Virus record (IMG/VR): IMGVR_UViG_3300011912_000001
Reading direction: 5' to 3' (one strand)
Length of the DNA: 64,000 nt
Source of the DNA: an uncultured virus (IMG/VR IMGVR_UViG_3300011912_000001)
Lineage: Duplodnaviria; Heunggongvirae; Uroviricota; Caudoviricetes
Shown here in pieces: positions 1 to 64,000 of the stretch (within the stretch, counting starts at the first letter, position 1; each line of letters starts with the position of its first letter). The notes below the pieces were generated by a model. That model worked only from the letters and a program-made list of their open reading frames with translations, was not told the origin of the DNA and made no database searches. The position numbers and the translations under genes are program-made.

Positions 1-606
1 TTAAAATATGGACGTCTTGAAGGAATAAAATACATAGAGACGAGAAAAGCTGGAGCTTACTGGCTCTTCCGATGTGATTGCGGAAACGAAAAAATTATCA
101 ATGCTTCAACAGTACGTTTAGGAAAAGTTAAATCATGTGGTTGTTTAGCAAAAGAAAAAGTAAGTCAGACACATAAAAAACATGGTATGGCAAAAACTAA
201 AACCTACGATGCATGGATAGGAATTAAACAAAGATGTTTAAATCCAAAATCAAGTAGTTTTCAAAATTATGGTGGAAGAGGAATTACAATATCTGAACAG
301 TGGTTAGATTTTGAAAAGTTTCTTGAAGACATGGGAGAAGCTCCTGAAGGATTTTCAATTGAAAGAATAGACAATGATAAAGGATATTCTAAAGAAAATT
401 GTAAATGGGCGACAAGAGAAGAGCAAAATCTAAACAAAAGATATGTAAACAAAACAACAGGAATGCGAAACATTTCATATAATAAACGAGATGATAGCTA
501 TTCAGTAGGAATCGCAAGAAATGGTAAAAGATATCGTAAAGATTTTAAAACCATAGAAAGCGCTATTGAATGGAGAAATAACATATTAAAAGACTTGAGT
601 AGTTAA
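1..606 (+). CDS. Intron-encoded HNH-type homing endonuclease with C-terminal AP2-like DNA-binding domain (5'-truncated)
   Basis: Frame 1 is open from base 1 (LKYGRL...WLFRCDCGNEK...KSCGC...). It continues into YGGRGI..W..F..F..DMG..P...SIERIDNDKGY..ENCKWAT..EQ..N, typical of phage HNH endonucleases, and ends in an AP2-like tail (F..IESAIEWR). The Met at 187 is probably internal. Confidence 0.85.
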   Translation, partial: LKYGRLEGIKYIETRKAGAYWLFRCDCGNEKIINASTVRLGKVKSCGCLAKEKVSQTHKKHGMAKTKTYDAWIGIKQRCLNPKSSSFQNYGGRGITISEQWLDFEKFLEDMGEAPEGFSIERIDNDKGYSKENCKWATREEQNLNKRYVNKTTGMRNISYNKRDDSYSVGIARNGKRYRKDFKTIESAIEWRNNILKDLSS

Positions 607-832
607 GTTCAACGACTAGAGAAAGGGAAGGTCTTGAAAAAGGCAAACCGACTACCGTACAGCCAAGTGGTGTTCGCTCTCCGTAATCAGGAGAAATCGC
701 AACATGCGTAGGACTTAAATGGAAAAAAGAAGGATTGAGAAATCAATTAAGATATAGTCTACTCTGCATGGAAAGCATGCAGAAGTTCATTAGAGAACTG
801 CAATGAATTAACGACTCATTGTGAATATAAGG
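1..832 (+). ncRNA. Group I intron (3' part; 5' end upstream of window), probably subgroup IA, with homing endonuclease ORF upstream of P7
   Basis: R-like element GTTCAACGACTA (607-618) and S element AAGATATAGTCT (749-760) give the P7 pairing GACTA/TAGTC. P8-like hairpin GATTGA-GAAA-TCAATT (733-748). P9-type hairpins CTGCATG-GAAAG-CATGCAG (764-782), AGTTC..GAACT (784-799) and CAATGA..TCATTG (801-821). Terminal G at 831 or 832, after which an open frame resumes. More AT-rich than the downstream exon. Confidence 0.85.
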
Positions 833-2885
833 GCCCGGTGCCGAATACTTCACCGACTTTAAACATGGTGACCCGTATTCTCGTGTAAACGCTGGTTTAA
901 TGCGTTTGCCGGGAGATGCATACGAGAAGCTCTATAACGTGCGTAAGGATGCAGACGGCAACTACTCTGCTCTTGACCGGTTACGGATTCTAGCAGATGT
1001 CGCGCCATACTCTGACCAATACCGCATGGCGAAGAAACAACTTTCGTTGCTAAACGGAAACGGTGAATTGACGGAAGAACAGAATGAAGAATACCGAACG
1101 ATTCGAGAACAGGTCAAACAAAAGAAAGAAAAGAAACACTTGTATGACCGGAAGTTCCGGGACGTCGAATTAAAAGAAGAAAAAGTAACGGTCACGAAAG
1201 TCTTGGATGCGAATACGTTCGTCACACGGGAGTACGGCGAAGCGAACCCGATTAAGTTAGCGGGTGTCCAAGTGAAGAACAGTGACCAAGAAACCGTCGA
1301 TTTTGTCCGTCAGTTCATCTATGAAGGGGCAACCTTGAAGATTGGACTTGATGGCGACCCACTCAACAGGGAACGTAAAGACTTGATGACGACGATGCGA
1401 GCGGTTGTTTATACGCAACACAATGAAGAAGGGAATCCGTTCTATTTAACGAACAAAGGGTCGAACCTTAACTTCATGTTAGCGAATCGGGCAGAGTCAA
1501 AAGACAAAGTCACGATTCGAGATGATGGGTCTCAAGTTGCTACCGCCGCTCTCTATTCAAAAGACCAAATCACGGTTGGTAAAATGTATGACACCGTCGT
1601 CCGTGACATTCTGCCAAAGATTCCGATTGCTGGGGTCTTTGCCGATAAGTTCTTGCAAGTTCGTTCTCCTGTAGAATCCTATGAACGAGAACTCTATGGA
1701 AAAGCATGGCGTGACTGGGCAAGTCCATGGTCAGGCTGGATTCAGCCAATGATTGATACGATGGCATCACGGAACCCGTTAATTGCCGCCGCTGAAGGAT
1801 ATGGTATTGGATACATGTTCGGTCGGAACCGGGCACCGGGTATCATCGGAATGGGACTTGGTATGACCGTTGGTTTGATTGCGACTGCTAAGACTGTCGG
1901 TGAGATTGGGAAAGACATCATCGGGGATGATAGCAACTGGATTCCTGCTCGTCGTCGAAAAGAACGAGAAGTCGATGAATACTTCGATAAGCTCAAGTAC
2001 GTCAAGTTCAAAGGGTTGTATGAGAAGACCAAGCAATTGGCGCTTGAGCGAGAAGGCGTCGACTTGGATGCGCTTCTTGAAAATCAAGATGAACAAGGTA
2101 AAGAAAACAAAGGATTAAAGAAATACATCCAAGAACAGAAAAAAAGGTTGAGCATCCAGAAGAAAAGTGGTTATGGTGATATCGAGGCGTTACGTGCCGA
2201 ACTGAAAGACCATAATGATACATTGAAAGAAATCAATGATACACGACCAACGCAAGACTTAGGTCCACTGGGCGCACTGGCTCTTCGTTACAAGCAAGAG
2301 TATGAATCAACGATTTATTCAGCGGATGAAAACATCAACTTCCAGAACATCTATAAAGCGTTACCAGCGAAAGACCGGGAATACTTTACGAAGTTCATGG
2401 AAGCGTCACCGAAAGACCGGGAAAAGATTCTTCGGTTGGTTCCAAAATACCAACGAGCCATCTATCAGAAGTCATGGGGAATGAAAGCAGATAAGAAGGA
2501 AAGTCTTCAAAGCTACTTTGGTTCGCATAACTTACCAGATGAAGATTGGGCAGGATGGGACCCGGGTCAAAGTCTCGATGCCGTCAAAATCAAAGTCATG
2601 AAAAACGAAGGCATTGATTTGACAGAAGCCAACTACTGGGATGACGATGAAAAACGGGCGGAAGAAACACGACTAGGTGCGATTCCCGTTCAAGGTCATG
2701 GTGGCGGACTTGACGTCGGTCGATTAACGAAAGTATTAAAAGGTGCAGGTTTGAAGAATGTTCAAATCACGATGTCGAAGATTGAAGGACCGCCGGGTAT
2801 CAAAACCCAGATGGATATTCAACTCGACCGCACGAAAGAAGTATGGAATGAAATTCAAAGCAATTGGCAAAACTTACTGAGTTGA
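833..2885 (+). CDS. 3' exon of a large intron-split virion protein with an SNase-like OB fold and a hydrophobic Gly-rich segment
   Basis: The frame is open from 831 (in-frame TAA at 828-830 lies inside the intron) and reads PGAEYFTDFKHGDPYSRVNAGL into the ORF-track Met at 900, which has no RBS. VTKVLDANTF..IKLAGV resembles thermonuclease motifs. A TM-like stretch reads AAAEGYGIGYMFG..GIIGMGLGMTVGLIATA. Confidence 0.7.
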
Positions 2886-2889
2886 TACG

Positions 2890-2920
2890 AGAAGGGGAGG
2901 AAGGTTCCTCCCTTTTCTTT
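2890..2920 (+). terminator. Intrinsic terminator-like hairpin
   Basis: GAAGGGGAGGA-AGGT-TCCTCCCTTTTC followed by a T-rich tract, directly after the stop at 2885. Confidence 0.55.
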
Positions 2921-2937
2921 ATATGGAGGGAACAAAG

Positions 2938-5900
2938 ATGGCAGACGATAACATCAAACGAATAGATGCCTTAACAGGAGACTCTCATACGATTTTAGGA
3001 ATCGGGCAAAACAAGAACCGGTTCGAGGAAGACCCAGAATATTTGAAAGCATCCGATGATGTTGCACGGATTCTGAATACAGGAGAAGCCACAACTTCTG
3101 CTAAAAAGATTTGGGCGAACATGGAAGGATATGCCCATGATAAGTTCACATCTGGACAAGGCACGTATGAAGCATTATTAGGTATCGGGAAAGATACGAA
3201 AATCGGAGTCTGGGACATTGAGACGATTGGGTCTCCTGAATTCATGCGGGCGAATGATGTGCGTCGTGGGAAAAATGGCATCGCCGACTTCTTCAGCGTA
3301 ACAGAGATTGCGATGAAGACCGTAAGAGGTCCAGACATGAAAGAAACAGGCGAACAACTGTCCCTGTTGATTTCACCGAACCAAAAATCAATGGAACGGA
3401 TTCAATCTGCCATTAACATGTTGCATGATAAAGGATGGACAGGCTTATCCGATGATATGCGCCGAAGCCTTGCCGACATCAGTCAATACGGGGCAGGAGC
3501 AAAGATTCGAAAAGAAAATGGATTTACATACCTTGAAAGTCACGGAACAAAATTTAAAGATGTTGCATTAGGTACAAAAGAAGGAATTGCTCAAATTGAA
3601 CGAGGCTTTAATAATTTAAAACAAGCGACACCAATCGAAAAGGCATTGTTCGCCGTCAACAAACTCGTTGATAGTAAAACAGTCTTAGCGGGACACAACG
3701 TCCATAACTTTGACCAACGAGCGATGCTCGACGTCTTGAGCGCGACGAAAGAACGTTTCAAACATAGTCCGAATCAGTACAAGGCACTGGACCGTCTTCA
3801 TCAGAACATGCAACGGTCTCAACTGGATACGTTAGAGTTCTTCCGTACGTTCTATGAAACACCACTCCAAGATTTTGGCGGGAACATGACGTTAGGGAAC
3901 TTATACCGGAACTTGACAGGACGTTCATCAGAACAAGCTCACTTTGCCTTAGCCGATATCAATATGAACATTTCGTTGCTAGGGAAAGCACTACGAGACG
4001 GAAAAGAAACGAAGTCCATTCAATCACTAAAACGTTTGTCAGCAAACACGGTAGAAATGGGACAAGTCTATTATTCGAACCGGGGTCTAGGCTCAGATGG
4101 AAAGTATGATGCCATCTACGACAAAGACAAACAAGGCAAGTTCATTCGGGCGCGGGATTTCCGCACAGCGACACTGAACAAGAACAACCATTACGAAGTC
4201 GTTTCTGAAGTCCAGAAAATGATGATTGAAGGCAAGGAACAATACGGGATTACGTTGCTCAACCATGACACAGGATATCACCATCAGATTGTACGGGAGC
4301 GGTTTGATGATATCGCTAACATCTTCCAAAAGAATTTAGTACAAGTGACAGACGACCCGAAGACCCGTCAGAGTCAACTCGAACGAATGAAGACGAACGA
4401 GAAAGACCGGGCACGCCGGGAATATGAGAAACTATTTGATGTAAAAGAAGGAAAAGGGATTGACCGTCTGAAAAAGAACTATGCGTTCCTTGATGCCTAC
4501 GACCGTCATGCGGCGGAGTTAGCGAAGACAGGTATGGATGCTCCTAAATTGCATGAGAGCGCCTTAGGAAGCGCACTAGACGCTGTCAATGATGGCGTGG
4601 ATGCGAAGTATCATGTCGGTACAGGATATGGTGAAAATGTTCTAGGAATGCGTGGACGATTGGATAGCGAAAGAGATATCTGGAATGAAGCCATCAAACG
4701 GATTGAAAAAGAAGATTTCCATTATACAGTGCGTCCAGCAGAAGGAAAGCCGGGTGGTCGTTTCCGGGATAAAGTCAAAGAGACCTATGCGTTATCTAAA
4801 ATCAAAGACCAATTGGAAGCATTGGGAACAGGTGAAAAAGAGAAGTATATGACACCGGGCGTTAAGACCATGGAAATGACACTGAACGGAAAAACCCGTA
4901 ACTTGAATGTCAGTGACCGAACGTCATTCATCTCCTCTGTCAAAAGTATTCTGAGTCGTAATGTCCCAATGAGTCAGCAGAAACAAATGTTCTTGGAAAT
5001 GGTTCAGCAACTGGAACAAACAGGCGTCATCAACGCTGACATGCGAAAAGAATATCTAAAAATCGGGATGGACCGCTTCAATGCCCATAAGCACCTAGAG
5101 GTCAATGATGTCGAGAAGATTGCACGGGAAGTCCAGACAGCGGCGGCACGAGGTGGCGTAGGAACGAAATCTTCGAACGGGACCAATGCAAAAGTTCAAG
5201 CGATGACCGCACCAATTCGAGAATATGTCGAAGGAACTGCTATTTCTAAATCTCCTATTGGAAGCGTCGGGCATGAATTGATGACGACAGGCGTCAACGG
5301 ACAACACGGGAAATTATTCTTTGAACAAGTTGTGCAGTCTTCGATTGAACAAAGCCGGGGATACTCGAAATACAATGTCGTCGACAATGTCTTCTTAAAC
5401 GTACCAAAGACCGTTAAAGAAAAAATTGAACAGCACAACAAGGGTGCTCGTCTTGCTTTAGAAAAGAGTGGATTGATTAACTTGCCTCGTCAACAAATCA
5501 GTTCGATTGTCGGACAAAGCAGAGACATTAAGGCAGGACAATCATTCGAAAGTAAAGTCATCAACTTAGCGAATAGCTATGCTCAAAACTTTGGAGTACG
5601 TCTCGACTACAACAATGATACAGGGAAAATGATGATGATGTTATCGAAGAAAGAACATGCTTCATCGCTGATGAACATGTCACTTCCTGATGCGATTAAG
5701 TCGAACCAAGTGGCTCACTTTGAAATTCCGATGATGAACCCAGACGGAACGATTGAAGTCGGAGGACGTCAATTCGTCGGACGGCTGAGTGCTGGAATCG
5801 GTAGAAACAATACTTTCCAAGTGACGAACGTCGTCGATGAATTCTTCAATGAGATGGGTACCCACTCGAATCGATTGAACAATGCGATGAGACGAAGTGA

Positions 5901-8900
5901 AGAAATTGGTGGAGAGATGAACATCCTAGATGTCCATGGTCGTATCAATAGTAAAATTCAACGGATTCAAGAAGGACTTGTCACGAACCATGCCTTGTTT
6001 ACAGCAAACCCTGAAAAAGAGTTTGCACGGAATTCTCGCTTAGCCAACCATAACCGGGCGATGCAAATTGATGTGACCGGTATGGCGGAGCATTGGTACA
6101 ATGCACGAGGTGGTAAGTTCCAATTAAATGACCAAGACCGTATTAAAGAACGAATGGCGAAAGACAACCTCAGCTTCTTCCAAGCGATGGGTCTAGATGA
6201 ACAGAACTATTTCCATCGAGATATTGAAGGTTTCATGAATGAGAACTTCATGAATGGAAAAGGACAGTTGTCGCACCACGGTCTATCGGATGCACAAGCA
6301 AGAAACGGGGTTCGGTCGCTTGTTGACAACCGACAATACTTTGCATTCGGTGAATTCAACCCGACAGCCCGTGAGAACTTAAACAAAGCTTTGAATTACC
6401 GGGCGCTTGCTGGTGACGCCAACGAAACAGAAATGGTTCGGTCTCGTGTTGCAAGTACGAACAGTGAATCGCAAACATACCGAATGATGAAAGGATTAAC
6501 AACGACCGATGCCGCTAAAGGCATTCAAGGAGAAGAATTTAGTCACTTGAATGTCCGTGTAGGACTCTCGAACGAATTGCAAGTGAACACGCTTGTGAAA
6601 TCTGCTCAACGAGAACTGGATGGCAAGATTGATGAATTACGTCGAAAAACGAACCTATCTCCTGATGAAGCAAAAGAATTAGCAAAACTAGAAGATATGG
6701 CAACCCGTCTAAAACGTGTGAGCTCGATGTCGATGCATGACGGGATGGTACTTGCCTCTAGTTCGATTCAAGAAGCACTAGGAACGATGAAACAGAAATC
6801 GGTGGATGTCGGTATCCAAGGACGCTTGAATCCAAAACTTCAAAAGTTGATGGAAGACAAAGGATTGTTCACAACCGAAGGCGCCTTGAAAGTCGAATCG
6901 GGACAAGGGATTAGTTTTAAAGAATTGCAAGAAGCAGGTATGGTCCAAGAGAAGAACGGAAACTACCGCATTACCGTCGGAAGCATCATGACCGCTGATA
7001 AAGGTGAGTTTAAGGCGATTGAGACCGGGGAGTATAAGAACTGGCATCAGAACTTTGAAATCACAGGATTTGATGCAGACAGTGGACGTGTCCTTATCAA
7101 TGAATACGACAAGGCGAATCAAAGCTTTAAAGCCATTACGCTAGGTGGCGGACGGCATACGATGCAATTCATTGATAGTGACTTGATGGCACATATCACG
7201 AAGTCTGACGATATCAAAGTCTTAATGCCTGAACCAGAAGTCAAAAAGAACATGGGGGGTACATACCTTCGTTCTGTTGTTGACACTTACAGTGATGAAA
7301 TTCGTAAGCAATTGCTAGCAGACCCAACGACTCGTTCAGAGAATATCAACAATTCTCTGCTTCGTCATGGTCATGACGGTGGACGATTGACGGTCGCTGA
7401 CCTTTCCAAAAATGGTCTAGAAGATAAAGTCATGGGCGACTTACTTCGTCCAGCTTTAGATGAAGACTTAAAAATGAAAGGCCAGTATACGATTCAAGAT
7501 GGAGCCGTCATCATGAATGGGAACATCGTCAATAAGAATGGGTACGATGCACAAAACCTAAGCAAAGAACGAGTGCTTGCATTCGATGAACGGATGGCAC
7601 AACAAACGGGCTTCAATCGTCGAAGTGAAGCTGGATTTGAAATCGTTAACGATGGTATCGGGAAACACGATATCTATAGTTATGAGTCAACTGGTCAAAA
7701 GATGCGTATCGGTAAGAAAGAAATGAATGTCATGAAGAGTATCTACGGAGAACATGTCAACGGAGAAGTCCGTGACGTCGTTGCCGGGGGTGCTGACTAT
7801 TCAAAATGGCTCCAGAGTGAACTCCATGCAAGTTCGACTTCACGTGAACCCGCTAAAGAAATCTTCGGAGAAATCATCTCCGGGATGCAAGGCAACAACA
7901 CGCCAAAAGCAGGAGACACCGTCATCGATTTCTCTGGGAAGACAGTCGCTGATGATGTAAACAGTGTCTATGATGTCGGCGGCGTCAATTACGCTGATTC
8001 AAAAATCTTAGATAAGACAGGTAAGATTACAGCCAAGGATATGGCATTCATCGCCGAAGACCATGCTGGTACTATCATGAGTCATAAACTCAGTACCGTT
8101 AAAGTCAATGGGGAAGACAAACAGTTAGGTTCGATTACGTCCGGTAACAGTTACATGAAGTTACCAGAAGAGTTCGGAGAAAATCGTTTTGTCCAGCTTG
8201 TCGATACGTCGAAACTCTCTCGTTTAGATGAATCGGCGCCGATGATGCTTGAGATTCAAAAGAAACAATTAAGTGTGTACCGTAACTTAAAAGAGTTTGA
8301 AAACCTAGGGAAAGGGACACTCCAAGGGGAAGAACTTGATTCGCATAAGCAACAAATTATGCAAAACGTTGAAGCAAGTATTACAGCGCTCCAACAAGAA
8401 ACAACGACGTTTGCGAGTAGTGCGCGTGATGGTGGACTTATCAATAAGCTCATGGTTGGGAAAGCGGACATGTCGGCACAATTCCGTGTTCAAACCATCA
8501 ACCCATTTGAGAACTTCACGCTGGAAAACGGCGAATGGAAAAACACTGGACCATATAAAGAGAGCACGGTTTATATGTCTCGTAACCGTATGAGTGAAAT
8601 GATTGAAGGCAATGAGAAAAACATTGCTCAAGCCATCTATGGAAAAGAAGCACAAGCCATGATTCAAGAGCATGGCGACAACCTGCATAGTGTCATCCTC
8701 GATGATTTAACACACAATGTAGAAGGAAAGAATCTATCACTGTATGGGAACGCCAACCGTTATCCAACCATCAATGACTCAACGATGCAAGCGACACGAT
8801 TTGTTGTCGATGGAAACATGGCAGAAGATGACCGACGGGCACTCATTTCTGTTGGTACATTGAAGGTCATGGCAGGGGATACCGATGGTGACGTTATCAA

Positions 8901-10488
8901 CGGAATGTTGACGCACTATAAAGATAAAGATGCGGCGAAATGGCACGAGGTTGTTAAGAACCGTCATGACTTATCTTTATCAGGGAATGAACAGCAAGCC
9001 GCTACCATCATCAATGAGTACCGGGAAAGTTTAGCAAAAACATACATGACGACGCATAACTACTCTGAGGGTGCAGAAGCCATCGATTTCAAGACGGCTC
9101 AAAAACATGTTGATGATTTAATCGTAGGGAACCAAGAAGGAAAAACGGTCACCGTTCAAACTTTGGTTGCGCAAGGATTCGACGAAGAAAGAGCCAGCGA
9201 CTTCTTCAAATACAAAGTCAATATCGATGAAAACATCCTGACGACGGAAGCCCGTCAAGGTAAAGGCTCTATCGGTATGATTGATAACGTGCGAGAATCC
9301 ATGCGAGAACTCCATTCAATGACACAAGAAGCACTGGTGAACCATGGATTGATTGATGAACAAGCGGCACGCCGAAATGAATTCATTGTCCAAAACTTTG
9401 GTTCTACGATTTCTCAGGAATTGATTTCTTCGAAAAAGGTTAACATCGAAACACTCGTCAACGAAGTCCAAACTGAAAGCCCGTCGATGGCAAAAGCAGA
9501 AGTGTATGCGGAAGCCCGGGAACGGATGCAACGCCGTCATGAAAACGTTGAAAACATCTACCGCCTCTTGCAAAATCCAACGATGGAAAACCAAGAGAAA
9601 TTACACGATGAACTTTCTAACTTAGGAATGTTTGATGGTGGAAATAAGTACTTCAATGGACAAGCCATTCCAAAGGAAGACATCTTAAGAGAAGGTATCG
9701 ACCAATTAGGACAAGCGCACGAATTGACGGCGGCACGTGGAGGAATGCAAAGTCCAGCATTAGCAATTAACCGGTCTTCGGGTATGAAATCAGAAGAGCG
9801 ACTTGCGAGTGCATTAGTCGGAGAAACCTTCATGCCGACAAGTAGTCACCATGAGATTCTGACAGAGGGCATGAAAGACGGCGAACAGTACTTCGAATCT
9901 CGTAAAAAAGATTTCCAAGCGCATATTGCGAACACGTTCAAAGAACGTGGGCAACATAGCAATTTGCTCGATTCGATTCAAGGTGACTTAGGTGGAGGTC
10001 CTCGTTATAACATCGTCGATGAAATCTCGAAGAATGGTGGTTCGTTCTTATCAGAGACAGCGGGAGATGCGATGGGCAAAGTCAAGACTGGAACGAGTGA
10101 AGTCTTCAATGGTATTAAGAAGATGGCATCTTCTCCGATGGCTGTCAGTTTCGCCGCTATCTGGGGTGCTTCAGCGATGATGCGGTCGGCGCCAACGCCA
10201 GAAGGTGCGGAAGCGCAACAAGAAGCTCGCCAAGTGGACGTGGCACCGGAACAAATGTTGACTTCACCTACAGCAAGGGTTACACCTAAAGGAGAAAGCA
10301 CAATCTTAAAAATCAGTGGGCGTGGCATGGGTGGTATGGACCATAATGCACTTGCTGGGATTGTAAACTCTGAGGTTCAACAAATGTCTGGAACGAAGAT
10401 GGACATGAACGTCAATATCAATGACAATACCCAAACAATTAGTAACCGATGGATTCAACAGAAATTGAATGAGTCCATGAACCAATAA
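2938..10488 (+). CDS. Giant putative virion two-barrel RNA polymerase with N-terminal DEDDh 3'-5' exonuclease domain
   Basis: Exonuclease motifs: WDIETIG (3211-3231), LAGHNVHNFD (3685-3714), AHFALAD (3937-3957). Polymerase motifs: MHDGMV (~6733), FKAITLGGGRH (~7126-7158), NRYPT (8755-8769), AGDTDGD (8872-8892). GGAGG at 2925 favours ATG 2938 over 2923. Confidence 0.7.
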   Translation: MADDNIKRIDALTGDSHTILGIGQNKNRFEEDPEYLKASDDVARILNTGEATTSAKKIWANMEGYAHDKFTSGQGTYEALLGIGKDTKIGVWDIETIGSPEFMRANDVRRGKNGIADFFSVTEIAMKTVRGPDMKETGEQLSLLISPNQKSMERIQSAINMLHDKGWTGLSDDMRRSLADISQYGAGAKIRKENGFTYLESHGTKFKDVALGTKEGIAQIERGFNNLKQATPIEKALFAVNKLVDSKTVLAGHNVHNFDQRAMLDVLSATKERFKHSPNQYKALDRLHQNMQRSQLDTLEFFRTFYETPLQDFGGNMTLGNLYRNLTGRSSEQAHFALADINMNISLLGKALRDGKETKSIQSLKRLSANTVEMGQVYYSNRGLGSDGKYDAIYDKDKQGKFIRARDFRTATLNKNNHYEVVSEVQKMMIEGKEQYGITLLNHDTGYHHQIVRERFDDIANIFQKNLVQVTDDPKTRQSQLERMKTNEKDRARREYEKLFDVKEGKGIDRLKKNYAFLDAYDRHAAELAKTGMDAPKLHESALGSALDAVNDGVDAKYHVGTGYGENVLGMRGRLDSERDIWNEAIKRIEKEDFHYTVRPAEGKPGGRFRDKVKETYALSKIKDQLEALGTGEKEKYMTPGVKTMEMTLNGKTRNLNVSDRTSFISSVKSILSRNVPMSQQKQMFLEMVQQLEQTGVINADMRKEYLKIGMDRFNAHKHLEVNDVEKIAREVQTAAARGGVGTKSSNGTNAKVQAMTAPIREYVEGTAISKSPIGSVGHELMTTGVNGQHGKLFFEQVVQSSIEQSRGYSKYNVVDNVFLNVPKTVKEKIEQHNKGARLALEKSGLINLPRQQISSIVGQSRDIKAGQSFESKVINLANSYAQNFGVRLDYNNDTGKMMMMLSKKEHASSLMNMSLPDAIKSNQVAHFEIPMMNPDGTIEVGGRQFVGRLSAGIGRNNTFQVTNVVDEFFNEMGTHSNRLNNAMRRSEEIGGEMNILDVHGRINSKIQRIQEGLVTNHALFTANPEKEFARNSRLANHNRAMQIDVTGMAEHWYNARGGKFQLNDQDRIKERMAKDNLSFFQAMGLDEQNYFHRDIEGFMNENFMNGKGQLSHHGLSDAQARNGVRSLVDNRQYFAFGEFNPTARENLNKALNYRALAGDANETEMVRSRVASTNSESQTYRMMKGLTTTDAAKGIQGEEFSHLNVRVGLSNELQVNTLVKSAQRELDGKIDELRRKTNLSPDEAKELAKLEDMATRLKRVSSMSMHDGMVLASSSIQEALGTMKQKSVDVGIQGRLNPKLQKLMEDKGLFTTEGALKVESGQGISFKELQEAGMVQEKNGNYRITVGSIMTADKGEFKAIETGEYKNWHQNFEITGFDADSGRVLINEYDKANQSFKAITLGGGRHTMQFIDSDLMAHITKSDDIKVLMPEPEVKKNMGGTYLRSVVDTYSDEIRKQLLADPTTRSENINNSLLRHGHDGGRLTVADLSKNGLEDKVMGDLLRPALDEDLKMKGQYTIQDGAVIMNGNIVNKNGYDAQNLSKERVLAFDERMAQQTGFNRRSEAGFEIVNDGIGKHDIYSYESTGQKMRIGKKEMNVMKSIYGEHVNGEVRDVVAGGADYSKWLQSELHASSTSREPAKEIFGEIISGMQGNNTPKAGDTVIDFSGKTVADDVNSVYDVGGVNYADSKILDKTGKITAKDMAFIAEDHAGTIMSHKLSTVKVNGEDKQLGSITSGNSYMKLPEEFGENRFVQLVDTSKLSRLDESAPMMLEIQKKQLSVYRNLKEFENLGKGTLQGEELDSHKQQIMQNVEASITALQQETTTFASSARDGGLINKLMVGKADMSAQFRVQTINPFENFTLENGEWKNTGPYKESTVYMSRNRMSEMIEGNEKNIAQAIYGKEAQAMIQEHGDNLHSVILDDLTHNVEGKNLSLYGNANRYPTINDSTMQATRFVVDGNMAEDDRRALISVGTLKVMAGDTDGDVINGMLTHYKDKDAAKWHEVVKNRHDLSLSGNEQQAATIINEYRESLAKTYMTTHNYSEGAEAIDFKTAQKHVDDLIVGNQEGKTVTVQTLVAQGFDEERASDFFKYKVNIDENILTTEARQGKGSIGMIDNVRESMRELHSMTQEALVNHGLIDEQAARRNEFIVQNFGSTISQELISSKKVNIETLVNEVQTESPSMAKAEVYAEARERMQRRHENVENIYRLLQNPTMENQEKLHDELSNLGMFDGGNKYFNGQAIPKEDILREGIDQLGQAHELTAARGGMQSPALAINRSSGMKSEERLASALVGETFMPTSSHHEILTEGMKDGEQYFESRKKDFQAHIANTFKERGQHSNLLDSIQGDLGGGPRYNIVDEISKNGGSFLSETAGDAMGKVKTGTSEVFNGIKKMASSPMAVSFAAIWGASAMMRSAPTPEGAEAQQEARQVDVAPEQMLTSPTARVTPKGESTILKISGRGMGGMDHNALAGIVNSEVQQMSGTKMDMNVNINDNTQTISNRWIQQKLNESMNQ

Positions 10489-10508
10489 CAGGCAGGAGGA
10501 AGCACATC

Positions 10509-13500
10509 ATGAACGCAACTGAAGCGTTGATTGTATCAATTCAAAAGCCATCAGAAGACAGTGCATGGCGATTGGTGATGCTTCTAAATGGCGAACTACT
10601 GACCGCAACAAGCATCGGGACTAACGGGCAAACACCCGCTGGTCCCCGTTTGCGTCAGGTACTGAGTCATCTAGAACCACATATTAAAGGATATCCCTTC
10701 GAATACGGTATGAGTATGATACCAGACGGCACCAAACGACTAGCGATGGTGCGGTATATCGGAGAACAAATGGGACTCGTTGAAGTCACAGCTCGTACCT
10801 TGAATACGATTCTTCGGTCGAAGGTCACGCCACGAGAATTTAGTGTCGACGAAATCATTCCATTCTCTGAAGGATTCACAGGAGAAGGATTTGTTTCGAC
10901 ACCACAAGAACCTGTCATGGGACTGATGTCTCTTGTCAATGATGGTGGCGGTGGAGGCGGCGCAAGTGCTCCTGAAGAAGAAACGATTACAACAGGTCCT
11001 GAGCAATTCATTCTCTATGGTGAAGTAAAAAAAGTCGTTGACGGCGATACAGCTGACATCGAAATCCTAGCACTCCATGAACGGATGCGTGGGAAGATGG
11101 TCGGTAAATACTTCATGGACGTGGGAGAAGAAATCACAGTTCGTTTCCTAGGGATTGATAGCCCTGAAACGAAGAAGGATTATGATGGCGGATACGGAGC
11201 TAAAGAGAATACAGAGCTTGCGGCAATGTGGGATGTCACCGTTGATGTCGTCTTCGATGTAGCAGAAGAAGCGAAACATACGACGATGAACATGATTACG
11301 CCGGGGACTTCAAAAGCTTTTGTTATCATTGCGCTCCAATACAATAAGAAAACAAACAAAGCAATGGCGGATTCTGGTAACGGTCAGCGCCCACTGGGAA
11401 CGCTTTATCAAGTCAGTACGAAAATCAAAGACGTTGATAAATTCCTTGCTGAGATGACGAAGCCAAACAGTAAGGGGAAAAACATCAACAAAACATTACT
11501 TGGAAAACGATATTCAAAAGACGCTCGTCTACCGTTGTTCCAACACGATTTGTTCAATGCTCCAAACCAGACGGATAATGGTATTAACACAGGCGGTTGG
11601 GGAGCTGAAGTTGGATATACGGAACCGGTCACTAAAGAATACAAAGAACCAAGTGATGTCGACAATACCTCACCGAACAAAGAAAAAGATTCTTTGGATG
11701 AAAACATGTTTGCGATGCGATATGAAGAACAAGTGTCGAATGCGTTGGATTTTGTCGTACCCAATGATGACCGGGTATTAGAGGGTAAAATTTATAGTAA
11801 GTCGATTAAGTTGTCTGATGATGAAAATGCGCTCGAAGAACCGTTTGATTATATTCATAAAGTACGGATTGGTGACGTTCTACTAGATGTTCCCCCGCTT
11901 TCCATTTCGATGGCACGGATGGGCAACATTGAAAAGATTAAAACCCTTCGGACGCAAAGCTCGATGATGAAAGGTGTCGGAAGCGCGAATACGACGTTGA
12001 CGTTAGACCTCTATTTCCATGGGATGGATGACATCAACGGTAGACAAGAAGATGCGTATGAGATTGATGGCGTCAAGTACTACTACCATATGGATGGATT
12101 GCGGACATTGATTGCGCAATTCAAGAAAGCGCCGTTCCTTCCGATTGATAACCATTACATCAACACGACATTGAATATTCATAATGTAGCGTTACATAAC
12201 TTAAAAATTGAAACTGTTGAAGATTTCCCTGAATCGTTGAAAGCGACATTGACGTTGTCGAAGTTTGAAGTCGAAGCATTCATGTTACCAGAACCAAGCT
12301 TATCTTCGGTCATGAATTATCCGTTGTTCCGTTGGTACTACCAACAAGCAATGCAACCGATTCGAGAAGATGAATTGCCGGGACGGGTCTACCTCGAACC
12401 GATTAATCGTGTATCAAACGATTTCCAGTTCTTCGTAGCCGACGAAAACAAATTATCGTTCCGTCAAGATGCTATCAGTAAAGTTAATAAGATGACTCCG
12501 CCAGACGAGTACCGGGAACAAGCGAAAAAGAAAACGAGTGAAGCCGGAAAACGAATGGAAGACGGGAAGCGAAGCCAGAAGATTTTAGGGCAATACAAAC
12601 GCTATACAGAAGTCATTAAAAACAGAGGGACATTCTTTGGTATCAGTCAAGTGATTAACCCGAACGCAAGTGGTTGGTCGAAAGAAGCCTTTGACACGAT
12701 TTATGAAGGTTCAAAACCGAACTGGGAAAAAGGTGTTCAGAACTCATTCTTCGTTTCGAAAGAATACTTCGAATGGAACAAATTCATGGAGCACTTCGAG
12801 AAGATGCCTAGTTTCATGGAAGCATGGGAAAAAGAAGGCAAGGAAGCGGAAGGCGTCTTTATGATGGCATTCGGAGACAGTGAGAACTATAAGAAGTTTG
12901 ATTCACGCTACGTCCTGTATAAAGACGGAGCTCCATTCAAACGAGCAGACGGGACCGGTTACCTCGTCATTCCTTCGACATTAAAGAACCGTAAAATCTT
13001 AGCGAACGTCACAGAAGAAGAACAAAACGTCTTAGATGAAATCAATGACTACGAGGAACGTTACCAAGCACTCGTTGAAATCGTCAACTCGACAGAAGAA
13101 TCGGTGAAGATGGTTCCGTTCGACATCCCTGATTTATTACCAACAGGCATGTCCGTCATCTATGAGAATCAATTCTCTTCGATGCAAGTGGAACTGTTGG
13201 ATTCTCCGACCTTGCAATACCTAGGAGGACAAGACCCGTACATTCAATTGATGTTCGATGGAACGGAAGAAACGGTGCGTGCTGTCAACAACATGATGTT
13301 ACTGGTCGAACGATATAACCGTCAGTACCGCCAAGGGATTGTTTCTGGGTTTATGGACGTTGAGAACTCCATCTTACGTTTGATGGGTGTTAAATCAGTC
13401 ATGCCAGAGAACATTAGCATTGATACGGTACCGGGCTCACCGGGACGCTTCCAAATCATGATGACACTCTGTGGGTTCAACCGGACGCAACGCCGTCTAG

Positions 13501-16500
13501 AACGCTTACAAGGCGTCTCAGCGGTCATGGGCGATACCAAACTCAATGACCGATACGTCAAAAACTATTCGAAAGAAAAAGACTTTGCCGTCCTTGAATA
13601 CCGGATGCGGTCGATGGAAGTCTACCCAGACTTAGAATTGCCAACATTCGATGAGCTGAATGCGGTGTTAAAAGATGACATTCTAAAAACAGGTATCAAA
13701 GAATACAAGAACAATCAGAAGCAATACTTCGTCGACCCAGACTTCTATATCAATTCCAGTAATACGTTACAGCAATTCATCAAGGAAGAGATTGAAGACA
13801 AGACTGGTTTCAGCGTCATCACCTACGACAACACAGGAGCCAAAGAAGGAACAACGACAAAGAGTAAAGGATTCTTGGATTCAGAGTTGTCAAGCGACTT
13901 CAATAGTGCGTTCTCTATCACGGATAAAACCGTTGAGATGGTTCCGTCAGATTTAACATGGAAAGACAAAGACGAGAAAAAAGGCAACAAAAAAGAAAAG
14001 GGCGAAAACTCGTTGGCGAAAATGGCGAACGTCGAATTGACAGGCGACGTCGCTGACTATGTAAAAGAAGATGGAAAATCGAAAGCCCCTTATCATACGC
14101 CACCAAGCTATGAGAAGTGGAAAAAGTATTCTGGAAACAGCAAGAAAAGTAAGAAAGAATACGAGGATTGGGCAAAGAGTAATAAGAAAAACCCTAGCGA
14201 AGCAGACATCTGGTTCTATGTCATGAAAAAGATTGTCAATGTCTTTGGTAAAGGCATGTTAAAGATGACGAAGCTTGACGAAGAAGTCATCGTCCAACAA
14301 GTTTCAGGAACACGAAATAGTGATTGGTTAGAAGGTAGTATCTTAAACAGCCCTGACGTTCAAATGAAATACTTCTATGCTTCTTCAGGAAAGATTTCGA
14401 AAAAAGGGAACTTCCATTACGTTAACTTCGGAGACGATGAATCGTTCAATGGTTCAGTCAATAAACTCTATGAAGATATCATGGATTGGGATAAATTCGA
14501 TTTGAAATGGAAGAAGATGAAAAAGGTCGACTCCCCGAATGGAGAAAAGAATGCGGACCTTGATAACGTCACGAATCTTTTAAATAGTACCCGCTGGACA
14601 AAAGAAGATGGTTTGCAACCGATTGAAGGAAAAGATGAATGGGGCGTCGTCAAGATTCCAATTCACCGTTTATCCGGTATTATCAAAGCCATCATGCTGT
14701 TGCATTCACGTTGGGAAGTGTTCAACCCAGCAGGTAAGCCTGTCCTCTCACAAGGATGGCGAGCAGGACTGATGGGGTATCCACTGGATATCGTCGAAGA
14801 CAAAGACCAAGCAGAGCGCTTGTTCTATGACTGGAAATACAACGTTGACCAATCATTGGCACTCTTACACAAGCACTACATCAAAGCTTCAAAACAAAAT
14901 GACCTTCGTTTCAAGTCACGGAACTTGGAATGGATGGTGTGGCAGTACGGAGTCGCTGGGCAAGACAAAGAAGTTCTTCCAAAGAAAGAAAAGTCTTCAG
15001 AAGAAAAATCGGTGACGCCACGCCGTCTTGCACCGGGGAATGGATACGTCAACAATGTCATGAGTCAATGGCGGAAAGCGTATGCGACGACGACTCCTGA
15101 AGGAGCACCGGGGATTTATGCCGGAGGGATTTCCACTTTGATTCCAGAAGTCTTTGCAAAGTATGCAGGGATGGAAGGTAGCTTGTTGAAAGCTTTTGAA
15201 GGCGATAAGAAGTCAATGATTGACTTGATGATTAACGACTTGTATTACCCACTCAACATCTATAAGATGCAAAAGAGCAATGACTCGTTGGTGGATAAAT
15301 ACGATGATGCGAAAATGAAGAAAAAGAAACAAGAAGCCCGCAATCAATTGCAAAGTATGCCCGCTCAAAAAGTACAAGTCGCTTTCTTCAATCACTTAGG
15401 AGAACTCAAAAGTAAGATGGAAGAAGTCGACAAGGAAAGTCTTTGGGAATGGGGTGCTTGGGCGGCAGGAGGCGTTCTCGCTGTTATCGGTGGAGCGTTA
15501 CTAGGAGGACCGCTGGGTGCGGCCATTGCCTTAGGAGTCTTTGCCATCGGTGCCGGAACCGCCGGAGTCTTGGACATGGCAACGAACAGTTTTAGTTCTC
15601 GTACCAATGAAGTTGTCGATGCGTACACGGATATGACCGAACAAGGAGATGCGAATGCCAACAACCGACTCGTCAACCGTCTGAGTCCAGAAGAAACGCA
15701 CCTTCAAATGTATACGGACATGATTGAATACGACAAGCAAGGACGTTTGCTCCGGGCGTTCCCGACCTTCCAGATGTTCATCGTCGACGAAGGGAAATGG
15801 ATGGCGAACTATAAGATGTGGGATAACCTCTATGGATTCAATGCTATTCAATCGATTGATATCTATCGCTCTCGTAAGATTGCGGCGGATACGGCGACTA
15901 TCACGATGACGAACATGTACTCGAACTTGAACGGTCGGCGGACCGATATCATGAATGATAAAGCCAAAATGCCATCGTTCTTCTCGAACATCACATGGAG
16001 TCAATTCTTATTAGGACGTCCGTCAGAAGATTATGTCCAAGCTCGTAAAGAACTATATAAGTCGATGTACTTACAAACGGGAGCACGGATTCACTTACGA
16101 ATGGGATATGGTTCGAATGTATTGAATCTCCCAACGGTCTTTAATGGAACAATTACAGAGATGGATACATCAGAACTCGTGACACTCGTTTGTCAGGGAG
16201 ATGGATTAGAACTTTCGAACATGATTTCAGGTGACCCGGATGACAACAATAAGAGCTTCTTACGTGTCATGGAACCATCGGAAACGATTGGTCGTCTACT
16301 AACTTCTAAAGGGGGTTGGTTGCGTGACTTGATTTCAGCACAAACCGACGGGGAATTCTATAAGGATAACCCATTAGGGATTGCACACTTCGGCGCACCG
16401 ATTGAATCGCCTTCTGGAAACTTTGTTCCGTTCAACCGGGACTACGGGGAAGCGGCGCAAAACATCTATTCTTCAAACGGCATCGGAAACTTTGACCAAT

Positions 16501-18128
16501 GGAAGAATGAGAAGGGTGAGAACGTCAACATGTGGGACGTGCTGACGGACTTTGAAACGTTCTCTAGTACGAACATCTTCAAGTTCGCTCAACCGGGAGA
16601 CGAAGACAATATCATAGTCAAGTATTACAACAATACGGTCTGGGATATTCTCCAAACGTTTGCCTATTGTTCAAGCGATTATATCGCCGCCGTCATGCCA
16701 TTTGAAATGCGCTCTACGGTCTTCTTCGGAAAACCACACTGGGGTGTTGCTTACCGGTATGATTCGACCTATGAGTTTGACTCAGCGACAGGCGAATGGA
16801 CACGGAAGTACGATAGTGAACACCGTAAGCCGTATATGCAGATGCACTTGTACAACAGTCACCACAACATCATTTCAAATAACATCAAAGCTTCTGAAGA
16901 AGGCGTGTACACGAACGTTATCGTCAGTTACGATGGACACGTTACACCAGTCGTTCAAGCAGATAATGATATTCGAATTGATAAACAAAAGACGATAGTC
17001 GTTGAAGCTGATATCGTCGGACGCTTCCCGGGTGACCCAACCGGTACGCTTGAGAAGTGGACGTCAGAGGGTCAAGCCTTAAAATATGGGCATTCAGCTG
17101 TACGTGATTATATGAAAGACATGTATAAAGGACACTTGCTCGTCATCGGTGACCCAACCGTGAAACCGCATGATGCGATGTATATGAATGATTCCATGGT
17201 CGACATGAGTGGGATTACGTTAGTCAAATCCGTCACCCATCATTTCTCTGTTGATACAGGCTTCGTCACATCGATTGAACCAGATGCATATGTCACAAAC
17301 TGGGACATGGAAATGCTTCACCATGGGAAGATGGGGTCGGCGTTCGGAGCAAAAGTTGCGATTGCGACATCTGCCATGGCATCTACATGGGTTACGAAAA
17401 AAGTCGTCCAACGTTCAGGCGTGTATAAATGGTTGATGGACGAGAATGGAAAAGGCAAGCCGTTCGTCAAAGAACAGATTAGTCGATTCCATACTCAGAA
17501 CGCACTGGATAAGATGCTTGAAGGGAAAGACATGCCAGATGATTTAAAAGACTTGGCGAAGAAGTTGCGGAATGCGAAGACGAAAGCAGAAGTTGATACG
17601 CATTATGATGACATCAAAAAAGCACTCGACAAGCGTCTTGAAACATTGAAGGCGACAGGCGATGCCGACGTTGAAGTCTCGAAGCTTCGTTCTGAAGTGA
17701 AGTCATTGAAGAAGATGGTACGGATTGCCCGAACAGGTAAAGGAGCGGCGAAAGCGGCTTCGGTTGCCAAAGCAGGACTCAGTGTTGTTAAAGCCGGAAG
17801 TATCGTCAACCCGATTTCCTTGCTTGCGACAGCGGCTTTCACGGTCGCAACCGAAACACTGTTTGAGATGTGGCGTCGAAAGAAACAACAAACCCAATGT
17901 GTCACCATCTTCCCTCTGCAATATCGAGGAGGAGAATTGGTTGCCGGTATCAATGGTCACCAAGGGGCCGTGTACGGGGATGTTCCATCGAAAGCAGATA
18001 AGTTCTGGAATGCGAGTTTCGGAGACGACGAGAAAGAAGATACATGGTATGAGTACATCAGTGCAACCATGAACTTCCTTGCCGGAGATTCAAAAGAAGT
18101 TGAACAAAAGAACGCATACGAAGAGTAA
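10509..18128 (+). CDS. Giant multidomain tail/baseplate hub-like protein with thermonuclease (SNase) domain, degenerate lysozyme-like segment and TM segments
   Basis: SNase motifs VKKVVDGDTADI and VRFLGIDSPET. SLT-like IIKAIMLLHS..AGLM..DWKYNV. Hydrophobic WGAWAAGGVLAVIGGALLGGPLGAAIALGVFAIGAG. The C-terminal part resembles hub proteins (RIHLRMGYG..VFNGTITE; IGDPTVKPHD..VKSVTHHFS..GFVTSI). RBS AGGAGG upstream. Confidence 0.65.
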   Translation: MNATEALIVSIQKPSEDSAWRLVMLLNGELLTATSIGTNGQTPAGPRLRQVLSHLEPHIKGYPFEYGMSMIPDGTKRLAMVRYIGEQMGLVEVTARTLNTILRSKVTPREFSVDEIIPFSEGFTGEGFVSTPQEPVMGLMSLVNDGGGGGGASAPEEETITTGPEQFILYGEVKKVVDGDTADIEILALHERMRGKMVGKYFMDVGEEITVRFLGIDSPETKKDYDGGYGAKENTELAAMWDVTVDVVFDVAEEAKHTTMNMITPGTSKAFVIIALQYNKKTNKAMADSGNGQRPLGTLYQVSTKIKDVDKFLAEMTKPNSKGKNINKTLLGKRYSKDARLPLFQHDLFNAPNQTDNGINTGGWGAEVGYTEPVTKEYKEPSDVDNTSPNKEKDSLDENMFAMRYEEQVSNALDFVVPNDDRVLEGKIYSKSIKLSDDENALEEPFDYIHKVRIGDVLLDVPPLSISMARMGNIEKIKTLRTQSSMMKGVGSANTTLTLDLYFHGMDDINGRQEDAYEIDGVKYYYHMDGLRTLIAQFKKAPFLPIDNHYINTTLNIHNVALHNLKIETVEDFPESLKATLTLSKFEVEAFMLPEPSLSSVMNYPLFRWYYQQAMQPIREDELPGRVYLEPINRVSNDFQFFVADENKLSFRQDAISKVNKMTPPDEYREQAKKKTSEAGKRMEDGKRSQKILGQYKRYTEVIKNRGTFFGISQVINPNASGWSKEAFDTIYEGSKPNWEKGVQNSFFVSKEYFEWNKFMEHFEKMPSFMEAWEKEGKEAEGVFMMAFGDSENYKKFDSRYVLYKDGAPFKRADGTGYLVIPSTLKNRKILANVTEEEQNVLDEINDYEERYQALVEIVNSTEESVKMVPFDIPDLLPTGMSVIYENQFSSMQVELLDSPTLQYLGGQDPYIQLMFDGTEETVRAVNNMMLLVERYNRQYRQGIVSGFMDVENSILRLMGVKSVMPENISIDTVPGSPGRFQIMMTLCGFNRTQRRLERLQGVSAVMGDTKLNDRYVKNYSKEKDFAVLEYRMRSMEVYPDLELPTFDELNAVLKDDILKTGIKEYKNNQKQYFVDPDFYINSSNTLQQFIKEEIEDKTGFSVITYDNTGAKEGTTTKSKGFLDSELSSDFNSAFSITDKTVEMVPSDLTWKDKDEKKGNKKEKGENSLAKMANVELTGDVADYVKEDGKSKAPYHTPPSYEKWKKYSGNSKKSKKEYEDWAKSNKKNPSEADIWFYVMKKIVNVFGKGMLKMTKLDEEVIVQQVSGTRNSDWLEGSILNSPDVQMKYFYASSGKISKKGNFHYVNFGDDESFNGSVNKLYEDIMDWDKFDLKWKKMKKVDSPNGEKNADLDNVTNLLNSTRWTKEDGLQPIEGKDEWGVVKIPIHRLSGIIKAIMLLHSRWEVFNPAGKPVLSQGWRAGLMGYPLDIVEDKDQAERLFYDWKYNVDQSLALLHKHYIKASKQNDLRFKSRNLEWMVWQYGVAGQDKEVLPKKEKSSEEKSVTPRRLAPGNGYVNNVMSQWRKAYATTTPEGAPGIYAGGISTLIPEVFAKYAGMEGSLLKAFEGDKKSMIDLMINDLYYPLNIYKMQKSNDSLVDKYDDAKMKKKKQEARNQLQSMPAQKVQVAFFNHLGELKSKMEEVDKESLWEWGAWAAGGVLAVIGGALLGGPLGAAIALGVFAIGAGTAGVLDMATNSFSSRTNEVVDAYTDMTEQGDANANNRLVNRLSPEETHLQMYTDMIEYDKQGRLLRAFPTFQMFIVDEGKWMANYKMWDNLYGFNAIQSIDIYRSRKIAADTATITMTNMYSNLNGRRTDIMNDKAKMPSFFSNITWSQFLLGRPSEDYVQARKELYKSMYLQTGARIHLRMGYGSNVLNLPTVFNGTITEMDTSELVTLVCQGDGLELSNMISGDPDDNNKSFLRVMEPSETIGRLLTSKGGWLRDLISAQTDGEFYKDNPLGIAHFGAPIESPSGNFVPFNRDYGEAAQNIYSSNGIGNFDQWKNEKGENVNMWDVLTDFETFSSTNIFKFAQPGDEDNIIVKYYNNTVWDILQTFAYCSSDYIAAVMPFEMRSTVFFGKPHWGVAYRYDSTYEFDSATGEWTRKYDSEHRKPYMQMHLYNSHHNIISNNIKASEEGVYTNVIVSYDGHVTPVVQADNDIRIDKQKTIVVEADIVGRFPGDPTGTLEKWTSEGQALKYGHSAVRDYMKDMYKGHLLVIGDPTVKPHDAMYMNDSMVDMSGITLVKSVTHHFSVDTGFVTSIEPDAYVTNWDMEMLHHGKMGSAFGAKVAIATSAMASTWVTKKVVQRSGVYKWLMDENGKGKPFVKEQISRFHTQNALDKMLEGKDMPDDLKDLAKKLRNAKTKAEVDTHYDDIKKALDKRLETLKATGDADVEVSKLRSEVKSLKKMVRIARTGKGAAKAASVAKAGLSVVKAGSIVNPISLLATAAFTVATETLFEMWRRKKQQTQCVTIFPLQYRGGELVAGINGHQGAVYGDVPSKADKFWNASFGDDEKEDTWYEYISATMNFLAGDSKEVEQKNAYEE

Positions 18129-18134
18129 TCGACA

Positions 18135-18166
18135 GGCAAGAGGAATTTCCTCTTGTCTTTCTTTTT
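18135..18166 (+). terminator. Intrinsic terminator
   Basis: GGCAAGAGG-AATTT-CCTCTTGTC followed by TTTCTTTTT after the stop at 18128. Confidence 0.65.
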
Positions 18167-18179
18167 ATAGAAAGGTTAA
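18153..18179 (+). promoter_or_regulatory. Putative phage promoter (TTGTC..GGTTAA)
   Basis: One of six intergenic copies of a TTGnn-N15/16-GGTT(A/T) pattern. Confidence 0.35.
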
Positions 18180-18202
18180 GACATTAAGTAGAGGTGAAAC
18201 CT

Positions 18203-19372
18203 ATGGCAAAGAAAACCGATAAAAAAGTTACATACGGTCAACAAGTTAGTGAAATGAAAGAGTTCTATAAGCGTCGTTTGGATTTTGCATCAAGTTTCCG
18301 ACTTCCGGGATTTGATGAAAAAGATGATGAAGACGGAGGCGGGGATAAATCCTCTTCTGGTGAAGATTCATCGTCCGGTGAATTCAATGGTGAATTGTTA
18401 GGGGTCTCTGATTACAAAGGACCTGACAGCACGAAGACGAGAAACCCATGGAATAAAAGTGGAGGTCCTTTCTCTGCTGGTATCAAAGCAAAGATTAAAT
18501 CGACGTCGGTCCATGACGCCGCTATCAAAGAAGTCTGTGTCAAAGAAAAGATTGACCCGATGCTTGTTAAAGTCATCATCATGCTGGAGACAGCGGGTAA
18601 CCCGAAACTGATTTCAAGTGATGGTGCCGGTTCCATTGGGCTCATGCAGATTACTCCCGGGAACGTCGGGGTAGCCGTTGACGCTTCTCGTCTAAAAGAT
18701 GCACGGTACAACATTGAGATGGGTATCAAGATTATTCGTTCAAAAGCCGGTATCCTAAAAAGCTTAGGGCATGAACAAAGCGTCAAGAATATTGCATGGG
18801 CATGGAACGGGGTCAGTGACAAAGGGAAATTCTACCGGGATGCCTTCGCTGAAATCTACAAAGGTTTTGGACTGGACCCAGATGGTTCTTATACCAAAAT
18901 CAATGGTGTCAAAAAAGGAAGTAGTAAAAGTGGCGGTGGTGGCGGTGAAGTCAAGAAGGGTGCGGCGAAAAACTTCATCAACAAATGGCTGATTTCAGCA
19001 GACTTCCCACGTTATCCAGACGGAAGCTATCATTCAGGAATTGATTTTGCAGGGAGTGCTGGAAGTATTCGAGGAACAAAACTTCCTTGTTTCCATGCAG
19101 GGACGGTCTTCAATGTGGCTTTCATGGGAAATGGATATGGGAACTACATCGTCATCAAGACACCAGACAATCATTATCATTACTATGCTCACTTGGATGC
19201 GACCTATGTCAAAAAAGGGGACAAGGTGAAAGTCGACCAAATCATTGGTGTCGTTGGACACACGGGGCGTTCGACAGGACCGCACTTGCATTATGAAGTA
19301 CGTCCTAGTAATAACCGATACAACGATGCCTTGAATCCACGAAAGTTCTTAAAAGGAACGAATAAAGCGTAA
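18203..19372 (+). CDS. Virion-associated peptidoglycan hydrolase: lytic transglycosylase (SLT) plus M23 peptidase
   Basis: SLT: LVKVIIMLET..GSIGLMQI..YNIEMG. M23: HSGIDF, GYGNYIVI, YAHL, TGRSTGPHLHYEV. GAGGTG at 18191 favours ATG 18203. Confidence 0.9.
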   Translation: MAKKTDKKVTYGQQVSEMKEFYKRRLDFASSFRLPGFDEKDDEDGGGDKSSSGEDSSSGEFNGELLGVSDYKGPDSTKTRNPWNKSGGPFSAGIKAKIKSTSVHDAAIKEVCVKEKIDPMLVKVIIMLETAGNPKLISSDGAGSIGLMQITPGNVGVAVDASRLKDARYNIEMGIKIIRSKAGILKSLGHEQSVKNIAWAWNGVSDKGKFYRDAFAEIYKGFGLDPDGSYTKINGVKKGSSKSGGGGGEVKKGAAKNFINKWLISADFPRYPDGSYHSGIDFAGSAGSIRGTKLPCFHAGTVFNVAFMGNGYGNYIVIKTPDNHYHYYAHLDATYVKKGDKVKVDQIIGVVGHTGRSTGPHLHYEVRPSNNRYNDALNPRKFLKGTNKA

Positions 19373-19384
19373 AGGAGGTTCATC

Positions 19385-20014
19385 ATGGCAGAAGAAGAAA
19401 TCTTACCGTCGGGAATACCAACAGGAGAACCGGTTCCCGATACGATTGATAAAGACCCAGATATCTACGATGGATACATTGAAGAAGCGGAAAGCGTAGA
19501 AGATGAATTTTATAAAGAATGGCTGGTCATGCCTCGTGGGAAGTTAACGACCGGGCACTATCAACCACCGCAAGTCGGACGCATGGATTATCTTCGAAAC
19601 CGAACACGAGAAGCGTTTGAAACCAACTTCTATAAGTTCGACAAAATCGATGAACGGTATTTCGTTCATTTGAACCGCAACAACTCCATCAACTACTATC
19701 CGATTGATACGGTACGGGTGATGTCGATGCTATCCAACCGATTAGGTGGGAAAGTCTTATATGTCGTCAACGGTTTCCGTTCAACGAAAGAGAATCTAAC
19801 GAATGCCCATACAGCAGGACTTGCGATGGATTTCATGGTTGAAAGTTATGAAGAAGCACGAGAGATTGCAGATGCCGCTTATACGATGGGGATTCGCGCC
19901 ATCGCCATTCAAGGAGAATTCAATGAAGGCGAAGAAGGATTCGTCCACGTGGATATCGGACCGGCGGCAACATGGGCTTATGATGGAAAAGTCTATCAAG
20001 GGCCGGGGCTGTAA
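19385..20014 (+). CDS. Peptidase M15-family (Zn) protein
   Basis: NGFRS, AHTAGLAMDF (H-x6-D) and FVHVDIG motifs; RBS AAGGAGG. Confidence 0.8.
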   Translation: MAEEEILPSGIPTGEPVPDTIDKDPDIYDGYIEEAESVEDEFYKEWLVMPRGKLTTGHYQPPQVGRMDYLRNRTREAFETNFYKFDKIDERYFVHLNRNNSINYYPIDTVRVMSMLSNRLGGKVLYVVNGFRSTKENLTNAHTAGLAMDFMVESYEEAREIADAAYTMGIRAIAIQGEFNEGEEGFVHVDIGPAATWAYDGKVYQGPGL

Positions 20015-20019
20015 GCATC

Positions 20020-20055
20020 TATACTTTTAGGAAGAAAAAGGTTACATTCGTAACC
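20020..20055 (+). promoter_or_regulatory. Putative phage promoter (TATAC..GGTTAC) overlapping a GGTTAC-ATTC-GTAACC inverted repeat
   Basis: Same spacing as the other GGTTA motifs; perfect 6-bp inverted repeat at 20040-20055. Confidence 0.35.
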
Positions 20056-20072
20056 GATAAAGAGGTGAGAAC

Positions 20073-20432
20073 ATGAACCAAAACCCTATCGTACAAACGA
20101 TTATCGACAAAGCGGTCCGCCCGATGCTGGATAAGCAAGCGCGCACGGTACAAGGGGTCGTATCGTATGTGAATTACAAAGACCAATTGTTAGATATTGT
20201 GTACTTTGAACCCGGTGCACAAGTCCGTCGTTTCCGAAAGAACGTCCCGTTCCCAAAGGAGTCAGATGGCATCATCGGACAAACGATTAAGACAGGGAAC
20301 CAAGTCGAGTTGTCGTTTCGAGATAACTCGTATCAAAAACCTTACATCAGTAAAGTGTACAAAGAATTTAAAGAAGACCATCTGCAAGTGAAAAAGGGAC
20401 GGAATCTTCCGTTTCACACCGACTTGTTTTGA
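20073..20432 (+). CDS. Hypothetical protein, possible OB-fold baseplate spike-associated protein
   Basis: 119 aa with RBS GAGGTG. Pattern G.V..V.Y...IKTGNQVELSF...PYI resembles a gp5/gpV N-terminal OB fold. Position before wedge genes fits. Confidence 0.5.
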   Translation: MNQNPIVQTIIDKAVRPMLDKQARTVQGVVSYVNYKDQLLDIVYFEPGAQVRRFRKNVPFPKESDGIIGQTIKTGNQVELSFRDNSYQKPYISKVYKEFKEDHLQVKKGRNLPFHTDLF

Positions 20433-20445
20433 GAGGTGAGGACAT

Positions 20446-20898
20446 ATGGCATTTGAAAAAGAAGAGTTTCGGGATGGAGATAGTTCCTTTGAAGCTCCGA
20501 AATGGCGCAAGCTTGTAGAAAAACAACTACAAAAGAAAGAACACATTAGTTTTAAGAAACGAATGGAAGACCAGTTCTTCGTCAATGAAGATGAAGTCAG
20601 TATCAAACATCCTGAAACGGGTGCGGCGATTCGTTTGAAAGACAATGGTGACATTGAAATCGTCACCGGTGAAGGAAGCGGCATCCGATTAAGCAATAAG
20701 GGTGTCGATTTATTCGGAAAGAATCTGACGATGTCAGGGAGCCATTTGAACTTATACTTAAAAGAAAATGGTGTGGTCAAGAACAATAAGTCGGAAAGCG
20801 GATATGACTACGACCGCAAGAAAGGGTACCGCAAAACGACTCTTGAAGAAATGAAAAAACAAGGATTAAAAGGAAGAGGTCTTGATAATGCGAATTGA
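20446..20898 (+). CDS. Hypothetical protein, possible spike beta-helix portion
   Basis: 150 aa with RBS GAGG; short beta-repeat pattern GAAIRLKDNGDIEIVTG..GIRLS..GVDLFG. Confidence 0.5.
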   Translation: MAFEKEEFRDGDSSFEAPKWRKLVEKQLQKKEHISFKKRMEDQFFVNEDEVSIKHPETGAAIRLKDNGDIEIVTGEGSGIRLSNKGVDLFGKNLTMSGSHLNLYLKENGVVKNNKSESGYDYDRKKGYRKTTLEEMKKQGLKGRGLDNAN

Positions 20899-21391
20899 TT
20901 TTGGATTCTCAAAAGACGGCGACTTAATCTTAGGAGAACAAAAAACGAACACTGAAGGGGAACTGTTGTATCGAGACCCAGCACGACCGGGTGGATATAC
21001 GACAGAAGTGTCTGAGACAACGGTTCCGATTCGAGACATCGGGGTAGCGTTCGGAGTCGAGACGATTCAACAAATGATTTGGAACCGTCTTCGAACAGAA
21101 AACCCAGACTGGAGTCTTCATGATGGAGTCGGTGCAGACCTTAGTGATTTAATCGGAGAACTCAATACACGAGAGACGATGGAAATCGGACGGGCAAGCA
21201 TCATCAAAGCATTGACGTACGATGATGCCTTGAATGAAAACAATTTTGAAGTACGAGGTTTCCCGTATACACCAGAAAGTATTATGTACATGATTACTAT
21301 CAAAGAAGAAGGAAGGCAAGATATTCGCATCCCGCTCTTGTTCCATATGGAATTAGGACTGGTGGATGTCTATGAGGTGGAAGACGAATGA
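20888..21391 (+). CDS. Baseplate wedge protein, gp25/gp46-like
   Basis: DGDL..., QQMIWNRLRTE..DW.LH..VGADL..LIG pattern; directly upstream of baseplate J; ATG 20888 follows an AGAGG RBS. Confidence 0.7.
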   Translation: MRIDFGFSKDGDLILGEQKTNTEGELLYRDPARPGGYTTEVSETTVPIRDIGVAFGVETIQQMIWNRLRTENPDWSLHDGVGADLSDLIGELNTRETMEIGRASIIKALTYDDALNENNFEVRGFPYTPESIMYMITIKEEGRQDIRIPLLFHMELGLVDVYEVEDE

Positions 21392-22191
21392 TAATTAAAA
21401 CACAAAAAGAGATGATTGACCGCATTCTCAGTGAAGTCGAGAAGCGGATTGGGGTCAATGCGAGCGGCGCCGGGACCATCGTCCAGACGTTCACAGAAGT
21501 ACTCGTCGAAGACTTCTATGATTTCTATGAAGAATTGAACCTTGTCAATGCGATGGCGTTCCTATCAACGTCTGAAGGCGTCTACGTCGACTTGCTAGGA
21601 GATTTACTGAACTGTCCACGCCAAGCAGGAGAAGCCGACGGGACGTATAAACAGCGGATTCGTAACCAAGTGTATACGGTAGCAGGAGGAAACCTTGCGG
21701 CGATTCGACTGAAAGCATTGGCAGTCCCGGGTGTCTCTGATATTACGGTTGAAGAATTTACGAACGGACCGGGGTCGTTCACTTGCCATGTCTTCGGAAT
21801 GGTCGGACAACCTAGTGCTCAGTTAGTAGAAGCGGTACGGCAAGCCGTTGCCAATATCAAATCTTACGGGATTGAGATTGATGTACGCGCACCAAAAGAA
21901 ACGACAGTAGCGTTAGGTATCAACGTTGTATTCAAGGATGCGGCAGGAGCCAGCGAACGAGCATACATTCGAGATGCAGTCGGACGTAATGTTGCGACCT
22001 ATATCAATGGACTGGAAATGAACGAAACGCTTATCATCAATGAAGTCATTCAAGTGGTGATGGGAACGAATGATAAAATCTTAGATTGCGAACTGATTCG
22101 ACTCGACGTCAATGACCAAGAACGATTGATTAGCAATGTCATTCCGGGAGAAAACGAACGCTTCGTCGTCGCTACCGTGGAGGTGGGCTGA
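21388..22191 (+). CDS. Baseplate J-like protein (short form)
   Basis: FLSTSEGVYVDLLG..R..GEADGTYKQRI, GGNLAAI..ALAVPGV, GPGSF motifs; ATGA overlap with the previous gene. Confidence 0.8.
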   Translation: MIIKTQKEMIDRILSEVEKRIGVNASGAGTIVQTFTEVLVEDFYDFYEELNLVNAMAFLSTSEGVYVDLLGDLLNCPRQAGEADGTYKQRIRNQVYTVAGGNLAAIRLKALAVPGVSDITVEEFTNGPGSFTCHVFGMVGQPSAQLVEAVRQAVANIKSYGIEIDVRAPKETTVALGINVVFKDAAGASERAYIRDAVGRNVATYINGLEMNETLIINEVIQVVMGTNDKILDCELIRLDVNDQERLISNVIPGENERFVVATVEVG

Positions 22192-23777
22192 TGGTTACTC
22201 AACATACGAAGAACATGATGGCGTTATTGCCACAATGGATGAAGATGGCACGAGACGAAGAATCGGTCGGTGCCCAGTTCCTTGATTGCTTTGGGATTGA
22301 ATACGAAGACGTCCAGCAAATGTTAACGGACTTCCAAAACAATTTCTTCATCGGGACAGCAAATGTCGACTTGATTGATATCGTCTTTAAGATTCCTGTT
22401 GCGAATGAAAACTTATTCAACTTAGATGGATTCACAGAAGTACAGATTGAACAAGATGGACGAATGATTCCAGTCTTGAACGCTGTGAACTTACGTCACT
22501 TCTACGACCGGTTCTCTGAACCGATGTTCTTGGTCGATGCAGAAGAAGGGTTCGTCTACTTACGATTAAACTTAGATACGATTAAAGACTTGGATTATGC
22601 GTTTACGAGTGCGACCATCAACGGAACCAAACATTTTGAATACTTGATTCATCATATCTGGAATCCATTCGATGAATTCGGATACTTACTAGGTGTGGAA
22701 CGCTTATATAAGGAACGCAATGCTTCCTTGAAAGAACGTATCCTAGATGTTTTCCGTAATCCAGCGAACTCAACAAAACAAGGATTACTCAATGGACTAG
22801 CACGAGAGTTTGGTGTCAGTAAAGAATTGATTGAACTCAATGACTTCCAAGAGTATGCCTTCCGGGAGACGTTGTTCACAGCAAACGGTGAACCAACATC
22901 CTTGCTTGTATCCTACGCCAAACGAATTAACGAAGAGATGGCATTTACATGGGATAGTATGAACTACGGAAACGTCAAATGGAAATCAATTGAAAACGGA
23001 AACATCGGACTCAAATTCTTACCGCACTTATGGGATGCTCATTTAGAAATGTTCAGCAAAGAAGATTACCAAAGTGGTATCGGTGACCTTGACGATTTAA
23101 AAGTTTACAAACCTATCCTTGAGGCGACGACGCGTCCGTTTAAAGCCTATGTCGGACTCAAAGGATATGTCGAAGCCGAAGAGAATGTCTTCCCAGAGAT
23201 TGAATTCAAATACAAGATTTATGCTAAAGGGAAAGTGTTGAATGAAGCGTATCCAGTGGAAACGTATCGCTATACGATTAAAGCAAGTGAAATCGTAAAC
23301 TTGAAATATAAGATTGAAGGACTCCAGCGGTATAACTACTGGACGGATTTAAACTTCAGTCAGCAAAGCCGTTATGAATTCAAAGGCATCCCAACAAGCG
23401 TCTTGTCTACAGATGTGTTACATATCCCAACGAACAAACAAGTTCAAATTAAAGCCTACTTGGAAACGACGAACAAATCGGCATCTCCTCGTTTAGAAAC
23501 GTTGACTGTCAAATGGAAAGATACGACGGACACGGAACGAACGCTGGTATTTGATAGCTTAGAAGATTTTACACAAAACAATACACGAGTGACAACAGAA
23601 CTTGTCGACGCGTTCGTTACCAATGATGGTGCCGTCGAGCTAGGCTTTGGAGACTTCTATAGCATGACCGATAGTCGAGGGGCATGGGAAGAAGCGTATT
23701 ACGAAGGGGTCATTTCCAATGGCGTCGAGATTTTAGAAGAAGGAAGTTTGACGTTACGACTTCCAAAAGCAGACTGA
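22191..23777 (+). CDS. Baseplate wedge/structural protein
   Basis: 528 aa coupled to baseplate J. LLPQW near the N-terminus and FDEFGYLLGVERL..E.N..LKERI resemble gpI/gp7-like wedge motifs. Confidence 0.6.
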   Translation: MVTQHTKNMMALLPQWMKMARDEESVGAQFLDCFGIEYEDVQQMLTDFQNNFFIGTANVDLIDIVFKIPVANENLFNLDGFTEVQIEQDGRMIPVLNAVNLRHFYDRFSEPMFLVDAEEGFVYLRLNLDTIKDLDYAFTSATINGTKHFEYLIHHIWNPFDEFGYLLGVERLYKERNASLKERILDVFRNPANSTKQGLLNGLAREFGVSKELIELNDFQEYAFRETLFTANGEPTSLLVSYAKRINEEMAFTWDSMNYGNVKWKSIENGNIGLKFLPHLWDAHLEMFSKEDYQSGIGDLDDLKVYKPILEATTRPFKAYVGLKGYVEAEENVFPEIEFKYKIYAKGKVLNEAYPVETYRYTIKASEIVNLKYKIEGLQRYNYWTDLNFSQQSRYEFKGIPTSVLSTDVLHIPTNKQVQIKAYLETTNKSASPRLETLTVKWKDTTDTERTLVFDSLEDFTQNNTRVTTELVDAFVTNDGAVELGFGDFYSMTDSRGAWEEAYYEGVISNGVEILEEGSLTLRLPKAD

Positions 23778-23790
23778 GGAGGAACAATAA

Positions 23791-24879
23791 ATGGCACGTA
23801 GTGAAGCAAACAAAGTCGGCAACCCAATTTATTCGGATTTGCCAATGACTTCGTACCCTGCTTATAAAGATGCAGGGGCAACCAATGAAACAACAAAAGA
23901 CAAATTGAATCCGAACATGAAAGGTTGGATTAACGTCGGGGATGGTATCCCGGATTATGTCATGGCGGAACACGTCAATGCCCTGATTGATAGTGTACGG
24001 GCTCTGCAACGAGCAGTCGGAATTGAACCGATGGTGCCGTATGATGTCAGCGGCATGACTGCTGAACAAATCAGTGCCATCAAACAAACGAAAACGGTCA
24101 AGACACGGATGGATGATTTGGAACGTCGGAACTTTGATGAACGTTATGGTGGACCGGATTGGACACCAACCGCTGACCGCACGCTCTCTTTTCATTACCA
24201 CAATGGGGAAGCAGGACGTCCTTCGAAGATTCAATTATCAGGGTCAGCAGAAGTTCAAGGGAAGCTAGAAGTAGTGAACTTGAACTTAAATGCCTCAACG
24301 GGTGTGACCGGTGCAGACATCTACTTAAGCAAAGGAAACACGACAAAGATTTCAGATGCGTTAGGCGATATGTTATCGAAAACCAACGGAGGAACGGTAT
24401 CGAGCAAAGTCATCTTCCGGGATGCGGTCGATACGATGTTGACACGAGAATTTCGTAACTCTGATTTCTCTGGGAATTCTGTCGTCGATTCACAAACATT
24501 CAGTGGGACACGCAAAGAATCAGACGGGACAGCGAAAACAACGATGTTGTCTTCGACGCTTTCAAATCTTCAGTATGGAAAGTACATCCTAGGAGTACGA
24601 GCAAAACTTGTCAGTGGAAACACCGACGCAACGATTCTGATGAAACTAAGAGTCAATGCTCAAACGAATGATGCGCTGGATACGACAGATATTATCGGCG
24701 CGGACTTCGATGAAGTTGGAAAGTGGCAAATGTTTTATCTGGTCTTTAACCATGAACCGGCAACAACAGCAAAAACAGGACAAGTCGTCATCGAGAAAAT
24801 GGCAACGACCGTCAGCAATGTCATCGCCATCGACCATGCGTATATTGTTCCTGCTCACCCTGCTGTATTTGACCGATAA
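23791..24879 (+). CDS. Putative tail fibre/baseplate structural protein
   Basis: 362 aa with RBS GAGGAGG. YVMAEHVNAL motif is shared with the 39009 protein; beta-rich C-terminus. Confidence 0.55.
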   Translation: MARSEANKVGNPIYSDLPMTSYPAYKDAGATNETTKDKLNPNMKGWINVGDGIPDYVMAEHVNALIDSVRALQRAVGIEPMVPYDVSGMTAEQISAIKQTKTVKTRMDDLERRNFDERYGGPDWTPTADRTLSFHYHNGEAGRPSKIQLSGSAEVQGKLEVVNLNLNASTGVTGADIYLSKGNTTKISDALGDMLSKTNGGTVSSKVIFRDAVDTMLTREFRNSDFSGNSVVDSQTFSGTRKESDGTAKTTMLSSTLSNLQYGKYILGVRAKLVSGNTDATILMKLRVNAQTNDALDTTDIIGADFDEVGKWQMFYLVFNHEPATTAKTGQVVIEKMATTVSNVIAIDHAYIVPAHPAVFDR

Positions 24880-24894
24880 GAAGGAGGAGTACAA

Positions 24895-27090
24895 ATGGCC
24901 GCAATACGTCCAGAAGGACTATCTCCGGCATTCAATAGTTTAGTGAGTCCGTATATCCCGGACTCCCTTGACTTTGAATGGGAGTTTCGTAAAGAAGATA
25001 GAGGCGACTACCAAACTAAAGCACAAGCTTATTGGTATGACATGGAAGATGAAGAGAATCCTGTCTTACTGAAAAGCTATACGCTCAATGGCAGTTTAGA
25101 CCGGATTCACTATAATTTAGCAGGGCTGAATCTCACAAACGGTGCGAGGTATGCATGGCGTGTCAAAACAACAAACCAGCTCAACCAAGTGAGTGAACTG
25201 TCTGAAATGTCTTATTTTACTTACAACGACATTGAAACGAAAGACCTTATGAGCTGGGAGACGACGGTGACGCCGGGGTCAGCAGTCCGCCGGGGCGACG
25301 TCTTCGAAGAAATCAAAAGTAACTTAGCCGAAATCATAGATGACTATGTCGGACAAGGAGTCGAAGATGAAGGGCCTTATCTCGATAAGACGATGGATTT
25401 GTTCACAGGGGATATCGTTCCGTCACGAAGAGACTTCAATAGTCTTCGAGACATCATCAATTTCATTGCAACCAAAAAAGAAATCATGTCTCCCTTTGAT
25501 GTCATCGGTCCATTTAAAGATGGATTAGGAGCACGTGACATCGACATCATCAAAGGGTTCTTATATAGCATTCAGATGCAACCCCCACAAGCTCCACGCA
25601 ATGTTTCCCTTTCACTTGATTTGCCGACGATGTATGACGTCAGTGATATTGGCGGGAGCACGACTGGCGTTGGAGATACGACGATTGAAGTCCAGTGGGA
25701 TGTCGAAGAATATCCATTAACAGAAGGAAAAGTCAACTTTACGGCGTTATCGAAATCAGAAGACATTGCTTACTATAAAGTGGATTTCAATTACGGAGTC
25801 AATGGTAGTGGAATTAAACATGTCATCTACTATCGTCCTGAAGATTTAGCGAATATGGGTAACGGATTCACGTTCTCGACGAACTGGGAACGAATTTTTA
25901 CTGCCAGTAACTTGAATAGTGCGAAACATAAGGTTACGGTCAATGCAGTAGACAAGCGCGGGAACATGTCACTTCCATATGAAACCTTTAAGACCTATGG
26001 GAATGCCTTTAAGATTCCTCTTGGTCTTTCAGGATATAACATGGAATATCAAAAGGATACGGACCCGTCGACTAAATGGTATTCCGTTAATGGGATTAGC
26101 TTGTTTACTAAGAATACGTACAAACATAATCTAGGACAAAACAAGTTCAAAGTGCGTTACCGCATTCGGACGGTGGACAAAACAGGTTTGCTAGGGAAAT
26201 GGGTGCTCAGTAGCTGGATTGATTTCAAAGGATTGATTCCGCCGGGCCCACCGAAAAACCTCAAATATACGTCAACCTACAAAGACTTTACGGTCACGTG
26301 GCAAGCGGGACTTTATGCGACGTCCTATGAATTAAAAGTCGATGATAGCGGGGTCAAAACAGAAAAAGATTTAAGTTACAAATCCGTTGATAAAAAAGCG
26401 AATACCTATTATACGTTTTACGTTCGTTCTGTAAACGCTGTTGGAAAGAGTGCCTATGTTTCCATCAAAGTAAAAACAAAGCTTCCTCCGACGGCTGTGA
26501 AGACGTACGGCGTCAGTCGGAATGGTCAGAGTTGGCGAATGGATTATCGAAGCTATAATGGAATTGTTCCAAACTCTTCAGGATGGCGAAAAGAAACGAC
26601 CGACGTCATTCAAGGACGCTGGGAATATGCAACGAATACGTACGACGACTGGGACATGGATGGACGAGATGAACGAGTTTATGCGGGCATGCATAATGGA
26701 AACCACAGAGGACTTTGGTTCTTGGATTACGCTGATATTCGAAAAGACTTAGCAGGAAAGAAAATCAAGAGTGTTCAAGTTTTCATCCGACGAGAAAGTT
26801 CGCAACATGGATATGCAAAAGATGCGACACCGCTTTATCTTTGGTTGCATAACTATGCTTCACCACCATCAGGTTCTCCGACGTTGTTTAATGAATACAA
26901 TAGTAAAATCAAGTTTGACCGGGGAGAAGGCAAATGGATTACGATACCGAATGCGTTCATTGAAAAGATTGTCAATGGAACAGCACGGGGATTTGCGCTC
27001 CATAAGAAAACGGTCGGGGTCAAAAATGACTTGAGTTACCAACGTTTTGATACAAAGATTCAAGTAAAAGTCACATATTATAACTATTAA
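24895..27090 (+). CDS. Fibronectin type III-containing structural/receptor-binding protein
   Basis: PPGPPKNL..FTVTW..SYEL..YTFYVRSVNAVGKS is an FN3 signature, with further FN3-like repeats; RBS AAGGAGG. Confidence 0.7.
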   Translation: MAAIRPEGLSPAFNSLVSPYIPDSLDFEWEFRKEDRGDYQTKAQAYWYDMEDEENPVLLKSYTLNGSLDRIHYNLAGLNLTNGARYAWRVKTTNQLNQVSELSEMSYFTYNDIETKDLMSWETTVTPGSAVRRGDVFEEIKSNLAEIIDDYVGQGVEDEGPYLDKTMDLFTGDIVPSRRDFNSLRDIINFIATKKEIMSPFDVIGPFKDGLGARDIDIIKGFLYSIQMQPPQAPRNVSLSLDLPTMYDVSDIGGSTTGVGDTTIEVQWDVEEYPLTEGKVNFTALSKSEDIAYYKVDFNYGVNGSGIKHVIYYRPEDLANMGNGFTFSTNWERIFTASNLNSAKHKVTVNAVDKRGNMSLPYETFKTYGNAFKIPLGLSGYNMEYQKDTDPSTKWYSVNGISLFTKNTYKHNLGQNKFKVRYRIRTVDKTGLLGKWVLSSWIDFKGLIPPGPPKNLKYTSTYKDFTVTWQAGLYATSYELKVDDSGVKTEKDLSYKSVDKKANTYYTFYVRSVNAVGKSAYVSIKVKTKLPPTAVKTYGVSRNGQSWRMDYRSYNGIVPNSSGWRKETTDVIQGRWEYATNTYDDWDMDGRDERVYAGMHNGNHRGLWFLDYADIRKDLAGKKIKSVQVFIRRESSQHGYAKDATPLYLWLHNYASPPSGSPTLFNEYNSKIKFDRGEGKWITIPNAFIEKIVNGTARGFALHKKTVGVKNDLSYQRFDTKIQVKVTYYNY

Positions 27091-27102
27091 AGAGGTGAGA
27101 AA

Positions 27103-30100
27103 ATGGCTCAGTATGGGAAGAACTTTTATGGTAGCAGTTACTACGGAGCAACAACTGCCTTCTCTTCAACCTACACATCAAAGATTTTTGATGCAGAGGA
27201 ACCGTTTACTGGGCCAATTTCTATCGAGTTGAGTGGGCAAAAACCTATCCGTAAATATGGACGGGCAGACAAAGAAGTTCAACCCAATGGAAATTGGACC
27301 GGCACAACCGATTACCGTACGACAGATATCGGAGCAGAACTCGTCATGCGACTATCTGCTTCTGATGTGCGTATGGTGTATAAAACACAAACAGCAGGAG
27401 ACCAGTTCATCGAGATGAAAGTCTTGAAAGCCGATGGTAGTGTCTTGTTCCAACAAAACGTCAATACACTAGGCTCTGGGGTCGATGCCAGTTTCGGGAC
27501 AAGTTTCCCTTATCAAGAAGTCACGGTGACTATCAAGACGATTTCAACGACAGGGACGACCCCTTTCATCGTTCGTTGGTTCAATAACATCGTGACGGAC
27601 TTTACATTCGAGGTTGGATTCGGAAGTACGAAAACGAACATCGCTTTCCAACCAGTGACATTGACGCAAACAAGTAACCTGTATCGTGGACAAAGCACGA
27701 CGGTCGCAAACAAACGTTATGTTCAATTTAAAGTACATATGGCGTCATCCGATGATGGGGTTACGCCGATTATCGAGTATGTCAAAATGAGTTCGTTGGA
27801 TACGACATCCCGTGCAAGTGATGGGTATTGGTTAGCATCCATTAACATGGAGAATGTTGCACAAGCGGCAGGAGTCACCTTCTCGAAAGTGACATCCTTT
27901 GATTGGACAGAAATAAAACCAGCAGGAACAGAGATTGGACTTCGGTCCCGGGGAGCGGCAACAGCGGGTTCTACGAACTTAGGTCCAGAGACAGCACTTT
28001 ACCGTAAAGGATATACCCGTCTTCGTTTACCGGATGACCGCACAGAAGCGTATGTCGTCACGAAAAAACCGATTGACCCACGGGAGTTCTTAGGCAATCA
28101 GTTCAACGTAATCAAAGAATGGCTGAGGGTCGAAAGTATCTTGTCGATGCCACCAGATGAAGTCGGGCAAGAGATTGAATTTGAATTCTATGATGTGTAT
28201 CCAGATGAAGCGAATGCAGGGATTGTACCTGTCGCTACCGTGAATCCATACAGTGAAGATGTCAGTCGGGTGATGAGCTTATTCAATGGAAAAACAAATA
28301 AATTGTTTTATCTCGTCATTCGATTAAAACGATTAAGTACGAAGGCGACACCAGTTGTCGACTGGGTACGCTTATCAAGTGCGATGGAGTTCCGTCAAAT
28401 CGTCTCGCGCACAACGGATAATTTATCAGCTGTCGATAACGGAAACGGCACAAAAGAATTATGGAAGTTAAACGGAAACGAATTTAGCTGGCCTTCGAAC
28501 ACGAACGGGAACGCCGCTAACCAAACGTTACTTTCTTCTGCTAGTAAGGGATTACAAGTCATTGATGAAACAGGACAAGTGGGAGTAAGTCTTTACTTCA
28601 AGAGCAAAGCAGGAGCAACGCAACAACGAAATGTCTCAACAAGTTTAACGGATACGGTTGTTGGACGAGCGATAGCAACAGATGCTCCTGCTTCTTCCGT
28701 CAGCGTCGACCCGAAGAAACTTTATTTGCATTATCACTATAACGGAAGCACTGTTCAGTATCTTATTAAAGATGAACATGAGATGGGTTCCGATTACACG
28801 CCTAGCTTATTAACAAGTAAGAATTACCGGTATGTCATTCAAAATGGATGGCCGGAGAATCGGATTCGTATCAGTGAACCGTTAACATGGACGGAGTTGG
28901 CGGAACAACTCAATGTCGATGAATCAAAACTGAAGACGTTAAACCCAAATAAATTGGTTTACGAAGGTAAGCTTGTTGTTGGACAAGAAATCATTGAGCC
29001 GAATGAAAGCTTAAACAGTCGGGTCGTTGTTAGTTTCAAAGAAAAAGGAAGCGTGACGGACGTCAGTGCCCATAACGATAATGGGACTTCAACAGTTGTT
29101 GGAGAACTAATTGATGGGAACTATGGATTCACGGAGTGGGTATCAGAAGAAAAGATTTACACAGGATACTTAAACTTGAACGATATTCGAGAAATGTATG
29201 TACGACAACAACCGAACGGCGCCTTAACCGTCTCTGAATCAGAGTACCGGGTTGCGACCGGGGATACATACGAAAAGATTGCGAAAATCAAGAAAGTTCA
29301 TCCGACAGACTTACGGAAATACAACCAAGATAAAGAGTTGGTAGTCGGACAAATGATTCGAGTTCCTTCTCCGCTGACATTACCGTTCTTAGCACCGAAC
29401 GTATTGTTCCAAGATGTAGACGGTATGACGAACGTGAAACCTTATGAAATTGCCATCATCGAAAACTCTGTGAAAAAGAAAGACGGAACGATTCTGGATG
29501 AATCGATTATCATTCCTCCGGGTGGGGGAAGACTTCCACTTGATTATACGATGGTCGAATCTGCCCCAGTCGCTGTCAAAATCACGAGAGGAAACGTTGC
29601 CAACGGACGAGACCTTTTACAACACAAGAACGTCCGCCGGGTCATCTCGATAAAAGACAGTAACAATATCAGCTATGCGCCGTACACAGAGATTGGTGGA
29701 ATTAAAACAGGAGACTTCGTTCTTGATGGGAACTATATCTGGTGGAAGGGACAACAACAGTCTTCGAAAGAACCAGCGGCATCCGTCGAATACACGGTCA
29801 CGTACACCTACGATGATATCAAAGACGTTATCATCACACTGGATTCCCGTTATAAGGAAAAAGCAGGATATGATGTCTTATGGCGTTCACCAGAAGTCAA
29901 AGAGTATGAGGGTGTCGCTTCTCCACTTAATGATTTCAAAGTGAAGATTGCGCCACCGACAGAATTCGAAGGTTTCAATGAAAGTATAGCGGACGCGGGA
30001 TACGTCGTCGAAGACACAGACCTTTGGGTCAAGACTTACGTCGTCGAAGAACCAGATGGGTTCTACTTAGTCGGAACACTAGATGGCGAAGACCCAAGTA

Positions 30101-30417
30101 AGAACTGGTATCCACAAATTAAGTCAGGATACTATTACCTTCGAGACCAAGAATACTATATGTATGCGGAACCGATTGAGAACAAGTTTGCAAAAGAAGA
30201 TGTCCCGCTGGCAAAGAATGCAGTAACCGCTGACGGCAAACTCTACTTACAAAAAGATACAACGAATTACTTTACGAACAGCACGATGACTACTAAAGAA
30301 AAGAAACGCATCTATTCTTTTATGGGTGAGGCATCTCTGACGTGGGACCAAATTGATGCCCAACAAAAAACATGGGACCAAATTGATGCAGAAGGAAAAA
30401 CATGGGGAGAGCTATAA
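27103..30417 (+). CDS. Large structural protein with LysM domain(s)
   Basis: YRVATGDTYEKIAK..L.KYN..LVVGQMIRVP (~29244-29367) is a LysM; a degenerate second copy lies at ~28880-28995; C-terminal TWDQID repeats. Confidence 0.7.
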   Translation: MAQYGKNFYGSSYYGATTAFSSTYTSKIFDAEEPFTGPISIELSGQKPIRKYGRADKEVQPNGNWTGTTDYRTTDIGAELVMRLSASDVRMVYKTQTAGDQFIEMKVLKADGSVLFQQNVNTLGSGVDASFGTSFPYQEVTVTIKTISTTGTTPFIVRWFNNIVTDFTFEVGFGSTKTNIAFQPVTLTQTSNLYRGQSTTVANKRYVQFKVHMASSDDGVTPIIEYVKMSSLDTTSRASDGYWLASINMENVAQAAGVTFSKVTSFDWTEIKPAGTEIGLRSRGAATAGSTNLGPETALYRKGYTRLRLPDDRTEAYVVTKKPIDPREFLGNQFNVIKEWLRVESILSMPPDEVGQEIEFEFYDVYPDEANAGIVPVATVNPYSEDVSRVMSLFNGKTNKLFYLVIRLKRLSTKATPVVDWVRLSSAMEFRQIVSRTTDNLSAVDNGNGTKELWKLNGNEFSWPSNTNGNAANQTLLSSASKGLQVIDETGQVGVSLYFKSKAGATQQRNVSTSLTDTVVGRAIATDAPASSVSVDPKKLYLHYHYNGSTVQYLIKDEHEMGSDYTPSLLTSKNYRYVIQNGWPENRIRISEPLTWTELAEQLNVDESKLKTLNPNKLVYEGKLVVGQEIIEPNESLNSRVVVSFKEKGSVTDVSAHNDNGTSTVVGELIDGNYGFTEWVSEEKIYTGYLNLNDIREMYVRQQPNGALTVSESEYRVATGDTYEKIAKIKKVHPTDLRKYNQDKELVVGQMIRVPSPLTLPFLAPNVLFQDVDGMTNVKPYEIAIIENSVKKKDGTILDESIIIPPGGGRLPLDYTMVESAPVAVKITRGNVANGRDLLQHKNVRRVISIKDSNNISYAPYTEIGGIKTGDFVLDGNYIWWKGQQQSSKEPAASVEYTVTYTYDDIKDVIITLDSRYKEKAGYDVLWRSPEVKEYEGVASPLNDFKVKIAPPTEFEGFNESIADAGYVVEDTDLWVKTYVVEEPDGFYLVGTLDGEDPSKNWYPQIKSGYYYLRDQEYYMYAEPIENKFAKEDVPLAKNAVTADGKLYLQKDTTNYFTNSTMTTKEKKRIYSFMGEASLTWDQIDAQQKTWDQIDAEGKTWGEL

Positions 30418-30440
30418 GCTCTTCCTTTTAAGGAGTCTGA

Positions 30441-31940
30441 ATGATGAAGTATACATTAAAACGCAATATCCCTTATCCAGATGGAACAGACAGATTCACA
30501 CGTGCCAGTTACACGCAACTTGTGACAGCGCTTGACGATATCATTGATGATGGTATCAAAAACATTGCGTTAACACCCGGTCCTGAAGGTCCTCGTGGGT
30601 TGCAAGGCATTCAAGGTCCTGTCGGCCCTACAGGAGCAACAGGTCCTAAGGGCGATACTGGAGCGCAAGGCATTCAAGGGGTTAAAGGGGATACGGGAGC
30701 ACAGGGTCCTCAAGGTATTCAGGGGATTCAGGGGATTCAAGGTCCTGCTGGTCCACAAGGAAATCCCGGTATCGACAACTCTGGTCTTTTAAAAGAACTA
30801 GCACGCAAATATAAAAAAGGAAATATCATTGATACATTCCGTCAAGCAGATTGGGCGACGATGCTTGGGACAGTGACCGTCGATACAACAAACGTCATCA
30901 ACGGAACAAGCTCGCTTCGTCTTCAATCGTCAACAGCAGGGGAGCAACCGTTCATTCGGTCTTCGCGCCGATTCAAGTTACAAGGGACGACAAACATCGT
31001 CATGAATGTCTATCTTGCTTCAGAGCCAGATACAATTGATGGAGTCGCCCTATTCCTTTCCAACGATACAGGATTTACAAACATGCTCACCTATACCTTC
31101 CCGGGGATTAGCATGGTCAAAGGGTGGAACCGACTCGTCATTCCCGTGAACCGAATGACGGTTGCAGGAACAGGGTCGGTCGCAACCGACTTCCAACGAA
31201 TGCAAATACGGGGGATTCCAATGTCTGGACAGTTGATTGATGTCACGATTGATAGTGTACTCGTGGATACAAAACAACAAGCGAACGTCATCTTCACGTT
31301 CGATGACCAATGGGATACGCAATATTCGGTCGCCTTCGCTGAGATGCGGATGCGTGGTCTCAAAGGTACGATTGGAGTCAACGGGATTAATGTCGGAGTC
31401 GCCAACTACATGAGCTGGGCGCAACTCGAAGAAGTCTATGGATATGGCTGGGACCTCGTCAATCACACGAACGAACACTACAATCTTGGACAACAAACCT
31501 ATGCAGTGCAAAAGAAAGACATCGTCGATGGTCGCGCGGCATTGAATGCGAAAGGATTCACACGGGCTTCGAACATTTTATTCTTACCATATGGTAGCTG
31601 GAATGATACGACGCTTCAAATCCTAACAGAAGAAAACATCACATACTGTCGGACAATTCGAGAACATATCGAGACCGCACCTCCCGTCTATAACAACCGA
31701 CTGAAAATCAAGAACCTGCTTCCAGCGGTCACAGCGGCGGCGGCACAAGCGCTCGTTGATGATGCGATTGCTATCGGCGGAACCGTCATCTTCCTCAATC
31801 ACCGACTGGGAACAGAAGATGCGTCGAACATGTTCTGGGACATCACGAAGTTCCAAACACTTTTGAACTACGTCAAAACGAAACAAGTATCAGGGGAAGT
31901 CAATGTATTGACGATGTCTGAGTGGACACAAACATTCTAA
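30441..31940 (+). CDS. Collagen-like fibre protein with C-terminal NodB/CE4 polysaccharide deacetylase domain
   Basis: About 22 G-X-Y triplets, then the CE4 motifs FTFDD, NHTNEH, LPYG and IFLNH. Confidence 0.85.
30579..30776 (+). repeat. Collagen-like Gly-X-Y coding repeat
   Basis: [12 protein letters not shown] ... GPQ GNP GID with 9-nt periodicity. Confidence 0.9.
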
Positions 31941-31962
31941 GAAGGGGAAACCCTTCTTTTTT
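31939..31962 (+). terminator. Intrinsic terminator
   Basis: AAGAAGGG-GAAA-CCCTTCTT followed by a T tract, at the stop codon. Confidence 0.7.
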
Positions 31963-31969
31963 CTTTCTA

Positions 31970-31995
31970 TTGAAAGTCAAGAAGAAAGAGGTTAC
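31970..31995 (+). promoter_or_regulatory. Putative phage promoter (TTGAAA..GGTTAC)
   Basis: TTGA start is 20 nt before GGTTAC; lies between a terminator and the next RBS. Confidence 0.45.
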
Positions 31996-32024
31996 AAATA
32001 AAAAAGGAAAGGTAGGGGAGTTCA

Positions 32025-34424
32025 ATGGACTTAGCTCTAGTACGAAAAGAGACGAATCAGATAGTGTTTGAAAGCGAAGGGTACTATCTTGTTCACGAAG
32101 ATTTACGGTTAGAAGATTATGAAACTGAAATTACATATAGTACAACGGGTTCGCATTTCATTGCCACTCGTTTTTTAACTGAAATTTATTACTTTGGATT
32201 CCGAATCGAACAGCGCGGGACCGGCTGGTTCTTGACAGCAGAAGAGTACCGGGACGGAGTCTCACGAATTCTTGTAGAAAAACGCATCACACAAACATTG
32301 ACAAGTCCATACGTTGTGAAAGTAACGGTTGAAGGGTCAAAGCATGTGGTGACATTAAATGGAATAGTTCAATTGACAATGGAATATCAGAACATTACCA
32401 ATGCGTACTTGGCATTGATTGAAAAAGTCGGAAGCACGGTCACGAATATGACCATCGACCAACTGTTCCCTGTGGGATACACGACGACTTTAACGAATAA
32501 TGAATACATTAAAGTAGACAACTTAGAGAATGAAGAAAACTATATTGAGTTGAATGGGACACAAAGCACGTTGGCGTTCGATGTTTCACCGGACGTCGGG
32601 ACATCGTTTACGGTTAGCTTTGATTATGATGGTGTGGGAACAGCAACACTTGATGGGGTCACAGACACATTGAATGCTTCGGGTTTTAGTCGCTATGTCT
32701 GTAGCCGTCATACCATTACAGGCGCAAGCCGCACGTTCGTTGTTAAAGCAAATGGATTGCTTCGCATCAAAAACATTCAAGTTGAAAAGGGAAGTACTTA
32801 CTTAGGATATGTACCGACGGAAACAACGGTCGGTGTCCGTCCAAAGAGTGAAGTCTCGTTCCCGACGAAACGCAATTTGTATGCAGAAGGAAGCCTTTAT
32901 TACAAAGGAAGTTTTCGGAGTAATGCATCCACGGTCAAAAAGATTTTCTTGAAAAGTGGGAACCTTGAAATTGGTATGGTCAATAAACAAGCCTACATCA
33001 ATGTCGGAGGAGTTATCGCTCAGACAGTGGCGGCGACAACGGTCAAGGATTTCATCATTCGGGCAAGCTGGTCGCAAACTAACCTCAGCATTGGACTGGA
33101 AACGACAGATTTACAGACCGCTGAATACAATGGCGCTATCGTCGTTAGTATTGGGAATAGCATGATGTTAACAGACAGCACTTATTTCTACGATGGAGCA
33201 ATTGATGATTTGGTCATCTGGAAAAAGACGACACCGACCAATGAACTCAAGTTATTGAGTCCTTCATATAATCCAATGGGACGAAGCTTTACGAGTGATT
33301 TCAATGATGTCATCAGTTCAAAAGAAAAGACGTTCGTGGAAGCGACGCTGGCGCCTGTCGATGGTAGCCCGATTCTGGTTGAAGATGAAGAAGGGGCATT
33401 GGAAAAAGTGACGTTCTTTGATATGGAGACCGCTGACTACCGAACATGGAATGAAGAATTCATTCGCTATGATGGAAAGTCCGATTACTTATTAATCAGT
33501 TATGGGAACATCGACAATGAGAACTTCAAAGCGGCGATTTACTATGAGGACCTATTCGTCGGATTCGCCGATAAAATCGAAGACCGCAAAGTCTATTTGA
33601 CATTGACGGATGAACAGAAAAAAGAATACTTTGGAGAAGAGCTCAAAGTGCGTTATCAATTGAACCGAAGTTATGTCGTTGACTATAAACATGCGGCGCT
33701 TGATAGCTACCGGGTTCAGTTAGCAAAAGCACAAGGGAAAGAATTGACGGTTATCCAAGAAGGGAACCGTATGAACCAGATGCGCTTGTCAACGGAAGTC
33801 GAACTCAACCCATTAGAGAATGCACACTCTGAAGGTTTCCTATACATCAGTGACAAGGCGCAACAGATTGGCGGATTCCGGGTATTCTTGACACCGGACA
33901 AGTTACAAGCAGATGGGATTGAAACGAGCATGCTCGTCATTGAACCGATTGACTTAGAGGGAAATGAAGTCATTGGGGCAAGCTTAGACGTGACTGCAAG
34001 TAGTGGGGCCATTGAACCGATGATTTCTCGTAAGTATGCAAAGATTCGTTCAGCGGGCGGGCGTTATTATTATACGTACCATGCGCCGTACATGCAGACG
34101 AAAGTAGAACGCCAAGTCCAGAATGTCAGCATCAACATCAAAGACCGTCGGACAGGAATCGGAACGGAAGTCCCAGTGTATCTTCGACCGGTTACGTCGC
34201 TTGCAAAAGCTCCAGCCAAAGTCTTTAGTTTTGAAAGTCAGATTGTATTTGAATACTTAGCAAAATGCTTTAAACGACAGGATGCACCCGACGAATGGGT
34301 CGCACTCCTTGACCAGAATCAGGATGGACGGGTCGATGAATTTGAAATCAAATGGTTACAAGATAACATCAACAACCCTGCCATTAAACGGATTGCTCAA
34401 CAATTAAAAGGAATGGAGGGGTAA
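32025..34424 (+). CDS. Structural protein with LamG-like and Ig-like segments and C-terminal EF-hand-like loop
   Basis: YDGAIDDLVIW (LamG-like), PDKLQADG (Big-like), LDQNQDGRVDEFE (DxNxDG loop). Confidence 0.55.
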   Translation: MDLALVRKETNQIVFESEGYYLVHEDLRLEDYETEITYSTTGSHFIATRFLTEIYYFGFRIEQRGTGWFLTAEEYRDGVSRILVEKRITQTLTSPYVVKVTVEGSKHVVTLNGIVQLTMEYQNITNAYLALIEKVGSTVTNMTIDQLFPVGYTTTLTNNEYIKVDNLENEENYIELNGTQSTLAFDVSPDVGTSFTVSFDYDGVGTATLDGVTDTLNASGFSRYVCSRHTITGASRTFVVKANGLLRIKNIQVEKGSTYLGYVPTETTVGVRPKSEVSFPTKRNLYAEGSLYYKGSFRSNASTVKKIFLKSGNLEIGMVNKQAYINVGGVIAQTVAATTVKDFIIRASWSQTNLSIGLETTDLQTAEYNGAIVVSIGNSMMLTDSTYFYDGAIDDLVIWKKTTPTNELKLLSPSYNPMGRSFTSDFNDVISSKEKTFVEATLAPVDGSPILVEDEEGALEKVTFFDMETADYRTWNEEFIRYDGKSDYLLISYGNIDNENFKAAIYYEDLFVGFADKIEDRKVYLTLTDEQKKEYFGEELKVRYQLNRSYVVDYKHAALDSYRVQLAKAQGKELTVIQEGNRMNQMRLSTEVELNPLENAHSEGFLYISDKAQQIGGFRVFLTPDKLQADGIETSMLVIEPIDLEGNEVIGASLDVTASSGAIEPMISRKYAKIRSAGGRYYYTYHAPYMQTKVERQVQNVSINIKDRRTGIGTEVPVYLRPVTSLAKAPAKVFSFESQIVFEYLAKCFKRQDAPDEWVALLDQNQDGRVDEFEIKWLQDNINNPAIKRIAQQLKGMEG

Positions 34425-34425
34425 C

Positions 34426-37400
34426 ATGCCAACACGCCCTCATGGAAATGGACGGGACGGATACTCACTTCGTGTGAGTAAGAACGTCCCAAACGGGGCC
34501 GCGAATCTTGCTTATGTCTATAATGAAGCAAGTACCCCACAACGCAATTTATCCATTGAAGATTTAAGCACATCGATTCCAGAGAATCGGTTAATGCGAG
34601 AATACAAAGAAGAGTTTCTTGTCTATCCCAATGAAGAATCAATGCTTCATTCATTGGAAGGTGTTTCAGAGTTTCCTAGTAAAGACATTTTGATTACCGA
34701 TGAATACTCGACAGGAACAAATCCAAAAGCGCTCTACTGGAAATACCGGTCACAAGGACGCTTTGATGCCCGTAACAGTCTCGTCAGTATCTACAAAAAA
34801 GGATTTGACCCGCATGCGGATACGATTCGTTTTGAAGAATTAACACTCGAAGAACGAGATGATTTGATTTACTTGGGTACTCAAATTGAAGTCGTCACCC
34901 GTGATGGGAAAAGTTTAAATGATGAAGCCTATAAGATTAAATTGGTGAAGAATGGGACTGAAGGCTTCGTGTACAGTATCGAAGTCTATACGAATTTTTA
35001 TTCGAATGATGAAGTCTCGTATCAATTGAAATATAAGAAATGGGAAAACGGCAAAAGCCGGGAAGTCCTCGAATCCTTGAACGTCGAACCCTTCTTCGAA
35101 CAAGTCAGTAAAGAAGAAGTCGATGCATTGACGTCAGAAGCCGATAAGATGCAAAAGAAATTTGCTCTCGTTTCTGAAGGAGAAAATCAATACAAGGTCT
35201 ATGCGAAAGCCCCTCAATTGATTGCAGACGAAGTCAGCCGTCCTAGTCACCGTTTTACATACCAAGTCAAAGCGAATTTAAATGCACGACTCAGTGAACA
35301 GCGCAAAGCCACTCTGAATGTAGGGTACGCTTACATCAATGATACAGAGTTTGGAGCGTCGATTCGCAACCTGACTTCGGTCGGTAAAAAGATGTTTGCT
35401 GGCTCTAATAATTATTTACCAAGCTATCTAACGTTCGAAAACCCACATACTGAAAATGAGAATGCGGGCAAAGAATCGATTGATTATTGGCTCGTTAATT
35501 TAGATATGCCAGAAGACCATTACTTGGATTATGACATTCTTATTATTGGTGGATATGGAACAAAGAACTTAAGTCGTTTCCAACTAGGTTTACAAGCGTT
35601 CCTTGAGAACGGTGGGAAATTACTCGTTGATAACAACGGAACCGGCACCAGTGTCTTGAATTTTAAAGTGAATGGACAGCAGACGTTCATCCGCAACGTG
35701 GGCTTCTCAAGTTCAGCGACGGTATCTGCTCCACGGGCATATGCGGACAGTGAAAAGAAAGTTATTGAACGGTACTTCCCATTAAAGAATGCAGTGGCTC
35801 TAGGAAGTGTTTCTCCTAGCATTGAATTCGGAAGCGGAGAAGGAGCGAACGACTGGAAAGCCATCGTCAAACACACAGACCAGAATAATGCGATGATGTA
35901 TCGTAAGCATGGCAATGGGTATTTGATTGTCTCGAACATGGGACTATTAACGGACTTACTACTTTCAAAAGAAGAAAGCAATCGGTTGTTTGCAAACCTC
36001 ATGCTATGGGCAGGAGAAGAACGGTTCATCGCTGGACCTGTCGTCAAAGAGTTCGTCTACCATCGCAATAATCTATTTGACCAAGAATATAAAGATGCAA
36101 AAGGGAATCTTGTTTACATCGATGACCGGGCGATTGAAGATGAAACACAAATCGTAGCTAAAAAGCTATTGGCGCCATCGGTAGCGGAAGCACTTCGTCC
36201 ACATTTGCCACAAGGATTCCAAGATGCGACAGGTACGTATCAAGTCGTTGTCAATACGAACACAAGTTATCCCGTCTTGAACCAAGAGTTTGAACTGGTC
36301 AATGGAAGCGGGACAACATCATGGACAGCAACGACCTTGAATGCGATTCCCAACTGGAACACGATTCTATTCAGTGGAAGCGCTAGTTTCTCACAAACAA
36401 AAGATGCGGCACGCAATAACGTCTATGGTATGAAGATTGTTGCAAGCAATGGACAAGCATTCGTCGAGAATAGTTTAGGAGTCGTTCCTGCTGGGAGTTA
36501 TATCGTTGAAGGATGGGTCAACACGACGAACGTCACAGGAGTGGGGACGAAGATTGGTATCTACTTGCCGTCAGGACAAGAAGTCGTAAAATCGTCTGCT
36601 GTCTCTGGGACTTCGACATGGAAAAAGATTAGCTTAAGCTTTACGTTAGCGGAAGCAAAAGACCTTCGCCTTCGGGTTGGACACGTTGATGGAAACGGAA
36701 GCGGAACAAGTTTACTCGATGGGATTCAAATGGAATCGATTGGTGTCGTGCGGATGAACCGTCCGAACCTAGGAAATGAACGTTTGATTGCGTATGCGAC
36801 GGCAACAAAAGGACAAGGGATTGATTTTCAAAATGCAGGATTTGATACGAGTGATGTCGTCATTCATCATCCTGTACTCGAAGCTTCCTTTACGACAAAA
36901 GCTTATGTGTATAGCTGGAACCCGACTGTGTCGATGTATCAGAAAGTATATGGCGACAGCAGAGTTCATCGTTTCCAGATTAAGAAAGATGATGGACTGG
37001 TTAGCTTAGGGAACATCACACAATATTTACCTCCATTAAAAGCAGGAGCAATGTGGGCGGATGCGACACGAGTCTATTATGAATTCGAAGTCGGAGATGT
37101 GTATGAAGAAACATTGGGAACAAACTATGTCAACTTGAACATCTACAACCCGCAAACGGGAAAAAGCTTCTTCCTCAAAAAAGGACAGACGGTCATCAGT
37201 CATTATGATATCTATGGGAAGGTCTTGAAGCCAGAAGTCATTTTGCAAGCATGGACGAACTACTACACAGTTCAAGCGACAAAGAAACAATTTGCCTTGC
37301 AGTTAATGGATGCAGGACAAATCAAAGTCGAGTACCCGGGCACCGATGATAGCCGGGAACGCTGGTATCTTCGTGTCCATAAAGGCGACTTTGTGAAGAC

Positions 37401-38796
37401 TGGATGGAACGGGGAAGACTGGGAAGCGATTCAAGAAGCAGGACGCTTAAGCACCTACGAAGAACGAATGACAGGAAAACAAGAATACGAAATCATCGAG
37501 TATGGCAATCAAGTCTTCTATCCAACCTATGGGATGAATGACAGAGAAGAGGTTGCAGAGTATATGGATACGAAGACGGTACGAGTGGACCGCCGTCCGA
37601 TGGTCGTACGGGAACAAAAAGTCGTTAAAGAAGAACTTGAAGCGATTTCCAGTGACCGGAAGAAGTTCCAAGCGAGCCTAGGGAAATGGAACCGAAAAGT
37701 GATTCCGATTATTTACTGGGATGAAACGAATAACGGCACTGACATCATCTTAAACAGTGGGTTTACGATTGATTATGAGGCAGGGACAGTTAGGTTCACG
37801 ACAGCAAAAGCAGGGACGGTGCGGGCAAGTTATACACAAGACAATTTCAAAGTCGTCAAACGGAAATACTTGAACGAACGCATCAACAATGAACTCTTGA
37901 AAACGACCGACCGCAAATGTTGGGTCAGTAGCCAAGAGAACTGGTTGACGTCACCAACACCTATCATCTACCGCAATGGCGTCATTGTTCCAAACGACCA
38001 ATATAAGATTGATTATGCAAGCGGGGATGTCATCTTTACAACGACTCAGAAAGAACGGATTTACGCCGACTACAACTACTTCATCGAAGAAGAACTGGAA
38101 GTCGAAGACGTGGATGTCTTAAGCGGGTTGATTCGCTTGAAAAAGGAAATCACATTCAAAGATGAAATCTATGTCACGTATATGCACGAAGAGCAATACT
38201 ATAACTACAAAGGGTATTGGGATGAAGAAATGAAACGCTTCATGCATCTGGATTTGAATCCAGCAGTCGGGCATACGTTCACCCTTCGTAAAGCAGAAGA
38301 AGGAGAAGTCATCTACGAAGAAGCACCAACAGAAAAATTGTTGAATAAAGAAGTCTTCTTGTACTTGCTTCCAAAGCGAACAGTCTTAGGACCGATTGTA
38401 CGAACGGAAGCGAATCCACTTCGCCATGTACTCTCTGAAGAAGAATGGAAACGGATTAAACAAGCAAGACCAGAAGCGATGTTGTTAGCTCGCATCCAAG
38501 TGCGAGAACACACGTTGATTGATAATACGATTGTCATGGATGCCCGTAAACGAGGCGGCGGACTCAAAGAAAGCTTTACGAGAAAAGAAATCGAACAACG
38601 AGCAGGAGCCGTTGAAAGCTTCTGGGACATCGGAACCTTCGATGGGAAAGCGTATTATGAAAAAGGAGTCGTCGTCATTCGATTGCCAAAAGAAATCCTT
38701 CGAAGTGAAGGTGGGCAATTCGAAGAAGAAGACGTCCAAGCACGCATTAAAAAGTATTTAGCGTTAGGGATTTACCCTATCATTGAATACGTATAA
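34426..38796 (+). CDS. Large virion structural protein with carbohydrate-binding-like module
   Basis: 1456 aa. CBM4-like segment (NQEFE..W..YIVEGWV..W..ISLSF..LLDGIQM) and repeated IDY..G.V.F motifs; lies in the tail operon. Confidence 0.6.
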   Translation: MPTRPHGNGRDGYSLRVSKNVPNGAANLAYVYNEASTPQRNLSIEDLSTSIPENRLMREYKEEFLVYPNEESMLHSLEGVSEFPSKDILITDEYSTGTNPKALYWKYRSQGRFDARNSLVSIYKKGFDPHADTIRFEELTLEERDDLIYLGTQIEVVTRDGKSLNDEAYKIKLVKNGTEGFVYSIEVYTNFYSNDEVSYQLKYKKWENGKSREVLESLNVEPFFEQVSKEEVDALTSEADKMQKKFALVSEGENQYKVYAKAPQLIADEVSRPSHRFTYQVKANLNARLSEQRKATLNVGYAYINDTEFGASIRNLTSVGKKMFAGSNNYLPSYLTFENPHTENENAGKESIDYWLVNLDMPEDHYLDYDILIIGGYGTKNLSRFQLGLQAFLENGGKLLVDNNGTGTSVLNFKVNGQQTFIRNVGFSSSATVSAPRAYADSEKKVIERYFPLKNAVALGSVSPSIEFGSGEGANDWKAIVKHTDQNNAMMYRKHGNGYLIVSNMGLLTDLLLSKEESNRLFANLMLWAGEERFIAGPVVKEFVYHRNNLFDQEYKDAKGNLVYIDDRAIEDETQIVAKKLLAPSVAEALRPHLPQGFQDATGTYQVVVNTNTSYPVLNQEFELVNGSGTTSWTATTLNAIPNWNTILFSGSASFSQTKDAARNNVYGMKIVASNGQAFVENSLGVVPAGSYIVEGWVNTTNVTGVGTKIGIYLPSGQEVVKSSAVSGTSTWKKISLSFTLAEAKDLRLRVGHVDGNGSGTSLLDGIQMESIGVVRMNRPNLGNERLIAYATATKGQGIDFQNAGFDTSDVVIHHPVLEASFTTKAYVYSWNPTVSMYQKVYGDSRVHRFQIKKDDGLVSLGNITQYLPPLKAGAMWADATRVYYEFEVGDVYEETLGTNYVNLNIYNPQTGKSFFLKKGQTVISHYDIYGKVLKPEVILQAWTNYYTVQATKKQFALQLMDAGQIKVEYPGTDDSRERWYLRVHKGDFVKTGWNGEDWEAIQEAGRLSTYEERMTGKQEYEIIEYGNQVFYPTYGMNDREEVAEYMDTKTVRVDRRPMVVREQKVVKEELEAISSDRKKFQASLGKWNRKVIPIIYWDETNNGTDIILNSGFTIDYEAGTVRFTTAKAGTVRASYTQDNFKVVKRKYLNERINNELLKTTDRKCWVSSQENWLTSPTPIIYRNGVIVPNDQYKIDYASGDVIFTTTQKERIYADYNYFIEEELEVEDVDVLSGLIRLKKEITFKDEIYVTYMHEEQYYNYKGYWDEEMKRFMHLDLNPAVGHTFTLRKAEEGEVIYEEAPTEKLLNKEVFLYLLPKRTVLGPIVRTEANPLRHVLSEEEWKRIKQARPEAMLLARIQVREHTLIDNTIVMDARKRGGGLKESFTRKEIEQRAGAVESFWDIGTFDGKAYYEKGVVVIRLPKEILRSEGGQFEEEDVQARIKKYLALGIYPIIEYV

Positions 38797-38807
38797 GGAG
38801 GAAGAAC

Positions 38808-38993
38808 ATGCTTCCCACAAACATTCCTTTAGGCTTAGTGCAAGTGTATGACAAGGAGACGGATACAACCACCGTCTCTTGGTCGTACTTGGCATCAGCC
38901 GATATCGAGTATTTTGAATTACAGTATTTTGATGAAAACAAACGAGAATGGGTAGCGTTTGATGGACGAAACGGACTCATTAAAAAACCATAA
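38808..38993 (+). CDS. Small hypothetical protein (partial FN3-like)
   Basis: 61 aa with strong RBS AAGGAGG, filling the gap between two genes; TVSW..IEYFELQY..W pattern. Confidence 0.65.
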   Translation: MLPTNIPLGLVQVYDKETDTTTVSWSYLASADIEYFELQYFDENKREWVAFDGRNGLIKKP

Positions 38994-39008
38994 GGAAGGA
39001 GAGAGATT

Positions 39009-42000
39009 ATGTACCCGGAAGATTATTCCGTGTTCCTACGTAAACGGAATGCGACCTACGAAGGCGACCCTGCTGGCGATTATGTCATGGCAGAAGACGT
39101 CAATGAATTGCAAGAAGCGATTGAGACGATTGAACGACATCTGGGATTATCGCAAAGCGACCAAAGCCTAGAAGAACGGATTCGTGTCATCGACAACCTC
39201 TCTCCTCTTCGTGTGGATGACTACATGAAGTTCAGCGTCCCTCCCGCAAGCATTGATGGAATGGATAGCGCCATTGGGAACCTGAGTATGTATGGGAACA
39301 TCATTGCTCCCCAAGACAATGAGAACGATGTGCTTGCACTCCGACTCAAAGGGAATCAAACGAATCTGTATGAACGGATTAGCGTCGGAACGAAGACGCT
39401 TGCCCAAGTTCAGATTGAAATCGGAAACATTCAATTGAATAAAAGCAAAGGGGTTTTCCTTGAAGATTTCAGCTACACGCAAGTGCCACGTGACCGACAA
39501 CAACAAATCATTGATTCCGCATTAGAGAATAATTTAGATGTCATCATCACATTAGCGCCTATTGAAATCTTGGACAATGCATATGACGCAACACGTAACC
39601 CAGTCGCTAAAGCCCTAGAACTCGATAATCGGGTGAAAGTATGGAAAGAAGGATTCGGAAAAAGTGAAGGCATCGCCGTCATTCCTAGCCAAGTCCTAGT
39701 CGAGATGCAACAATACTTGAGCTTACGCCGGACGATGGGTGTCCAACTGATTGGCTCCTATGAAGGAACAGCAGAACGAGAATACAGCTATGCTCAAGCA
39801 TTAGGTCTTATCTTTGCTTTAGATGGGATTTCTTTTGGAACACGAATAGGACATACGAACTTCTTACCAGCCTATGGTTGGGTGCCGTACTATTCGGCAT
39901 GGAAGACCATGGAACCGGTCATCGAGTTCATTGATGGAGGGCTCAAGCGAAGTGTCAAAGGTGGGGCCGTCATCGCCGACGGAGTCCAGCTAACCTCTCA
40001 TATCATCGGAATCGGCATCACATCGGACATGATTACGTTCGTGACCAATTCTCTGGATGCAAACATCTTAAAAGATAATAGCATTGGGAAAGAAAAAATT
40101 AAAGACTATGATGCAGGTAAAGTTGTTGACGCCATCAATGCTCAAACAGCAAAGAAAATCAAATGGTCTTCGATTGAAGACATGAACGGGAATATGTTGC
40201 CGGGGAATATTCCGTCAGCGAACATGCGTCAGAATGTCGTTCTTGCCATCAATGAAAAACACAATTCGACGAATCAGTTAACGATTGTCGGCGATGCGAT
40301 TCAAAGTTTAGACGGAGCAAAGATTACAGGGAATATTGGCATTAACCCGTTGGTTCAAAATGTCGTTAAAGCCATCAACCAATCAACGGATAAGATTGAT
40401 GTTGCGAGTGCAAAAATTGATACGCTAGGCAGTTTTGATATCACGACATCTACCATTAATGCACAGAGTGCAATCATCACGGAAGGAAACATTACCGACC
40501 TCGGGACAGAACGTATTACCTCAACAGACCGTATTACAGCAAAGGATATTCATGCTCAGTACATCAAGACGATTCAACTGGATGCTGATATCTTAAAAGT
40601 CAATGACTTACTCGTTGACGATTTAATCTCAAATAAGATTAAGGCGCAAACACTCGATGCGGTCATGGCACATATCGGAACCGCTGAAATTGACAACTTG
40701 ATTGCTGGAAGCATCACCGCTGAAGTCGTTAAAGCAGGACTCATCACAGCGATGAACTCCGTGACGATGAATGCGACGATTACAGGAGCGATGATTAAGG
40801 AAGCCAGTATCACGAGTGCTCAAATCATCAGCTTGGATGCAGTCAAGATTAATGCTGGTAGTATTAGTACTGGTAAAGTCACCATCGATTCGCCAGATGG
40901 TCATCTTAAAATCAAGGATGAGAACATCAAGATTTATGATGCCGTTGATGGGAACGGCGACCGTCGTCTCCGGGTCATCTTAGGGAACACGAGTGAAATC
41001 GTACCCGGTACATACGGGCTTGTGGTGTTAGGAGCAGATGGGACAACACGTCTCTATGACAACACCGGTGTCTACAATGCCGGTATCCACAACAATGCCA
41101 TCAGCAATACGAAGCTTCAAGATGATTCCGTTGATGGTCGTGTCATCATCGCAAACAGTATTATCGCGGAACACATTACCGCTGAAGCGATTACAGCAGA
41201 TAAGATTAAAGCCCATGAAATCAATGCGATACATATCCAAGCGGGCACGATTACAGCAGGAAGTGCCATCATTGCAGAAGCCGCCATCGGCAATGCGATG
41301 ATTTCAGAACTGCACGGAGCGAAGATTGTCGCTGGTAGCATCACAGGTGAACAAATCAAAGCGAATAGTATCACGGCAGATAACCTAGCGATTGGATTTG
41401 AAAACAACCAAGTCAAATATGGATACGACAACTTCGAAATCTTTGAGACGGGAGAATCGCCAGTCGATGTCTTCACCCCACAAACGACCGCTATCGTCAG
41501 TAAAGATATTCGACGGGTGGGCGATAAGTCTTTAAAAGTTACCGGGAACAACCAAGAACATATCGTCTATCTGCAAAAGCGTGATGGCAACTTCATGAAT
41601 GGGTTGATTGATGGGTACACCTACTTTGTGACCGCGTATGCGTATACGACGGACACGACGGGTGTGGAAGTCAAGCTAGGATTAACGCATGCGAACGGAA
41701 CGCTCTGGGGTGCTTCAACGACGATTACACAAATGGATGGATTCAAACGCATTGTAGCAGAGATTACGATTCCAGCTGGAACCATCAGTGGGACGATTGC
41801 TTTGTACACAAAGAAAGCCAATAGTATCGTCTACTTCGATTGTGTCATGCTCGAAGAAAAGAAAGAAGGCATCACCGAACCAAGCATGTGGCAATCGGCA
41901 AGCATCACGGAAATCACGGGGGATATGATTTCAACGGGTACGATTAATGCATCGAAAGGAATTACGTTCGCGGCAGGTGCTGTCACGATTGATGCAGACG

Positions 42001-42827
42001 GGATTCATCTCCAAAAACTAGGTGGGGGAAGTGTTACCCTCAGCGATGATGGACTCGTCATCAAGGGAGGAGCCATTACCATTGAAGGCGGATTAAGCGC
42101 CGATGACTTAAACCCGGCTTTAACGTCTCGATGGGACACAGCTTCGGATTCGATTGCGGACCTGATTGACAACAACATCATCACCCCATATGAGAAATTT
42201 GGCCTAGAAAAAGAATGGGAACGGATTAAATCGACGTACGACAATATATTCTCGCAAGCGTTAACTTATAATCTGAGTGGCGATTTGGATATTACAGAAT
42301 ATAGCGAGGCCGTCGAGCAATTCCGTCTTTACATTTACGTGACAAAAGATTTGAATAATGACAAAGCCATCCTTGCAAGTGATAACAAAACGACCAACTC
42401 TGAAATCAATGGGGCAGATTATGCCATCATCGCTAAACGAGTATACGATGCAAGTGTAAATGCACAAGACCGTATTGCTCGTGCTGTCAAAAGCGAAATC
42501 GATGAAACGAAACAAGACTTGGAAGATTTAGACATAAGTCCCACTTACAGGGTTGACATTGCTAGTTCAAAAGGCATACTTTTTAAGAACGGGAACATAC
42601 AAACGGTGTTGCGTGCCATTGTCTATCGAGGAAGTGTGAATATTACCGATGAATTAGACGCCTCGTATTTTAGATGGAAACGGATATCGGAAGATGCCAC
42701 CGGAGATACCGTCTGGAACCAAAGTCACGGTATTGGTGTCAAATCAATAAACATCACGCATGTTGATGTCTATCAGAAAGCCCAGTTCACTTGTGATTTA
42801 GATATCCCAGACAACCAAACATTATAA
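39009..42827 (+). CDS. Large tail protein with glycosidase-like N-terminal region, beta-helical repeats, CBM-like domain and C-terminal Ig-like domain
   Basis: KGVFLEDFSY; many ITA.KI.AG.I repeats; RLRVILG..GTYGL..GTT; C-terminal SSKGILFKNG..FRWKR..FTC. Confidence 0.7.
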   Translation: MYPEDYSVFLRKRNATYEGDPAGDYVMAEDVNELQEAIETIERHLGLSQSDQSLEERIRVIDNLSPLRVDDYMKFSVPPASIDGMDSAIGNLSMYGNIIAPQDNENDVLALRLKGNQTNLYERISVGTKTLAQVQIEIGNIQLNKSKGVFLEDFSYTQVPRDRQQQIIDSALENNLDVIITLAPIEILDNAYDATRNPVAKALELDNRVKVWKEGFGKSEGIAVIPSQVLVEMQQYLSLRRTMGVQLIGSYEGTAEREYSYAQALGLIFALDGISFGTRIGHTNFLPAYGWVPYYSAWKTMEPVIEFIDGGLKRSVKGGAVIADGVQLTSHIIGIGITSDMITFVTNSLDANILKDNSIGKEKIKDYDAGKVVDAINAQTAKKIKWSSIEDMNGNMLPGNIPSANMRQNVVLAINEKHNSTNQLTIVGDAIQSLDGAKITGNIGINPLVQNVVKAINQSTDKIDVASAKIDTLGSFDITTSTINAQSAIITEGNITDLGTERITSTDRITAKDIHAQYIKTIQLDADILKVNDLLVDDLISNKIKAQTLDAVMAHIGTAEIDNLIAGSITAEVVKAGLITAMNSVTMNATITGAMIKEASITSAQIISLDAVKINAGSISTGKVTIDSPDGHLKIKDENIKIYDAVDGNGDRRLRVILGNTSEIVPGTYGLVVLGADGTTRLYDNTGVYNAGIHNNAISNTKLQDDSVDGRVIIANSIIAEHITAEAITADKIKAHEINAIHIQAGTITAGSAIIAEAAIGNAMISELHGAKIVAGSITGEQIKANSITADNLAIGFENNQVKYGYDNFEIFETGESPVDVFTPQTTAIVSKDIRRVGDKSLKVTGNNQEHIVYLQKRDGNFMNGLIDGYTYFVTAYAYTTDTTGVEVKLGLTHANGTLWGASTTITQMDGFKRIVAEITIPAGTISGTIALYTKKANSIVYFDCVMLEEKKEGITEPSMWQSASITEITGDMISTGTINASKGITFAAGAVTIDADGIHLQKLGGGSVTLSDDGLVIKGGAITIEGGLSADDLNPALTSRWDTASDSIADLIDNNIITPYEKFGLEKEWERIKSTYDNIFSQALTYNLSGDLDITEYSEAVEQFRLYIYVTKDLNNDKAILASDNKTTNSEINGADYAIIAKRVYDASVNAQDRIARAVKSEIDETKQDLEDLDISPTYRVDIASSKGILFKNGNIQTVLRAIVYRGSVNITDELDASYFRWKRISEDATGDTVWNQSHGIGVKSINITHVDVYQKAQFTCDLDIPDNQTL

Positions 42828-42841
42828 AAGGGGATAACATC

Positions 42842-44848
42842 ATGGGAGTAGTAGCAACCGGAATGATTACCTTAACGGATTTAAATGATTCCAAACAAAT
42901 GCAGTTGTATATCACATTGTCAGGAGTGCCGGGTCGTCAGCAAACGTACGACCCGAACACTGGGGTTTACAGTCCACATTATCCGACAACAAAACCAGTT
43001 CTCTCACCAGAACTGTATGTTGCAGGAACAAGCACGAACGTCATTGGGACAGGGGACGTCAAAAGCATCAAGTGGTTTGTTGATGGAACAGAATTGACAG
43101 CAAACACCGCTGACTATACGATGGCGGCATCGGGCGTTAAAACACTGACAATCAATACGAACGTATTAGCGTCTGTAAACTCAAAACGATTTGAAGTACA
43201 GGTAACATACACAGACCCAGATACGACACTGGATTCAACGATGAAAGCAGACATTGAACTCTTTAAGATTACAGGTGGAGCTAAAGGGGCAAACGCCATC
43301 ACTGCTTACCTTAGCAATGAAACGCAAGCGGTTCCAGCTAATGCTTCAGGGACAGTACTTTCGTTTTCTGGGGCAACGACAACACTTAAAATCTTTGAAG
43401 GCTCAACGGATGTGACGGCTTCATGGACGATTGCTCAAACACGAACGAACGTAACGGTCACAGAAGCAACGACATCAGCGACAGCGACAGTCACAGCAAT
43501 GACAGCAGATACCGGTTCGGTCTTGTTCACAGCGACTCGCTCAGGATATTCCACGGTCACAAAAACGTTTGGTATTAGTAAAACCAAAGGTGGGGCCGAT
43601 GCAACAACATATGATATCTTCGCTGAAGGCGTTATCAAACGAAGTACGACCGGTGTCTATAACCCGACGGCAGTCACAGTGAAAGCTCGCCAGCAAGTAG
43701 GACAAAATGCTCCTGCTGATTATGCAGGTCGTTTCATCATCGCGGAACAAGATGCGGCAGGGAACTGGGCAAACAAATACACATCGAGTGCGAATGAAGC
43801 GACAAAAGCGTACACGCCAACAACGTCTACAATTAAAGCGATTAAGGTTACCTTGTATGCGGCAGGTGGAACGACAACGGTTCTAGATGAACAATCGATT
43901 CCAGTTGTTGATGACGGGAACGACCCAATCTTTACATTCGTTTCTGCACCGGGCGGGAATACGGTTAGTGATACGAAATCAACGACGATTCAATGTGATT
44001 TGTATAAAGGGATTAACATCGTCACTGGTACATATGTCTGGTACGTCCAAGAACCATTGCAAACGACAGACCAAGGAGCGGGCGTAGGCTGGCGTATCCT
44101 GAACAATAATGGTACAGCACCAACAGTGGCATCTGGTTCTTCAGTAGGAGCATCCGGTGGTACAGTTGCGGCTGGTACATACTACATCAAATACACATGG
44201 CTGACAGCGACAGGAGAAACCGTTGCAGGACCAGAGAAAACACAAGCAGTCACAGCGGGTCAGACCTTGATTGTCACGCCTCCAGCATTCCCTACAGGGG
44301 TATATGGAGCAAATATTTATGTTGGTAAAACAACAGGAGCAAACAAATTACAAGGCAAGGTAAGTACGTCTGCTGGGAACTTGACGATTACAAAACCTAT
44401 TTTTGAAAACACAGTGACACCTCCAACAGCGTATACAGGGGTCACAGGAGCTTCAACGATTAATGATAAAGTATTGACGGTGCCGGGTTCAGCGGTTCTT
44501 GGTCTTGAGACATTTAAATGTGTGGTCACATATGACGGGAATAGTTACTCTGATGTTGTTACCATCACAGACTACTCTGACCCGGTCCAAGTCCAAATCT
44601 TTGGGGTGACGGTGTTTAAAAATGGTCAAGGGACGGTTCAGTTGGATGCGGTCGTCAGCAAGAATGGTGTGCCAATCAATGACACCGATGAAACACTGTA
44701 TACCTACAAATGGTCACTGTATAATGCAAGCAATGTACAGAACATGAGCTTTGGTACAAGTGGATTCAAGTATGGTCGGTCGATTCAAGTGGCGGCGACA
44801 GACGTAGACGTACGAGGCAATATTTACGTCGAAGTCGAAGAAAAGTAA
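42842..44848 (+). CDS. Ig-like repeat tail fibre shaft protein
   Basis: 668 aa, Thr/Gly-rich beta repeats (SIKWFVDG, AYLSNETQAVPA..G, FKNGQG..YKW). Confidence 0.65.
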   Translation: MGVVATGMITLTDLNDSKQMQLYITLSGVPGRQQTYDPNTGVYSPHYPTTKPVLSPELYVAGTSTNVIGTGDVKSIKWFVDGTELTANTADYTMAASGVKTLTINTNVLASVNSKRFEVQVTYTDPDTTLDSTMKADIELFKITGGAKGANAITAYLSNETQAVPANASGTVLSFSGATTTLKIFEGSTDVTASWTIAQTRTNVTVTEATTSATATVTAMTADTGSVLFTATRSGYSTVTKTFGISKTKGGADATTYDIFAEGVIKRSTTGVYNPTAVTVKARQQVGQNAPADYAGRFIIAEQDAAGNWANKYTSSANEATKAYTPTTSTIKAIKVTLYAAGGTTTVLDEQSIPVVDDGNDPIFTFVSAPGGNTVSDTKSTTIQCDLYKGINIVTGTYVWYVQEPLQTTDQGAGVGWRILNNNGTAPTVASGSSVGASGGTVAAGTYYIKYTWLTATGETVAGPEKTQAVTAGQTLIVTPPAFPTGVYGANIYVGKTTGANKLQGKVSTSAGNLTITKPIFENTVTPPTAYTGVTGASTINDKVLTVPGSAVLGLETFKCVVTYDGNSYSDVVTITDYSDPVQVQIFGVTVFKNGQGTVQLDAVVSKNGVPINDTDETLYTYKWSLYNASNVQNMSFGTSGFKYGRSIQVAATDVDVRGNIYVEVEEK

Positions 44849-44855
44849 AAGAGCC

Positions 44856-44905
44856 TTGCAAAAGCATGAGGAACGGGTTTAAATAAACTCGAAATCCTCA
44901 TGCTT
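44856..44905 (+). promoter_or_regulatory. Putative promoter (TTGCAA..GGTTTA) embedded in a long inverted repeat
   Basis: Outer stem AAGCATGAGGA/TCCTCATGCTT (44862-44905) and inner CGGGTTTA/TAAACTCG. Confidence 0.45.
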
Positions 44906-44929
44906 ATTTAATATTAAGGAAGTGATAGA

Positions 44930-47900
44930 ATGGGAAATAAAGTCGGAGTTAGTATGGTTACCTTGATGGATTTAAATGATGCCATCATTGCAGGTGTTGC
45001 ACCAACGAATCCTACAGAAGGAACACTCTGGATAGATAGCAGTTTAACACCACCTGTTTTGAAAAAATGGTCAAGCGGTGCATGGGTTAATCAACCGATG
45101 AGCTTAGAAGAACTCGACCCAGATTTCACGGAATATATCAGCAAAGGCGTCGATGCCGCGATACTCAAACTTGGAAACCTATCAAGTGATGATAAAATTA
45201 CGGCAACCGAACGCCAAGTCATCTTAGATAAATTAACGGACATGCTGGGAAGTTCTCCTTCAGGGACAGTCCCATTACCAGCGGTTGCGACTGTGAATAC
45301 ATATACAGCAGGTGAATACTACCAAACACGTAAGAGTGCGACGGATGCTGGAGTCTCAACGAGTGATACGGCGTACACAGCGTATGCGACAGCGTATACA
45401 ACACTTGCGAACTATTTGAATACAATTACAGTTGATGGTATTTACTGTTGGGATGTTAGCAATGCGAAAGCAGATAGCGTCCATACGATTGTGGGACAAA
45501 CATTCCGGGATAACTGGAAAGCGTTTTATCAAGCCCAACTCGTGCTTCAGACACGGACATCGAAACGCGTCAGTGATGCAAAAGCAGAAGCGGAAGCGTA
45601 CACGAAATCATATCGTGAACAACTCGTCGGGAACGGATATGGAGACTTGGGGTCGAATCGAAACTTCTCAGGATTCACGTATTCAACCGCACAGAAAGTT
45701 TCAGGGAAAGGCTCTTTCCTTCGTACGGCAACAGGAGAAACGCGAACCGATGAATTCATTCCTGTCGAAACAGACCGAACGTATCGGTTGTCAATTTCAA
45801 TTATTTCGTCGACGACTACAGGTACGCATAACTTAGGATTGGAATGTTATAACGCGGCAGGTACTTCTCTAGGAAAACGCCAGATTCTTCGTTCAGGAAC
45901 ATCCACTGTATTGCCGTCAACAACAAGTTTCGTACATTATGAAGGTGTTATTTCTGGATTAAATATTGGGGCAGGAGTATTCACTGACTATGATTTCCCA
46001 GCAGGGACGACCCAAGTTAAAATCTGGATAAATACTAACATTGGGACGACAACGAACACTGTTTATGTAGCAGATGTTAGTTTTGCGATTGACCAGATTG
46101 AAGCGAACAAGGACTACAATGGTCTGACGATGTCTGCCGCTAAAGGGATGGTTGTCACTAGTACAAGAAACATCTCCGAATTTAACTCGACAGACGGTAT
46201 CAAGATTTATAAGAAGACCGATGTCGGAAACCCTGTCTTTAAACTGGATGCGAATACAGGTGATTTGACGATTCGCGGGAACATCTACATGCAAGGTGGA
46301 ACCATTTCATGGGCAAATATGAATACACCATCATCAACAGACAAAGCGGCATTAGGCATTGCTTCACCTGATGATGTAAAAACAGCAGTAGGAAACATTA
46401 AAATTGGTGGAAGAAACTACTATAGAAAGAAAAACTTTTTCGCTCAAGCTTCGACTGCTGTATATGATGAAGTTTCAAATGAATGGACAATCACATTAGG
46501 TTCTGGAGGCACAGGTAGTTGGAGAGGATTAAAATATGGTGGAAAAGATGCCATCATTAAAGCAGGAGAAACAGCAACTGTTAGTTTTGATATCTACACA
46601 GATTTTGCTTTTACAATGTATCCTGACATCAACAACTTGCCTCTCAGTACTGGAAGCGGTGCAAATGACAATGACATTTTAGCAAGTCGAGTGATGCCAA
46701 AAGCACCAGTTGTAGGACAATGGACACGACTATTTTTTCAGTACACCATGCCAACAACTATAACTGAAGGGTATTATGATAATAGTGTGATTGCAATTGA
46801 TTCAAGCTATAATGCGACTGCCGGTCAATCATTCAAGATTCGTAATATTCAATATGAAATTGGAAATACTCCAACAGAATTCAGTTTTGCGGTTGAAGAT
46901 GTTGATGACCAAATCAAAAAGGTGCAAACAGATTTAAACAACGTAAAAGTCGGTGGGCGAAACCTCCTGTTAAACAGTGGCGGGCAATATCGAATGGAGA
47001 AGAATGACGTAGGATTAGGTACACCTTCTTATCTCACAACTGAAACGATTCCTTTTTATCGTTACACGGCTGATACAGGAAAAACAATCAGTTTGTATAA
47101 TACATACGACTCGACAGTGTTAGCGGAAATGCCAATAGCGAATGAAACGTATGTATTAGGTGTCGATGTGCGAACACAAGAAGAATCGACGGTCACAATC
47201 TATGATACACAAAATGTTAACGGTTCTAGAAAAGTGTATACGATTGCGCCGAATGTATGGACACGTATTCAATACAATCCGTATGTGATTCCTTCAGTAG
47301 GAGTTTCAATGGTTCAATTGATTCTTACCTCTAATAAACGAGTGCTGGATGTCCGAAATGTAAAGTATGAAAAAGGGAACCAGATGACCGACTGGACACC
47401 GGCACCAGAAGATTTAATCAAAGCAATAGCTGATGTTCAAATTGGTGGGCGAAACTTACTGATGGGAACAGAGAAGACGTTTACTTCTACACGAGTTTCT
47501 GATTCAGAAAATAAAGGATTCAGCTTCCCTTCAGGAGATTTGATGAATACGATTGGGCGTTACGGGGCAGGTACGATTCTGGAAGACAACCAAGATTATG
47601 TGTTCTCGTTCGACTATGAATTTACAGCAGGGTATACGGCAACCATCGGAATGGGAATCGGAACAGGTAGTGGTCCAGATAAGTACGAAGTAGACCGTTG
47701 GTACGCTCAAGCTAAGTACTCCGAGTTTGGACAAGGTGCTAAAGGAAAGTTTGTCGTAAATTTAAAAACGCCAGTCTTAAATACACAAAAATACTTCATG
47801 ATTCGCCCGCTTCGAGATGACTTCGTGGCAGGAACAAACACTGTCATCATTAAAAACATGAAGCTTGAAAAAGGAAACAAAAGAACGGATTGGTCACCGG

Positions 47901-49207
47901 CTCCAGAAGATATCATCAAGTCATTAGATGATATGGAAATTGGTACAGAAAACTTCTTACGTAACAGTAACTTTGAAATCGTGGAAACCTCTAGCAACGT
48001 TACGAATAAACATGAAGCGAGCTATGCTAGATGGTATGGCGGTTACAATGCAGGTATCGCAAACCCAACAACTTCTTACCATGCACACATTGATTCTTCA
48101 ACATTTGGATTCCCTGTTTACGAATACAATGAAAGTGATGGAACAAGAAACTGGAAAGGGGTTTCAACGGTAGTTAGCATTACGGAGTCAGGAGATTACA
48201 CATTCTCATTTGATGCTAACACGACGCTCCTAGGGTCAAAAGTGTTTGGAGGATTCTATTATCGTAAGAAGGGTGGAACCACATACAGTTTCCATTCTGG
48301 TCAATTTACCTTATGGCCGTCGGTCGTAAATGGATGGAAAAGATACAAAGCGTCATTAAAGCTTTTGGATGATGTTGATTTAGGTCAACCTATTAGTTTC
48401 TATGTTTACGGGTATGAATTCGATACAAACTCGATTCTTTATATCAAGAACCTGAAACTTGAAAAAGGAACGAAAGCTACAACATGGAATCCATCTCGTC
48501 TCGACAACAAAGAAAAGTTTGATGATTTCTATTCCTTAACAGGGAAACGAAATAACGTCACTGTGATTGATGGAAGTAAGATTCAGACAGGTCGGATTGA
48601 TGCGAACCTTGTGACTGTCGACAACTTGAATGCTGGAAACATCAAAGCAGGAACACTCGATGTCAACCGGTTAACGCTCAAAGGTTTAACAGTCAGTGAT
48701 GGAACAAAAGATACCTTCAAGGTTGATACTTCAGGTAATGTAAGTATTCAAGGTGTCGTCCAAGTTTCTTCGGGTTCGAATGTGTATACGAAATCAGAAA
48801 GTGGAGCTGTTGCGGTCAATGCCAATCCGATTGGTGTCGGGGCCAAGTTTGACTATGCAACGTTCACACTTGCGACAACAAATAAAATCTATTTCCATGG
48901 GTATACGTACGATGAAACGTTCAAAGAACAACGGGCATCGGATACGAATGGGTACTTCTATAGTTATGATAACTCGACAAAAATCACAGCGATTAAAGGA
49001 GTACTGGATTTAACGAGTGGGGTTCCGGCAAATGCTGATGGGTATATCATCTATGATTCAGCAAACAATAAATGGGGTTTTGCGGTCTATGACCCGAGAC
49101 CAGCTAATCAATCATGGAGACGTTATAATGTAGCAGATGCGCCGCGCCATAACGTTGCGCTTACGATTGATTCAACGATTTACATCATGGGAGAATTAAG
49201 CCTATAA
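44930..49207 (+). CDS. Tail fibre/receptor-binding protein with tandem carbohydrate-binding-like modules
   Basis: N-terminal APTNPTEGTLWID..LKKW; four GGRN/GTEN...(K/Q)(L/Y)E.G...(W/F) modules; IDGSKIQTGRID beta-helix repeats. Confidence 0.75.
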   Translation: MGNKVGVSMVTLMDLNDAIIAGVAPTNPTEGTLWIDSSLTPPVLKKWSSGAWVNQPMSLEELDPDFTEYISKGVDAAILKLGNLSSDDKITATERQVILDKLTDMLGSSPSGTVPLPAVATVNTYTAGEYYQTRKSATDAGVSTSDTAYTAYATAYTTLANYLNTITVDGIYCWDVSNAKADSVHTIVGQTFRDNWKAFYQAQLVLQTRTSKRVSDAKAEAEAYTKSYREQLVGNGYGDLGSNRNFSGFTYSTAQKVSGKGSFLRTATGETRTDEFIPVETDRTYRLSISIISSTTTGTHNLGLECYNAAGTSLGKRQILRSGTSTVLPSTTSFVHYEGVISGLNIGAGVFTDYDFPAGTTQVKIWINTNIGTTTNTVYVADVSFAIDQIEANKDYNGLTMSAAKGMVVTSTRNISEFNSTDGIKIYKKTDVGNPVFKLDANTGDLTIRGNIYMQGGTISWANMNTPSSTDKAALGIASPDDVKTAVGNIKIGGRNYYRKKNFFAQASTAVYDEVSNEWTITLGSGGTGSWRGLKYGGKDAIIKAGETATVSFDIYTDFAFTMYPDINNLPLSTGSGANDNDILASRVMPKAPVVGQWTRLFFQYTMPTTITEGYYDNSVIAIDSSYNATAGQSFKIRNIQYEIGNTPTEFSFAVEDVDDQIKKVQTDLNNVKVGGRNLLLNSGGQYRMEKNDVGLGTPSYLTTETIPFYRYTADTGKTISLYNTYDSTVLAEMPIANETYVLGVDVRTQEESTVTIYDTQNVNGSRKVYTIAPNVWTRIQYNPYVIPSVGVSMVQLILTSNKRVLDVRNVKYEKGNQMTDWTPAPEDLIKAIADVQIGGRNLLMGTEKTFTSTRVSDSENKGFSFPSGDLMNTIGRYGAGTILEDNQDYVFSFDYEFTAGYTATIGMGIGTGSGPDKYEVDRWYAQAKYSEFGQGAKGKFVVNLKTPVLNTQKYFMIRPLRDDFVAGTNTVIIKNMKLEKGNKRTDWSPAPEDIIKSLDDMEIGTENFLRNSNFEIVETSSNVTNKHEASYARWYGGYNAGIANPTTSYHAHIDSSTFGFPVYEYNESDGTRNWKGVSTVVSITESGDYTFSFDANTTLLGSKVFGGFYYRKKGGTTYSFHSGQFTLWPSVVNGWKRYKASLKLLDDVDLGQPISFYVYGYEFDTNSILYIKNLKLEKGTKATTWNPSRLDNKEKFDDFYSLTGKRNNVTVIDGSKIQTGRIDANLVTVDNLNAGNIKAGTLDVNRLTLKGLTVSDGTKDTFKVDTSGNVSIQGVVQVSSGSNVYTKSESGAVAVNANPIGVGAKFDYATFTLATTNKIYFHGYTYDETFKEQRASDTNGYFYSYDNSTKITAIKGVLDLTSGVPANADGYIIYDSANNKWGFAVYDPRPANQSWRRYNVADAPRHNVALTIDSTIYIMGELSL

Positions 49208-49210
49208 GTA

Positions 49211-49236
49211 TTGACGAACAAATAGGTAACGGTTTA
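49211..49236 (+). promoter_or_regulatory. Putative phage promoter (TTGACG..GGTTTA)
   Basis: Near-consensus -35 TTGACG starting 20 nt before GGTTTA. Confidence 0.5.
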
Positions 49237-49253
49237 GATGAAGACAAAGAACG

Positions 49254-49280
49254 AAGGAGAGCACAGGCTCTCCTTTTATT
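49254..49280 (+). terminator. Terminator-like hairpin
   Basis: AAGGAGAGC-ACAG-GCTCTCCTT followed by TTATT. Confidence 0.6.
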
Positions 49281-49298
49281 TAGAAGAGGTGGAAATCC

Positions 49299-52200
49299 AT
49301 GAAAGGTCGATTATTTGTCACGCCAAAGTCTCAAAATGAAATCTTGAACACGTCGCGGACAAAAACAGAATTCTTACTGAAAGAAGATATGATTCTTTCG
49401 AAGGTCTCGAATACAACATATTTTAATTCCAATAACATCAACTTGGTACGCAACAGTGAGTACTTAGATGAAATGAACAGATGGCAAAAAAATGTTTTTA
49501 CAACGCATGACCCTACAGTAAAACTAGAAACTTCTAATAGTGTTAAATATAATGCAACAGGAGTATCAGTTGATTCATGGACTCCATTGCGAAGTGAATT
49601 TGTTGATGTAAGTGCAGGGTATACATACACAGCTTCTGTTTATACATACACAAATGATATTACAACAATCAACAAAACAGCTTCTCTTGAATTAGAATAC
49701 TACAATGGAACAGATAGTGTCACACGAATGGGTGCAGTAGGAACAATACTTGATGTAGAAAATGGAAAATGGAAACGTTCATTTATAACACTAAATGTTC
49801 CAACAGGAGCTTCTCGTGTTCGAATGCGAATTCATGCAGTGCAAAATGGACGTTTTTGGATTTCAAGACCAATGCTTGAAAAAGGTGATGTGGCTTCGGC
49901 ATGGCGTCCACATGTTGATGACATGGTGGTTCAAAAAGGAACGCAACGGGACATTCCAATCCGATACATTCGAGATTGGTTGAATGGTTCGACAGCAAAT
50001 GCAGGGTCGCACTGGGTAGAAATTCAAGCTATAAAAGATGGAGTAAACGTAGCACTAAATAAACCAGTCACAGGGAATGTTCCCGAAAACCCGACGTATC
50101 CATATTCTCGTATCACAGATGGAACGATTTCGAGTGAGTGGGCAGGAGCTTCCATTGAAGACGGAAACCCACGATGCGTGACTGTCGACTTAGGTAGTGT
50201 TGTCAATGGAATTGAGCATTTGCAAATCTACCATTACTATTCAGACGGTCGTTCGTATAAGCAAACAAAAACGGAAGTATCCGCTGACGGCATCAACTGG
50301 ACGACGCTCTTTGATTCTGCTGTTTCAGGAATGTATCAAGAAAGTTCAGCAGGGAAAAAGATTTATGTCAACACGCATGAATCCCTTCGAAAAGCAGAAA
50401 GTTCGATTACTCAAACAGCGAATAAAATCTCTCTTGTTGTATCTGAGACAGATGCAATTAAAGGGGATGCATTGGTTTCTGCCATCAACATTCAACCGGG
50501 TACGGTTCGAATCAGTGCAAAAAACATCAACATCGATGGAGCAGTCAAATTCAGTTCGTTCGATTCTTCTGTCCGAAGTAGTCTAGTAGATTCAGCGGCG
50601 CCGGAAAACATTTTTCCGAATGGTAAGTTTGAAGACTGGGAAGGAGCCCTTCCGAACGGTTGGACGCGTTGGACGGGCTCAGGAAGTTTATACAAAAGTT
50701 CAGCTGGGTTAACGCATGGATTTTCTCCAAGATTTACAGTAACAAATACTCAGGAGGATGGGTTTTCATTCATTTTAAATGGAAAACCTGAAAACCAATA
50801 TTACATTGCAGAATTTGGATTTATGATTGAATCAGGGAATGGAGTAGGCGCTGGTATTTTACTTCGTCACCACAATGCAATAAATGGCGGCGGTTCGTAC
50901 AGAGAGGTAAAAGTCCAAATCAGTGATTACATCCCGAACCCGGTCGTTGGACAATGGTATACAATTCGAACATTTGTTGAGATTCCGAAGTATGGAGGAA
51001 CAACTTCTTACTCTGGATATGTGATGGCAAACTGGAATGGTTTTAATGGAGGAGTTCGTTCAGCCAAAACCATTAATTTTGATAAAGTGTTGTGGCGTCC
51101 AGCGACAGAGAATGAAATCCAAACAAACAATAAATGGGTAGCTAAAAAGTATGCCATCGGCGCGCAAGCAAGCGCATCCTATGAGCCGACGTTTGAAATG
51201 CTTTCTCGCTTCAGTGTCGCTGAATCGAAGATGGTAAATGATGCCGCATCGTTTACCAATGTATTCACCGGAGACTATTATGCGATTCATTATGCGACAG
51301 CGGTATTTGTCCCTCAAGATAAGAACGTGACGTTCCCTAGCGTAATCGCTGACGATAGCGTAGCCATTTATGTTAACGGAAATAAGGTAGGATTTAAAGC
51401 AGGAGCGACAGCTTCTTCCATGGTTCTTCCTTTGAAAACAGGATGGAACAATATTGATGTACTCGTCTATGAACACGCCGGAGCAGAAAGTGTCGGTTTC
51501 GGAACAAAACTTTCAGACTTCGTACTTTTGATGCAACCAAGTCAAAACCCTGCTAGTTATAATTCTGCCATCAGTGACGGGCTGGCTCGCGTCATCACAG
51601 ACATGTCTGCTATAGAAGAAAACGTTACGAAGATTAATGGCGGACGGATTCTGACGAATAGTATTACAGCGAAACAAATTGCCGCAAATACCATTAAAGC
51701 TGAAAACTTGTTCATCGGTGATATGACGAACATGATGCAGTATGAAGAAAATTCGTATGTAGGAGGCTATGGAGTTGTCACGAATACAGACAATCAGAAA
51801 TATTTCAAAATTGGTCAACAAGCTTATTCCAATTTGCAAATGGCACGGTCAGAACGTGTTGAATTTAAAGTGGGAGATAGTTACTTCTTGGGATTCAATG
51901 GATTCAAAGAAAGTGCTATTACCGGAGCTATCAATTTTATTATCCGTTATTACTATACCGACGGTAGTGCAACGAATGCTGGAATTGCGACAATTCCATT
52001 TACAACAACTGTTACAAGTCTTGAAGCGATTCTGAAGATTACAACGGCACCAACAGTAGGAAAAACAATCTCTTATGTTATGTTTTTTGTAGAAAAAGAT
52101 AATACTACGAGTGGTTATTTCCATATGCGCAATGTTGAACTCCGTAAAATGTATTCAGGTAAAATGATTGTAGATGGAACCATTGATGCGAACAAAGTCA

Positions 52201-53936
52201 CGATTGCTTCCTCAACAGCAGGAGTCTCAATTGATTCAAATGGTGTGACAGCAAGCAATGCGTCAACAGGTGTGTCTGTTAAAATGAATTCTTCAACAGG
52301 TTTTGAAATCAAAAAAGGAGCAGACACTGTTTTTACAGTTAACAGTGACGGAAGTTTGACTGCTAAAAACATCAAGGTTGATGGAGGAGTCATTCAAGGT
52401 TCAGGATTGCAATCTATTTTACCTGCTGACTCTGAAGGCTATTCGAAGTATGTAAGCGTAGAGCAAACGAAGATTCGCGTCGGAAAACAAAAGATTGTTG
52501 CAAACCCTTCGTATCGGCATTTTGTCGGAACGACAATCGATGAAAATACATGGTATTCAAATAATTTTTTGTATGATGGATATAGCACTTCAACATCTGC
52601 AAGTACGCTTGGTCAGAATTACTTGAAGTTGGAATCTGGATACAGTTACCCGGGCGGAAGCTATGATTCAATGATTGTAGTAGATGCTGGCGGCGCGGAT
52701 TCTATGAACAATCAACTTTGGTCAAAAGTTGAGACGTACAACAACTCGATGAAAGTTCAGTCACAATTTTTCTTAGATATCACTTCAGTAAATAAAAATG
52801 TCAACATCAATGCATTGAATGGAACCATTGGTGAAAATATGATGTATGGGAATATCACAAAGCGTGCTTTACCATCTGTTGCAGGTCAAAACGAAGTTCA
52901 AATGGATTTATCTCCTTCTGACGGAAACTCATTAGTTGAGAGTACAGGTATGCGGTTGTTTAGTCGTGTCAATGGTATGGGGCTATATGCTATGGGAAGT
53001 AAGAATGACTATACTTTCTTGAAGTTCACACCAGCACGTGGAACATCAAAGAACTTAACAGAGTTGCTAGGTGAGAGCATATCATTCTACTCAAACAATA
53101 GCTTTACTACTGATGTTAAAAACTTAATAGATGTTCGTGTACGAGATGCAGGAAACACGTTACGGTCTGCTATAACGATTGATGGAACAAAAGAATCATA
53201 TGGTGTATGGATAGATATTGGTGGGGGTTCTCGAACAGTCATTTATGCAGGTGAAAGCAACGTCAACCCCGCAACTCACTTAAACATGAGTAATGATTCT
53301 GAAGTCTTAATTCTAGAAGCTAACGATTCGATTCAAATGTACTGGTCAACAGACAACTTGACACGGTCTACAAGTAAAGCAGATTTTGACAACACTATTG
53401 TAGGGATGATTGGTCTTGGAGGGGCGTTCCGTCCTACAGTAACAGAAAAACTCCATCTTGGTTCGACAAGCTATCGTTTCAATACTGTTTGGGCAAAAAC
53501 GACGTCAATCAACTCGGATAGTCGTTCCAAGCATGACATTCAACGGGTGCGCGGAAGCAAATGGTCGGAAGAAGGATTTACGAAACGCTTAGCAAAGGAT
53601 GCGCTTCCAGAAAATCGTTCGGCTGAAATTTATGAGTTTATGAAGTCGATGCCACTCTATCAGTTTAAATATGACGACATGGAACAACATGCTAATCAAT
53701 TTGGATTCATTGCTGACCAACTGGTGGAAAACGACAAGAACAAAGTAGCGGACTGGTTCATCGACGTACCGGAGAAAGAAGAAGACAGACTTAGTGTTTC
53801 AACACAGTCGTATGCGGCGGCGATTCATATCGCCCTTCAAGAAGAAATGGAACGCAATGATGCATTGGAGAAAAAAGTCGAAGACTTGGAAGAACGTCTG
53901 CTTCGTCTTGAACAATTATTAGGAGGTCAATCATGA
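49299..53936 (+). CDS. Tail fibre/spike with CBM-like, discoidin (F5/8C)-like and PA14-like domains and C-terminal intramolecular chaperone (peptidase S74)
   Basis: NVALNKPV..VTVDLG..VSADGINW (discoidin-like); ADDSVAIYVNG..LKTGWN (PA14-like); SDSRSKHDI..FGFIADQL followed by a coiled coil (S74). Confidence 0.8.
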   Translation: MKGRLFVTPKSQNEILNTSRTKTEFLLKEDMILSKVSNTTYFNSNNINLVRNSEYLDEMNRWQKNVFTTHDPTVKLETSNSVKYNATGVSVDSWTPLRSEFVDVSAGYTYTASVYTYTNDITTINKTASLELEYYNGTDSVTRMGAVGTILDVENGKWKRSFITLNVPTGASRVRMRIHAVQNGRFWISRPMLEKGDVASAWRPHVDDMVVQKGTQRDIPIRYIRDWLNGSTANAGSHWVEIQAIKDGVNVALNKPVTGNVPENPTYPYSRITDGTISSEWAGASIEDGNPRCVTVDLGSVVNGIEHLQIYHYYSDGRSYKQTKTEVSADGINWTTLFDSAVSGMYQESSAGKKIYVNTHESLRKAESSITQTANKISLVVSETDAIKGDALVSAINIQPGTVRISAKNINIDGAVKFSSFDSSVRSSLVDSAAPENIFPNGKFEDWEGALPNGWTRWTGSGSLYKSSAGLTHGFSPRFTVTNTQEDGFSFILNGKPENQYYIAEFGFMIESGNGVGAGILLRHHNAINGGGSYREVKVQISDYIPNPVVGQWYTIRTFVEIPKYGGTTSYSGYVMANWNGFNGGVRSAKTINFDKVLWRPATENEIQTNNKWVAKKYAIGAQASASYEPTFEMLSRFSVAESKMVNDAASFTNVFTGDYYAIHYATAVFVPQDKNVTFPSVIADDSVAIYVNGNKVGFKAGATASSMVLPLKTGWNNIDVLVYEHAGAESVGFGTKLSDFVLLMQPSQNPASYNSAISDGLARVITDMSAIEENVTKINGGRILTNSITAKQIAANTIKAENLFIGDMTNMMQYEENSYVGGYGVVTNTDNQKYFKIGQQAYSNLQMARSERVEFKVGDSYFLGFNGFKESAITGAINFIIRYYYTDGSATNAGIATIPFTTTVTSLEAILKITTAPTVGKTISYVMFFVEKDNTTSGYFHMRNVELRKMYSGKMIVDGTIDANKVTIASSTAGVSIDSNGVTASNASTGVSVKMNSSTGFEIKKGADTVFTVNSDGSLTAKNIKVDGGVIQGSGLQSILPADSEGYSKYVSVEQTKIRVGKQKIVANPSYRHFVGTTIDENTWYSNNFLYDGYSTSTSASTLGQNYLKLESGYSYPGGSYDSMIVVDAGGADSMNNQLWSKVETYNNSMKVQSQFFLDITSVNKNVNINALNGTIGENMMYGNITKRALPSVAGQNEVQMDLSPSDGNSLVESTGMRLFSRVNGMGLYAMGSKNDYTFLKFTPARGTSKNLTELLGESISFYSNNSFTTDVKNLIDVRVRDAGNTLRSAITIDGTKESYGVWIDIGGGSRTVIYAGESNVNPATHLNMSNDSEVLILEANDSIQMYWSTDNLTRSTSKADFDNTIVGMIGLGGAFRPTVTEKLHLGSTSYRFNTVWAKTTSINSDSRSKHDIQRVRGSKWSEEGFTKRLAKDALPENRSAEIYEFMKSMPLYQFKYDDMEQHANQFGFIADQLVENDKNKVADWFIDVPEKEEDRLSVSTQSYAAAIHIALQEEMERNDALEKKVEDLEERLLRLEQLLGGQS

Positions 53937-55261
53937 TTTTTATCAAAACGAATGATGTAAATGATGTCGTATTCTGTCACACTGACCCGTTCCATGAAAC
54001 GTATGGATTGGGAAAAACAGAAGAAGAACTTCGTGCGGAAGGGTTCCTTGTGGATTATCTCAAGGAACTCCCGACAGCGGAGAAACGAAAGGGGTATCGC
54101 GGCATCACATGTTTTGGAGAAAACAAGTTCTGGTTCCGATATGAAGAACAAGCATTAACTCCAGAAGAACAATACATTGAACAAATGAGTATTATCCAAG
54201 AAAAACAAGAGAAACATGAGAAGACGATTAAGGCACAGCAAGAAGAAAATGCGTTGCTCAAACAAGAAATCGAACAACTTGGATACAATATTGATACGAG
54301 CATTACATATGCAGGAGATGCTCATAACAAAGCAGACCAAACGCTCCAAGAGACAGCAAGAATGACGATGGAACTGATGTTCAAAGAAGAAGCCATTCAA
54401 AATCAGGAAGCGGAACTCATTGGTCAAAAAAGCTTAATGGACGAACAAAAGAAAGTGCTTGATTCCCAACAAGCAATGGTTACTTCAATGACACAAGACC
54501 TTGTTATTGAGAAAGCAAAAATTCTAGCACAAAAACAAGAGATGCAAGCAACGATTGAAGAAAGTGCCATGATGACGATGGCACTCATGGACATGGACTA
54601 CACAATGTTAAAAACAAAAGAAGCCACAGACAAAGTGGTATTGTCGATTAAAGAAACAGAAGCTTTTGTTGAAAAAACAAAGAACGAAGTCATTGTTTTA
54701 AAAGATGAAGTTGCACTTGGAACAAATGAGTCGGCGACGATTACAATGGCGATGCTTGAAATTGATATGAAGCTGAATGATAAACAATTAGCTATCGATG
54801 AAATTAAGAAAAACATCGCAACCATCAAGGAAGTGCAGGGGAGTCTGATTGCAACCATCAAGGAAGTGCAAGTGAATCTGCTTAGACAGATTGGAAATAT
54901 TGAAGTCACTCAGTTAGAAGTAAAAGCATTCAAAGATGAGATGGCGGCAAAAGTTACAAAATTGCTTGATGACCAAACGAGTATGTTGGCGATGTATACA
55001 GAGAGTAAGAATGGTTTAGAAGCTGTGCGGCGTGATTTCGAGTATTACGAGAGTGAAAAAACTGTCATGCGAAGTGATATCGAAAGACTCAAAAAGGAAA
55101 AATCAGCTTTTGAGACAGGAATTAATGAAATGGTATTGCAAGATGCGAATGAACTGGTTAAAACTAAAGCAGAGTTGGCGTCAACAAAAGCACAGCTCGA
55201 TGAACTTCAAACGAATGTTGTAGAGCTCACACGTCGATTGAATGAAGGGGGAATCGCTTAA
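53933..55261 (+). CDS. Coiled-coil protein, putative tail fibre assembly (XkdW-position) protein
   Basis: N-terminal PFHETYGLGKTEEEL..G.LV..LP motif, then a long heptad-rich region; lies between the fibre and XkdX. Confidence 0.6.
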   Translation: MIFIKTNDVNDVVFCHTDPFHETYGLGKTEEELRAEGFLVDYLKELPTAEKRKGYRGITCFGENKFWFRYEEQALTPEEQYIEQMSIIQEKQEKHEKTIKAQQEENALLKQEIEQLGYNIDTSITYAGDAHNKADQTLQETARMTMELMFKEEAIQNQEAELIGQKSLMDEQKKVLDSQQAMVTSMTQDLVIEKAKILAQKQEMQATIEESAMMTMALMDMDYTMLKTKEATDKVVLSIKETEAFVEKTKNEVIVLKDEVALGTNESATITMAMLEIDMKLNDKQLAIDEIKKNIATIKEVQGSLIATIKEVQVNLLRQIGNIEVTQLEVKAFKDEMAAKVTKLLDDQTSMLAMYTESKNGLEAVRRDFEYYESEKTVMRSDIERLKKEKSAFETGINEMVLQDANELVKTKAELASTKAQLDELQTNVVELTRRLNEGGIA

Positions 55262-55404
55262 TGAACTGGTATGCATCTGCTAAGCGCTACTACGATTTAA
55301 AAGTGTACACAAAAGAAGATGTAGCGAAATTTGTTACACGAGAAAAAATCACAGAAGCGGAATACGAAGAAATCACCGGGGAAGTTTACGTCGCTCAACA
55401 GTAA
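55261..55404 (+). CDS. xkdX: XkdX-family small protein (not in ORF track)
   Basis: 47 aa MNWYASAKRYYDLKVYTKEDVAKFVTREKITEAEYEEITGEVYVAQQ; TAATG overlap and upstream GGGGG RBS. Confidence 0.85.
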   Translation: MNWYASAKRYYDLKVYTKEDVAKFVTREKITEAEYEEITGEVYVAQQ

Positions 55405-55410
55405 GAAAGG

Positions 55411-55662
55411 ATGTTGTACGTGCAGTGGTTGAAAGAGTTGAAGATGAAATTGTTCGCACCTTGGACACGACTACCAGAATATGAACAATTGATTGCCGGA
55501 CTGCTTCTAGAATTAGCGCAGAATGGAATCGTCCTGAAGCGTCTAGAAAAAGAAATGGCAGGACTAATGGTCCAAATGGTTGAAGACGGTATCGACCATG
55601 AAGAAGTAAAAGAAACAATTGCATTTATGTTAATGGAAATCGCTAAGGAGGAAAAACGATGA
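55411..55662 (+). CDS. Small helical hypothetical protein
   Basis: 83 aa between the two XkdX genes; stop overlaps the next ATG (ATGA); start may be GTG at 55420. Confidence 0.6.
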   Translation: MLYVQWLKELKMKLFAPWTRLPEYEQLIAGLLLELAQNGIVLKRLEKEMAGLMVQMVEDGIDHEEVKETIAFMLMEIAKEEKR

Positions 55663-55805
55663 ACTGGTATGCTTCAGCGAAACGGTATTATGATTATGGA
55701 TATTACACGAAAGATGACGTTAAGAAATTTGTCGTCTACGGTAAAATCACACCAGCACAGTATAAAGAAATCACTGGGGACGACTACGTCGCACCCGTCG
55801 CGTGA
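55659..55805 (+). CDS. xkdX: Second XkdX-family small protein (not in ORF track)
   Basis: 48 aa MNWYASAKRYYDYGYYTKDDVKKFVVYGKITPAQYKEITGDDYVAPVA; RBS AAGGAGG. Confidence 0.85.
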   Translation: MNWYASAKRYYDYGYYTKDDVKKFVVYGKITPAQYKEITGDDYVAPVA

Positions 55806-55813
55806 CAACACTA

Positions 55814-55840
55814 TTGACGAACTTGTCTGAGACAGGTTAC
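55814..55840 (+). promoter_or_regulatory. Putative phage promoter (TTGACG..GGTTAC)
   Basis: Shares TATTGACGAAC with the 49211 site; GGTTAC starts 21 nt after TTGAC. Confidence 0.5.
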
Positions 55841-55848
55841 GTTCAGTC

Positions 55849-55874
55849 AAGGGGTGCCCTACGGCATCCCTTTT
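55849..55874 (+). terminator. Terminator-like hairpin
   Basis: GGGTGCC-CTAC-GGCATCC followed by CTTTTCTT. Confidence 0.55.
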
Positions 55875-55895
55875 CTTATGATTGGAGGAAAGACT

Positions 55896-56198
55896 ATGCC
55901 TGAGTATCAGCGGCATCAATATGGACGCTTCCAGTATGGACGCTACACGTTACATGCTAAGAATGGACTGAAGGTAAGCGACGCCGTCCGCCTTCGAGTC
56001 ATTAAGAACGCCTTATACATTCAAACGATGAAACAAGAAGTGAGTGGTAACCCGGCACGTTTTCGTCTTCGGACGAATGACGGCGAATGGGTCATCAGTG
56101 CTTCTGCTACGATTCCAAACGAAACTTATAAAATCCGTATGCGGACGAACACCGGCGAATGGGTCGAGTGTGTCCGTTATACGATGAAAGGAGAATAA
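55896..56198 (+). CDS. Hypothetical protein
   Basis: GGAGG at 55884 favours ATG 55896; YG repeats and a duplicated R.RTN.GEWV motif. Confidence 0.65.
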   Translation: MPEYQRHQYGRFQYGRYTLHAKNGLKVSDAVRLRVIKNALYIQTMKQEVSGNPARFRLRTNDGEWVISASATIPNETYKIRMRTNTGEWVECVRYTMKGE

Positions 56199-56199
56199 G

Positions 56200-56976
56200 A
56201 TGAACTACTTACAAGACTATTTACGGGTGGTCCCGAAAGTCGAAAAAGAACGGGTGGAAGCATTACTTCGGGCGAACAAAGCCATTTACGAAGTCCAGAA
56301 CTTGACCGAACGAGAGTTCCAAGAGCTGGTGGATTTCTTAGCCGAAAAACAAGAACCTGTCAGTAAACCAATTGAATTGCAAGAAACGATGGAAGCAGAA
56401 GACTTCAACTTGTTCTTCTCAAATGTTGCCATCGATTTGATGCATCTATTCGAAGAACAGAACTTATTAGAAGGAGCGGCGGCAAACTATGACCGTATCT
56501 TTAGTGGCGTCTTAGATGATATCCGAAAAGAAGTCGCGGCGCTTCGTCAAAGGGAACAAGAACTCTACCTTGAGAATAAAGGGGAAGATGGCTTGTTCGT
56601 TCGGACCTACAGTTTTGAATCCGAAAATAAAACGAAACATGCAGAAGTCTATAACGCCGACACGAAGTATTTGTTTGAAGACCGGGATGGCTCCGTACTC
56701 CCAGAGGTTGCGTATGAACGAAGCTACCATCAGCATTACATCAGCTTAGCAAAAGAAGATGAACTGAATGTCCTTGTCAATGATAAGAATCAGACGACCG
56801 CACGTATCAAGGTAACGTATGAAAACGAAGGTGCGGTGAATCTAAAAGAAGAAAAATATAAGATTGATAAAGCGATTGACGGGTCCGATGATACATACTA
56901 CATGCATGTGGTGTTGACGACATCTCCTGCCATTCATAAAATTCCCAAACATCCTGACCTAGATAAATTGAAATGA
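56200..56976 (+). CDS. Structural protein similar to the N-terminal part of the 59250/61046 paralogs
   Basis: EDFN..F..V..DL..LF helical motif; RBS AAGGAG. Confidence 0.6.
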   Translation: MNYLQDYLRVVPKVEKERVEALLRANKAIYEVQNLTEREFQELVDFLAEKQEPVSKPIELQETMEAEDFNLFFSNVAIDLMHLFEEQNLLEGAAANYDRIFSGVLDDIRKEVAALRQREQELYLENKGEDGLFVRTYSFESENKTKHAEVYNADTKYLFEDRDGSVLPEVAYERSYHQHYISLAKEDELNVLVNDKNQTTARIKVTYENEGAVNLKEEKYKIDKAIDGSDDTYYMHVVLTTSPAIHKIPKHPDLDKLK

Positions 56977-56987
56977 GGTAAGCGTAT

Positions 56988-57926
56988 ATGGCAGATTCGA
57001 ATGTCAGTTATATTGAGAAATGTCTTTCACTGTCTGTCAGTGAATGGGAGAAACCTTGGCGCATGGAAATTGCGCACCCGTTCGACAACCAGAAAAAGAT
57101 TGTCTATTACTTAGCAAATGAAAAATATCCGAATGGGACATTCTACGAGAACCGTCCTGTCATCAAAGCAGGGGAAAAGCTGGAGTATATTTTATCTCGC
57201 TTACTGCTTCGGATTGAAAAGTATCCGTATTATTGGCCGCTGGAGAACCAAAAGGTTGATGCGTTTGGATATGACTTCTATACGGATTTGACAAAAGAAA
57301 GCAATAATGAAGCCCAGTACATCGAAGTGACAGAAGGCGCCGACACGTTAATTAAAGAAAAGTTGTCGATTGAAGCGCCCGGCAAAGAAGCATGGCGTGT
57401 TTTAACCGGAGAGGATTATGTAAGCGGAGATGGCATCGGCATCCGACTAGACATCACCCTTGAGAAAGCAGGTCCGATTAATCACTTGGCTCTTGAATTG
57501 TTCTCTTCGAAAACCGTAGAGTTAAGCGCCGTCTTGTATCAAGAAGATGTCACGAAGTATGTGCCAATGAAGGAAATGGTGATTGAAGACATTAGTCTCT
57601 TGCAATCGAATCGTTCGTTGACGGTGAACTTTCCAAAAGCCGTGTATGCAAAACGTATTGTGTTGATTCTGACACAAAAAGAATACACGGTGAACAAATA
57701 CATGCTTCCAAAAGATGCGATTGCACAAGCAAAAATTCTCAAGTATATCGAAAAAGAAGAAGCCCGTATGACAGCAGAGAATACTGGTTCCCTTCAATAC
57801 AGTGTCGATTATCAATCCGATAGCTTTGCAGATGTATTCGTTCGTTCAGGGTTAAAAGGATATGCGAAGTTGATGAAAGAATACAAAAAAGCACATGAAG
57901 CATGGCTGAAAAACCAGAAGAAATGA
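56988..57926 (+). CDS. Hypothetical structural protein
   Basis: 312 aa with RBS GAGG. LDITLE..PINHLALE..FP.AVYAKRIVL resembles the middle of the 59250/61046 proteins. Confidence 0.6.
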   Translation: MADSNVSYIEKCLSLSVSEWEKPWRMEIAHPFDNQKKIVYYLANEKYPNGTFYENRPVIKAGEKLEYILSRLLLRIEKYPYYWPLENQKVDAFGYDFYTDLTKESNNEAQYIEVTEGADTLIKEKLSIEAPGKEAWRVLTGEDYVSGDGIGIRLDITLEKAGPINHLALELFSSKTVELSAVLYQEDVTKYVPMKEMVIEDISLLQSNRSLTVNFPKAVYAKRIVLILTQKEYTVNKYMLPKDAIAQAKILKYIEKEEARMTAENTGSLQYSVDYQSDSFADVFVRSGLKGYAKLMKEYKKAHEAWLKNQKK

Positions 57927-57935
57927 GGATGAACG

Positions 57936-59237
57936 ATGCCAAACAGTAAAAAGAATAAAGCTCAGAAAAGAATTCTTCAAATCAGACGACAGCTAAAGCT
58001 GGACATTGCACGAGCAAGAATGCGGGCGGTACTTAATAGCAACCTAGCTCAAGCGTTGGCACAAGCAAAAAAAGCCGCTTCCATGAATGCGAAGCCTGAT
58101 ACGACACCGGGGAAACCAAAAGTGGTCGCCCCTGAACCAAAACTAGGATTTGATTTAGAAGAAAAAAGTATCTATGAATATGCTATCGGAATCAAGAATA
58201 TTAGCATGGCGTCAAAAGTGTATAACGAGAAAAGTATCTACGTGTCGCAAGCGATTCCAGTAGAAGGAAACGTCATGGAAGTGTTATTCGATGCAGTAGA
58301 AGAACATCCTATCTTTGACAACACAAGTGGAAAGACGGTCACACGCCGAACATCCGTTGAATATTATTTGACGACAGCAGAGAAGCCGGGTGCTTCTGAT
58401 TGGATTCCGATTCTCCCTAGTCGACAAAAGACGGTCGTCGCCGAACGCATCTTCCTTGAGAACGGGATTGGGACGCTCAGGTTCCAAGCAGAAATTGATT
58501 CCATTGTCGTCTACCGGGATGGAAGCCGCATGAAACAAGCGGAGTACGTGGTCATGGAGAATGGGTATAAGATTCAAATCAAAGACAAAGATAGCTTATT
58601 CCACATCTATACGATAGATTACAAACCGAATCCTTCAGGACGAGACCCATGGAAAGTGGACGTCTCGCATTTGACGACAAGCCGTCAAAAACAGATTGAT
58701 GTGTTCCCGAATGGAACGAATCATAATAAAACGATTACGTTGAGCAAATACCCGTACATCGATATGAGCTACATCAACCAAACAGAGAATTATAATCCGA
58801 ACACGGACAACTATCGTCCATTCTCTGTCTACATCAAGAACGCCTCGATTGTTGGAGAAAATCGAAAAGTCTATAAAGAAGTGCGTCCGGCGCATTTCAA
58901 TGAAGAAGCATTCACGTTAGATAAGACGTTATACAAAGAAGAAAAATGGGCGGAGCTTACGCCGTACAGTATCGTCGAGCCGGTCTACAAAGGAATGGAA
59001 TACTACAACTGGAAAAAGAATTTAGTGTTTAGTGAGACCTTTAACAAAGCAAACATTTTTAATTCTGATTTTAACAACCAAGAGAATGGACATGGTAACG
59101 GAGAGATTGAAGTCCATTACGAATACTTGGTCGCGGCGTTCCGCCTGAAGATTATTCTTCGACGTAATCTTGCGAGCCAATCGATGGCATCACCGCTCGT
59201 CCATGAGTACACATTACAATTCAAGACACAAAAATAA
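57936..59237 (+). CDS. Structural protein similar to the C-terminal part of the 59250/61046 paralogs
   Basis: YAIGIKNI, SVEYY..DWIPILP and SPLVHEYTL motifs. Confidence 0.6.
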   Translation: MPNSKKNKAQKRILQIRRQLKLDIARARMRAVLNSNLAQALAQAKKAASMNAKPDTTPGKPKVVAPEPKLGFDLEEKSIYEYAIGIKNISMASKVYNEKSIYVSQAIPVEGNVMEVLFDAVEEHPIFDNTSGKTVTRRTSVEYYLTTAEKPGASDWIPILPSRQKTVVAERIFLENGIGTLRFQAEIDSIVVYRDGSRMKQAEYVVMENGYKIQIKDKDSLFHIYTIDYKPNPSGRDPWKVDVSHLTTSRQKQIDVFPNGTNHNKTITLSKYPYIDMSYINQTENYNPNTDNYRPFSVYIKNASIVGENRKVYKEVRPAHFNEEAFTLDKTLYKEEKWAELTPYSIVEPVYKGMEYYNWKKNLVFSETFNKANIFNSDFNNQENGHGNGEIEVHYEYLVAAFRLKIILRRNLASQSMASPLVHEYTLQFKTQK

Positions 59238-59249
59238 AGGAGGGTTCTT

Positions 59250-61046
59250 ATGGAAGATAAATTATCCATGCGCACGCAAATGTACGAACTCCAAGAAGAT
59301 TACTTCTTCAAAAAAGCAACAAAGCTTTTGGGAGAAGCGACAACGGATGCAGAGATTCGTGTGTATGCGAACGACTATATTAAAAGTTTCTACCAATCAG
59401 CAGGAGGTCCTTTGCTGTTGCTTCGTCCAGCGGAGTCAGGGCATGTCCCGTTTAAGGAAGACTTTGAACAATCGATGGAAGAAACAATTGAGGACTTAAA
59501 CATCCTTTATACGGATAGTGAGAATGCGGCAGAGTTCCTTCAAGAATCATTCAACTTTGCTCAAACAGAACGCAAGCGGATGCTCTCTCGTATCAGCGGG
59601 CTCAATGCACTGGTCGGAGATTTAAACTTGATTGCGCATGAAAATAAAGACGGCAATCTCTATTTTAAAGAAAGCTTTGATTCAAAAGATAATACAGAGG
59701 AAACGCAAGTCCTTCCGAACGTATCAAAAGCTCAGATAGCAACAACAGAAGGTGTCTTGACTTTAAGCCGGATTGATACAGTCAATGCCTCGTTGACTGC
59801 AATGGTTCGAAAAGTTGAAGGCAATGGAACAGCAGGAACAGGACATGTTGCGCGACGGATTCAAGTGACCGATGAAAAGAAACAAGTCATCGATACGAAT
59901 GTTTTCATCAACGAAAACGAATCCCTTCGCAATGACGACATCCAAGCGATTCTTGATTATCGGCCAGACACCATCTTTGAATACCAAATGGTCAACGTGC
60001 CAAATGAATTCATCAAGAAATACAAAGGGTACAATTTTGAATGGGTTAAAGGAAAAGAAACAGGCGAGAAGCTTCGGCTTCAACTGGTCATTGAATTAGC
60101 TAAGCTAGAAGACATCAACTGGATTAACATCAATCCCTATTACCCGGTGAACTCGACTGGGAAAGTGCGGGTGTTCTCGATTAAGACCAGTGAGGATGGG
60201 TTCGATTACAAAGGTCTCTATGAAGACAAAGGATACATTTTAAACAATGAATTGAATGAGACGGCGCAAACATATCGGGTCGATGATTTATTTGATGGTA
60301 AAAATGATTTTAATAAAGCGAAATTTGCAGGGCAAGGGGTCTGGAGTTTCCCGACACGAAAAGCCAAATACATAGAAATCGTATTCGACCAGCTGGCAAG
60401 TTACCAAGAGTTGATTGGACAAGCCGTCTATTATAAGAACACGACGTTATTGAACGGACAAACGATTCGAACACAAATCGAAGAACCGAAAGAACTAAAA
60501 GAGAGTCCAGCAAAGAACGGATATGTTCTCTCTGCTTATCAGGATGCAAAGATTGATAAAGTCATTGAAGCAACAAAAGGCTGGCGTTATGCTATCGGTC
60601 TTCGAGACATTAATATCATGAGTTATCGCTTTGATAAGAAAAGTATGTATGTATCGAAACGTTTTGAAATCAATGGGGAAATCAGTCGCTTGATGCTATA
60701 TGCGAACGAGAAGATTCCTCAGTCGTATTTAGACCGGGTGGAAACATCCAATGACTGGATTCAATATGAAATCAGTTTCGATGATATGAACTGGATGCCG
60801 ATTTCACCGATGCATCATGAACCGACGAAAGCGGCGTTCCCTCCTAAAATCATTGAAGTGAACGGAAACGAAATCGATTTAGGAAATGCATTCCAGATTC
60901 ACAAAGCGTATATCAAAACTGATACCCCACCGAATGGCGTGCGAATTCGAGTGACGATGTCGCGCCCGCTCGAAGCCGGGTTCGATTCAACGACACCGAT
61001 TCTCGAAGACTATGCACTTCGTATCGTCAGAAAGGATGACTTGTAA
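59250..61046 (+). CDS. Putative virion structural protein (paralog family)
   Basis: YAIGLRDINI, IQYEIS..NWMPISP, TPILEDYAL; RBS AAGGAGG. Confidence 0.6.
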   Translation: MEDKLSMRTQMYELQEDYFFKKATKLLGEATTDAEIRVYANDYIKSFYQSAGGPLLLLRPAESGHVPFKEDFEQSMEETIEDLNILYTDSENAAEFLQESFNFAQTERKRMLSRISGLNALVGDLNLIAHENKDGNLYFKESFDSKDNTEETQVLPNVSKAQIATTEGVLTLSRIDTVNASLTAMVRKVEGNGTAGTGHVARRIQVTDEKKQVIDTNVFINENESLRNDDIQAILDYRPDTIFEYQMVNVPNEFIKKYKGYNFEWVKGKETGEKLRLQLVIELAKLEDINWININPYYPVNSTGKVRVFSIKTSEDGFDYKGLYEDKGYILNNELNETAQTYRVDDLFDGKNDFNKAKFAGQGVWSFPTRKAKYIEIVFDQLASYQELIGQAVYYKNTTLLNGQTIRTQIEEPKELKESPAKNGYVLSAYQDAKIDKVIEATKGWRYAIGLRDINIMSYRFDKKSMYVSKRFEINGEISRLMLYANEKIPQSYLDRVETSNDWIQYEISFDDMNWMPISPMHHEPTKAAFPPKIIEVNGNEIDLGNAFQIHKAYIKTDTPPNGVRIRVTMSRPLEAGFDSTTPILEDYALRIVRKDDL

Positions 61047-63100
61047 TGAGTATTCAAAACAGTCGATTGGAACAAGCAACAGAACGTATCTTAAAAGAAG
61101 AATTACAAAAAGGAAACTTGCCGACGTCTAAAGAATTTGCGTGGCGTCTCAGTGAATACCTGAATGAACAAGACCTGAGCCGTCCAGAGTTCGTCTTCCG
61201 TTCTGTTAAGAATGGAACGCTTGCCTATGCGAGTAAGTACAATGCTGACTTTCAACGCATCTACAATGACCTCAGCATCTTGTATAAGAACATGCAAGAA
61301 GTCCATGGGGCTTTAGGCAAACACTTCTCGAAGTTCGAGATTGAAAAAGACATCATCGAAAAAGAAATCTTTCAGATTGAAAACAATCTACGAGAAAAGA
61401 TTTTGATGTATGCCCAAGGGGGATTCTTAACGGCAGTCTTCGATGTCTTCGATGACTTCAGCAAAATCGATAAAGCGGCGACAGAAAACTTACTTGTGGA
61501 TACAAAGAACCATGAAGTCCGATTGGCAGAAGAGTTGTCTCTTTCTGAACGCATTGGAGCACCAGCGAAGACGACATTCAAAATCATTAGTAACGTCGAG
61601 AAGAAGCAAACGACGTTGAATGGAAAAATTGAAGACATTCATGAACCCTTTGCCGATAAGAACTGGCAACAGTTGATTCAAACGAAAGAGAAAACACAAT
61701 TGACAGGGGAACTCGTATTCGATTTTGAAGGTCAAGTTGAACTGAATCAATTGGTTGTCAATTTCATCAACATCAAACCCATAAATGTCCAAGTGTTATA
61801 TACACCTGACAACATCAACTGGGTTCCGTTCTCCTATCATGAGCAAGCGTTTGACACAGCGACAGGCTTTGATATCACCTTCCCTAGTGCGAGCGTCCGT
61901 AAAATCAAAGTGACGATTAAAAAGGAAGAGTTCGATGAACAAGTCCCGGATGTAGAGAACTATGATTACCGGTATATTTTTGGAATTCGAAAAGTGGAAA
62001 TGCGCCACCTTCGTTTCCCAGAAAACGGAGTCTTCCAAAGCACTCCACTGAAAGTAGAAGGTCCAGCCAACTATGCGATTAATAAAGTGGCACTCGATGT
62101 CATTGAAGTGTTACCGACAGGAACGGATATCTTCTATGAAGTCGCACTCGCTTCAGAGAATCCAGACTGGCGGGGCATCAGTCCATTGAAACGAGAGAAC
62201 CCCGCTTTCCCTCAAATTGTAGATTTCCAAAACATCAGTCGAAGCAAACCGACGACGATGCAAATCGGAACGGACTTGTCCGTCAATCAATACGAACTCC
62301 CAGAACTGAAAACGAATGGGATTAGTTTTTATAAGATTGGTGACGTCACCGGGCGTCAAATCATTGAAGGCTCAGAACGCCTATTCGTCGGACGGAATGC
62401 ATGGGAATGCAAGTACTTCGAAGGAGCAATCGAAGAGGGGCATATTCCTAGTTTAGAAGACTGGAAGAACCCACTCAATGAAGTCAAGTTTGAGTACGAG
62501 CAAATCGACGAGAGCCGCCGTAGCATGCTCTTTAAGAACAAGAAAGGTGTAGGTCCTGCTAACTACTACTGTCGTGCAGGAGTGCTCTATAATGGCGCAC
62601 AGAGCATCATCACGATGACGCCGTCGACGACAGAACCGATTGCTGTCTACATCAACGGTGAAAAGATTTATGAAGGGATTGGCGCCGGGAAAGCCAATGC
62701 TCAGTTCTTGCAAGGATGGAACGAAATCGTCGTCCTCGTCTACGGAGAAAACAAAGGAACGGTCAATGGGATGACGGTAGACTTAGGACTCGACTTACTA
62801 CGAGAGTTCGAGAACATGTATATTTCACCGACACCGATGACAAAAGTGGAATTGTTCGACCTCCGTTTCAATACGAAGATAAGCGACCGGAGCCGCTACA
62901 GCGTTCGCAAGACTGATACGAGCTATGAAGTGCTAATGAACTTTGCAGAGACGGGCTTGTTGTTTGACTTCTATTATGACTATGCGATTGATGGTAGCGA
63001 AGGCAGTAAGACGATTTTGTTACGGGCACGTTTCGTCAGAGAAGGGGACCAGACGGTACCGTCACCGGTCCTTAAAAAATACAGATTGCAATTCTCATAA
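61046..63100 (+). CDS. Putative virion structural protein (paralog family, PA14-like insert)
   Basis: YIFGIRKV, IFYEV..DWRGISP, VYINGE..LQGWNEI, SPVLKKYRL; TAATG coupling. Confidence 0.6.
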   Translation: MSIQNSRLEQATERILKEELQKGNLPTSKEFAWRLSEYLNEQDLSRPEFVFRSVKNGTLAYASKYNADFQRIYNDLSILYKNMQEVHGALGKHFSKFEIEKDIIEKEIFQIENNLREKILMYAQGGFLTAVFDVFDDFSKIDKAATENLLVDTKNHEVRLAEELSLSERIGAPAKTTFKIISNVEKKQTTLNGKIEDIHEPFADKNWQQLIQTKEKTQLTGELVFDFEGQVELNQLVVNFINIKPINVQVLYTPDNINWVPFSYHEQAFDTATGFDITFPSASVRKIKVTIKKEEFDEQVPDVENYDYRYIFGIRKVEMRHLRFPENGVFQSTPLKVEGPANYAINKVALDVIEVLPTGTDIFYEVALASENPDWRGISPLKRENPAFPQIVDFQNISRSKPTTMQIGTDLSVNQYELPELKTNGISFYKIGDVTGRQIIEGSERLFVGRNAWECKYFEGAIEEGHIPSLEDWKNPLNEVKFEYEQIDESRRSMLFKNKKGVGPANYYCRAGVLYNGAQSIITMTPSTTEPIAVYINGEKIYEGIGAGKANAQFLQGWNEIVVLVYGENKGTVNGMTVDLGLDLLREFENMYISPTPMTKVELFDLRFNTKISDRSRYSVRKTDTSYEVLMNFAETGLLFDFYYDYAIDGSEGSKTILLRARFVREGDQTVPSPVLKKYRLQFS

Positions 63101-63112
63101 GGAGGAAACCAG

Positions 63113-63859
63113 ATGCGTTTAGAAAAGAAGCACCGTCATTCGATTGAAAAAAAGAATGCTCCTTATCGAGGAGTCAGCGGAAAAGAAGATTTTGTTAACG
63201 GTACGATGGAGGTCATTCACGACCTCCTCGATATCGCTAACATCTCAGGAGAAAAAGGACACCGTAAAGCCATCACCGACCGGATGGACTTACTGGTAGC
63301 AGGAGAAGAAGGGGAACTCAGTTCTCGTTTCTATCAGACCGGTAAGATTTGCCGGGTTGAAGAATCGAGATTCAATACCGATTTAACGACGTGGACGAAA
63401 GTCAACAACACAACGGTGACTAAAAATGGAAAGTCGTTCCTTGTCAGCGAACAAGGGTTACTCGACCCAGCAGGGCTTCGTCTGAGCGTCGGTGTCCAGC
63501 CGGGAGACATCTATATGCTGTCGATGAAGATACGCCCTGTTAGTGGCAAAATCAATGAACTATCGTGGGGCGCGAGTCGTATCAACCTAGGAAATAAAGA
63601 TATGGAAAAGATTGATTTAACAGGTAAATCATCTGGAGTTTATCTAGACAAAAGGTTATATTGCCAACATAGAGAGCAAATGGAAATCGCCTTGTACTTG
63701 CATGACCTTCCGACGGCATTGGCGGCGACGGCAGTGGAGATTTCTGATTTTCATATCTATAAAGTCTATGAAGAAGAGATTAGTTTGAAGGGACTCGAAG
63801 TGGAGTCCAAGGTCGAATTAGAAGAAATGTCACAAATGATAAAATCATTGAAACAGTGA
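63113..63859 (+). CDS. Hypothetical protein
   Basis: 248 aa with RBS AAGGAGG; N-terminal N..YRG.S motif shared with the next gene. Confidence 0.6.
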   Translation: MRLEKKHRHSIEKKNAPYRGVSGKEDFVNGTMEVIHDLLDIANISGEKGHRKAITDRMDLLVAGEEGELSSRFYQTGKICRVEESRFNTDLTTWTKVNNTTVTKNGKSFLVSEQGLLDPAGLRLSVGVQPGDIYMLSMKIRPVSGKINELSWGASRINLGNKDMEKIDLTGKSSGVYLDKRLYCQHREQMEIALYLHDLPTALAATAVEISDFHIYKVYEEEISLKGLEVESKVELEEMSQMIKSLKQ

Positions 63860-63871
63860 GGAGGGATTGTC

Positions 63872-64000
63872 ATGGAATTACAAAGTATGAAAAATCGAAA
63901 CTTGTATCGAGGCCCTAGTAGCTCGACCGAATTCAACCAACGCATGAACGACTTGCATGTGGACTTGGCACGTATCTATGACTATGTCAACGAGAACGAA
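63872..64000 (+). CDS. Hypothetical structural protein (3'-truncated by window end)
   Basis: RBS GAGGAGG, then an open frame MELQSMKNRNLYRGPSSSTEFNQRMNDLHVDLARIYDYVNENE running to the end of the window. Confidence 0.7.
   Translation, partial: MELQSMKNRNLYRGPSSSTEFNQRMNDLHVDLARIYDYVNENE

Follow-up and report, generated by a model that had tools for sequence, protein, structure and literature searches.

A giant gene in the tail module of a jumbo myophage (gene B) carries the full catalytic signatures of a DEDDh 3'-5' exonuclease and of a cell-type, two-barrel RNA polymerase (RNAP). The explanation that best accounts for the whole of the data, to which we assign a probability of roughly 0.6, is that the gene B product is a tail-delivered virion RNAP-exonuclease and probable tail ruler, that the downstream gene (gene C) encodes the baseplate hub, and that the upstream gene (gene A) encodes a structural partner. 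The stretch of DNA analyzed (the window; 64,000 nucleotides) spans positions 62001-126000 of a virus record of 237 kb. A preceding reading of the letters alone (the sequence-only reading) had proposed that the three proteins could form an ejected trans-envelope conduit that also delivers a polymerase and two or three nucleases.

The virus belongs to the 0305phi8-36/WH1/pBtic235 lineage of myophages. In tblastn searches, the closest named relatives are the Bacillus phages KLEB27-3, WH1, Edson and 0305phi8-36 and the Moorella phage MTATph1, and 22 plasmid records, the pBtic235 group included, are also among its relatives. Three open reading frames (ORFs) are arranged in tandem (900-2885, 2923-10488 and 10509-18128; Table 1), and these are followed by genes for an SLT+M23 lysin, an M15 peptidase, a sheath initiator and baseplate J. 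These coordinates and downstream genes confirm that the three giant genes lie just before the lysin and baseplate genes, as had been proposed. The region preceding the window carries a sheath gene, three tube-like genes and two chaperone-position genes, then gene A, where the names sheath, tube and chaperone are assigned from synteny with relatives that are annotated. Cultured phages and plasmid prophages share the gene order sheath, three tubes, two chaperones, A, B, C, baseplate, and in annotated relatives A, B and C are followed by lysins or a spike and then by the baseplate.

Table 1. Features of the three giant genes and their surroundings (window positions unless given as genome positions).
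Feature	Position	Strand	Remarks
3' part of 1,050-nt group I-type intron (genome 61783-62832), splitting gene A	1..832	+	
HNH endonuclease ORF inside gene A intron	1-606		
Gene A exon 1	genome 57650-61782		
Gene A exon 2 (predicted spliced product 2,061 aa)	833..2885	+	orthologue of 0305phi8-36 gp145, WH1 gp096
SNase-fold domain of gene A, without D21-equivalent	1167..1559	+	VIA on L005 model
Gene B, 2,521 aa as listed	2923..10488	+	orthologue of 0305phi8-36 gp146, WH1 gp095, KLEB27-3 gp034
DEDDh 3'-5' exonuclease of B (D98, E100, D264, H340, D345)	3214..3957	+	motif conservation
Single-chain two-barrel RNAP core of B (predicted)	5920..9519	+	motifs, predicted fold
Basic pair K1403/R1411 of B	7129	+	
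R1946-x-P1948 of B	8758	+	
DxDGD of B	8878-8892	+	then bridge-helix-like and trigger-loop-like motifs
Gly/Ala-rich weakly hydrophobic helix and conserved C-terminal domain of B	10126..10488	+	candidate baseplate anchor
Gene C, 2,539 aa, predicted enlarged baseplate hub	10509..18128	+	orthologue of 0305phi8-36 gp147
SNase domain of C, complete catalytic set (D178, D180, R212, D217, E220, R294)	11016..11528	+	
Two related conserved domains of C, residues ~430-660 and 850-1083	11796..13757	+	
SLT-like segment of C, His at catalytic Glu position	14661..14963	+	
Strong hydrophobic segment of C, subclade-restricted	15474..15608	+	score 2.0
gp27/gpD-like hub region of C, then two conserved hydrophobic/amphipathic helices, basic RRKK motif	15687..17858	+	
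SLT+M23 lysin, M15 peptidase, two small ORFs, sheath initiator, baseplate J	18194..22191	+	context

None of the 28 window proteins scanned yielded a match to a tape-measure family, except via the M23 domain of the lysin, and the available text of PMC8026635 reports that no tape-measure gene was detected in the pBtic235 group. A check for a separate tape-measure gene, as suggested previously, therefore detected none, and the synteny of the trio is kept throughout the lineage. In GenBank, notes on 0305phi8-36 gp145 and gp146 (the orthologues of A and B) describe these as virion proteins identified by mass spectrometry, which favors the earlier proposal of virion presence. These findings support the assignment of A, B and C as tail-module virion genes, with virion presence extended from the orthologues. 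Terminator-like hairpins with T runs are observed at window positions 2890-2922 (between A and B) and 18140-18175 (after C), and given these hairpins gene B may be regulated separately.

Translation of gene B probably starts at position 2938, after a GGAGGG site, to give a product of ~2,516 amino acids. The exonuclease residues (ExoI D-x-E, ExoII D and ExoIII H-x4-D) and the RNAP residues R1946, P1948, D1986, D1988, G1989 and D1990 are invariant in 13/13 aligned gene B sequences, which were selected as RNAP-bearing. The range of the gene B family is judged here from 12 proteins plus named records, and most named orthologues are ~22-26% identical to the window protein. Invariance of catalytic residues despite this low identity counts in favor of gene B encoding an RNAP-exonuclease. 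K1403/R1411, which matches the basic pair of the second barrel, is invariant in 8/8 closer homologues; in three of the 13 sequences, all distant, K1403 is unaligned and only the second position aligns, as Lys. For the exonuclease, a match to Pfam RNase_T (E 0.012) falls below the family cut-off. The hydrophobic stretch and an NVNINDN-type tail are present at the C-terminus, as the sequence-only reading had listed for the exonuclease-RNAP gene. The C-terminal tails of A and B were also compared as candidate paralogues, and this relationship was rejected (HH-align probability 0.4%).

An RNAP fold is predicted for gene B from a low-confidence structure model of residues 1000-2199 (pLDDT 56, pTM 0.31, 12 sequences). 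RNA polymerase chains or complexes make up 45 of the 48 Foldseek matches listed for this model, two of them at E <0.001, and the best match is to AR9 nvRNAP (E 2.5e-4); the TM-scores are ~0.1, and the DxDGD loop is among the low-confidence parts of the model. With VIA, residues 1848-2021 match the Pol V largest subunit (Z 8.2, rmsd 3.5 Å, 127 residues), where the matches are mostly coiled coils and RNAP chains account for five of the 50 listed. Hence the catalytic barrel region matches RNAPs on this low-confidence model, and the second barrel exhibits no separate match. A PDB sequence-profile search with gene B produced chance matches only and no RNAP, scans of Pfam and PHROGs likewise revealed no RNAP (with no match to Pfam RdRP), and the ESM Atlas gave only viral clusters at 0.80 or less. 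Pfam and PHROGs likewise gave no informative match for exon 2 of A or for the whole of B.

A DxDGD-type motif is present in 9 of the 14 genomes examined that have a B-slot gene, the other five being 0305phi8-36, MTATph1, pBWB401, pH3-552 and a Cetobacterium plasmid. By segment-wise HMMs, the exonuclease is kept in 0305phi8-36 gp146 (2,537 aa; E 7e-4) and in the MTATph1 gene (E 2e-8), as is the C-terminal tail of gene B (E 2e-4 and 2e-13, respectively). The RNAP segments of B yield no match in either gene with the same HMMs. Because these two genes keep the exonuclease and the C-terminal tail without the RNAP, sequence comparison indicates that the polymerase is an optional, exchangeable cargo on a conserved gene B chassis. 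The exonuclease is independent of the polymerase, since it is kept where the polymerase is absent. Gene A also has a variable payload.

Some B-slot loci exhibit other peculiarities. The MTATph1 gene (L004:11799-19155) is in two pieces, of 1,309 and 313 amino acids, around a transposase pair, and is without RNAP. pBWB401 (L020) and pH3-552 (L024) carry internal deletions in A and B, with the DxDGD region of B missing, and look like decaying prophages. On the Cetobacterium plasmid, the B-slot ORF (L025:25362-34948) ends in an RNAP-barrel-like stretch with a GIY-YIG gene directly after it, perhaps reflecting an intron inside the catalytic motif, and a type I restriction cassette is located between A and B.

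The genome also encodes a second, stand-alone RNAP of the RdRP/YonO type (1,037 aa; genome 25330-28443; L011:5334-8444, minus strand; RdRP-family E 0.0015). Both RNAP types also occur in pBTHD789-2 and in a B. licheniformis plasmid. No profile similarity was detected between gene B and the stand-alone RNAP. The stand-alone enzyme gave no match in a search of phage records or in 0305phi8-36, WH1 and KLEB27-3, and this search is insensitive because it missed the enzyme of 0305phi8-36, which is published as having one; for this phage, the available text of PMC7824862 mentions only a YonO-like enzyme. A hypothetical 682-aa gene is located downstream of the stand-alone RNAP gene, and short inverted repeats of the TATATAG type are arrayed at genome 29166-29455.

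The closest known parallel is Thermus phage P23-45, in which gp96 is a tape-measure-fused virion two-barrel RNAP whose entry through the tail has been proposed, gp64 is a non-virion RNAP, and some relatives are without the fused RNAP (PMC10770324). Gene B resembles this system in the presence of a predicted single-chain two-barrel RNAP within a giant gene at the tape-measure position, in the second stand-alone RNAP, and in the existence of relatives that lack the fused RNAP. It differs in that the tail is contractile and the hosts are of Gram-positive type, and, unlike in gp96, the RNAP occupies the C-terminal half and follows a DEDDh exonuclease, in a protein of half the length. P23-45 chains are absent among the fold matches listed for gene B, the activity of which is predicted. 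In the available part of PMC10770324, neither WH1 nor KLEB27-3 appears in the table of phages with two RNAPs, where the eight rows labeled 'Bacillus' all concern phiKZ-like phages.

Like single-subunit RNAPs of the YonO/QDE-1/phi14:2 gp66 type, gene B appears to place a beta-type barrel before a beta'-type barrel in one chain. Its bridge-helix-like and trigger-loop-like words are common to the stand-alone RdRP-family RNAP of this genome and are assigned to the YonO/QDE-1-type family. Unlike members of that family, gene B exhibits neither profile similarity to the stand-alone RNAP nor a Pfam RdRP match. The trio is also similar to the polyvalent proteins of phages, which are giant multi-enzyme virion proteins with variable payload domains and predicted co-injection with DNA (PMC5512222), but it differs from these in occupying core tail-morphogenesis slots; the terms tape-measure, DEDD, SNase and double-psi were not found in the available text of that paper.

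Orthologous trios in the same order are formed by 0305phi8-36 gp145/gp146/gp147 and by BtI1/BwK1 of the pBtic235 group, with the difference that gp146 itself is without RNAP. The available texts of PMC2147016 and PMC8026635 note no RNAP or exonuclease in the protein of the gp146 slot, and a full-text literature search returned no report of an RNAP in the gene B family.

Gene A is interrupted by an insert that ends at window position 832, with exon 2 beginning at 833. The spliced frame agrees with the intron-less orthologues across the junction, and one candidate junction, in which exon 1 ends in T and the intron in G, restores their spacing. KLEB27-3 carries an intron at the identical site that is 72% identical. 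P/Q/R/S-like consensus words each occur once and in order, and no group I or other intron model in Rfam was matched. On these sequence features the insert is classified as a group I-type intron, with splicing predicted. The gene A family comprises 302 proteins, with a median of 2,059 amino acids among the 120 matches listed, and six of these 120 carry intein-type domains near residues 1030, 1381-1394 and 1640. Residues ~1030, 1381-1394 and 1640 of the gene A family mark a hotspot for group I introns and inteins in a presumed structural protein.

The C-terminal 1,200 amino acids of gene A were modeled for an 83% identical relative (L005) from a 36-sequence alignment, and the result (pLDDT 74, pTM 0.70) points to a compact body, not an extended chain. 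This portion is 45-64% conserved over most bins. The N-terminal 850 amino acids are variable, and their matches to helical bundles are compositional only. The L005 model includes an SNase fold (VIA Z 9.2, rmsd 2.7 Å, 105 residues), for which 4 of 96 homologues have Asp at the D21 position; this domain is likely to be inactive in the window protein because the D21-equivalent is missing. Therefore, the earlier description of an intron-split gene with an SNase is borne out for the intron and for the fold, and fails for the catalytic Asp.

Other than this domain, there is no clear solved-structure match for the gene A model, a result that does not by itself argue for a new fold. A search of BFVD with the core retrieved the orthologues from WH1 and 0305phi8-36 (recognized by identity and length) and a 'large polyvalent protein associated domain-containing protein' (E 4.7e-37), a UniProt label that is automatic. 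Neither the ESM Atlas nor a GTDB genome scan gave a match for gene A. Gene A is best explained as encoding a structural partner that is conserved and whose SNase fold is dead. Separately, 0305phi8-36 gp145 (L001:16787-22579) carries an insertion at residues ~1050-1290 that is absent from the gene A of the window and that, by eye, resembles a PD-(D/E)xK nuclease; three more gene A homologues are gapped at this location.

Gene C is orthologous to 0305phi8-36 gp147 (E 1e-54), which was assigned by HMM to the T4 gp27/P2 gpD hub family (PMC2147016). By orthology and this published assignment, gene C is predicted to be the baseplate hub at the tube tip. Its SNase domain is detected with a PDB profile (E 7.5e-4), and equivalents of D19, D21, R35, D40, E43 and R87 are all present in the window protein. 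Five of the catalytic positions are kept in 44-45 of 48 homologues and the D40 position in 22 of 48, and this SNase is likely to be catalytically intact, as judged from its residues. The two related domains of gene C cross-match via MTATph1, with weak DUF6046 matches in homologues, and by similarity they are probably of the tube-initiator type. The catalytic position of the SLT-like segment is Glu in 16 of 48 homologues, a BLASTP comparison of this segment with the neighboring lysin gave no match, and the domain is likely inactive here. Of the features claimed for gene C, the SNase and the orthology to a hub are borne out, the SLT-like domain lacks its catalytic Glu, and the strong candidate transmembrane (TM) segment is specific to a subclade. 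A hub SNase domain had already been described for the BtI1 homologue (PMC2147016).

The best 19-residue Kyte-Doolittle scores are 1.55 for A, 1.15 for B and 2.0 for C. By comparison, 6 of 33 other large proteins of the genome reach 1.4 and 1 of 33 reaches 1.6. The gene B segment scores 1.05-1.64 in 11 homologues. Among 48 homologues, the strong segment of gene C (2.0) reaches 1.6 in only five, and the C-terminal segments of gene C show better conservation, with scores of 1.3 or more in 44 and of 1.6 or more in 24. By these values, the hydrophobicity of A and B is at the background level, and membrane contact is reasonably supported for C alone. The proposal that all three genes are TM-bearing is weak when the scores of A and B are set against the six large proteins that score at least 1.4.

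Published accounts disagree on which gene is the tail ruler: gp146, in the gene B slot, was chosen as the tape measure from its length (PMC2147016), whereas gene A, not B, was proposed from its helicity (PMC8026635). The 0305phi8-36 tail is 486 nm long (PMC1817643), and that of pBtic235 is given as ~200 x 12 nm, an approximate EM figure (PMC9700832) with a width that is narrow for a sheathed tail. Whole B corresponds to 0.19 and 0.08 nm per residue in 0305phi8-36 and pBtic235, respectively, and whole A to 0.25 and 0.09, and thus neither protein scales with tail length. Subtraction of the enzyme domains from B (~270 aa of exonuclease and ~1,200 aa of RNAP, with rough boundaries set by us) gives 0.21 nm per residue for both phages, an agreement that rests on two data points, one of them the approximate EM figure, and serves as a lead only. 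The variable N-terminus of A follows the opposite trend, measuring ~490 aa in the phage with the 486-nm tail and ~917 aa in the one with the 200-nm tail. With C-terminal 1,200 amino acids that are conserved and predicted to be compact, and with this opposite trend, gene A does not resemble an extended, fast-evolving helical ruler whose length follows the tail.

Gene B is located directly before the hub gene and one gene after the chaperones, a slot that A shares. Aromatic residues in B revealed no clear tape-measure-like repeat, and a full-text literature search found no tail lengths for WH1, Edson, KLEB27-3 or MTATph1. A folded RNAP in the middle of the chain would not fit in the tube lumen. 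In our preferred explanation, gene B probably also acts as the tail ruler, with its conserved C-terminal domain as the anchor. A more speculative extension, which we consider doubtful, is that a widespread Bacillota lineage, made up of jumbo phages with contractile tails and of plasmid prophages, uses a modular tape measure in which the compactly stored RNAP and exonuclease are not counted, such that gain or loss of the polymerase would retune the tail (~200 versus 486 nm) at near-constant gene size. The enzyme would then be fired through the Gram-positive wall and may start transcription at strand-specific hairpins with a 3-4-base loop in the non-structural region of this genome.

Under our preferred explanation, the gene B product would be packaged in the tail module and would enter the cell on tail contraction. 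Its RNAP would transcribe the first phage genes, including the stand-alone polymerase gene, after which the stand-alone RNAP would take over, and its exonuclease may trim DNA or RNA ends. The gene C protein would remain as the hub with an intact SNase, and that of gene A as a structural partner. The presence of B in the virion (from its orthologues), its ejection, pre-early transcription and the ruler role are all inferred.

A less probable alternative is that B, an RNAP-exonuclease that is injected, is carried as internal cargo in the head or in a baseplate chamber, and that A is the ruler or a co-ruler; both would be classed as polyvalent proteins, not as tape measures. In crAss-like and N4-like phages, RNAP is carried as internal cargo, which provides a parallel. 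The position of A directly after the chaperone genes, its variable N-terminal 850 amino acids (with helical-bundle matches that are compositional only), the naming of A as the tape measure in PMC8026635, the match of its core to a predicted polyvalent-protein structure, and the failure of whole B to scale with tail length are all consistent with this arrangement. However, the C-terminal 1,200 amino acids of A are predicted to be compact and are well conserved, unlike fast-evolving rulers, the variable N-terminus has fewer residues in the phage with the longer tail, and the polyvalent label is an automatic one.

The strong form of the original proposal, one trans-envelope conduit assembled from ejected A, B and C and delivering three nucleases, now appears improbable. 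In its favor, there is a Gly/Ala-rich hydrophobic stretch near each C-terminus, conserved in the case of C (at least 1.3 in 44 of 48 homologues), and the trio is found in synteny across the whole lineage. Against this, C is a hub orthologue, the core of A is predicted to be compact (pTM 0.70), its SNase is without the catalytic Asp, and the membrane segments are marginal, with A and B at the background level. The part of the proposal concerning delivery is plausible for the RNAP and exonuclease, for which P23-45 gp96 offers a precedent, and the likely nucleases number two, not three.

We give the least credence to the idea that the two-barrel domain is a relic, a structural filler, or the maker of a non-mRNA product such as primers, with the exonuclease as proofreader. 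A fused DEDDh domain is typical of proofreading enzymes, and 0305phi8-36 is a viable lytic phage without the two-barrel domain. Yet the catalytic residues are invariant while the surrounding identity is ~22-26%, and the exonuclease persists without the polymerase. A tail-delivered RNAP-exonuclease, with C as the hub and A as a structural partner, is thus the reading that we retain.

If this reading is correct, tail-delivered two-barrel RNAPs extend from one group of Thermus siphophages, hot-spring phages that are so far the one group with such delivery on record, to contractile-tailed phages of Gram-positive hosts. These would include the cultured phages WH1, Edson and KLEB27-3 and the inducible pBtic235, in which the annotation of the gene is hypothetical or structural. 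The known RNAPs would also gain a very divergent family, one that is missed by Pfam and PHROGs. The natural pair of pBtic235 and 0305phi8-36, with and without the RNAP, makes it possible to test the passage or storage of a 130-kDa enzyme in the tail, and which giant gene sets tail length.

An intergenic, strand-specific hairpin motif was observed outside the window, at genome positions 6.6 kb, 14.9-22.0 kb and 153-235 kb. It is composed of a GC stem of 4-5 bp and a loop of 3-4 nt around TAC, with conserved flanks, and resides ~20-45 nt upstream of ribosome-binding sites. There are 14 exact matches and one near match, versus 0.004 exact matches expected. The stem covaries, and a relaxed pattern yields 11 matches on one strand, versus 0-1 in 20 shuffles. 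No copies are present in the structural module or upstream of the stand-alone RNAP gene, and WH1, KLEB27-3 and pBTHD789-2 contain no exact copy of the pattern. The motif is a candidate phage-RNAP promoter or terminator, with no tie to gene B established. Among the tail-fibre genes, at window positions 30441-31940, a polysaccharide deacetylase is fused to a collagen-repeat protein.
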